From a virus (taxonomy: Duplodnaviria > Caudoviricetes), in IMG/VR virus record IMGVR_UViG_3300049913_000009, positions 1 through 36,770 of that record: 36,770 nucleotides of DNA. One strand, given 5' to 3'. The position numbers and the translations under genes were made by a program. The notes under the pieces are model-generated. The model had not been told where the DNA came from. It saw only the letters and a program-made list of their open reading frames with translations, and did no database searches. Positions 1-36,770 of this stretch are shown piece by piece. Positions within the stretch are counted from its first letter, which is position 1; the number at the start of each line of letters is the position of its first letter.

Positions 1-2103
1 GGGAACGACCTTGCCGTCCTCGGCCTTCCAGCCGGTGACGCCATAACGGATAATCGGCTCGTCCTTGCTGACCAGCTTGCGTCGTGGGTGTCGAAAGTCA
101 TCCCAGAGATCGCCGTAGATCTGCCAGCCGGCGTCCGTTCTCTCCACACGTGTCACCTTGCGAATGTCGTACACAAAGCCTCTCGCGTGCAGTGGGGTCA
201 CCAAGTCACCCACCTTGACCAGGTCCGGAACGTCCGGGTCGGCAGCCGGCTGCGTGACTACGTCGACTGTGGCCACTTCCTTCTTAGCGTACCATTCACA
301 GCCGTACTGTCCTGTCTCCATCGGGTAGCCGGGGATATTGCATGAGGTGTCGCAGCTGCCGGGTCCGTACTTGCAGGAGTGACAGAGACAGGGTCCGCCT
401 TCGCCATTGTATCGGAGCTCGCATGCTGTTTCAGGGCATGGGCCTTGTCCGGGTGCGTAGATATCCGCGGGGAAGGTGGCTTTGTCGATCCAGTGTTCAC
501 AGTCCTTGATGATCGCCGGGTAGGGCTTGTGGTGATGTGGATGCTCGAGCGTGCAGATGGAACAGATATGGTAGGGCTCGTCGCCGTTCATCGCGCAGTT
601 CTGATACGCTCGGCCACAGGTAAGGCACTTGCACTCACCACAGAATTGCCGCACATACCGCTGAAGAGTGACCATGTGCTGCTGTTCCATGGGCAACTGA
701 CTCTCCGTGTTTCCCAGGACGTCGACAGTGAGAGCAGCCTTGCGCCCACAGAGGGTTGTCGGCTGGAGCTCGGGCTTTCCCAAGCACTGGTCACAGCCAC
801 AAGGCGGACAGTTCGCCCATTCCTTGTCGGTGTAGTTCAGGTGCGCTTGGTTCAGGCCACAGGTCTCGCAGTCACAGTGGCTGCAGGTGTCGGCGTTGCT
901 TCCTGGGAGAGGGTTGTTGTCATAATCCGCGCGGGTGAGCTTCGGCTGCTTCTTCGGTTTCGGTTGCTTCGTCGCTTTGACGGGCACGGTCGGCTGTTCC
1001 TCGCCATCCTTCGCCCGGAAGTCAGGACATCCTCCCATCTTGCCGCCATGCTTGGAACAATAGATCGGTCCCTCGCAGGTGTGACAACTCTCTCCATTGT
1101 TGGCGCACTTCGGGCAGAGACAGTCGGAGCATGTCCAGCCTTCGCCCTCAGCTTTCGAGTACGCAGGACACTCCACAGTGTGAGCGTGATAGTGGCCACA
1201 GACACTTTTGTTCATCCTTTTGCATTGACCGCACGTCTCCTGGTTGATGCAGCTATGACAAAGACAGGGGCTTGTACCTAGACAGCCGTGAGGAGCGAGC
1301 GCCTCGAGGTCGCGATTCCTATTCGCCCTAGACGTCGCCCTCGACTTCTTCGCCTTGGCGGGCTTCGCCGTAAGTTCGACAGGAGCAATGGCCGTAGGCG
1401 CCTTCTTCCGGTGTCGCATGAGTAGCCGCCACTTCTCGAAGGGCTCGTAGACTCCAATACCATTGCGGTCGTTCTGTTTGGCGACGGCAGCGAGCGTCCA
1501 AGGCGTGTGATTGATGCGCCAGTAGAACTCTTCAGTCGATTCTCCGAGGTCGTAGCGGGAACCGTTCTCGACGCCCTGGATCAGCCCCTTGTTATATGCC
1601 TGAGCGAGCAACTCTTTCGAGAAGAATGGTGCTATCTCATTGGCTGTGGGTGTGCTGACTCTCTGCAGATACATGATGAGCCTGTCCTCTGCCAGCTTGT
1701 CGAACTTGTCCGTTGCCGGCCAGTAGCCGACGCAGCGCTCGATGGTACATGGAGGATCCTGCCGACAATCGGGCTTGCACATGCAGCCGTACAGCGGGCA
1801 GCTCCCGCCCTGGTACTCGCCACAGTTCCGGCAGTCGCACATCCAGGGAGATTCGAGCTTCTCACATGGCAGATGAATTTCTTTCAGATGTGACACGTCC
1901 TTCAAGATGCAGGCACTGTCCTGAGTCGCGCAGTCGCCACCGCGCATGACGCACCAGTTGTCGTTATGTTCTGAGGCGTCCTTTCGGAATGCCGCGCCCG
2001 CGAAGGTGTCTACCAGCTTGGCGCTCCAGGGAGCAACGACCGGCGTGATAGGCTCAGGGAACAGGCTGCCCGCCCATCCATTTGCAACAGGCGCGCGTCT
2101 CAT
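1..2103 (-). CDS. Large Cys-rich CxCxxC-repeat protein, N-terminal 701 codons (continues across the circular junction)
   Basis: Manual translation: ATG at 2103 overlaps the upstream stop (ATGA) and there is no stop down to base 1. Motifs CDCRNC, CLCHSC, CLCPKC, CDCETC, CGCDQC, CKCLTC, CLCHSC. Absent from the ORF track because the stop is not on this side of the window. Confidence 0.85.
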   Translation of the reverse strand, partial: MRRAPVANGWAGSLFPEPITPVVAPWSAKLVDTFAGAAFRKDASEHNDNWCVMRGGDCATQDSACILKDVSHLKEIHLPCEKLESPWMCDCRNCGEYQGGSCPLYGCMCKPDCRQDPPCTIERCVGYWPATDKFDKLAEDRLIMYLQRVSTPTANEIAPFFSKELLAQAYNKGLIQGVENGSRYDLGESTEEFYWRINHTPWTLAAVAKQNDRNGIGVYEPFEKWRLLMRHRKKAPTAIAPVELTAKPAKAKKSRATSRANRNRDLEALAPHGCLGTSPCLCHSCINQETCGQCKRMNKSVCGHYHAHTVECPAYSKAEGEGWTCSDCLCPKCANNGESCHTCEGPIYCSKHGGKMGGCPDFRAKDGEEQPTVPVKATKQPKPKKQPKLTRADYDNNPLPGSNADTCSHCDCETCGLNQAHLNYTDKEWANCPPCGCDQCLGKPELQPTTLCGRKAALTVDVLGNTESQLPMEQQHMVTLQRYVRQFCGECKCLTCGRAYQNCAMNGDEPYHICSICTLEHPHHHKPYPAIIKDCEHWIDKATFPADIYAPGQGPCPETACELRYNGEGGPCLCHSCKYGPGSCDTSCNIPGYPMETGQYGCEWYAKKEVATVDVVTQPAADPDVPDLVKVGDLVTPLHARGFVYDIRKVTRVERTDAGWQIYGDLWDDFRHPRRKLVSKDEPIIRYGVTGWKAEDGKVVP

Positions 2104-2306
2104 TCCACGACCTCGAGCGTACCAAGGCAGCGCGACAGACGGCTTGCTTGGATGGTGAAACTGGTGACGCCGTGCCCATCCTGAAAGGCGACCCACTTCT
2201 GTGTCTCATTGCCGACGACCGTGCCCTTGAAGATGCGCCCGTCGACGAGAACGAGTTCCACTTTCTGACCAGGGGTAAGAGACTTGATGACACCGTTGTT
2301 GTTCAT
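2100..2306 (-). CDS. Small beta-rich hypothetical protein (possibly Sm/SH3-like)
   Basis: MNNNGVIKSLTPGQKVELVLVDGRIFKGTVVG...; ATGA overlaps on both sides. Confidence 0.6.
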   Translation of the reverse strand: MNNNGVIKSLTPGQKVELVLVDGRIFKGTVVGNETQKWVAFQDGHGVTSFTIQASRLSRCLGTLEVVE

Positions 2307-2479
2307 GGATTCCCCCACCAGAACCTTGTCTGTTTGATGTTCCGAGCAATAGTGTTCCGGCACTTGTCGTACGCTGCCTTCTGGCCCTTGTGCCGTTGAC
2401 GCCAGTTGAACTGATTGAACCGGTCCCTGTCCGGGTTCTCTTCCCTCCATCGTTTCATCACAACGGAAGCAGCGGTCAT
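2303..2479 (-). CDS. Small basic hypothetical protein (58 aa)
   Basis: MTAASVVMKRWREENPDRDRFNQ...; ATGA coupling to both neighbours; below the ORF-track length cutoff. Confidence 0.6.
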   Translation of the reverse strand: MTAASVVMKRWREENPDRDRFNQFNWRQRHKGQKAAYDKCRNTIARNIKQTRFWWGNP

Positions 2480-3132
2480 GGCTTCTCCTTCGGGATGTAG
2501 AGGACTTGCACCCGGACGTTGCGACGACGGCCCTTTGTTTTATCGTGGCACTTCTTACAGAGCGTCTTTCCATTATCAACGTCAAACCTCTCGTCTGAAT
2601 ACTCAGCGAATCTGTGGATGTGATGCGCTTCGAGAACAACAGCATGACCATTGCCACTATGCGCTCCGCACTCTTGGCAAGTGTAGTTGTCACGTTCGAA
2701 GACAGCAGTACGCCAAGTCATGTATTCAGGACTATCGCGGATGATGTGATTCTCGGATGTAATTCCGCCCTTCCAGAATGGATTCAGTTCACGTCTCATA
2801 TCTGCATGATTGGCAGAAAGAACGGCGCGCGCTTTGGGTGACCACGGAATGCCCTTGTTCCATGGAGCGCGACCGAGACAGTTCGTGTTCCCCATTTTTC
2901 CAGCGGACATATGTGCTCTTTCTTCAGGTGACGGGTGCCTTCCTCTGAGTTTTGCTGCTCTTTTTGCCGTTGCTTCAGGGGTATGGGAAGCCGTCAGACA
3001 AGCGTCCGTCAGTGGTTTGCCTTTGTGCGATGCGGACATCCTTGCACAAGCCTCAGGAGAAACGGAATGTCCCATATGCACGGCAGAATCTCTTGCTCGT
3101 TGTTCATCTGTCATGTGCTGTCCGAGTTTCAT
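2476..3132 (-). CDS. NUMOD3-repeat HNH homing endonuclease
   Basis: NUMOD3-like repeats (HSVSPEACARMSASHKG, HPSPEERAHMSAGKMG) followed by CQECG...LEAHHI...DNGKTLCKKCH. Confidence 0.85.
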   Translation of the reverse strand: MKLGQHMTDEQRARDSAVHMGHSVSPEACARMSASHKGKPLTDACLTASHTPEATAKRAAKLRGRHPSPEERAHMSAGKMGNTNCLGRAPWNKGIPWSPKARAVLSANHADMRRELNPFWKGGITSENHIIRDSPEYMTWRTAVFERDNYTCQECGAHSGNGHAVVLEAHHIHRFAEYSDERFDVDNGKTLCKKCHDKTKGRRRNVRVQVLYIPKEKP

Positions 3133-3782
3133 GGTGTCCCCTCGAGTGCGAAGTCATGGGCAATCTCCCGGATCATCGCTGCATAGCCTGTTGACCTGCA
3201 ATACCCGAGCCGTTGGACTTCCCGAGCATAGCGATAGACGTCAGACTTGTACTTCAGGGCTGACGTGTAGCCGTGAGAGGGGTCGGTGAGCATATGTCCC
3301 TGCTGATTGAATGACGCCGCCAGACTGGCGAATCGCTGGTAGGCAATACCGTCGATGTAGATTGGAGTTCCATGCCCTTGATAGGTCACACCAAAGTAGT
3401 TGTGTCCTGCCACGGCAAGACGAGAGCGCCCGCGGTCACTCTCCAGGATGGCTTGTGACAGGAGAAACGCAGCAGGGACACCATACTGTTTCTCCGCCTG
3501 CAGTGCTGTTGGGATAGCGAGGACGACGAACCGCTGCGTGTCGGTGACAGGGTTGCCGCTTCTGCTAACCTGATGGATCCAGGTGGCGAGATAGGGCGAT
3601 GGTGGGGCTACGGCTGCCATCCTGCGGGCAGTCCGAAGATTCACCCAGTCGTCGGCACTCGTCTGTCGAGGTCCCAGGAGTGTGAACAGCATGATGAACA
3701 GCGTGACAAGAGCTGCCACGAGCAGGATGATGGCGACCTGGCTATAGTCGATGCGCGTTGGCCTGCGTGAGGACCACTTCAT
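3129..3782 (-). CDS. Membrane-anchored GH73/FlgJ-like glucosaminidase
   Basis: N-terminal hydrophobic helix; YGVPAAFLLSQAILESDRGRS...HNYFGV...GYC pattern; start placed at the ATGA overlap. Confidence 0.8.
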   Translation of the reverse strand: MKWSSRRPTRIDYSQVAIILLVAALVTLFIMLFTLLGPRQTSADDWVNLRTARRMAAVAPPSPYLATWIHQVSRSGNPVTDTQRFVVLAIPTALQAEKQYGVPAAFLLSQAILESDRGRSRLAVAGHNYFGVTYQGHGTPIYIDGIAYQRFASLAASFNQQGHMLTDPSHGYTSALKYKSDVYRYAREVQRLGYCRSTGYAAMIREIAHDFALEGTP

Positions 3783-4222
3783 GACCGTAGCGCGCGCACT
3801 TGGCGCTCGTGCCACCAGGCCTCGAGATCGTCTGAGCTGCGAACGACCAGGTACAGGGCGCCGGAACTCTCAAACCGCAGCTGCCACTCTTCCTGCTCGT
3901 GCGTCTGGTACGTACCAGGACGCTTGACCTCGATGCCGATCAGACGTCCGGTGCCAGGTTCGATCGCCAGGATGTCGGGAAGGCCTTTGGTGCCATAGCG
4001 GATGAAACTGCTGCCGTATGACCCGTCCTTGCGCTGGTAGTTGTGCGTGGCGCAGCCTGTGTTGTTACGCCAGAACGTGAAGTCCTGCATTGCCAACCAG
4101 GCCATGACTTCGCCCTGGATGGCGGACTCTTTTCGCGTTGCCTTCGCGTACGCTTCCGGGTCAAGAACCTCGTTGGAACAATCTGATACGGGCTTGCGCC
4201 GTTGTTCTGCTGCGATAGTCAT
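3779..4222 (-). CDS. VRR-NUC domain nuclease
   Basis: ESAIQ...GLPDI...IEVKRPG...Q PD-(D/E)XK pattern. Confidence 0.85.
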   Translation of the reverse strand: MTIAAEQRRKPVSDCSNEVLDPEAYAKATRKESAIQGEVMAWLAMQDFTFWRNNTGCATHNYQRKDGSYGSSFIRYGTKGLPDILAIEPGTGRLIGIEVKRPGTYQTHEQEEWQLRFESSGALYLVVRSSDDLEAWWHERQVRALRS

Positions 4223-4260
4223 GCGATCCTCCTAGATCGATTGTTGCGTACAGTCAGGTA

Positions 4261-4476
4261 CTAGTGCTGGTGCTGTGCTATGGCCTCTCCTTTGGGTGCT
4301 GTGAAGTCGAGCCTGTCAGCCCACTCACTCTTCTTGCCCTTGTTCCACTGGGCAACAGGTCTCAGATAGCCGACGACGCGACTGTAGACCTCAGTCATGA
4401 AGAAGTCCTTGATGCAGTGGACTTCCAGCGCAACCTTGATGTCGTAGGCTGAAACCTTTAGTTCCTCGATCTTCAC
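4261..4476 (-). CDS. Small protein with NrdD C-terminal glycyl-radical motif
   Basis: TEVYSRVVGYLRPVAQWNKGKKSEWADR matches the class III RNR C-terminus. Confidence 0.75.
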   Translation of the reverse strand: MKIEELKVSAYDIKVALEVHCIKDFFMTEVYSRVVGYLRPVAQWNKGKKSEWADRLDFTAPKGEAIAQHQH

Positions 4477-4715
4477 GGGGTCTCCTTCGGGTCAAGAACC
4501 GACGTCCGAATCATCATATAGGTGCCGTCTCCCATCCCGAACTGGAAGAGAGAGGCATCCAGTATCCGCCTTCGCTCTGCCTGAATGACAGCGGCCTTGA
4601 AGGCGTCAACATCCTCTGTAGCGGCTGTCAACGCAGTTTTATCGCCCATGCCACGAGACTGATATCTAAGGGAGATATTGCTGATACATATTGTCGCAAG
4701 TTCATCAACAGTCAT
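4473..4715 (-). CDS. Hypothetical protein
   Basis: Coupled ORF in the overlapping gene chain. Confidence 0.6.
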   Translation of the reverse strand: MTVDELATICISNISLRYQSRGMGDKTALTAATEDVDAFKAAVIQAERRRILDASLFQFGMGDGTYMMIRTSVLDPKETP

Positions 4716-4993
4716 GCCGTCACCTTCTTGTTCAGTTCCTGTACCACGATCATGCGGTAGTATCGCCGTGCGTTATGGTACACACCTGTTCCATCCACGG
4801 GGTAACCTTCGTCCTTCTCGTTCTGCATCATCGCGAGGGCGTAGACAGGCACATCGATCGTGCCTTCCTTGTCGCGAGGCATCCAGGGGACATAACAGAT
4901 CCACTTTCCTTCTTCGAGGGCAAACTTCACGCGCCAGTAGTAACGGAAGGTGACTGCGATCATCTCCTGCGAGGGCTTGATGTTCTCTCTCAT
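4712..4993 (-). CDS. Hypothetical protein
   Basis: ATGA overlap at 4990-4993. Confidence 0.6.
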   Translation of the reverse strand: MRENIKPSQEMIAVTFRYYWRVKFALEEGKWICYVPWMPRDKEGTIDVPVYALAMMQNEKDEGYPVDGTGVYHNARRYYRMIVVQELNKKVTA

Positions 4994-5286
4994 GACTGCA
5001 CCCCAGCGCACGCGGCCTCTACTCTCATTCGTTGTTCGAGCCGTTCCAACTTGGCAAGCCTGGCTGCGTAGATTTGCGGCCCCCAGATCAGACGCATCTG
5101 GTCAACCATGATGCTGACGTCGGCAATCTCTGAAATCAGGTCAGTCGGAACGTTCGTGCGCCCGTTCACCAGCTTCAGCACTTCCGTGGCTGCTTCACAG
5201 CACTCTTCGCCGAAGAGCATGATCTGCATGTTCTGTCCCCAGGTGTCCATGGCTTTCTGCAAGACCGCTTCCTCCAGGGAGGTCAT
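4990..5286 (-). CDS. MazG-like NTP pyrophosphohydrolase
   Basis: EECCE...EIADV acidic motifs. Confidence 0.75.
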   Translation of the reverse strand: MTSLEEAVLQKAMDTWGQNMQIMLFGEECCEAATEVLKLVNGRTNVPTDLISEIADVSIMVDQMRLIWGPQIYAARLAKLERLEQRMRVEAACAGVQS

Positions 5287-5621
5287 GGCTGCCTCCGTTC
5301 TGTGGCCACTTGAACGCCAACGACGTCGAAGTCGGCTGCTGCGTCCGAGTCACTGAGATCCGAGTCGTGCGCCAATGCTCTCAACGCCGCCGCGGCCTGA
5401 TGGTCCGGATACTGCCCATCCTGGTACTGGACGCTCACGGGATACTCCGTGCCGTCTTTATTCCAGCGCTTCACCGGGAAGTGCATCATCGCGCCATCGA
5501 ACCCGATCTCGACAAACTGGTTGGGGTAGGATTCCAATGCTTCGACCAGCGGGCGCCACTTTGCAGCCAAGTCCATGAAGCGCATCATCACGGCCGTGGT
5601 GCCAGCGAGCTTCGCCCTCAC
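5283..5621 (-). CDS. Hypothetical protein
   Basis: Coupled ORF. Confidence 0.6.
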   Translation of the reverse strand: MRAKLAGTTAVMMRFMDLAAKWRPLVEALESYPNQFVEIGFDGAMMHFPVKRWNKDGTEYPVSVQYQDGQYPDHQAAAALRALAHDSDLSDSDAAADFDVVGVQVATERRQP

Positions 5622-5875
5622 TTCAACCAGGGCGTGCGCGTAACCACCAGCACTATGGAACTTCCCAGCCGTGAACGCAGCCTTGCGCTCCTTGCGGCGG
5701 TTTGCTCTGCCAGGGCCGCATTGGCGTAGGCCCGGCTCAGTTCTTCGGCAAAATCCTCAGCGTGTGCTATGGCGTCGTCCCTAGCACAGATGAGTTCAAC
5801 TGTACGTGTCTCGGCATATACCATCGCCTTGTACTCCGTGTCCTGCATGATCACGAGCTTGCCGAAGCGTCTCAT
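5618..5875 (-). CDS. Hypothetical protein
   Basis: Coupled ORF. Confidence 0.6.
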   Translation of the reverse strand: MRRFGKLVIMQDTEYKAMVYAETRTVELICARDDAIAHAEDFAEELSRAYANAALAEQTAARSARLRSRLGSSIVLVVTRTPWLK

Positions 5876-6057
5876 TTTGCCACCTCACGCACAATGTAAC
5901 CGTTCGCTGCCGATGCACGCTGATCGAACTCGCGGCAGATCACCTGTTCCGCGATGACGCCAGGGCGCACGGCGCACATCATGGTCTGCCGATGCAGACG
6001 GGCGTTCAGAGCACATTCTTGGTGCTTGCAGATCTCACAGAGGATCGCGCGCTTCAT
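5872..6057 (-). CDS. Small Cys-containing hypothetical protein
   Basis: CEICKHQEC...C...C; coupled ORF. Confidence 0.6.
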   Translation of the reverse strand: MKRAILCEICKHQECALNARLHRQTMMCAVRPGVIAEQVICREFDQRASAANGYIVREVAK

Positions 6058-6251
6058 GACTGTACCTGCTCTGTGATGATCCTTCTGGCTTCCTCTGGTG
6101 TATCCGCTGCGAATGGAGGCACAACCTTCACAACAAGGTCATTCCCGTCGCAGTCCTCAGTATAGTCCTTGACGTCACCAAACCATCGCTTGACCTGAAC
6201 AGTTCCATTCGCATGCAGATAGCCCCACCACATGATGATGTCGAGTTTCAT
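6054..6251 (-). CDS. Hypothetical phage protein
   Basis: WWGYLHANGTVQVKRWF; coupled ORF. Confidence 0.65.
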   Translation of the reverse strand: MKLDIIMWWGYLHANGTVQVKRWFGDVKDYTEDCDGNDLVVKVVPPFAADTPEEARRIITEQVQS

Positions 6252-7000
6252 GCCGTCGCCCCCTGGACGAGCTGGCGGATGAACTCCACTCCCCGCTGGT
6301 AGACTACCGTCTTGAAGTACAGGTGCTGGTTTCCGTCCGGATCCGTCCAGGACGTCTCGATGACACGGAAGTACCCGGCGTCGACATATCGCTGGTACGG
6401 GCGGTTGTTCTCCTGGAGAATCGACTTCTTCCGGAGCAGGTCGAACAAGTTTGTCCTGCCCAGTCCGGGAACAGCCAGCGTCTTCGCGACCGTGCCGATG
6501 TCCGTGGTGTCGGAGCTCGAGGCTACGGTGTCGAAGAAGGCGACCTTCGGGGCGGCAAGGGCCAGCTGCTGCGTCTGCTGCTCGATCTGCTCTGCCTGCT
6601 TGGCTGCCAGGTAGAGGGCAGCGCTGAATGATGTCGGCACCGCGGGCGATACTTGGACAGACGGGATGGTGTACGTGCCGGTGGTGCGAAGAGAAGGCAG
6701 AACGTCATGCTTCAGCCATTTGATGAACGGTCCGGCAGCCTTGTGGTGAAAGGCCAGGCCATAGACCCCTTCTTCGGAGACGGCGATCATCGACTGGCGC
6801 CCACCAGGGGTGTCCGCGATTACCGCACCCTTTTCGTCATCGGTCAGCCATTCGACGGCGTCGCGATACTTGCTGATGTCCAGGATGCTGCAGACGTCCT
6901 TCGCTACAAACCAGATCTTGCCATCGATGACCGACGTCCGCACCGGCTCCTTGCCAGCATATTGAAACGTCGTGATACTGCTTTCAACTGTTGGTTCCAT
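6248..7000 (-). CDS. ant: Antirepressor, BRO-N plus KilAC/ANT domain
   Basis: WFVAKDVC...SEEGVY (BRO-N); PKVAFFD...GRTNLFDLLR...PYQRYVDAGYF (KilAC). Confidence 0.9.
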   Translation of the reverse strand: MEPTVESSITTFQYAGKEPVRTSVIDGKIWFVAKDVCSILDISKYRDAVEWLTDDEKGAVIADTPGGRQSMIAVSEEGVYGLAFHHKAAGPFIKWLKHDVLPSLRTTGTYTIPSVQVSPAVPTSFSAALYLAAKQAEQIEQQTQQLALAAPKVAFFDTVASSSDTTDIGTVAKTLAVPGLGRTNLFDLLRKKSILQENNRPYQRYVDAGYFRVIETSWTDPDGNQHLYFKTVVYQRGVEFIRQLVQGATA

Positions 7001-7033
7001 TGCGATCCTCCCAGATCGGTTGTGACTGCTGTC

Positions 7034-7735
7034 CTAACGCATAGATGGGCCTGTATAGGTGATCCATTCGCATTGTGCCCGCCATCGGTCGGCGATGCAG
7101 GCCAGCTCGCCGCCTTTGTAGCCGGGCACCACAATTGTCTGTCCGTTCTCTCCCTGAACCTCGCGCGTATCCCAGCCGTCGGGCGGCACGTTGCTTGTGA
7201 TAAACACCGGGCGGCGCTTCTGATACCGGCTGTTCGCAATTTCATAGAAGGCTGCCACGGCCGCTTTGCCCCCCGCCTCATGGCCGAGATCGTCCACGAC
7301 CAGGACCTTCGCCGCCTTGGCATCGCGGACAACCGCGCGCGCCTCTTCGCCCTGCTTGCCATAGAGACAGTCCAGGACGCTGAACAGGTGGGGCGCGGTC
7401 CAGATTGACAGCGCGTGCTCCGGGAGAGGCAGGTCGCCATTTGCCAGCAGGTCCTGCCAGCAGCGCCAATGGAGATATTCGAGGGCACAGTGGACGGCTG
7501 ACGTCGTCTTGCCGGTGCCCTTCGGTCCCATGAAGACGATGCCAGTTTTCTGGACAGTGGCAAATTGCAGAACCGCCTCGAGCTGAGAGCGCGCGCGGCA
7601 TAACCGTGGATCCCAGACAAGACACTCACTCCCGAAGTCGTCGCTGAGCCGGATGCCGCGGACGATATAGGACATCCACTGGGCGAACCGTTCGCGGTAC
7701 AACCCGATCATCTCTTCCGAGAATGTCCCAGCCAT
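7034..7735 (-). CDS. DnaC/IstB-like AAA+ ATPase (helicase loader)
   Basis: Walker A GPKGTGKT, Walker B LVVDDLG, FITSN; directly follows the initiator. Confidence 0.85.
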   Translation of the reverse strand: MAGTFSEEMIGLYRERFAQWMSYIVRGIRLSDDFGSECLVWDPRLCRARSQLEAVLQFATVQKTGIVFMGPKGTGKTTSAVHCALEYLHWRCWQDLLANGDLPLPEHALSIWTAPHLFSVLDCLYGKQGEEARAVVRDAKAAKVLVVDDLGHEAGGKAAVAAFYEIANSRYQKRRPVFITSNVPPDGWDTREVQGENGQTIVVPGYKGGELACIADRWRAQCEWITYTGPSMR

Positions 7736-8313
7736 CAGCGTTCCTCGTCCTTGTCGTTGTCCGGGTTGAAGGTTGCCTGGTGGTAGCGGTCCTTGTGCGG
7801 GTCATAGGAGCCGGAAGAGATTCCAGCCCAGGTCTTGTCCTCGGGGGTCTGGGTTTCTGGCTTTTTGGTCTCGATTTTGGAACCATTTAAGGAAGGCTCT
7901 CTTGTTGTTGTATCCCTTCTTGTTATTGTGGGTGCCGATTTCGGTAACGGTTTCGTTACGGATTTCGGTAACGTTACGTATTTCGGTAACTCCTGCCACT
8001 CTCCGTAATGCTTGTTGAATTCATATCTGCAGAGACGCACGTTACCGATTTCGGTAAAGGTTTTGATGACGATGTTCCGTTCTGCCAGGCGCTTGAGTGT
8101 GTTGGCGACGTGCGTTTTGTCAATTCCGGTCCCGTCGACGAACTGTGCCAGACTGATCAGGTCAGACTTCTTCGACCACCCGTAGGTCTTGCGGAGAAGG
8201 AAATGCAAAACGCGCCCCTCGTACCCGGACAACTGGGTACGTGCGAGCGCGTCCATAATTGGATTGGCAACCGGCGTATAGCCGTCAGTGAGTTGTGGGT
8301 TTACCTTGCTCAT
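7735..8313 (-). CDS. Lambda O-family replication initiator
   Basis: DGYTPVAN...RVLHFLLRKTYGWSKKSDLISLAQF...FNKHYGEW; internal iterons. Confidence 0.88.
   Translation of the reverse strand: MSKVNPQLTDGYTPVANPIMDALARTQLSGYEGRVLHFLLRKTYGWSKKSDLISLAQFVDGTGIDKTHVANTLKRLAERNIVIKTFTEIGNVRLCRYEFNKHYGEWQELPKYVTLPKSVTKPLPKSAPTITRRDTTTREPSLNGSKIETKKPETQTPEDKTWAGISSGSYDPHKDRYHQATFNPDNDKDEER
7931..8058. repeat. Replication-origin iterons (4 x 18 bp, consensus GTTACNGATTTCGGTAAC)
   Basis: Copies at 7931-7948, 7955-7972, 7973-7990 and 8041-8058 inside the O-like gene; quasi-palindromic. Confidence 0.85.
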
Positions 8314-8317
8314 GGCG

Positions 8318-8368
8318 TCAGGTATCGGAGGGATGCTGGTCAGGTGGTGGTGTCTCGATGCGTGTCAT
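8318..8368 (-). CDS. Putative 16-aa leader peptide upstream of rep
   Basis: AAAAGGA SD, MTRIETPPPDQHPSDT*, stop 4 nt before the rep ATG, which has no clear SD of its own. Confidence 0.45.
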   Translation of the reverse strand: MTRIETPPPDQHPSDT

Positions 8369-8491
8369 CGTCGCGATCCTTTTCCACTGTCCAAATGTAA
8401 AGACGAGGGACGGGGCCGGGATCGTGGAAGCGGCGGCAGGTTCTCCTGCCTCAGAACGGTAGCTGACCGTCTGCCGCATCCCTCTATGACC

Positions 8492-8519
8492 ATCGTACAC
8501 GAATCCAAATTCCTGTCAA
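8492..8519 (-). promoter_or_regulatory. Sigma70-type promoter for replication genes
   Basis: TTGACA-N16-TACGAT. Confidence 0.65.
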
Positions 8520-8583
8520 GGGTCACGTTATACTCCTGGATGTGGCCCACTGCTTGCGTTCTTCCTCAGTCATAACCATGACA

Positions 8584-8665
8584 ATCCTCCCAGATCACGT
8601 GATGATATGCCTAAGCCAGGGCGCCAACCGATCTAGGAGGATCTACTAAGGTATAACACCTTGGC
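8584..8665 (-). ncRNA. Candidate antisense/leader regulatory RNA
   Basis: Contains GAUCCUCCUAGAUCGGUUG (8643-8625), complementary to extended SD motifs at 4225, 7004, 8584 and 35316; lies just downstream of a promoter. Confidence 0.55.
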
Positions 8666-8699
8666 GGTGATACCTTAGGGGATAGCTCCGTTTTGTCAA
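8646..8699 (-). promoter_or_regulatory. Promoter with overlapping operator-like inverted repeat
   Basis: TTGACA(8699-8694)-N16-TAAGGT(8677-8672); inverted repeat CTAAGGTAT...ATACCTTAG at 8646-8678. Confidence 0.6.
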
Positions 8700-8881
8700 G
8701 CATCTGCCCTTTCACGGATCTGCACTAGGAGCTGACAGTATCTGCGGTACAACTGCCACAGCTCTTCCGTCTCCTGGACGCGCCCACTCCGGCGAGCTGC
8801 CGGCGCACGATCACGGATGACGGCCTCGAGTGCTGCAGGCGACTTCCACATCTTCTGATGCTGTTCGTATGTGACGACCAT
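8696..8881 (-). CDS. Hypothetical protein
   Basis: ORF in early gene chain. Confidence 0.55.
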   Translation of the reverse strand: MVVTYEQHQKMWKSPAALEAVIRDRAPAARRSGRVQETEELWQLYRRYCQLLVQIRERADA

Positions 8882-8891
8882 GGCACACCGG

Positions 8892-9137
8892 TCACTTGGT
8901 CACGCGGTACAGATGTTCCTGTGTGCCGCTGTTCCGTGGTCTCCCGGTGCCGTACTGGTCCAGGCGGGCCTGGAGACGCTCACGGTCGCGCAGGATCATT
9001 GCATAGAGCATTCGCAGGTCGCCAAACTCGTCCTGCAGGACTTTGTTGTCACGGCGCAGGCGGGCGACCTCCACGCCCGCCGCCATGATTTGCGCCTCTT
9101 CGAGACGTGACAGGACCCTATGCCCGAACAGTCGCAT
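8892..9137 (-). CDS. Coiled-coil hypothetical protein
   Basis: ORF in early gene chain. Confidence 0.55.
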   Translation of the reverse strand: MRLFGHRVLSRLEEAQIMAAGVEVARLRRDNKVLQDEFGDLRMLYAMILRDRERLQARLDQYGTGRPRNSGTQEHLYRVTK

Positions 9138-9138
9138 G

Positions 9139-9567
9139 TCAGACCACCTTCTGGACTTCGAGTTTTACTTCGCGCACCGTCACGGCCTGGATCTCCTTCG
9201 CGGCGATAACGGTTCGGAATAGCTCGACGTCGATACTCTTGGCGTTCGCGATTGCCACCAGAACCTTCTCGTCGACCGTCTTGACGATGCACGCCGAACC
9301 CCACGGCTCGGCCTCAATCTTCGAGAGGTCGTAGACAATCGACGGGGCCGGATGCCGGATGGTCAGGATGGCCTCGTAGCCGAGGCATTCCACCCGCGGT
9401 GTGTTCGACTGCTTTACTGCGTCTTTGACCAGACCTTCCAGCGTGATGAGATGTGCTATGACCTCTTTGTACTGCCGGATTTCCGGCGATGTCTCCATAT
9501 CGGCCAGCATCTTGCGGGCCTCGACATAGGTTGTCAGCGCTGTCACTGCATCCATCGCCGTCATCAT
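9139..9567 (-). CDS. Hypothetical protein
   Basis: GGGAGG SD before ATG at 9567. Confidence 0.65.
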   Translation of the reverse strand: MMTAMDAVTALTTYVEARKMLADMETSPEIRQYKEVIAHLITLEGLVKDAVKQSNTPRVECLGYEAILTIRHPAPSIVYDLSKIEAEPWGSACIVKTVDEKVLVAIANAKSIDVELFRTVIAAKEIQAVTVREVKLEVQKVV

Positions 9568-9643
9568 GTTGCCCTCCCGCCACATGTTGGGCACATGCGA
9601 GTCTGGACGCCGCGGTCATTCGCCCACGGACATTGTGCGCAGG

Positions 9644-10705
9644 TCATTTGAACAGCTCCGCGAAGTCATGAGGATCCATGGGTTCGTACCCATCCTGCAG
9701 ATTGTGAATCAACTCTGCGGCAAACGCCATGTCGATGGTTACCTGACGCCCGTCGACTGTCGCAACCGGCGGGTCTACATGAACGTTGATCCCCTGGATG
9801 CTGAACTTAGCCAGCTCTTCGGCCGACTTGTTGGACGCCAGCTGCTCGATGGCCGCCAGCTGGTCGCGGGTCGCCGGCGTACTGACGGATTTCGGTGTCT
9901 CCTGCTGGGCTGTCTCGACCGTACCATCCACCACGTCATCGAGATCATCCGGCCTGCTCTCGTCCGGTTCCGGCACAGCCACGGTCCCGCCATCTTCGCC
10001 AGCTCTCAGCGCAGGCACGAGGGAGACAGGAAGCTTCGCCAGGTCGCGGATCGTCCCCTCGTACGTCAGATGCATGTAGCGGATGTGCTTCTTGCCCATG
10101 CCCTTGGCGGCGTCCATGTGGTCGACGTCCCGTTCCATGAGACTGAGGGTCAGGGGCACGAATGCGATGCGCCCGTTCAGGGCAGCCCGGATCGTGGCCA
10201 CATCGTCCAGCAGTTCAGTCAGGCCATTCCAGCTCTTGGTATCAATCTGGTAGGTCCCGACGCCGGGAACGTCCGGCAGGTTGACCATGAGGTTCATGGT
10301 CGGCGCGCAGCCCTTGAGCTTCACTTCGCCGTTCTTGTCGATGTACTGGTTGAACTTGCAGTCCTTGGCGCCAGGGCATTCGCATTCGATACGCGTCCCG
10401 GTCTTGAGGTCGAGGCGCTTCGCCGTCACGCCGTCTCCCTTGCAGACGGGAGCAACCGTGCTCGCTCCGTACAGCTTGAGCCAGACGGGCATGACGACGT
10501 CGACATCGTTGCTAAGAAACATCACTGTCAGTTGTTTCGGTTCGGGGCCGTATTTCGCCTGCACCTCCGGCGGGCAGACGAAGTAGTCGGTCTGCGATGG
10601 ATAGCCCTTTGTATCGTTCTTGTCACGGAACTTCCTGATGCCGAGATGAATTTTTCCTTGACGGGGCGCATGGCGCTGCCCGTCTGAAATCCCTGTAATT
10701 GGCAT
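9644..10705 (-). CDS. Gp3-like (recombination directionality factor-like) protein
   Basis: PRQGKIHLG...GYP..TDYFV...YG.EPKQL...CKGDG...C.C...C...C..GTYQIDTKSWN pattern recalled from this family; GGAGG SD. Confidence 0.65.
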   Translation of the reverse strand: MPITGISDGQRHAPRQGKIHLGIRKFRDKNDTKGYPSQTDYFVCPPEVQAKYGPEPKQLTVMFLSNDVDVVMPVWLKLYGASTVAPVCKGDGVTAKRLDLKTGTRIECECPGAKDCKFNQYIDKNGEVKLKGCAPTMNLMVNLPDVPGVGTYQIDTKSWNGLTELLDDVATIRAALNGRIAFVPLTLSLMERDVDHMDAAKGMGKKHIRYMHLTYEGTIRDLAKLPVSLVPALRAGEDGGTVAVPEPDESRPDDLDDVVDGTVETAQQETPKSVSTPATRDQLAAIEQLASNKSAEELAKFSIQGINVHVDPPVATVDGRQVTIDMAFAAELIHNLQDGYEPMDPHDFAELFK

Positions 10706-10734
10706 ACCGTACCTCCAAGGTCTCTGATATGGTA

Positions 10735-10926
10735 CTATTCCGTCAGTTCGTCCAGACTAAGTCCGGTTAACTTCTTCAGTTTCTGTGCGTTCGCCAGCGC
10801 TGGCCGCGACACACCCTTCACCCACCTCCATGTTGCGTTGTAGCTCGTTCCCATCTGCTGCGCCAACCACAGGACGGTCTTGCCGTGCTGTGCCAGCCAC
10901 TTCGCGATCGGTGTCTGCTTCTCCAC
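10735..10926 (-). CDS. Cro-like XRE HTH regulator
   Basis: LAQQMGTSYNATWRWVKGVSRP...LSLDEL; 63 aa. Confidence 0.85.
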   Translation of the reverse strand: MEKQTPIAKWLAQHGKTVLWLAQQMGTSYNATWRWVKGVSRPALANAQKLKKLTGLSLDELTE

Positions 10927-11317
10927 ATTCCTCCTTTCCCGACAGACGGTCGGCCAATTCCTTCAGATAGTGGTTCCAAGCAATGCCCTGTGTGCCGGCG
11001 CCTGGCTCGTGCGGGCCTCTTCCATCAATGACGCGCCACAATCCGTCAAACCGCGACTTTCGGCAACGCACGGTCTGGTCCGGCTCCTTGCCTTCGCTAA
11101 AGACACCCCCAGTCAAGACAAGATCGATAGGCCGATAGTAATTCACATGCCGGACAGTGCCAAGTGTCCAGAACAGGACCGTGAGCGGTTCTGCGCTCCG
11201 AGCAGTTACGCCGATAACCAAGCCGAAGTTGCCGTCTTCGTCGCTGCCGTCGACGATCTTGACCTCCTTTTTCAAAAACCGGTGCCGCAACTTCATGACA
11301 TCGAACTCTTCTTCCAT
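10757..11317 (-). CDS. Hypothetical early protein (3' end overlaps cro-like gene)
   Basis: GGAGG SD before ATG at 11317; true 3' end uncertain. Confidence 0.55.
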   Translation of the reverse strand: MEEEFDVMKLRHRFLKKEVKIVDGSDEDGNFGLVIGVTARSAEPLTVLFWTLGTVRHVNYYRPIDLVLTGGVFSEGKEPDQTVRCRKSRFDGLWRVIDGRGPHEPGAGTQGIAWNHYLKELADRLSGKEECGEADTDREVAGTARQDRPVVGAADGNELQRNMEVGEGCVAASAGERTETEEVNRT

Positions 11318-11468
11318 CTCGAGCCTCCAAGGTCTCTGATAATTCCTGTTGCGCTCGTATTGTATCCATTCGGTATATATTTTCCAGCCGTCAATGGTGA
11401 AAGAACTATGAACACTTCCTAGTATAAACAGGGTGCTGGCGCCGTCCATTACAGCGCAGACACGCAGT

Positions 11469-11533
11469 TGGTCACGTGGTCGCTTGCGCCCATGGTCATT
11501 CTGGCACAAGGTCACTTGTGACAAAGTGACCAA
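11469..11533. repeat. parS/operator-like array, TGGTCACN with 8-bp period
   Basis: tggtcac(11469), tggtcgc(11477), tggtcat(11493), aggtcac(11509), then inverted gtgacc; overlaps the rightward promoter. Confidence 0.7.
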
Positions 11534-11544
11534 CGTGTTATACT
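11516..11544 (+). promoter_or_regulatory. Promoter of the partition arm
   Basis: TTGTGA-N17-TATACT with extended TGn. Confidence 0.6.
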
Positions 11545-11588
11545 TGCGCGGACCTTGGAACAGCGAGACCTTGGAACGGAGGTACGAT

Positions 11589-11804
11589 ATGGCTTCAGGG
11601 TTTTGTTCCAAGACCGTCCATCTCACCGATCCGATCCTCATCCAACTCGTCGAGACCGTCGCACAGGTCCGCAAGTGTTCGCTCGAGCATGTCATTTCTG
11701 ACGCGGTCGCCTATCGCTACGGCTCCCGGTCGCCCGTTATTGAAGAAGGTCTGCCGCTTCCGGACGTGACGCTCATTACTGAGACGGACGGCGATAATGA
11801 GTAA
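11589..11804 (+). CDS. Putative ribbon-helix-helix regulator
   Basis: GGAGG SD; KTVHLTD[15 protein letters not shown] pattern. Confidence 0.55.
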
Positions 11805-12281
11805 CGTCATTGCCGTCGCCAATCAGAAAGGCGGCGTCGGGAAAACGACCATAGCCTACCACGTCGCCTGTTACCTTGCGCAGAAACGGCGTACGTTAGT
11901 CATTGATCTGGACCCGCAGGCCAACATGACGGAGATGTGGGCAGACCCGGCAGTCATCGCGGAAGACCACTGCATCATGGCAGCACCGGACTGACATCCA
12001 GCATCATGAGCCTGCGCAAGAAGTGGAACCCCGGCCTGTCGATTGCCGGGATCGTCGTCAACCAGGTCAGGACGAACACCCATGACGATGTCGAGATGAT
12101 CGCACTCATGCGGGCGAAATATGGCGAGGCGATGTTCGAAGCAGAGTTGCCTCTCTATGTCGCTATCCGTGGGGCGGTGAAGCGCCACGTGCCGGTGTGG
12201 CGGTGGCAGGCAAGTTCTAAGGCAGCCGAAGTCTATCTTGCCCTCATGGCCGAGATTGAAGGGAGAGTATTTGCCTCATGA
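11797..12281 (+). pseudogene. parA: ParA/Soj ATPase, internally deleted and frameshifted
   Basis: [10 protein letters not shown] and IDLDPQAN are followed by a stop at 11994. The C-terminal part (LSIAGIVVNQV...VYLALMAEI) is in another frame, and the Walker B segment is missing. Confidence 0.85.
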
Positions 12282-12529
12282 AGAGACCGAAGAGTTTCCT
12301 GGAACAACCGGACAAAGAGGGTCGCGTCCAAGCACACTTCCGCATGACCGACGATGAGCGCATGGAGATGCAGATGCATTGTCTGAGACGACACCGTTCC
12401 GTTTCGGACTGGCTCTGCGAAGCCGTGAAGGAGAAAATGGCGCGCGAGCTCGAGGCCGACATGCACAAGGCGGCAGAGGAATCGGAGCAGCTGCCGGACG
12501 TGTCGAGTCTGCTCCTGCATCACAAGTGA
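12278..12529 (+). CDS. ParG/omega-like RHH centromere-binding protein
   Basis: Flexible N-terminus, then VQAHFRMTDDERMEMQ...SVSDWLCEAV; ATGA-coupled to parA. Confidence 0.75.
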   Translation: MKRPKSFLEQPDKEGRVQAHFRMTDDERMEMQMHCLRRHRSVSDWLCEAVKEKMARELEADMHKAAEESEQLPDVSSLLLHHK

Positions 12530-12557
12530 CCATGGTCACATGCGACCATGTGACCAT
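12526..12557. repeat. parS-like array (4 octamers, mixed orientation)
   Basis: gtgaccat-ggtcacat-gcgaccat-gtgaccat immediately after the RHH gene. Confidence 0.75.
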
Positions 12558-12858
12558 ATGGGGAGAGAGACAGTAATACTCGCATGGATTTGCCAATTCT
12601 GCTCCCGTCCATATCCTCGAAGTGGCTTCTCCTTTCGTGTACCTCCTTGGTCCAACGGGCGCCAGCCACGCCCGCACCTGTACAAATGGGCGCGCGGTGT
12701 GAAGGAAGACGCCCTGGCATCCCCGCTCTCTTTGAGGGTGGCTCGACACTGAGGACACCGCCCGCCCCAACCTGTGCCCCGTTCCACCTCACCTGTGCGC
12801 GCGGGGCCTTTTCATTTTGTGATGTGCGGCTATGCTATCGAATCATAGGAGGCAGATC

Positions 12859-13044
12859 ATGGGTGACACAGCGATTGACGAGAAGACCGAAGACTTGGCC
12901 GCGATCCGCAAGATGATGGAGGAAGAGAAAGCGGCGAAGGAGAAGAAGGATAAACTGGCGGCCGTGAACACCATCGCCAACTTTGCGATCTGGATCGGTG
13001 TGGTGATTATCGGTATTGCCCTCCTGGTGACATTCTTGAAATAG
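12859..13044 (+). CDS. Small membrane protein (61 aa)
   Basis: AGGAGG SD; charged N-terminal half and a C-terminal TM helix. Confidence 0.75.
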   Translation: MGDTAIDEKTEDLAAIRKMMEEEKAAKEKKDKLAAVNTIANFAIWIGVVIIGIALLVTFLK

Positions 13045-13334
13045 GGAGATTCCTGCCCGACGTTCGCGAACCGCTACGATAGCCGGCGTATTTGCAAGGT
13101 AGGGGTACTAGCACACGGCAAGGCATTTGAAATCTTCGCCTAGGGCCTCTTTTTGAGACGCTGATCCAGCGGATTGTCATTTTAAGGGTGATCCGGTCCT
13201 AAACTGCGACGCCCGACCTGAAAAAGCATCGGGCGAGGATCTCTTCCTGCTCTTGGCAGGTGAGTCTATCTCTTCAACCTCTCATTCATCTCACCCTCCA
13301 CGCCTTAGATTGTCTCGTATGACCATCATGACCC

Positions 13335-13871
13335 TTAAGCGGAATAATACATTGCGGTCATAAGAATCTGGTGAGTACATGTAGAAATGGTAGGCGGGTA
13401 CATCGTGCTACCCTGCGTAATTCCTATTCCAAGATTGTCCGCCGATCCACCCACACAGATGAGTGCTCCGCCCGCTCCGAAAGTACCCATAGCAAAGGGG
13501 AGTCCGGTAATGGTACTTGTTCCGCCGCCAGAGCAAGCAACCGATGTGTTTCCCCCGCTTCCCGCCGCTATATTAAGTGTGACATACACTAGATGCCCAA
13601 TCTTTGCATATACTCCCGTCAATACGGGGGCTGTCCCCACAACGGTAAAACCGACCAATACTGGCGTCCATGTTCCCTCGCTATAGGCCGCAGTACCAAG
13701 CGTTGCCAGTTGTGCCGCAGCGTTGGCGTCGTCCATCAAGTCTTTCCCCGCTTGGCTGACTGCCTGTGTCCCCAAGGTAAGGTCGGTTGCGATCACCTTG
13801 TTCCACTTCTTCGCGGAAGTCCCCAGTTGTCCTTCGTTGTCAGCGCGAGGCACTATATTCTTGGTTGCCAT
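13335..13871 (-). CDS. Tail fibre / receptor-binding protein
   Basis: YSEGTWTPVL...YAKIGHLVYV...ITGLPF fibre C-terminal pattern. Confidence 0.7.
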   Translation of the reverse strand: MATKNIVPRADNEGQLGTSAKKWNKVIATDLTLGTQAVSQAGKDLMDDANAAAQLATLGTAAYSEGTWTPVLVGFTVVGTAPVLTGVYAKIGHLVYVTLNIAAGSGGNTSVACSGGGTSTITGLPFAMGTFGAGGALICVGGSADNLGIGITQGSTMYPPTISTCTHQILMTAMYYSA

Positions 13872-13880
13872 CTCCGCCCC

Positions 13881-13982
13881 CTATATAACCAGAAGAAACA
13901 TGACAATGCCAATGACGGCAACAACAACGAGAATCGCAAGAGTCGTAACCCAATCGGGAAGTTCTCGGAACCAGAAGGTCAT
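13881..13982 (-). CDS. 33-aa single-TM peptide
   Basis: MTFWFRELPDWVTTLAILVVVAVIGIVMFLLVI; ATGA overlap; fills the intergenic gap exactly. Confidence 0.6.
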   Translation of the reverse strand: MTFWFRELPDWVTTLAILVVVAVIGIVMFLLVI

Positions 13983-14788
13983 GCGAACCCCATGAGTTTG
14001 GCATTCGTCAGGATTTCTCCAGCAGTTCTTGCGACGGTAGAAATACGAACGGTGGCGATGGAACCCGTGAAGGAATCGACGCTTGAACTGTTCTTGCCAA
14101 ACATGAGAGTGTAACTGTCCAGTGCTCCAGCTCCTATGCCAAGGTTGCCGCTTGCCACGCTCACGCCGTCCACATAGAGTGCGGCGGCATTGGAACTCCG
14201 TATGATGGTTCCAGCCATGTAGTGGTAAAGTCCATCGTCCACTCTGTTAGCACCAATAACGGCGTCCTCAGCTGTAGCTCTCAGATACCAGATGGGTTTG
14301 CCGCATTGCGCTCCTGATGGCCCGCCACGGATAGCCAAGCACCACCAACCACCTGCACCCGTCAATGGCCCTCTCTCAACAAGACCAAACTGCCATGTGT
14401 TGTCATACGGTGAAGCCGTGGGGACGGTCTCCGCCTTGAACACAACCTCAACCGTCACGTCATTGGATGCGACGTCGCACCCACTTGCAAGCAACACAAC
14501 GGCGGTGTTGGTTCTGACAAACGCCAAGTCAGAACCCCACGGCCCCGTTGTTCCCCATGTGGTGGTATTGAGTGTCGTGCCAATGTGGGGCGTCGTTGCT
14601 TTGTCTGCAACAAGAGTCGTGACACCATAAGGACTGACCGCCCCATTGGCGTTCTCATCAAACCACCACAGTCCAATCGTACTAGCATCCAATTGGAGTC
14701 GATAGGGGGTCTCGATAAGCGTCTGCCCCTTCAGGACGGGAAGGTGCCCCAGACTTGCCCTATCTCGATAGATGTCCCGAACGCTCAT
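13979..14788 (-). CDS. LamG/ConA-like virion protein
   Basis: GLWWFDE...DGLYHYMAGT...LYVDG...FTGSIATVRIS..AR. Confidence 0.8.
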   Translation of the reverse strand: MSVRDIYRDRASLGHLPVLKGQTLIETPYRLQLDASTIGLWWFDENANGAVSPYGVTTLVADKATTPHIGTTLNTTTWGTTGPWGSDLAFVRTNTAVVLLASGCDVASNDVTVEVVFKAETVPTASPYDNTWQFGLVERGPLTGAGGWWCLAIRGGPSGAQCGKPIWYLRATAEDAVIGANRVDDGLYHYMAGTIIRSSNAAALYVDGVSVASGNLGIGAGALDSYTLMFGKNSSSVDSFTGSIATVRISTVARTAGEILTNAKLMGFA

Positions 14789-15138
14789 TAGTAGTCCAGA
14801 AGGTTCACATAGCCGTGCAAGATGATGACGTTGGCGACAGATGCGAAGGCTTTGATAACCAATCCGTTCTGGAGCATGATCCCCGGCGTGACAAGGTAGA
14901 GGCCGGACTTGGCAGGAATGGTCACGATGATGTTGTCATCCGTTGAAGCGTTGCCCCATTCCAGAGTGAGAGTAACGGCTGCCGTGTGGTTGTTCTGCGC
15001 CCATAGCCATACCTCGTTCATGTCCGTTGTTCCCGCGACTGCCGTGTGGATCGTAGTACCCGCGGTGGCAGTCTGGACAACCTTGATGCCCCGCCCGTTT
15101 GTGGAACCGCTCAGTAGAACTCTCGTATATGCTGCCAT
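14788..15138 (-). CDS. Putative tail-associated beta-sandwich protein
   Basis: Position in the fibre module and beta-rich composition. Confidence 0.6.
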   Translation of the reverse strand: MAAYTRVLLSGSTNGRGIKVVQTATAGTTIHTAVAGTTDMNEVWLWAQNNHTAAVTLTLEWGNASTDDNIIVTIPAKSGLYLVTPGIMLQNGLVIKAFASVANVIILHGYVNLLDY

Positions 15139-15689
15139 TAGAACACCCCTATCATCATTGCGTCAACCTCTGCATCTCTTGTCGCTGCCGCCCCTATCTC
15201 TGCCCCACGCCATGAGTACACAATCATGGACACGGCGTTCTCGGTCACGATAGCAACAGGAAGGGAGATATGCCCGACGGCAGTCGGTTCGGTTATCGTA
15301 AGTGCCCCTGCCGTGGTATCAGAAAGGAACAGAACAGAGCCTGCGGCAACGGCGGGAACACCCGTCAACATCTTGCCCGCAGCGCAGTAGATAAAGTCGT
15401 CTGTCCCGACATCGACGGAGACGACCCCTACGACATCAGAAGTGGCAGCGGCATCAGCAAGGGCCTTGGCATAGGTATTGGCACCAGAACAATAGATGAC
15501 ATCGCCCGCCACAAAGGGGTGAGAGTGCTGATGGACATGAATCGAACCCATCATCACCGCGTGGTTCGCCGCCCCGTCCCCGATGTACATGATTTCCGTA
15601 TCAGTCGTCCAGCCTAGTTGTCCAGCCTCAAGGGTAGGGAGGCCAGAGGCCGGACCACGATATGCTTTGACGATCGTTTCTACTGCCAT
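15138..15689 (-). CDS. Tail fibre-associated protein with Mtd-N-like N-terminus
   Basis: RGPASGLPTLEAGQLGWTTDTEIMYIGDG. Confidence 0.65.
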   Translation of the reverse strand: MAVETIVKAYRGPASGLPTLEAGQLGWTTDTEIMYIGDGAANHAVMMGSIHVHQHSHPFVAGDVIYCSGANTYAKALADAAATSDVVGVVSVDVGTDDFIYCAAGKMLTGVPAVAAGSVLFLSDTTAGALTITEPTAVGHISLPVAIVTENAVSMIVYSWRGAEIGAAATRDAEVDAMMIGVF

Positions 15690-15698
15690 AGATACCCC

Positions 15699-16148
15699 CT
15701 ACCTGTGCGACTTCTTCTTCGCTGCCTTCAACGTGTCAATCTCCTTCTGCAAGTCGTCACAGGTGCATTGGAGCGTTGTATAGTCATCACGAGACTTCTT
15801 CAACGCTGCGTTTGCGACATCCAACTCGACCTTCGTCGCCTCTGTCTCCCGACTCTTGTTTGCAAGAGCAGTTGCGCTGTTTGCCAGTTCTCCCTTGACC
15901 GCATCCCGTTCTTTTCGTGCTTCAGTCAAGGCGCGGTCAAGTTCGATGTTCTTCTCGGCCAGTTGCTTGTTGGACAATTCCAGGGCGGGTTTCGCCGCCC
16001 TGAGAGCAATAACCTCTGTCGCAAGTCCCTTCGTTGTTTCAAGGGACGTGCGGTAGGCGTCCAATTCCCTGTCCTTCGAGTAAATCTCAACTTCCTTGCG
16101 CCCGATGATCTCGAAGAGTTGGTTATCGGTGATCTGTATCTCGCTCAC
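15699..16148 (-). CDS. Coiled-coil protein (possible fibre chaperone)
   Basis: Heptad-rich, E/K/A-rich. Confidence 0.6.
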   Translation of the reverse strand: MSEIQITDNQLFEIIGRKEVEIYSKDRELDAYRTSLETTKGLATEVIALRAAKPALELSNKQLAEKNIELDRALTEARKERDAVKGELANSATALANKSRETEATKVELDVANAALKKSRDDYTTLQCTCDDLQKEIDTLKAAKKKSHR

Positions 16149-16828
16149 TAGATTGCCTCCTTGCTAAACGTCAGAATCTTCTCTCTCAGCGCAGTCTTAT
16201 CTTTCAGTTCATGTTCCCATACAACTAGAGTGTCCCAGCCAAACTGCTTGAAGTATTCCTTTCTGTCGTTCTCTGAATGACTGTGTCCAGTTCTCTGAAT
16301 AAACTCCTCAGAGTGCCAGTAGTCGCCGAATAGTTCAACGATCTTCTTCTGTCCATTGATGTTCACAAAATCCGGGACCTTGCCGCCGAGGATCACGATG
16401 TCCCCTTTCACGTTCAGAGCATATTCGCCTGGAAGCAACTCTTGGAGAACGGAATCCAAGTCCTTCTCTTTCTTGTTCGGTTTCATGTGAACACTCTTGA
16501 ACACATTTCTTATCCGTACCTCTTTTGTCAGTTCTGATTCTCTGTGCCCCTTCTTGAACTCGACTCCGGGATGCTCTCCTTTCCTGAACTCAGTTTCAGG
16601 GTGCCGATGCTCACCCACCTTAAACTCAGTTTCAGGAGAGCGATGTTTGCCCATATTTGTCTCGCTGTCCTTCTTTTTTGACTCCTCGGAGCGAGGAATC
16701 CCCACATGAGGACAAGACAGCCCTTTGTTCCATGCGGTCTGCAAACCCCGTTTCCCTTTATTCCATGGAGTTCGCCCGCACATATTCTTGAGAGATTCTA
16801 TACTCACGTGAGAACCCTTAACGCTCAT
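16148..16828 (-). CDS. NUMOD3 + Vsr/DUF559-like homing endonuclease
   Basis: PWNKG repeats, (P)ETEF(K)KGEH repeats, VPDF...VELFGDYWH...GWDTLVVWEHE; visibly AT-richer than its flanks. Confidence 0.8.
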   Translation of the reverse strand: MSVKGSHVSIESLKNMCGRTPWNKGKRGLQTAWNKGLSCPHVGIPRSEESKKKDSETNMGKHRSPETEFKVGEHRHPETEFRKGEHPGVEFKKGHRESELTKEVRIRNVFKSVHMKPNKKEKDLDSVLQELLPGEYALNVKGDIVILGGKVPDFVNINGQKKIVELFGDYWHSEEFIQRTGHSHSENDRKEYFKQFGWDTLVVWEHELKDKTALREKILTFSKEAI

Positions 16829-16831
16829 TGC

Positions 16832-18187
16832 CTAGGCACTCCAGACGCCTCCGTCGATGGTGGAAGTATCAAGCAGCATCGTACCCGTCAGGTCAGGAAG
16901 CGTGATGGTCTTGAGTCCGCCCGTTGCCGCACCCGTGATCTTGAACTGGTTTGTACCGGGAGTTCCAGATGTTCCTGCCAGCCAAAGTGCGGCCCACGGC
17001 TTCGCCGTAGAACCAATGTCGAGTGCGCCCGCAGTCCCTGGAATCAGGGCAGCATTGATGGCGACACTTGCAAGGTTGTCAAGGGCAGCAGAAGCACCCG
17101 CGCCCGCAGGTGAGATTTCTTTCCAGACCGCAGCTCCATTGGTGGCATCGAGGCAAATGTATGCCTTGTCAGCGGTCGTATCAAGCCACAGCGAACCAAC
17201 TCCGTAGCCAGCAGGATCGCTGTCATCGGTGACAGCGGGCGCTGCTGCAGCGGCAAGATTATTCACGAGGTTCAACGCATTGGTAAGTCCAAGGTCGGTC
17301 TTGACTTCGGCATACGACCGCCCCTCAATGCCAGTCGCTGTGAACTTGGCATAGTCGTCGTCCGCGACATCGGCTTGGTTGATGGTTGGAACATTGGTGT
17401 TGGCGATACCGAACGACAGAGCCGCCTGTGCGCCAAGAGAAGTCAGAGCAGTTGCCCCACTCTCCCACGCAAGCACACCTGCCGAAGCCGTACCCACGAG
17501 AATCTGACCATCGCTGGCAGACTCTCCAACCGTCACGAACCGTCCGAGAACCGTACCTACGCCAATCGTATTGCCAGACTTGGAGAGACCAGTCCCCGCC
17601 GTAATCTGTCCAGCTGCCGAGAACTGTGCGAACGTGATGGCACTCGTTCCAAGCACCGTTGCTTCTGGTTCAGATGTGCAGACCCAACCAGTATCGGCCC
17701 CAGTTGTACCACCACTCACGAAGACGAAGACGGAAGCAATCTCGCCCGTCGAGTCCATGTCAGTAACGCGGGTGAGAACCCACTTTGCAGCACCAGTCCC
17801 AACAGTCGAGAGTTGGTAAACGCCGTTCTCAAATGTATCTGCTTGGTCTTTCACGAGCAAGCGCTGGTTGAGGGTCAGCGTGACGCCATCCTGCGCTTCG
17901 AGTGCGCCATTTGCTGCGTCTTCTGTCAGAGTAGCCCCGACACCAGCCGTACCGTTATCATATGCACAAGCAGCAAGTGCCCCCGTCGTCATCGCAACAA
18001 CATCACCAATCGGGGAAAGTCCTTGCGCTACGCTATCAACATACGCCTTCGTCGCAATCTGTTGGTTGCCAGTTGTGGAACCAATCCACAGACCGCCAAC
18101 CGCTACGTCATGGAATCCGAGTTCACCGACGGCAAGTGCCCCTGCGTCGGTGTTTGCGTTCCTGCGTACCTGTATAGTCACAGACAT
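16832..18187 (-). CDS. Tail fibre protein
   Basis: GGAGG SD; IATKAYVD, RLLVKDQ...ENGVY...LTR..D motifs; Gly/Ala/Thr rich. Confidence 0.8.
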   Translation of the reverse strand: MSVTIQVRRNANTDAGALAVGELGFHDVAVGGLWIGSTTGNQQIATKAYVDSVAQGLSPIGDVVAMTTGALAACAYDNGTAGVGATLTEDAANGALEAQDGVTLTLNQRLLVKDQADTFENGVYQLSTVGTGAAKWVLTRVTDMDSTGEIASVFVFVSGGTTGADTGWVCTSEPEATVLGTSAITFAQFSAAGQITAGTGLSKSGNTIGVGTVLGRFVTVGESASDGQILVGTASAGVLAWESGATALTSLGAQAALSFGIANTNVPTINQADVADDDYAKFTATGIEGRSYAEVKTDLGLTNALNLVNNLAAAAAPAVTDDSDPAGYGVGSLWLDTTADKAYICLDATNGAAVWKEISPAGAGASAALDNLASVAINAALIPGTAGALDIGSTAKPWAALWLAGTSGTPGTNQFKITGAATGGLKTITLPDLTGTMLLDTSTIDGGVWSA

Positions 18188-18206
18188 CTCATCACCTCCA
18201 AGTGAT

Positions 18207-18536
18207 TTATATGGGCCATATGCCGCCATCAATGTTCCCGATGGCTCCGCCTGCCGCTGCGATGATCGACCAGTTGACCCCCTCAATCGGGGTGATGCCC
18301 GTGCAGGCCACAAGGCATATCCACGAGCTGCCGTTGTATGAAACGCTGTCACCGTCAACGTAGGGAGTTAGAGCGTTGTATGCTCCAAGCCAGTTGATAC
18401 TTCCCGCGGGGCCTCTCGGACCCGGGACGCCGATGGTGATCTGTTCCTGTACTTCTTGTGTCACCTGGATCGTGATGTTGTTGTCAATCACCGTCTGTGT
18501 CTCGACATTCTGACTGACGATATTGCCGTCAGTCAT
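18207..18536 (-). CDS. Tail protein with short collagen-like and CBM5/12-like segment
   Basis: GVPGPRGPAG, WLGAYNALTPYVDGDSVSYNGSSWIC. Confidence 0.65.
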   Translation of the reverse strand: MTDGNIVSQNVETQTVIDNNITIQVTQEVQEQITIGVPGPRGPAGSINWLGAYNALTPYVDGDSVSYNGSSWICLVACTGITPIEGVNWSIIAAAGGAIGNIDGGIWPI

Positions 18537-18870
18537 AGGTCGCCTCCGGTTCGAGCGTGATCCACCCCTTGGCAATCTTGTGAGTTTCTTCTGTATCCGC
18601 TGGCACGACCTCGACATCGAAGCGGGCGGTTGCAAAGGTCCAGGTCGCCGTTGTGGTAGCGCCGATGGTCACCGTGACGAGCGTTGTATTGGCCACAGCG
18701 TCATACGTCCCCAGGACGATGCCGGCAGTCGTATCCACGTGCTTGACGAGCGTTCCCCCTGACCGGACGTCAGCTCGCACCAGGAGGCCAGTCAGGTCCT
18801 CATGTGCCAGGACCGTGAAGCGGAACACGTCGCCCTGGATTGCCTTGAGTGTCACGTCATTTTTCAGCAT
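18529..18870 (-). CDS. Fibre anchor/baseplate-like protein
   Basis: IQGDVF...ARFDVEV...IAKGWITLEPE pattern; position. Confidence 0.6.
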   Translation of the reverse strand: MLKNDVTLKAIQGDVFRFTVLAHEDLTGLLVRADVRSGGTLVKHVDTTAGIVLGTYDAVANTTLVTVTIGATTTATWTFATARFDVEVVPADTEETHKIAKGWITLEPEATYD

Positions 18871-18891
18871 GGGTGCCTCCTGTCAATCTGT

Positions 18892-18924
18892 TCCCGGCTT
18901 CTGCCTAGCCCACGGGAGCCGGGA
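18892..18924 (-). terminator. Hairpin downstream of holin
   Basis: TCCCGGCT...AGCCGGGA stem; no strong U tract. Confidence 0.35.
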
Positions 18925-18931
18925 CGGTCAG

Positions 18932-19327
18932 TTAGGCTAATGGCGGCCCTGTCGGCGTTGTTGGCGGAACGATCGGCTTGCCAGCATCGATAATAGGTAC
19001 TGCCTTGTCGACGTAGAGCACCTGCTTCAAGTCGACCGTCGCTTGCTTTTCGACCGGAGTCGTCAACAGGTAGGGCGACCAGATCTGCTTAAAGGCCAAT
19101 TCTGTCTCACCAAGAATAGCTCCCAGGATATAGGGGAGATTGCCAGCTGCGATCACCTTGGCGAGCGACCCGTCCAACCACATGACGAGGAACGCCAGAC
19201 CAACTGACAGTGCGAAAGCAATCAACTGCTTGACACGGCCATCCCACCCTTTCTTGAGCAGGACAGACGCGATGATGGGCGCGAAGAACCCAACCACCCA
19301 TATCCACACACTCGGTAGATTTGCCAT
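18932..19327 (-). CDS. Holin
   Basis: AGGAGGA SD; 2-3 TM segments; follows the endolysin. Confidence 0.75.
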   Translation of the reverse strand: MANLPSVWIWVVGFFAPIIASVLLKKGWDGRVKQLIAFALSVGLAFLVMWLDGSLAKVIAAGNLPYILGAILGETELAFKQIWSPYLLTTPVEKQATVDLKQVLYVDKAVPIIDAGKPIVPPTTPTGPPLA

Positions 19328-19335
19328 AGTTCCTC

Positions 19336-20034
19336 CTACACCTTTCGGTGCTCGAGATTGTAGAATGCCCAGGCGAGAACGTCGTAGGTAACCGGCGTGT
19401 TGCCTTTCGTCGCCAGACCGATGATGCCTTCGTCTGCGTTCCATTTCCTCACGTCGGCTGTCGTCACCGCCGGCTGTGCCAACTCGCGGGCCTGGAGGAC
19501 TTTCAGGATCGTGTCGAACTGGAACAGGGCCCCTGGGCAGTTGGGTTTGTTGATGGGGCTGATCTGGTAGTGTCCGACGATGTGCGCCCGGTCCAGTGGG
19601 ATGATCGTGCCATAGATGCGCTTGACCTCACTCCGTATCCAGGCGATCAGGTCTATTGTCGTGGCCAGTTGCTTGACCGTGAGCTTGCCCTTCGTCGTTG
19701 CCCACACGCCCTCATGCTCAATACTAATGGTGTACTTGTTGGCATTGACCCCTCTTGTCACGACAGCGGACAGGGTCGAGTGTCCGTAATAATTGCTGTC
19801 CGATGCCTTATCGCTCGTTCCATTCCCCCAAGCTGTATCCTCAATGGAGACCAATTGCGTAACGCGCCCATCCTGCGCCACGACAAAGTGAGCCGAAGCC
19901 TGAGCGGAAGGATTGCACAGCCATGAAACGGCACCCGCGAAGGCACCATCTGTGATATGACAGACGATGATGTCGGGCTTCCAGCCGTCGCGGCCGGCGT
20001 CCTTGTTTACTGAAATCTGTTGAGCAATGTTCGT
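19336..20034 (-). CDS. N-acetylmuramoyl-L-alanine amidase endolysin (Amidase_2), apparent ACG start
   Basis: IIVCHIT...SAHFVV...AW...ISIEHEG...IVGHYQI...KPNCPG. The first Zn-ligand His lies upstream of the track's start; GGAGG-N5-ACG at 20034. Confidence 0.85.
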   Translation of the reverse strand, partial: TNIAQQISVNKDAGRDGWKPDIIVCHITDGAFAGAVSWLCNPSAQASAHFVVAQDGRVTQLVSIEDTAWGNGTSDKASDSNYYGHSTLSAVVTRGVNANKYTISIEHEGVWATTKGKLTVKQLATTIDLIAWIRSEVKRIYGTIIPLDRAHIVGHYQISPINKPNCPGALFQFDTILKVLQARELAQPAVTTADVRKWNADEGIIGLATKGNTPVTYDVLAWAFYNLEHRKV

Positions 20035-20043
20035 ACCGGCCTC

Positions 20044-20757
20044 CTACTTCGGCTCGTCGAGATAAGACACTGGCACGTCCATCCACGTGAACGCATACCG
20101 CTCAAGACCCTTGCAGATGCCGTAGCCCACGAAGCGGAAGTATTTGCCTCCGACGGTGAACTCATGCTCTCCGACCTTGAGGGTGGCCTTTGCGCCGTCC
20201 GCGTGGTCAGGGACGTCGATGATGTCCGGCGCCTGGGTGACGATCGGCTCCGGGAAGTCCTCCTGGGTTCCGTTCGCGTGCTGCATGATGGCCTGAGCCG
20301 CGTCCACCATTGGTGTCCAAACACGCGGAACGGCCACAAGCGCAGCCAGGACGATGTCGTTCAGCTCGACCACCCCGATGTTCTGGAGCTTGACCTTCTC
20401 CGCGTCAGACAGGGCAGCGACCTTCTCGGGTTCGTCCAGCCATGCGAGGGCATTGAACTTGGCGTCCGTTGTGACCGGATGAACGCCCTGACCCAGCGTG
20501 GGCCGAGTGCCGATGGTCCCGAGCGATTCCAGCGTGAACGTGACCGGGATCTTGGACGCGGGCCTGCCATACGCTCCGGTGCACTCGTAGATCGGCGGGA
20601 CGCTGACCGGCTCGTGCAGGGTCAGTTCCTTCGTGCCGAGATGCCCGGACTCATTGACGGTCTCAACCTTGCCGTCCTTGCCCAGCCAGACCTCAATCTG
20701 CAAGGTCTTGGTCTTCTGTTCCTGAACGTCTTCCGGTGTTCCATGATTGTGCATCAT
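20044..20757 (-). CDS. Hypothetical protein in lysis region
   Basis: AAAGGAGA SD; long ORF with phage-like codon usage. Confidence 0.7.
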   Translation of the reverse strand: MMHNHGTPEDVQEQKTKTLQIEVWLGKDGKVETVNESGHLGTKELTLHEPVSVPPIYECTGAYGRPASKIPVTFTLESLGTIGTRPTLGQGVHPVTTDAKFNALAWLDEPEKVAALSDAEKVKLQNIGVVELNDIVLAALVAVPRVWTPMVDAAQAIMQHANGTQEDFPEPIVTQAPDIIDVPDHADGAKATLKVGEHEFTVGGKYFRFVGYGICKGLERYAFTWMDVPVSYLDEPK

Positions 20758-20782
20758 TCCGTTCTCCTTTGGCTCTGTGAGC

Positions 20783-21238
20783 CTACTTCTGTAGTAGCGA
20801 TGCCACCCAAATGATGGCACCGACAACCGCCGTCAAAAGCAAGTATTCAACAATCTTCCAACCGATAGCAAGCATGGGCTTCTTTGCTTCAACCTCCGTA
20901 GTGTTCACGGCCTTGAGGTCTTTGATGTCTGCTGTAGCAGCCTTGACTTCCGTGATGTTCTCACCCTGTTTCACTTGCAGAGAAGCGACTGCCGTTGTCA
21001 GGAGACCAATCTGCGTGAGCATCGCCGTCTGTGCAACCACGGTATCGCCCGTAATCTTGCCATTCTCCCCTAGCCGCTTTACCAGCCCGACATCGGGGTC
21101 AGAGATAATCCAGAGGATCTTGTCCATCGCCTTGCTAATCTTGTCGATGACGTCCGCCTGCGACCTGATCTGCTCCGAGAGGACGCCGCTGTTCACGTTG
21201 CCGCTACCATCACCCATGTACGTCTGATTGTCGGTCAT
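20783..21238 (-). CDS. Coiled-coil protein with C-terminal TM (XhlA/holin-accessory-like)
   Basis: GGAGG SD; C-terminal TM helix; upstream of lysin. Confidence 0.6.
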   Translation of the reverse strand: MTDNQTYMGDGSGNVNSGVLSEQIRSQADVIDKISKAMDKILWIISDPDVGLVKRLGENGKITGDTVVAQTAMLTQIGLLTTAVASLQVKQGENITEVKAATADIKDLKAVNTTEVEAKKPMLAIGWKIVEYLLLTAVVGAIIWVASLLQK

Positions 21239-21295
21239 TTCAACCTCCTGCGTCTGGTGGGGTCGATCCCCACGGCTTCATATCGCGTATGGCGG

Positions 21296-22300
21296 TCATA
21301 CGACTTCCTTGACCTTGGACAACCGGACTCGACCAACCCATCGCCAGACCTTTGCGATACAGGCGTTGATCGTGAAGTAGGCGATGATGTCTCTGTCTTC
21401 ATGGACATTCGTATCGGTTCGCGGGTTCTGTGTTCCGTTGATAACGGTATCTCTCGTCCAGTAGGTGAAGGAGTACCCAGTATCGGGGATTGCCTCTACG
21501 GGAGTTCCATCCTCGCCATCATCAATCTGTTGTGGGGAATCTCCGGATACTTCTCCGTGTGCATCGGCACTATAAGTAAGAATCCACACCGCAAGAAACA
21601 TGGCCGTCGTCGTGATGTCGGCCTGTACATTCAAGTCTTGCCGTGCCGCCACAATGCTGTCGTTGTCGCTCCACTTTAGAAAGCGATAATGCTCATCAGG
21701 AACAGCGACCACTTCGGTACCATCGTCTCCTTGCTCAACCTCTTGTATAAGAGTTCCAGTAATTGAACCGTGATCTCCTTCAATGTATGTCAGCGTGAAG
21801 TCCAAAATGAATAATGCAGTAAGCGTAAGGCTGGCGTGGACATCCACGTCGCATCGCGTTGGGGTTGCAAGATCGTCATCCCATTTATCGAATGTATATC
21901 CCGCATCAGCAACGGCCTCTACGGGAGTTCCATCTGCCCCATCGTCGATATGAATTTGACTGGCATTGCCAAGGATGGTCCCGTGGTCAGCAAGATATGT
22001 CAGAGTCCATGTCGGGTAGTTGGAGCCGCTGAACGTAATATCACAACAAATGATATGCCCATACGTTGGGTCCCCTTCATTCCCGACACCGATATTGTGA
22101 AAGGTATAGGAACCAAGAGCGGGATCAACGTCAATCCAATGGTATTGCCAGTAGTCTGATACCGAAACGAAAAGCGTTGTTTCTCCGCTTGCCGGAACCC
22201 ATGTAATTGTCAGGTCAGAACCGTATGCGACCTCCGTTATAACTTGTGTAAGCGGCGATACGATTCCGTTTCCACTCCGCCAACGCCATATTTGGCTCAT
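21296..22300 (-). CDS. Virion protein with 3 divergent InlB B-repeat (beta-grasp) domains
   Basis: Three repeats of LTY..D.HG.I.G...Q....G.DGT.V.A..D.GY.F..W. Confidence 0.75.
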   Translation of the reverse strand: MSQIWRWRSGNGIVSPLTQVITEVAYGSDLTITWVPASGETTLFVSVSDYWQYHWIDVDPALGSYTFHNIGVGNEGDPTYGHIICCDITFSGSNYPTWTLTYLADHGTILGNASQIHIDDGADGTPVEAVADAGYTFDKWDDDLATPTRCDVDVHASLTLTALFILDFTLTYIEGDHGSITGTLIQEVEQGDDGTEVVAVPDEHYRFLKWSDNDSIVAARQDLNVQADITTTAMFLAVWILTYSADAHGEVSGDSPQQIDDGEDGTPVEAIPDTGYSFTYWTRDTVINGTQNPRTDTNVHEDRDIIAYFTINACIAKVWRWVGRVRLSKVKEVV

Positions 22301-22635
22301 GCTTCTACCTCAATTCCCATACCTGTCGCTCGCCAGTTGACCGTGACAGATGGACCACCACCGCCTGTCGGGCAATAATAACCGTCGACGATAAACCCCA
22401 CCGTGATGTCTGCTCCAACATAGAAGTCATAGGCATCCTGAAGCAAGGCTTGAACGCTCGCAACGGGCATACCCGAGGAACACATGGCGGTCAAGAGAAC
22501 GGTAGGCGGGCCGACGAACTTGGCACCGAACACGATCTGCGTCCCGGTAACCGTACCGTGCTTGTCCAGGGAGACGATCGCTCCGGTATAGGACTTGATA
22601 GCGCCGTTGATGAGTTCGTTACCCCGGCTGCTCAT
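22297..22635 (-). CDS. Minor tail protein (H-type-lectin-like)
   Basis: IVFGAKFVGPPTVLLT...VNWRATG. Confidence 0.55.
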   Translation of the reverse strand: MSSRGNELINGAIKSYTGAIVSLDKHGTVTGTQIVFGAKFVGPPTVLLTAMCSSGMPVASVQALLQDAYDFYVGADITVGFIVDGYYCPTGGGGPSVTVNWRATGMGIEVEA

Positions 22636-23660
22636 ACGACCATCGCCTCGAGGGTCGTGGTGACTTCGGTGCCTACGATATCGATGATCGAACTCACGAC
22701 CTTGTACAAGCCGGGCTGCCCGTTGATGTCGGTCCAGCCGAAGGACCGCCAGAGCGTGTCAGGAAGGAAGCCCAGGCGCTTGACGGTGAGACCTTGCGCT
22801 GCCTGCCGGTCGAGCTTGTAGAGTTCGTCGGCCATGTCCTGCAGCTTGGTGTCCTTGAGCTGCCAGACCTCGGCAAGGAATGGGTTGACCTTCTTGCTCA
22901 GGTTGAAGTTGGTGAGGTCCGGCGTAGTGCCGCTCATGCCCGCGATCTTGCCGGTGCCGGTGTTGCTGTTGGCCACCACGACGTCCGAGTGGATCTGCTT
23001 GTAGTGGATGCCATACGAGGCGCCCATGAGCAGCGGTTCGACCTCCGAGAGCGCAATGGTGCCGATAGGCGACGTGTAGCAGGGAGCGATGACCGCGAAC
23101 CGCCCCGTCTCCGGCACGGCGTAGATCACGTAGCCCAGCCATTGCAGGATCTGCTGAATCTCTGCCAGGTAGGTCGAGTTCGCCATCAAATAGATGCCCC
23201 CGTCACAGACGGCGCTCATGAGTGTCGTATTGGTCACCAGGATGTCGCAACTGATACCGGACAGGGTCGAGACGGCAGTGACCAGTGCCTGCAAAAGCTC
23301 GCCAACGGTGCTCGACGGCGTCAAGCCAAAGTCGGTACTGGACTTCTGGATGAGCGGAAGTTTCCACGCGGAGAGTCGGTCGCTGAGCGGCAAGTTGCTT
23401 GTGACACCGTCCTTGAGTCGCTCCACCGTTCGGTCGTCCAGTTCGTAGTGATACGTGGTGTCGTTCACCGTAATGAGCCATTCCCCGGCCAGGTTGCGGA
23501 TGTCCATGACCGGCGACGGCTCAAAGCCTTCGAGCGTCGCGCCACCGCCGTCAAAGATGCCAGTCTTGAGCTGGATGTGCAGCGGCTTGTAGTACGCGGA
23601 GGTCAGCACCCCATAGTGCGGGGCGGCGATCGCTATGTCGGGGATCCTTACGGTCGCCAT
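22632..23660 (-). CDS. Baseplate hub/tail-tip protein
   Basis: Second gene after TMP; size fits. Confidence 0.6.
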   Translation of the reverse strand: MATVRIPDIAIAAPHYGVLTSAYYKPLHIQLKTGIFDGGGATLEGFEPSPVMDIRNLAGEWLITVNDTTYHYELDDRTVERLKDGVTSNLPLSDRLSAWKLPLIQKSSTDFGLTPSSTVGELLQALVTAVSTLSGISCDILVTNTTLMSAVCDGGIYLMANSTYLAEIQQILQWLGYVIYAVPETGRFAVIAPCYTSPIGTIALSEVEPLLMGASYGIHYKQIHSDVVVANSNTGTGKIAGMSGTTPDLTNFNLSKKVNPFLAEVWQLKDTKLQDMADELYKLDRQAAQGLTVKRLGFLPDTLWRSFGWTDINGQPGLYKVVSSIIDIVGTEVTTTLEAMVV

Positions 23661-24019
23661 AGCTCCACGCTCACGAGGTTCTGCTTTGCCGTGTCTCGGC
23701 TGTCGTTGCTACAGATGACCTGCGCGTCGACACTCAGAAGTGAATACGTGTGCCCGTCGAAGGAGATCTCGTCCTCGCCGTCCTTGAGCCCTGCCATGAG
23801 CGTGGTGTACTGTGCCGCTCCGACAACGTGGAGGACGACACGCCGCTTGTAGTAGCCCATGCCGCGCATGGAGAGAGCTTCCCGAAGACCCGCCACGATG
23901 GAACCCACCGGCGTCCAGACGTCGCCGGGCGTCGTCTCTTCGACGTACGTGCACGCGCCCGTCCTGGTCGTGTCGTTTGGGAGTGCGTAGCTGCTCACGT
24001 CACCCTCCGAAGGCGGCAC
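23648..24019 (-). CDS. Distal tail-like protein
   Basis: First gene after TMP; start uncertain. Confidence 0.5.
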   Translation of the reverse strand: MPPSEGDVSSYALPNDTTRTGACTYVEETTPGDVWTPVGSIVAGLREALSMRGMGYYKRRVVLHVVGAAQYTTLMAGLKDGEDEISFDGHTYSLLSVDAQVICSNDSRDTAKQNLVSVELWRP

Positions 24020-25622
24020 TGCCGCCGAGCGCTGTCATGACCTTCGCGAAGACCAAGTTGCCGAGGGTGTCTTTCAGCTTGCCGAGGGCCGACTGGTCAA
24101 CCTTGATGCTGGTACCATCAATTTTGAGCGTCAGTTGCAGTTCTGCTTTTTTGACCTTCACAGCACCCGACAGGCTGCCAATGTACGAGCTCAGGCCTGT
24201 GACGTTGACGCCGGACACGTTGATGGGTGACCAGGCTGCCGCCGCCTTGGCGTCTTTCGCCGTCTTGTCTGCGTACTTCTTCTCAATCTCTGCCCGCCTG
24301 GCTGCCGATGTTTCTGTGATCAGCACCTTGTCATAGCCCGCCTTTCTCCAGGCTGCCACGTCCAGATCAAGGTCATGGAGTTCCTTCTGCTTCTCTGTAT
24401 GCGTCGCGTCATAGAGCTGATGTTGGAGGTCCAGATTACCTGCGATCTGATCAGCGGTTGCGGACACCGGGACGGGAACAGGATTGGGAGTGTATCCGGT
24501 ATGTGCCTGCTGGCCGGCGACAGTTGCATACCAGGGAGCGGTGCTGCTCGAGGGCACAACGGGCGGGACGTAGTACTTCCCGCCAGGGCTGGTCCCATAC
24601 GTCGGGTTGAATGCGTGGAGCAGCTTCTCTCGCTCAGCAGTCCATGCATCGGAGTTCGCGCCCTGGACTGCTGCAATGCCAACCGTCAAGGGTAGAGCTG
24701 CCAGGCCTAGGAGTTTCGTGAGAGCAGCCCAACCCGTGCCAGCAGTCAATAGGTCGATAGCGGTCTTGAGTCTGGCAATGCCGACGATCGCCACTGCTGT
24801 CGCGCCGCCAATCGACAGGATCCCTGCTGCTGCCGACACGGTGCCTGTGATCAACCCTTTCATAGCGTCGGGCATGTCGTTAAACTTCTCGAGGAGGGTC
24901 GTGAGTCCGTGTGCAGCGCTGGTGAGTTCTGGGATCAGGGTCTTGCCGAATGACTTACCCAGCTCGGTCAGGGCGCTTGTGAGTTTCTTGCCTGCGCCTT
25001 CCATGCCCGACATCTTCTCGCCTGCCTGTCCTGCGTAGACGCCCAGCTGTCGCAGCACGTCATTGAAGTCAACTGTGCCGTCTTTGTTCTTCGTGATGAT
25101 CACGCCGTAGCGCTGGAACAGGCCGACGTTGCCCGTCATGGCTTGTGCCGACGCCCTGAACCCCTGTTGAAGATCCATGCCAGTGACGGCGCTCAGGTCC
25201 AGCAGCCGGGGCAATAGGGCCTCAGCCTGTACTTCGGTCAAGTGCATCGTCCCAGCGAAGGTCAAGGCTGCCATCTGCGTTTCCTCGGAGACGGTTGTCT
25301 GTTTGCGTAGGCTGTTGGTTAGAGTCTCGATCCGGGTCATGGCAGCTGTCGAATACTGGCCCGTGTTCTGGAGACCAAGAGCCAGACTCTTCAGTGCCGT
25401 CTGATTTGAGGCGCTCTCCTTGACCATAAGGGCGAGCCCGGTGGTAAGTGCCGCACCCGCGACGACGGCAGCCGTGCCGACTGTTTTCAGAGCCGACAAC
25501 TGGTCGGCTTGTGACTTCTTGTCGGCTGCTGCCTGTTTGTCGCGCAGGTTCTTCAGTGCCGCTTCTGCGTCACCGGTATTGATGACGACATTGCCCTGAA
25601 TATCGAACTCTTCAGCCATCAC
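24000..25622 (-). CDS. Tape measure protein
   Basis: Ala/Gly/Leu-rich helical protein after the tail chaperones; LLDLSAVTGMDLQQG...LFQRYG motif. Confidence 0.85.
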   Translation of the reverse strand: MMAEEFDIQGNVVINTGDAEAALKNLRDKQAAADKKSQADQLSALKTVGTAAVVAGAALTTGLALMVKESASNQTALKSLALGLQNTGQYSTAAMTRIETLTNSLRKQTTVSEETQMAALTFAGTMHLTEVQAEALLPRLLDLSAVTGMDLQQGFRASAQAMTGNVGLFQRYGVIITKNKDGTVDFNDVLRQLGVYAGQAGEKMSGMEGAGKKLTSALTELGKSFGKTLIPELTSAAHGLTTLLEKFNDMPDAMKGLITGTVSAAAGILSIGGATAVAIVGIARLKTAIDLLTAGTGWAALTKLLGLAALPLTVGIAAVQGANSDAWTAEREKLLHAFNPTYGTSPGGKYYVPPVVPSSSTAPWYATVAGQQAHTGYTPNPVPVPVSATADQIAGNLDLQHQLYDATHTEKQKELHDLDLDVAAWRKAGYDKVLITETSAARRAEIEKKYADKTAKDAKAAAAWSPINVSGVNVTGLSSYIGSLSGAVKVKKAELQLTLKIDGTSIKVDQSALGKLKDTLGNLVFAKVMTALGGSAAFGG

Positions 25623-26019
25623 TCCACCCCGTGTGGTTTCTCGCCAAGTCGGTGTTCGGAAGCGATGACCTCAAGCGCCGTGAGCAGCATGACGGGCATG
25701 GCGTCCATGTCAGCCAGGCTCAGGCGCATCAGGTCTCCGTGCATCAGGTTCAGGACTTCGCGTGCTCTGGTGCCCCAGTAATCGAGCTCTGATTCTGACC
25801 AGAGCCAGTGGCACCTTCCACGAAAAAATGCTTGAACGCCTCGACGATCTCCGTGCTCGAGAGATTCTCATTGGTTGCCACTGGTTTGCCCCGATGCATC
25901 GCCACGAGGTCATGAACAAGGCCGGGATCGCCTTGCAAGTAGGTCTCGTAGGTCATGCCATACACGTTCACGTGGTACTTAGCGTAGAGCTGGTCGACCT
26001 GACCCTTCGTAATTTCCAT
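25619..26019 (-). CDS. Tail assembly chaperone G (25750-26019) and -1 frameshift GT product
   Basis: Slippery T TTT TTC at 25828-25822; the -1 frame is open (RGRCHWLWSE...PHGVE*) to a TGA overlapping the TMP start. Confidence 0.8.
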
Positions 26020-26399
26020 TAGGCCGCCGGCTCGACCGTTCCGCCGATGTTGAACATCCAGTTGCCACGATTGGAATCGCTGCCCGCCGTCTTGATGGTG
26101 ATCGAGCAGGTGGCGGTCACGGCAGCCGTGTTGGCGCTGACGGCGGTGAGTGTGGCCGACAGGCCGAGCAAGGCCAGGGGATCGACCCAGCCCTTGAACT
26201 CTGCCGTCGCCGACGCGGTGCCCTTGAACTTGGTCATGACCGACTGGGCAAGCGTCTGGCCAGCATCGTTGTTCTGGATTTCCAGCTCTTCGCCGGCAGC
26301 CGCATCCATCTTGAGGCCCTCGACGATGATCCCCGTCGGGCCGCCTGTCACGGTAATCAGTGAACCGGGACCCATCCCGTAGGCATATCCGTTATCCAT
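26019..26399 (-). CDS. Probable major tail tube protein
   Basis: Immediately upstream of the chaperone; beta-rich. Confidence 0.55.
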   Translation of the reverse strand: MDNGYAYGMGPGSLITVTGGPTGIIVEGLKMDAAAGEELEIQNNDAGQTLAQSVMTKFKGTASATAEFKGWVDPLALLGLSATLTAVSANTAAVTATCSITIKTAGSDSNRGNWMFNIGGTVEPAA

Positions 26400-26410
26400 G
26401 TTCTATCTCC

Positions 26411-26806
26411 TTATTCCACCGCGGAAGGCGATGGTGTCATGTCTACAACGGCGACGTACACGCCGGTCGGAGTCGCGTCAAACGTGAAGTCGATCTTGGT
26501 CGTGGCACTCTTGAACCAGTCGGTCGGCAAGGTCGAGGACACCCACACGCCAGGCTTGCCCGTGACGGCAGCAGGAATGGTGATCGGCCCCACGGCGGTG
26601 ACAATACCCAGGTTGGAGGCCTTTGGGCGCGTGATGGTTATGGTGTGCGTCGCGCTATCCGTATTGATGACCACCAGGTGCATGTACTCCGAGTCGGCCG
26701 CCACGTTGTTCCCGTTCGTTCCATCGGCCAGCGCGAGCGTGACGATCTTGCCGACATTCATTGCCTTGCTGACTTGCTTCGTGAGTAGGGTCGGTCCTGT
26801 TGGCAT
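26411..26806 (-). CDS. Virion structural protein
   Basis: Thr/Val-rich; between tail terminator and tube genes. Confidence 0.55.
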   Translation of the reverse strand: MPTGPTLLTKQVSKAMNVGKIVTLALADGTNGNNVAADSEYMHLVVINTDSATHTITITRPKASNLGIVTAVGPITIPAAVTGKPGVWVSSTLPTDWFKSATTKIDFTFDATPTGVYVAVVDMTPSPSAVE

Positions 26807-26819
26807 GGTGTCTCCTTAT

Positions 26820-27146
26820 CTATCCCTGAATGGGAATCGTCCACGTGCACTTGGCTAGATCCAAGACCGGTTCGTATTGGTCAACCCGCCGGACGTTCGC
26901 CCGGTCAAGACAGGGCAGGGCGTAGATCATCGTCTCCATCCCGTCGGCCAGGACGTCGAACGCCGTGACCGCACAGTAGAGCGTCGTCGTGATAGTCGTC
27001 TTGCAGTTCGGTTCGCCTTCGCACCCGCGCTTGTCCAGCAGGTACGTTAGACACGGCACGGTCTTGCTGATCGACTCCTGCGGGTAGATGTAGTAGACCG
27101 GCAGCCCGACGGTCTTCAGGATCGCTGTGACGTCCTTACTCTTCAT
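26820..27146 (-). CDS. Tail terminator-like protein
   Basis: LPVYYIYP...PCLTY; synteny; ATGA overlap. Confidence 0.6.
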   Translation of the reverse strand: MKSKDVTAILKTVGLPVYYIYPQESISKTVPCLTYLLDKRGCEGEPNCKTTITTTLYCAVTAFDVLADGMETMIYALPCLDRANVRRVDQYEPVLDLAKCTWTIPIQG

Positions 27147-27580
27147 AGGCACCCCCTCAGAACGCGGATACAGTCGTCGCGCTTGTCCTTGAAGGCCTGC
27201 TCGACCCAACGGTCCGCATGCTGGCCGGACGTGGTGTGAAAGTGTCCCTCGATGTCCTTGTAGATCCAGGGGATCTTCTTGGCTTTCGACCCGCCGGGAC
27301 CTTCGGCATAGATGCCGGTGCCCCAGTGGACATACTTCGCGTAGGGCATCCCCACGTAGACTAGGCCGATGATGCTCGACCCTTCCTGCATCGCGGGCAG
27401 GAACTTCGTGCCGGTGGTCAGGTTGTGCGTCCGGTCGGTATAGGCATGGTTCTCGCGGGCATAGGTGCTGATCGTATCCGTGCACCAGTCGACGGCGATC
27501 ATCATCTTCGCCCTGATCGCATCCGTGACCTTGGTAATCTCGCTCTGTGGAATCGTGAAGCTGATCTCAAAGGACGACAT
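27143..27580 (-). CDS. HK97 gp10-like tail completion protein
   Basis: DRTHNL...YAKYVHWGTGIYA...PWIY...TTSGQ. Confidence 0.8.
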   Translation of the reverse strand: MSSFEISFTIPQSEITKVTDAIRAKMMIAVDWCTDTISTYARENHAYTDRTHNLTTGTKFLPAMQEGSSIIGLVYVGMPYAKYVHWGTGIYAEGPGGSKAKKIPWIYKDIEGHFHTTSGQHADRWVEQAFKDKRDDCIRVLRGCL

Positions 27581-27896
27581 TGAGCTCGACCTCCTTGTGC
27601 GTGCCATAGTCGCGGACACGCACGACGTCGTAGGACGTGCCTGCAACGACGATACGGTTGCCGACAGCCACGATGGTCGCGGGACTCTCGCTGTCCACGT
27701 ACAGGACATTCGTGACGATGACGCCCGCGCCCTCTTCATACCGGGTGAGGCTCATGCTGGCAGGAACGAGCGGGCCCTCGCTCACGGCAACGGGCGCCCA
27801 GTGGGGCACCTGCCTGCCACCCGCAAGCGTCTCGTACGTCGCGCTCTGCAGCGTGAAGGCCTTGACGTATGGGTCGAACATGTCCAGGTAACTCAC
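27567..27896 (-). CDS. Head closure protein
   Basis: Synteny; GNRIVVAGTSYDVVRV...HKEV. Confidence 0.65.
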   Translation of the reverse strand: MSYLDMFDPYVKAFTLQSATYETLAGGRQVPHWAPVAVSEGPLVPASMSLTRYEEGAGVIVTNVLYVDSESPATIVAVGNRIVVAGTSYDVVRVRDYGTHKEVELNVVL

Positions 27897-28216
27897 AGGA
27901 TGATATCTCCCTCGTCGGTGGGCGCCTCGTGATACAGCGGGATGCTGCCACCCCTGCCCCGCCTGAGCTCCGCGATGGCCGCCAGGACGCCCTCATTGGA
28001 ATAGCTGATCCCGCCGATCGAACGAGCGACAGGGACCGTGCCGATGAGTGCCCGCAGGCAGGCGATCGCACAGCCGGTCGTGTCATAGACCGTGACGCCT
28101 GTGCTATCGACGGTCGTATAGCCAGCAAGCAGCGTCGTGATCTGCTCATCGGTCAGGTTGCCCGAGATCAGCAGCGACTTCGCTTTGACGGCGGCGACTG
28201 CTGTATTCTCGCTCAC
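27893..28216 (-). CDS. Head-tail adaptor
   Basis: Synteny; SIGGISYS motif. Confidence 0.6.
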   Translation of the reverse strand: MSENTAVAAVKAKSLLISGNLTDEQITTLLAGYTTVDSTGVTVYDTTGCAIACLRALIGTVPVARSIGGISYSNEGVLAAIAELRRGRGGSIPLYHEAPTDEGDIIL

Positions 28217-28554
28217 TTCTTGTTCTCCATGAGCAGTTCCTTGCACCGCTGCTTGATCGCAGGGTCACGGTAGAGGGACGCAGCCCACTCGATGTAGGTT
28301 CGGTCGGTTGTGATGACTTGTTCCGGCGTCTCACCTGGATGTGACTTGCCGCCGAAGACCAGCACGGCAGGATCCCCCGGCTGAGCGACTGGCTCAGCGT
28401 CATGGAGAACCGTCAGTACATCCGACAGCACTTCCATGAGTTTCACCACCTTGACCTTCCCGTTTGCAGGGTTCTGATCACACAGGACCTCGTGGCCAGC
28501 GCGCGCCTCGACGTCCCAGCAATCTGTCCCGCAATACCGACACTTCACGTGCAT
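28213..28554 (-). CDS. Zn-finger plus DUF3820-like small protein
   Basis: CRYC...H...C, then FGGKSHPG...DRTYIEW. Confidence 0.55.
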   Translation of the reverse strand: MHVKCRYCGTDCWDVEARAGHEVLCDQNPANGKVKVVKLMEVLSDVLTVLHDAEPVAQPGDPAVLVFGGKSHPGETPEQVITTDRTYIEWAASLYRDPAIKQRCKELLMENKK

Positions 28555-28571
28555 AGATACCTCCCATTCAA

Positions 28572-28589
28572 GGGGGCCCGAAGGCCCCC
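28572..28589 (-). terminator. Hairpin/terminator after capsid gene
   Basis: GGGGGCC-UUCG-GGCCCCC. Confidence 0.7.
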
Positions 28590-28601
28590 CTATTCTCAGA
28601 G

Positions 28602-29720
28602 TTAGTCAGAGACGAAGCGTTCGGCCATACGGTGATCGAGTACCTTGACGCCGTACAGGATCTCGAAGAGCATGGTGTCGATGTGGTTCGTGGTGTCGCG
28701 CTCATAAGTGAGCATCACATTGAGACCATTGGAGAACAGGACCTTGGAAGGACAGGCCTGTGAGGGAGCTTCGGGAACCGTGACGAGGGCGATGGCGTTC
28801 TTGTGAAAAGCCAGGCTCTGCGTCTTGGCTGAGCTCACGACCGTCTCGCCGGTGATGGCCTTCGCGCCACTGATGGCAACCTGAATGCCGGGCGCGAAGT
28901 AGATCACGCAACCGGTCGCGGTCTGAGTGGCATCGGCGGTCAGCGTGTAGACTTGGGTATCGCCCGCGATGGTGAAGACGTACCCATGGGGCAGAAGCCC
29001 GACAGTCGCGTCGGTGTCGGTGACGGTCATGGTGACTGCGCCGAGAGCGACGGGAGTGGGCGTCGAGCAGCCCGTCAGTGAACCGACCAGCGTGCCTTCG
29101 GTCGCCACCTGCTGCGACATGTCGATGTCGAAGCCCATGGCCCGTTCGAAAAGGCCATTGGCGACGGCGTCCGTATTCCCGCGAGCAGCCAGAGAGGCAA
29201 TGGCCTCGATGGACATGTACTTCGCGTAGGACATGGGGTCAAGGACGAGCGCCCGCTGGGACGTCGGCACCTTGCGGGCCGAGAGATCGGCGGAGAGGAG
29301 AGCGAGATCTGTCAGCACGGCAGTCGCGCTCTGTTCCCGGACATACGGGACGTCACGGGCGAGTGCCATGAGGTCGGTGTCGATCTTCTCCGCAATGGCG
29401 CGGACGGCGGGGATAGTGATCTGCGCGTTGAAATCGCTGATCTTCAGCGAGGCGTCTTCGGCGGTGTAGGTAACCAGGACGCCCTCGCGGTGATCAATCT
29501 TGAGCGAAATGCTCGATTCGGTCACGCCCTGAACGGACATGCCCGACTGGACTGCCTCAGCGGTAAACGTGGCCGGGCGCTTCACCGTGATGGTGTCGCC
29601 GACCTTGACGAATTCCTTGCTGAACCCGCGGTGGACAAGGTTGCCCATAACCAGGGCGGACTCCAGCTGCATCAGGAATTCGTTTGCTACAACAGTAGGG
29701 GTGATGAATGTGTTCGACAT
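28602..29720 (-). CDS. Major capsid protein (P22 coat-like family)
   Basis: SNTFITP...GDTITVKRP...LAFHKNAIALV...ILYGVK. Confidence 0.9.
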   Translation of the reverse strand: MSNTFITPTVVANEFLMQLESALVMGNLVHRGFSKEFVKVGDTITVKRPATFTAEAVQSGMSVQGVTESSISLKIDHREGVLVTYTAEDASLKISDFNAQITIPAVRAIAEKIDTDLMALARDVPYVREQSATAVLTDLALLSADLSARKVPTSQRALVLDPMSYAKYMSIEAIASLAARGNTDAVANGLFERAMGFDIDMSQQVATEGTLVGSLTGCSTPTPVALGAVTMTVTDTDATVGLLPHGYVFTIAGDTQVYTLTADATQTATGCVIYFAPGIQVAISGAKAITGETVVSSAKTQSLAFHKNAIALVTVPEAPSQACPSKVLFSNGLNVMLTYERDTTNHIDTMLFEILYGVKVLDHRMAERFVSD

Positions 29721-29735
29721 AGTTTTAGACGCCTC

Positions 29736-30359
29736 CTAGACGTCAGGGTGCAGTTTCCTCCACGCGCGGTACTGCTCTGGGGTCATACCGTCGACCTCAG
29801 CCGCGGAAGGGTTGGTGATGCCTCCACCGGCTCCCATGCGGTATCCGGAACCGGTCTGTGCGATGAGATACGGTTTGGTTTTGAGTAGTTCGTCGACAGC
29901 CTCTTTGGCTCCGGTCACTTTGCCGTCCACGATCGTGACCTTGGACTTGTCAAGCATGGCTACAACTGCATCGGGGTCGATTGCGCCCGCCGTAGCAGCT
30001 GCTTTGAGGACCTCATTGATGATCTTTGCCTCCGAAACGGCGGTCTTGAGGCTCGTCAGCTCGAGGTCTTTGGCGGTGGCCAGCTCCTTGAACTTGCCCT
30101 GTTCCGCCAAGGCTTTCTCGTCGGCTGTCTTCTTATCGGTGGCGATCTTGTCGAGCTGTGCCTGCAACGTAGCCGCGAGCTTCGTGGCTTCGGCTGCCTT
30201 CAGGTTCACTTCCGTGAAGCGCTCGTAGGGGATCGTCGCTTCGTGCTGCTTCTCTTCGGCACCTGCCTCCGTTTTTACGACTGGCGTCGTGGTGCCGGCT
30301 GTCCCTGCCGTTCTCGCAACTCCTGTTTCTTCATCTGCTGCAAAATACCTTCTGATCAT
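29736..30359 (-). CDS. Capsid scaffolding protein
   Basis: IPYERF.EVN, coiled coil, KPYL; precedes MCP. Confidence 0.85.
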   Translation of the reverse strand: MIRRYFAADEETGVARTAGTAGTTTPVVKTEAGAEEKQHEATIPYERFTEVNLKAAEATKLAATLQAQLDKIATDKKTADEKALAEQGKFKELATAKDLELTSLKTAVSEAKIINEVLKAAATAGAIDPDAVVAMLDKSKVTIVDGKVTGAKEAVDELLKTKPYLIAQTGSGYRMGAGGGITNPSAAEVDGMTPEQYRAWRKLHPDV

Positions 30360-30400
30360 GTCAGTCTCCTTTTACGTCTTAACGCCGACGCGGCGAAGTC

Positions 30401-30652
30401 TTACGAACGGTTGTTTGCATTGCTTGGTCCCTTCAGTAAATCGAGTCTGCCTTCACCCAGAACGTCGCCTGACCTGCACAGGCGGGCCTCTGCATCGAAT
30501 GCCCTATTGCGCCATGTGTCGAGCTCGTCCGAGAGCTTCAGGTACTCGCTCATGAGAACGCTGCCCTGCGGTGGCGGCAACAGGCCCTTCGCCTGGTTCT
30601 GCTTCGACTTGAGCGCGCGCCGTTCCTGCAATGCCAGCTGCTTCGCGGTCAT
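30401..30652 (-). CDS. Small hypothetical protein
   Basis: ATGA overlap; basic N-terminus. Confidence 0.5.
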   Translation of the reverse strand: MTAKQLALQERRALKSKQNQAKGLLPPPQGSVLMSEYLKLSDELDTWRNRAFDAEARLCRSGDVLGEGRLDLLKGPSNANNRS

Positions 30653-31452
30653 GCTGCCTTCAGTGCCGCGATCATGTCGTCGGCCGTCGGCAGCACGTCG
30701 TTCCAGCCGTCGACACAAAAGGGATGATAGGGAGCCAAGTCCGCGCCTTCCTTGTCCACAATCTTCCTTGTGCCGGGAGGCCCGATAGCGGCGTTACAGA
30801 TCTCACACGTCGGATCGCCATCCTCGCCACGCACGAGCTCCACCTTCGAGATGAACGGCATGGCGTCGGTGATGGCCTTGCGGTCGCACGTCCACGCCGT
30901 GTTGACCTCGTTGACGTAGAGTCGCCGCACGTTGAAGGCCAGGTTGTCCTTGCCCTGTTCCGTGAGCGACGCGGCGAGCGTATCTTCGACCTTCTTGAAC
31001 GACCAGCTCTCGTTGACGCTCTGCTGAATCACGTTCGTGATGGTGTGCTGCGCGCCGTCCGCATAGTTCCAGAGGGCCTTCGAGAGAGAGAATCCCTCCG
31101 TCTCGCGCCACTTCTTGACTTCGGCCAAGGCGACTGAATCGAACCCGCCGCCAAGGATATAGCCGAGCGCCTGCTGCCACGGTGCAGGAAGGGCAATGGG
31201 ATACTGGGCCAGATAGACCTTGTAGCTCTCTGCCTGGTACTTGTCGGCGAGCGCCAGTGTCTGCTTGACGAGACTGTCGCACATCCGGATGCCCTGAATG
31301 GCGGCCCACGAAGTGAGTGCATCCAGCGCAGTCCGGCCCGTCTTCGTCGTAAGCAGCGCTCCACCCTGTTTCGCAAGGGCAGAGGCCTGCTCAACGTAGG
31401 ACTCCACGTAGGCTTGCGTATGCTGCTCTGCGATCTTTCCGAGTTCGTTCAT
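30649..31452 (-). CDS. Head morphogenesis/minor capsid protein (SPP1 gp7/Mu F-like)
   Basis: RRLYVNE...CEIC...PYHPFC; follows portal. Confidence 0.8.
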   Translation of the reverse strand: MNELGKIAEQHTQAYVESYVEQASALAKQGGALLTTKTGRTALDALTSWAAIQGIRMCDSLVKQTLALADKYQAESYKVYLAQYPIALPAPWQQALGYILGGGFDSVALAEVKKWRETEGFSLSKALWNYADGAQHTITNVIQQSVNESWSFKKVEDTLAASLTEQGKDNLAFNVRRLYVNEVNTAWTCDRKAITDAMPFISKVELVRGEDGDPTCEICNAAIGPPGTRKIVDKEGADLAPYHPFCVDGWNDVLPTADDMIAALKAA

Positions 31453-32807
31453 GGTATGATATTCGGCAGCTTGAAGATGGAGGTCGCGGCGTCCTGCTGT
31501 TCCTTCTGCCGCTCAGCGATGATGGTGTCGATCTGCGTCTGGTTCATGCCCTGCCTGCGCAGGAGCTCAGCCTGCGAGATCGCACCGGCGCTATAGAGTT
31601 TCAGGTCGGTATCAATGTTCGACTGGACAAACGGGTCTTCCCATTCGACGTGCACCGGGATGACGTTCTGGGTCCGCACTTTGAGAATGAGACTGAATAC
31701 GCGCGCCCAGGCAGAACCGAGCGTGGTCTGTGCCTCATAGACCTTGTCGATGAGTGGGCCGCTCATTTCCTGCATCGCGACGCCAGAGGGAGCCGCTTTC
31801 GGGTCCAGATAACTCATGGGCGTGGCCGTCACGCGTGCCAGGTGGTCGATGCGCTTGTCCACGGAGTTCCACATGTCAGCCATGTCCTGCGGGGGGATGA
31901 CGGTCAGACTGGCCTTCTCGTTGTCTAGCATCCACGCGCCCCACACTTCCCGGGAGAGGCCGTCAGGGTTCTTCTTCAAGAACTCGTCACTGTCGATCCC
32001 AAAGACCGCCAGCTGTTGGCCGCCGTTGAAGTACGATCGGATCATCGCGTCCTGCACCAGGCGGTTGATGTCGTTCTGGATGGGGAGCGCGTTCTCCAAT
32101 TCGGAAGTCCCGAAGGCCGACAAGCCGATCTTGTTGCGGAAGTGGACGACCGGGATGACGCCGAGGTCGTTCTTGACGATCGCTTCCAAGCCGTCGAACG
32201 TCCAGCCATGCCAGACGCCACCTTCACCCGACATGCTGTATTCCCGGTGCACGGTCTTGGCGGTCATGGTGTCGCGACGGACGACGGGCTTCCCCACGAA
32301 CATCTTGCCGAGTTCTTCTTCGATCCACTGATGCACACACCGAATCGGCTTGAGCTTGTCGGCGGGCGAGTAGGTCATGTCGATGTCCTGAGATGCCAGC
32401 ACGCGGACGAAGGCATGCCCTGTCTTTTTGCCGAGCTCGTCATATTCCGGCCAGACGACCACGTAGCCGTCGCCGTCGATGCCCGTCATGCGGTGGATCT
32501 CCGTGCTCTGCAGTTCCAGCTGGTTGTACTCGTACTCTTCCGTCAGGATCGTCTGATCGGCGTCCGTCCCGCCTGCATAGCTCTTGAGGTCCAACTTGGC
32601 AACCATCGCGTCGACCACCGCCGCGCAGAGGTTGGTCCTGATGCCCAGTCGGCCGGCGAGTTCCGCCTGAATCTTGAGTGGCAGATAGACCCGATACACG
32701 CCCTCATAGGCGTTCTCGTAGAGGGCAATGCGGGACTTGCCGCGCTGAACCGCCAGGGCTTCGCTGCGACTAAACGACTGCTCGATGACGTCGACTGTCT
32801 CAAACAT
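31449..32807 (-). CDS. Portal protein (SPP1-type)
   Basis: NDLGVIPVVHFRN...GTSELE...QNDIN...SGVAM. Confidence 0.9.
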   Translation of the reverse strand: MFETVDVIEQSFSRSEALAVQRGKSRIALYENAYEGVYRVYLPLKIQAELAGRLGIRTNLCAAVVDAMVAKLDLKSYAGGTDADQTILTEEYEYNQLELQSTEIHRMTGIDGDGYVVVWPEYDELGKKTGHAFVRVLASQDIDMTYSPADKLKPIRCVHQWIEEELGKMFVGKPVVRRDTMTAKTVHREYSMSGEGGVWHGWTFDGLEAIVKNDLGVIPVVHFRNKIGLSAFGTSELENALPIQNDINRLVQDAMIRSYFNGGQQLAVFGIDSDEFLKKNPDGLSREVWGAWMLDNEKASLTVIPPQDMADMWNSVDKRIDHLARVTATPMSYLDPKAAPSGVAMQEMSGPLIDKVYEAQTTLGSAWARVFSLILKVRTQNVIPVHVEWEDPFVQSNIDTDLKLYSAGAISQAELLRRQGMNQTQIDTIIAERQKEQQDAATSIFKLPNIIP

Positions 32808-34383
32808 TCCGCCCTCCATGGCTCTGTCTCTGTGCGTTGGCCTGCGTGAAGCTTCCGTTGCCAGCGTCGTACAGATCCTCATGCGCGCCGACACCGAGCA
32901 CGGTCATTTCGTCGAGGAACGGCTCGTTCCACGGGGCAGCTACGAGACACACATTGCCCGCCTCGGCCGCAGCCAGGAACGCAGCACCGCGCTCGAACTT
33001 GTTGCCGGTTGCCCTGTTGCCGTGGAAATCGTAGCCCGGGAGAACCATGCGTGCGTAGTTGTCGATCGTGTTCGGGCCGCCTGAGCCTGGTTCCTGCTCC
33101 ATCCACGTGGCCACATGCGACTTGGTAGAGCTGGCGTATTCCGTATCCAGCTGGGCGCATTGCTTGACCAACTCCTGGACGTGCATGGGACTCATGCGAT
33201 CGTTGGTCATGTGTAAGATGTAGAACACGCCGTCCTCCATGCCACCCAGACAGGACGCGGTATAGTCCGGATCCTTGCCCGGTCTCGGTTCAGTCGCGGC
33301 AAGGTCCCAGTAACGGATGAGCTGTTTGATGCCAACGGGCGCAGCGGGCACGATCTTGAACCATGACCGTTGTGCTAGGGCACCTTCACGCGGGACCGGG
33401 TTCTGCTGGTACTGAGCAGAGTACCCGTACGAACCGAGACGTTCCTTCGCGGCGGCGAGTTCATCAGGGCCTTCGCGTTCCGGCCAGAGAAGATCGCCTT
33501 CCTTGCGTTCGATGATCTCACCTGACAGAGGGAAGATGATGCGTTCGTCGTGCTCGGCCGTCGTCGGGATGGTCAGGAAGGTCCAGTCGTCATGCTGTCG
33601 CGTGGCCTGGATGTGGCCGATCAGGTCCTCCGTATGGAGGCGCTGCATGATAACGACAATGGCGTCCTCCTTTTTGTTGTCGAGGCGGTCATAGAAGCTG
33701 CGGTCGAAGAAGGTGTTGGCGGCGTCGCGGTAAGCTTCACTGTCGCCATGCACAGCAGCCACTAAGTCGTCAGCCACGAGGAAGTTGCCGCCGAAACCAG
33801 TCACGTTTGAGCCCACCGTCATGGCGCGCATGACGCCCATCGCCGTGTTGGAGTATTCCGTCTTGAGATTATTGTCGCCCGCCAACTGGACCTTATCGCC
33901 CCAGCGTTCCAGGAACCATTGTGAGAGCAGAATGGCGCGACGGTCGAGGGAGTGCTTCGTGCTCAGCGATTCGGAATGAGACGCGAAGAGGAACCGTGCG
34001 GCCGGGTGCAGTGCCCAGTGCCAGGTCGGCCACATGATCGACACGAGGGTCGACTTCATGCACCGCGGCTCGATCTCGATCGCGAGGCGCTTGATCTGGT
34101 GGAGGCTGACCGCTTGCAGATGTTCGCAGATATACCCGATGTGCCAGTTCTCAATATATTCCGTGTCTGGGTTGATGATGTGCCAGGCGCGGGCAGTGAA
34201 CTCGGACAGCGAACGCCCGCAGAGCTCGGCTTCGAGGTCGGCTTGATGTTCGACCAAGAAGTTCAGGGCAGCGGCGTTGTCGATGTGCGAAAAGTCACCT
34301 TTGTGAACCAGGGAGGCGGCGTGCGCTGCGCTCTGCGAACGACTTCCATTTTTCGCAGCGTAAACTCTCGAGGCCAGTGTCAT
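32800..34383 (-). CDS. terL: Terminase large subunit
   Basis: PRCMKST, VADDL, MQRLH..DL, AQYQQNP, YWDLA nuclease motif; start approximate. Confidence 0.92.
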   Translation of the reverse strand: MTLASRVYAAKNGSRSQSAAHAASLVHKGDFSHIDNAAALNFLVEHQADLEAELCGRSLSEFTARAWHIINPDTEYIENWHIGYICEHLQAVSLHQIKRLAIEIEPRCMKSTLVSIMWPTWHWALHPAARFLFASHSESLSTKHSLDRRAILLSQWFLERWGDKVQLAGDNNLKTEYSNTAMGVMRAMTVGSNVTGFGGNFLVADDLVAAVHGDSEAYRDAANTFFDRSFYDRLDNKKEDAIVVIMQRLHTEDLIGHIQATRQHDDWTFLTIPTTAEHDERIIFPLSGEIIERKEGDLLWPEREGPDELAAAKERLGSYGYSAQYQQNPVPREGALAQRSWFKIVPAAPVGIKQLIRYWDLAATEPRPGKDPDYTASCLGGMEDGVFYILHMTNDRMSPMHVQELVKQCAQLDTEYASSTKSHVATWMEQEPGSGGPNTIDNYARMVLPGYDFHGNRATGNKFERGAAFLAAAEAGNVCLVAAPWNEPFLDEMTVLGVGAHEDLYDAGNGSFTQANAQRQSHGGRNV

Positions 34384-34453
34384 AGCGAGACCTGGAACCC
34401 GCCATCCATGCGGTGCGTTCCTGCGGAATGCGAACATCGAAACACGAAGGGCG

Positions 34454-35017
34454 TCACTGTTGCCCTTTGAGTTTGTCGACCAGGCTGAGAGCAGATGCCA
34501 GGTCGGAGATGGACGCCTTGCTGAGGTCAACCTTGACGTTGCCCTCCGGCTTGTCACCGAGTGCTACCTTGCCAACGTCCTGGGCGATGCGAACCGCCTG
34601 TGCGATGTCCTTGGCAGCCCTCTGGATCACCACCTGGTTCCCGAGCTTGTCCAGGACCTTCTGCCCTTCCAGCTCGTCGTCGACCAACGTAAGGATGCGG
34701 TGTGCGTAGTCCAGACACGTGGTGTCGAAGGTGGCGCCTTCATTGGCGACCATTTCCGACTTCTTTTGAGTCGTCTGCTCATCGACGCGGGCAAGGAACC
34801 GTTCGCGCTGGACGTCCCATTGTTCCTTCTTGACTTTAAGACACATCGTCGTGGGATTGATGCCGTACTTATGGCACAAATCTGCCTGGCTAACCGGAGA
34901 CGTGGCGTTTGTGTATTGTTTGTGTATTCTTTGCCAATCGATAGTATTACGAGTATGCTTGACAGCTGCTTTCTGTACCTTGATTGACTTCTTCGGGCTG
35001 ACAGGTAATTGTCCCAT
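34454..35017 (-). CDS. terS: Terminase small subunit
   Basis: IDWQRIHKQY...LCHKYGI...EQW HTH; directly upstream of terL. Confidence 0.75.
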   Translation of the reverse strand: MGQLPVSPKKSIKVQKAAVKHTRNTIDWQRIHKQYTNATSPVSQADLCHKYGINPTTMCLKVKKEQWDVQRERFLARVDEQTTQKKSEMVANEGATFDTTCLDYAHRILTLVDDELEGQKVLDKLGNQVVIQRAAKDIAQAVRIAQDVGKVALGDKPEGNVKVDLSKASISDLASALSLVDKLKGQQ

Positions 35018-35149
35018 CAGGGCAGCTCCAATAGATTCACCCAGTGCGGGATCGAGCTGCGATGTCCGCGCAGCTTAAGCCGGAAGGAGGTAAAGGCCGT
35101 GCTCAATGAGCCAATCCCGCGGGTGTATGAGGAAAGTCGACGAATTCGC

Positions 35150-35227
35150 ACTACAAGCCTCCTGCCGAGACGTCACGGGTAGCACCGGCCAAACCGTGGA
35201 CATCTGTGGTGACAGGAGGCTTGTAGT
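35150..35227 (-). other. Long hairpin in terminase leader
   Basis: 15-bp perfect inverted repeat ACTACAAGCCTCCTG/CAGGAGGCTTGTAGT plus an inner stem. Confidence 0.7.
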
Positions 35228-35343
35228 ATCCAGGAGGATATGATTGACGGCACGTATCACTACGCGACATCATACGCGCGCTTGCATGGTCCGTACCTTT
35301 CGTTCTCAAACTCGACCTCCTAGATCGGTTGTGCGTCTATAGT

Positions 35344-35937
35344 TTACGCGCTCAGTTTGGCATTGACAAGCCCCTCCAATGCGCTATTAACGTCACAACC
35401 CTCGCCGAACGACGGCTGTTTCCCTGGACGTGTTCCACGTTTCAGCACATACATCGCCTTCGCATGGCAAGCTTCGAGAAACGTTGGGTAGGTGCCGATG
35501 TAGTGCTTTCCGACTCGTACCTGGAAAACTGAGTCAATATTCCAGATACTGGGAACGCCTGTCGCCCGGACCACGGGCTTACGGCGTTTATGTTCTGTGG
35601 CTTCCTCCGCCTGGACCTCCGCTGGATCGCGATGGTGCCACCATCCAATTCTAACAGCGGGACCGAAGGATTCCCTGCCGACTTCGTAGAGCAGATCATA
35701 TTTGCTACTCAGTCCGATGACGACGGCGCCGACAAACTCGCTGTGTTCTTCCTTGTGTAACTGTCGACGAAGAGCACGTACGACATTCCGTGCGTTGCCT
35801 CCTTGAAATCGTAACCTTGTCAGCCGTCCGCCCCTCGTGATTGTCTTGAAGCCCAACACGTGCAAGGGCCTCTTTGACTTTGAGATTGTACTCTCGTACT
35901 TCGTCCGCCTCTCGTTCGTCCACGGCTTTCCATTCAT
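35344..35937 (-). CDS. Protein with C-terminal AP2-like DNA-binding domain
   Basis: TGVPSI...FQVRVGKHYIGTYPTFLEACHA. Confidence 0.6.
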   Translation of the reverse strand: MNGKPWTNERRTKYESTISKSKRPLHVLGFKTITRGGRLTRLRFQGGNARNVVRALRRQLHKEEHSEFVGAVVIGLSSKYDLLYEVGRESFGPAVRIGWWHHRDPAEVQAEEATEHKRRKPVVRATGVPSIWNIDSVFQVRVGKHYIGTYPTFLEACHAKAMYVLKRGTRPGKQPSFGEGCDVNSALEGLVNAKLSA

Positions 35938-36064
35938 ATCTCTTCCTTCCCGGTGCCTGACACCAGCTTGCCCTAGCCCTTCATTTCAGTGGCTCAGATG
36001 CAGCGCTTTTCGTTGGCCGGTTTTCCATTCGTGGCGCTGCGGTCGTACTCCCTATCCTACTGTT

Positions 36065-36298
36065 CTATTGCTCAGAGGGCCTATACCCACGTTCAAGGAA
36101 GGCCCTGATCTCCGTAAGACACCCGGCGTCGTAGAGGGTGCCACTCTGCGGGAAGAAGGCGTAGCGTCGCCAGGGTGAGTACCACTTGATGACGCCCAAG
36201 ATGGCGAGCCCCTGGAGGTTCCTCACCGCCCAGATGCGCGTCTTGCCAGAACTGCTATGCCCGAGCTCGTCAAAGCGCAGGTACGTCTTCTCACTCAT
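36065..36298 (-). CDS. Conserved phage hypothetical protein
   Basis: KTRIWAV...LGVIKWYSPWRRYAFFP...CLTEI; ATGA overlap. Confidence 0.7.
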   Translation of the reverse strand: MSEKTYLRFDELGHSSSGKTRIWAVRNLQGLAILGVIKWYSPWRRYAFFPQSGTLYDAGCLTEIRAFLERGYRPSEQ

Positions 36299-36765
36299 GA
36301 TGTCACGTGCCCTTCGCAGTCGACGGCTTTGTGGTGATGCGCTCCGCCTGACGTCTTGCAGGGTGAACAACAATTCAGCGTGTTGTCCAGGCGACAGGCC
36401 TTCTGATGCTGACAGGTGTAACAGAGACAGTGTTCGCATTCGGGTTCATCCTGGCAGACCTCTGAACGACGACCCGAGGGAATCTTTGCGACCGCGGCAG
36501 CCGACGTGTCGACGAACCGCGCATGCCCGAGCAGCGGCCACCGTTTTCTTGGATCCTCGAGATAACCCTGCTCGTTCTTGTGTCCCTTCGAACCTTCAGG
36601 CTTCAGCCAGACATGTGTGTACCAGGTCGGGCCGCTCACGTCCTCTGCTTCTTCAATAGCCACCAGCTGCTCGACTTGTTCGAGGGTGAGGACAATAAGC
36701 TGCTCATCGGCGTACGTCTCGTTGTACATCGCGCCGAAGGTGTCCTCTACAATCTTCTGCCCCAA
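36295..36765 (-). CDS. C-terminal part of the Cys-rich protein beginning at 2103
   Basis: In frame with 2103-1 once the terminal GGGAA is merged; ends with CEHCLCYTC...CCSPC...HHH...DC. Confidence 0.8.
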   Translation of the reverse strand: MGQKIVEDTFGAMYNETYADEQLIVLTLEQVEQLVAIEEAEDVSGPTWYTHVWLKPEGSKGHKNEQGYLEDPRKRWPLLGHARFVDTSAAAVAKIPSGRRSEVCQDEPECEHCLCYTCQHQKACRLDNTLNCCSPCKTSGGAHHHKAVDCEGHVTS

Positions 36766-36770
36766 GGGAA

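What the first reader, a model, noticed from the sequence alone, without database searches (positions are those of the whole stretch)
8584..8699. Candidate multi-target antisense RNA switch that may stand in for a CI repressor
Seen: a TTGACA-N16-TAAGGT promoter drives a minus-strand leader containing GAUCCUCCUAGAUCGGUUG (8643-8625). Its complement CAA(C/U)CGAUCU(A/G)GGAGG(AUC) occurs on minus-strand transcripts at four places. These are the SD of the antirepressor (7004-7022, 19 nt), the SD of the VRR-NUC gene (4225-4243, 19 nt), upstream of the terminase operon (35316-35331, 16 nt perfect), and in cis ~30 nt downstream over the SD of an 18-codon ORF (8584-8596). Every mismatch within these matches is a G-U wobble for this RNA orientation, which favours RNA-RNA pairing over a DNA site. 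Known analogy: P1 C4 and P4 CI RNAs are leader-encoded immunity RNAs, but I see no sequence resemblance to them. Inference: one sRNA gates ant, a middle operon and packaging in a phage with no recognisable CI.
Basis: partly seen in the sequence, partly recalled or inferred. Interest (0 to 1): 0.88.

Follow-up and report, generated by a model that had tools for sequence, protein, structure and literature searches.

The report
Small-RNA master switch of a phage
A phage with no classical repressor carries a 51-base hairpin sequence that matches the ribosome-binding sites of genes in several of its operons, and hairpin and sites change together in related phages, so this predicted small RNA likely does the job that a repressor protein does in other dormant phages.

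Summary
Observation confirmed and extended. Behind a conserved promoter-like signal lies a predicted 51-nt hairpin (RNA1, 8665-8615, minus strand) whose loop exposes an anti-Shine-Dalgarno seed. It pairs with four ribosome-binding sites in the window (leader ORF in cis, ant, VRR-NUC, first late ORF); 0 of 300 shuffled seeds reach four. Five relatives' versions keep the stem by compensatory changes. Two seed types (A, B) exist, and homologous genes carry whichever site fits the RNA of their own genome (ant: 4 of 4). Most departures are G-U wobbles. The phages have ParA plus a ribbon-helix-helix partner, no integrase and no CI-type peptidase domain, but do have a small Cro-like protein. The partition leader carries a seed-matched site predicted to open its ribosome site (2 of 3 genomes). 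Records with a broken par operon also have RNA1 deleted, inverted or, in this window, mismatched to two genes. It likely works like P1 C4 / P4 CI but on many operons; no Rfam match. No RNA data exist; host unknown. The scan earlier noted cis-acting C4/CI-type switches elsewhere, not this form. Side lead: two K1 mycobacteriophages show the same anatomy for their unexplained start-associated sequences.

The parts
8672..8699 (-). Promoter-like signal P1: TTGACA-N16-TAAGGT
   Evidence: -35, spacer length and -10 A2/T6 kept in 5 of 5 loci; activity untested
8615..8665 (-). RNA1: predicted 51-nt hairpin RNA; long closing stem, anti-SD CUCCUA in the apical loop; starts 7 nt behind the -10 box
   Evidence: fold -18.9 kcal/mol, loop unpaired; 5 of 13 pairs with change on both sides in 5 variants; ends inferred
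8625..8643 (-). Type-A seed (19 nt) inside RNA1
8584..8596 (-). cis target over the SD of the leader ORF
   Evidence: seed:cis helix is the predicted lowest-energy fold in 5 of 5 variants; z -3.5 against 200 shuffles
8523..8579 (-). 18-codon leader ORF; its stop overlaps the GTG of a 53-codon ORF (8526-8365) that runs over P2 and RNA2. One 46-72-codon ORF in relatives
8492..8519 (-). Promoter-like signal P2: TTGACA-N16-TACGAT, inside the leader ORF
   Evidence: best-scoring site in 1-14000; -35 kept in 4 of 4 aligned loci
8404..8485 (-). RNA2: second predicted structured RNA (multi-stem, C4/CI/int-alpA style) with a loop matching 8387-8374, the SD of a 16-codon ORF coupled to the replication gene
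   Evidence: fold -39.3 kcal/mol; loop and cis site differ together in G004; no Rfam hit here
7735..8313 (-). lambda O-like replication initiator with internal repeats at 7935-8063; DnaC-like gene follows (7735-7034)
7004..7022 (-). trans target over the SD of ant (Bro-N + KilAC protein, 7000-6248)
   Evidence: duplex -38.2 kcal/mol
4225..4243 (-). trans target over the SD of the VRR-NUC gene (4222-3779)
   Evidence: duplex -35.9 kcal/mol
35316..35331 (-). trans target over the SD of a 52-codon TTG ORF (35309-35151), 9 nt behind promoter-like TTGTCA-N17-TAAACT (35369-35341), ahead of the terminase and structural genes
   Evidence: duplex -33.4 kcal/mol; same layout in 4 other records
11324..11339 (-). 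Orphan type-B site over the SD of the first early gene (186 aa, start 11317)
   Evidence: -14.3 with own RNA1, -28.8 with the G004 RNA
10712..10727 (-). Orphan type-B site over the SD of the Gp3-like gene (353 aa, start 10705)
   Evidence: -12.1 with own RNA1, -28.6 with the G004 RNA
10735..10926 (-). 63-aa stand-alone Cro/XRE-like HTH gene
   Evidence: Pfam HTH_3 below cut-off; profile hits HTH structures at E 3e-8
11551..11575 (+). Two type-B sites in the par-operon leader, upstream of the SD; predicted to pair with the first codons of the 71-aa ORF (11589-11804)
11797..12529 (+). parA in two pieces (residues about 67-155 of the G004 protein missing) and an 83-aa ribbon-helix-helix-like partner (12278-12529)
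   Evidence: the 65-aa piece is on 8 contigs of the protein collection

Best explanation
A predicted small hairpin RNA (RNA1), likely made from a host-type promoter, would pair through its loop with the ribosome-binding sites of the first or key genes of several lytic operons and so keep them untranslated, acting as the main repressor of a likely plasmid-type prophage. Shown: the complementarity, its position on SD sequences, and the joint change of stem, seed and sites between related phages. Inferred steps: (1) P1 fires and the stem folds with the anti-SD in the loop; (2) in cis the seed captures the leader-ORF SD, ribosomes do not load, transcription stops early (by analogy to P4, mechanism not shown), and a short stable RNA1 accumulates; (3) in trans RNA1 blocks the SDs of the first early gene, the recombination gene, ant, VRR-NUC and the first late ORF, with polarity silencing what follows; (4) in the par leader the site lies upstream of the SD and is one arm of a hairpin that encloses the start, so binding would open it and switch partitioning on (less certain); (5) seed type sets the immunity group, as for P1 and P7. 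RNA2 behind P2 is a second, more ordinary cis gate on replication. The genome in this window is likely a recombinant that has partly lost the circuit.
For: Chance excluded. Stem: 93.4% of cells paired, 5 of 13 pairs with both sides changed, 0/500 shuffles reach the covariation score, slid registers pair 23-40%. Seed-target covariation: G003 has a U-to-C seed change and 4 of 4 trans sites carry G there; G004 has a seed differing at five positions and 4 of 4 trans sites fit it. Homologous genes switch type: ant is A in window and G002, A' in G003, B in G004, matching the own RNA in 4 of 4 records that hold both; VRR-NUC and the 186-aa gene occur with A and with B sites. Cross energies: cognate trans sites -24 to -38, A against B -9 to -15 kcal/mol. 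Of 272 positions in 17 cognate trans sites 244 are Watson-Crick, 20 G-U, 1 A-C, 7 other, the asymmetry expected for RNA pairing. Loop opening costs 0.7 kcal/mol. Par leader: cost to open the start region falls from about 17 to 8 kcal/mol in G002 and from about 16 to 7 in the window when the site is bound; leader-to-codon pairing beats synonymous recoding at p 0.001 and 0.012. Both records with whole parA have an intact RNA1 and only matching sites (G002, G004); the three with par deleted, cut or split have RNA1 deleted (G001), inverted (L014) or mismatched (window). No tyrosine integrase, resolvase or S24 domain in 5 of 5 records.
Against: Only five RNA1 variants, two of them nearly identical, so counts are not independent events. 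G001 keeps five trans sites with no RNA1 in a record estimated 93% complete. In G004 three of four trans sites have a U-U mismatch inside the 16-nt core, and its par leader shows no significant inhibitory pairing (p 0.29). The par/RNA1 association rests on 5 records (1 in 10 by chance). A conserved Cro-like HTH and a possible ribbon-helix-helix protein could be the true repressors. The window's -10 box is weak and there is no clear terminator behind RNA1. Start-associated repeats persist without any inverted copy in TM4, Pixie and AnnaSerena, so such repeats do not need an antisense partner. What an antirepressor-type protein does without a CI is unexplained.
Confidence: 0.7

Rival explanations
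1. RNA1 is a real antisense RNA but only a secondary or timing control, like C4: a protein (the 63-aa HTH or the 71-aa ribbon-helix-helix-like protein) is the main repressor, or RNA1 only delays gene expression during lytic growth.
For: HTH gene present in all 7 contigs aligned; 71-aa protein has RHH-like neighbours at 0.91-0.92 and a low-confidence two-helix model; in P1 the C4 RNA works beside the C1 protein (PMC8198154, passages); G001 exists without RNA1.
Against: The HTH gene lies inside an RNA-gated operon on the lytic strand; no repeated operator shared by P1, P2 and the late promoter stood out in 1-14000; sites sit on early, middle and late operons at once; loss of RNA1 goes with loss of par.
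Confidence: 0.15
2. The repeats are binding sites for a phage protein (on RNA or DNA) or translation enhancers; the inverted copy only regulates the leader in cis, and the distant copies follow the protein's specificity.
For: Conserved SD-position repeats of unknown role are known (SAS; PMC3203893 section read) and occur without an inverted copy; sites remain in G001.
Against: Distant sites pair longer with the seed (15-19 nt) than the cis site does (11-13 nt); 20 G-U against 1 A-C departure; a one-base seed change in G003 is matched in all four distant sites.
Confidence: 0.1
3. The repeats are module-boundary sequences that promote recombination at gene starts, homogenised within each lineage, with no regulatory role in trans.
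For: The phages are mosaic and the window has a type-B module inside a type-A genome; sites lie at gene starts.
Against: Does not explain a single inverted copy in a covarying hairpin at a promoter's predicted start, the wobble bias, or the par-leader site with synonymous codon changes.
Confidence: 0.05

Closest known systems
C4 antisense RNA of phages P1/P7 (immI operon c4-icd-ant)
   Same: Leader-encoded antisense RNA with pairing sequences in loops, blocks a ribosome-binding site, controls an antirepressor, sequence sets heteroimmunity, plasmid prophage (PMC12197685 and PMC8198154, passages).
   Different: No Rfam match. Simple 44-51-nt hairpin, not the C4 cloverleaf (C4 shape recalled). 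C4 acts on its own operon beside protein repressor C1; RNA1 has 3-6 distant sites of 15-19 nt on several operons and no C1/CI-type gene was found.
CI RNA of satellite phage-plasmid P4 (seqA/seqC), and IsrK/SeqA relatives
   Same: RNA as the immunity factor, promoter inside a leader gene whose translation prevents termination, replication genes downstream (PMC10111431, PMC4825925, passages). The P2-RNA2 unit inside the leader ORF mirrors this layout.
   Different: P4 CI pairs with sites on its own transcript; RNA1 has no upstream seqA-like partner that I found and reaches unlinked operons, including the late operon of a self-sufficient tailed phage.
int-alpA RNA motif (Rfam RF02996)
   Same: The leader RNA of a related contig (L137 5380-5453) matches it at 27.3 bits, E 6e-4, below the gathering score 35.8; its loop pairs with a cis SD and with the region ahead of ant (-25.6 kcal/mol).
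   Different: RNA1 and the window's RNA2 give no match. The motif's description is in a supplement of PMC5737381 that could not be read.
Start-associated sequences (SAS) of cluster K mycobacteriophages and cluster EF Microbacterium phages
   Same: Asymmetric SD-containing repeat at many gene starts in one orientation, role unknown as of 2024; four K1 phages have one copy in the opposite orientation (PMC3203893 section, PMC11373665 passages). In Adephagia and Anaya that copy is the loop of a long hairpin in the late leader.
   Different: No sequence kinship; K phages have a protein repressor and integrase; the K1 inverted copy would be made late, not in the prophage; TM4, Pixie and AnnaSerena have none.
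sar RNA of P22
   Same: Blocks translation of ant by pairing at the initiation region (PMC12197685, passage).
   Different: sar is made from the opposite strand of its single target.

Membership tests
C4 antisense RNA (Rfam C4, c4-2, c4-a1b1) | Match to the Rfam covariance models | tested here: not met
   No such hit in the window at E<=1 or in 8300-8800 at E<=10; none in the G004 locus
C4 antisense RNA (Rfam C4, c4-2, c4-a1b1) | Multi-stem (cloverleaf) fold with two separate pairing elements (recalled) | tested here: not met
   RNA1 folds as one hairpin with one continuous seed in 5 of 5 variants; RNA2 is multi-stem with a split cis site
C4 antisense RNA (Rfam C4, c4-2, c4-a1b1) | Pairs with the RBS of a small downstream ORF on its own transcript | tested here: met
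   Predicted in 5 of 5 variants, cis site covaries
C4 antisense RNA (Rfam C4, c4-2, c4-a1b1) | Controls an antirepressor gene | tested here: met
   Site on the SD of a Bro-N/KilAC gene in 4 of 4 records with RNA1 and ant; control itself is predicted
C4 antisense RNA (Rfam C4, c4-2, c4-a1b1) | Sequence variants define immunity groups | tested here: inconclusive
   Two non-cross-pairing types A and B exist; immunity itself cannot be tested here
P4 CI RNA / SeqA-IsrK | Processed from a leader; pairs with upstream (seqA) and downstream (seqC) sites to end transcription | tested here: inconclusive
   Downstream site present; no upstream partner between promoter and RNA1, which starts at the predicted +1; processing and termination not testable
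P4 CI RNA / SeqA-IsrK | Match to Rfam C4 or isrK models | tested here: not met
int-alpA motif (RF02996) | Score above the gathering threshold | tested here: not met
   No hit for RNA1 or RNA2; L137 relative 27.3 of 35.8 bits
Plasmid-type temperate phage | ParA ATPase with small DNA-binding partner, no integrase | tested here: met
   Whole ParA in G002 and G004, split in the window, absent in G001 and not covered in G003; RHH-like partner is a weak hit; no integrase or resolvase in 5 of 5
Plasmid-type temperate phage | Maintained as a plasmid in a host | not testable with these tools
   Host unknown
CI/LexA-type repressor phage | HTH plus S24 peptidase repressor gene | tested here: not met
   PF00717 absent in 5 of 5 records, 3 of them at least 90% complete; only a 63-aa stand-alone HTH
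Any small RNA | A discrete transcript is made | not testable with these tools
   No RNA holder listed

The most novel reading that the evidence does not exclude
This phage family runs its lysis-lysogeny switch on one 44-51-nt RNA that does both halves of lambda CI's job by base pairing alone: it shuts the first genes of early, middle and late operons and opens the partition operon. Seed swaps create immunity groups, and deletion, inversion of the hairpin or import of foreign sites create lytic derivatives. The same principle may explain the start-associated sequences of K1 mycobacteriophages, whose single inverted copy sits in a hairpin loop of the late leader.
Probability: 0.4. Interest if true: 0.92.

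Novelty: new variant of a known kind. Interest (0 to 1): 0.8.

Why it matters
Known phage immunity RNAs (C4, P4 CI, sar) act on one transcript. A compact RNA with near-perfect sites on up to six genes in separate operons, in phages with no CI-type gene, would be a genome-wide RNA repressor whose whole circuit can be read from sequence. It implies that phages called lytic for lack of a repressor and integrase may be temperate, gives a simple signature to search for (many SD-position copies plus one inverted copy in a hairpin loop), offers natural orthogonal RNA/RBS pairs, and makes the open question of start-associated sequences in cluster K1 mycobacteriophages directly testable in a cultured system.

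Tried and rejected
Rfam: no family for RNA1 or RNA2. No near DNA match among 50,697 GenBank phages; best terminase matches about 31-35% identical. Expression: no RNA holder listed among 24 runs, which says nothing either way. Strain variants: contigs of four DNA runs showed no variant or joint at RNA1; contigs drop rare forms; variants in more distant runs remain unexamined. Host: rep, Ant and ParA homologue searches gave no named close relative; one genome scan with the capsid alignment gave only a 29% match; the host is left open, and my first guess had no support. More RNA1 variants: an RNA2 18-mer gave three unrelated chance hits; the Gp3-like query found nothing; most single matches of the A and B motifs in viral contigs were unrelated to this family and were dropped; the covariance model found no second RNA1 in the window or in G001, over 40 of the loci held. 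Distant rep relatives (17 loci) showed no repeated SD motif of this kind. RNA2 has no convincing distant target in the window. The plus-strand ORFs at 379-1281 and 1507-1893 are probably shadows of an 857-codon minus-strand ORF that crosses the circular junction, so I did not take them as repressor candidates. The 61-aa gene upstream of P1 remains unassigned. Literature: eight searches of the open library found no report of a phage RNA with this multi-operon layout or of an antisense explanation of SAS; most subscription papers, including the primary C4 and P4 papers, are not in that library, and the supplement of PMC5737381 could not be read and may describe related motifs.

Full report
Setting. 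The window is one whole viral record; a near-identical contig reads across its ends, so the genome is circular or permuted. It is a tailed phage with nearly all genes on the minus strand: early genes from about 11.3 kb, a lambda O-like initiator and DnaC-like loader, a Bro-N/KilAC 'antirepressor', small middle genes, VRR-NUC, then terminase, head and tail genes. No cultured relative was found and the host is unknown.

Observation. All four non-self sites are on the gene-bearing strand and cover an SD; only 4 of 26 minus-strand GGAGG-plus-start sites carry the upstream letters, so it is not a general ribosome-site consensus. The single inverted copy lies in a 51-nt stretch (8665-8615) that begins 7 nt behind the -10 box and is predicted to fold as a long stem with the anti-SD in the apical loop.

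Relatives. Pattern and protein scans gave seven records that span the locus: the window, G002, G003, L068 and G004 with RNA1 in place, L014 with the hairpin inverted, and G001 with it deleted. In the five intact versions TTGACA, a 16-nt spacer and the -10 A and T are fixed while the spacer drifts. The stem is kept by compensatory changes: 5 of 13 pairs change on both sides, 93.4% of cells pair, and neither shuffles nor slid registers come near. With five related sequences this is strong but not a probability.

Seed and sites move together. G002 has the window's seed and five SD sites. G003 has C for U in the seed, which can pair only with G, and all four of its distant sites have G; its cis site has also changed to fit two further seed changes. 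G004 has a different seed (type B), and its four distant sites and cis site are all type B. The genes are homologous across types: ant (68-86% identical), VRR-NUC and the 186-aa early gene each occur with A sites in some records and B sites in others. Cognate distant duplexes are -24 to -38 kcal/mol, A-B cross pairs -9 to -15. Over 17 cognate distant sites (272 positions; the window's two orphan sites left out) there are 20 G-U, 1 A-C and 7 other departures; many are inherited, but about six distinct wobble changes stand against one A-C at an edge. A double-stranded DNA site would not show that bias. A further relative, L137, lacks RNA1 and has instead a multi-stem leader RNA, weakly like Rfam int-alpA, whose loop pairs with the region ahead of its ant gene.

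Where the sites sit. The late site lies 8-9 nt behind a promoter-like signal in five records, on the SD of a short first ORF; another type marks the first early gene. Blocking first genes would be polar on whole operons (inference from coupled transcription and translation). In cis, seed capture of the leader SD is the predicted lowest-energy fold in 5 of 5 variants, 2-7 kcal/mol below the free hairpin. The leader ORF runs over a second promoter-like signal (P2) and a second structured RNA (RNA2) ahead of the replication gene; its protein sequence and frame are not conserved, which fits a translation-coupling role. This resembles P4, where a promoter inside eta makes CI RNA and eta translation prevents termination (PMC10111431, passages).

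Lifestyle. No tyrosine integrase, resolvase or S24 repressor domain was found in 5 of 5 records searched. G002 and G004 have a whole parA with a small ribbon-helix-helix-like partner on the opposite strand, which points to a plasmid prophage (inference). The par leader carries a seed-type-specific site upstream of its SD: type A in G002 (15 pairs, two G-U), type B in G004 and the window. In G002 and the window this site is one arm of a hairpin that closes over the start, the other arm being the first codons, which differ synonymously between types; binding would lower the cost of opening the start by 8-10 kcal/mol. G004 does not show this clearly (p 0.29). Activation is therefore a supported lead, not a result.

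Natural damage. G001 lacks RNA1 and the whole par operon at their syntenic places; its junction does not lie in a long shared stretch of the two likely parents, which makes an assembler chimera less likely but does not exclude it. L014 has promoter and flanks identical to G004 with the hairpin interior exactly inverted, a 5'-cut parA and mixed A and B sites; it is one contig, near its end. The window has an intact type-A RNA1, but its first early gene, its Gp3-like gene and its par leader are type B, no type-B RNA1 is present, and parA lacks about 89 internal codons, a form seen on 8 contigs. So 2 of 2 records with whole par have a fully matched circuit and 3 of 3 with broken par do not; with five records this is suggestive only.

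Against. No transcript evidence exists. Sites persist in G001 without the RNA. A 63-aa Cro/XRE-like gene is conserved in all contigs covering its place, and the first par-operon gene may be a ribbon-helix-helix protein (low confidence), so a protein repressor is not excluded. How the prophage would be induced, and what Ant acts on, is unexplained.

Known kinds. It works like P1/P7 C4 (PMC12197685, PMC8198154; passages) and P4 CI (PMC4825925, PMC10111431; passages) but is not a member by Rfam or by fold. The difference that matters is reach: 3-6 distant, near-perfect sites on separate operons and on both strands. On the target side the closest description is the start-associated sequences of cluster K mycobacteriophages, of unknown role (PMC3203893, one section read; PMC11373665 and PMC7302621, passages). 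That paper notes one opposite-orientation copy in four K1 phages. In the two K1 genomes I checked there are 14 forward and 1 reverse exact 10-mer each, and the reverse copy is the loop of a long hairpin between genes 92 and 93 of Adephagia and at the matching place in Anaya, where late transcription is reported to begin. TM4, Pixie and AnnaSerena have no reverse copy, so this is not general. Eight literature searches found no report of either idea (listed under Tried and rejected). Earlier notes of this scan describe cis-acting C4/CI-type modules elsewhere, and none for this genome or its relatives.

Verdict. A real, covarying antisense-RNA system, a new variant of the leader-encoded immunity RNAs: about 0.85 that it is an RNA acting on distant sites, 0.7 that it is the main repressor of the family, 0.4 for the full repress-and-activate reading. 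Interest 0.8.

Noticed in passing
L155 28660-28715 (Adephagia JF704105 about 58,660-58,715); L158 4848-4905 (Anaya JF704106): The single reverse-orientation start-associated sequence forms the loop of a long hairpin in the late leader; it pairs with forward SAS sites at -16 to -28 kcal/mol. Possible late-made antisense RNA that shuts SAS genes.
   Followed up: partly
window 8485-8404 (-); L043, L044, L045, L046, L047, L048, L049 upstream of rep: Promoter-like signal plus multi-stem RNA with a loop matching a downstream SD region recurs ahead of O-like rep genes in distant phages, each with its own loop sequence (read by eye).
   Followed up: partly
L014 9036-9083: RNA1 hairpin interior exactly inverted relative to L072 between 6-bp inverted ends; either a natural on/off inversion or an artefact.
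   Followed up: partly
L137 5380-5453 and 8252-8265: int-alpA-like RNA (below Rfam cut-off) whose loop matches the region ahead of ant 2.8 kb away; suggests a function for that motif class.
   Followed up: partly
window 11450-11535 and 12520-12555: Clusters of GTGACC/GGTCAC repeats flank the par operon; likely partition sites or operators.
   Followed up: no
window 2103-1 continuing into 36765-36295 (-): 857-codon ORF across the circular junction with no Pfam or PHROG match, just upstream of the late region.
   Followed up: partly
window 13592-13668 (+): Weak cobalamin riboswitch match (26.1 of 36.5 bits, E 0.055); lies over a minus-strand ORF and has no counterpart in the loci held; probably chance.
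   Followed up: partly
window 13201-13278: Non-coding stretch 90-94% identical in A-type and B-type relatives, at the end of the late genes; possible terminator or further RNA.
   Followed up: no
window 1-14000 and aligned relatives: Many promoter-like signals have a 16-nt spacer, including P1 and P2 in all relatives aligned; may reflect the host polymerase.
   Followed up: no
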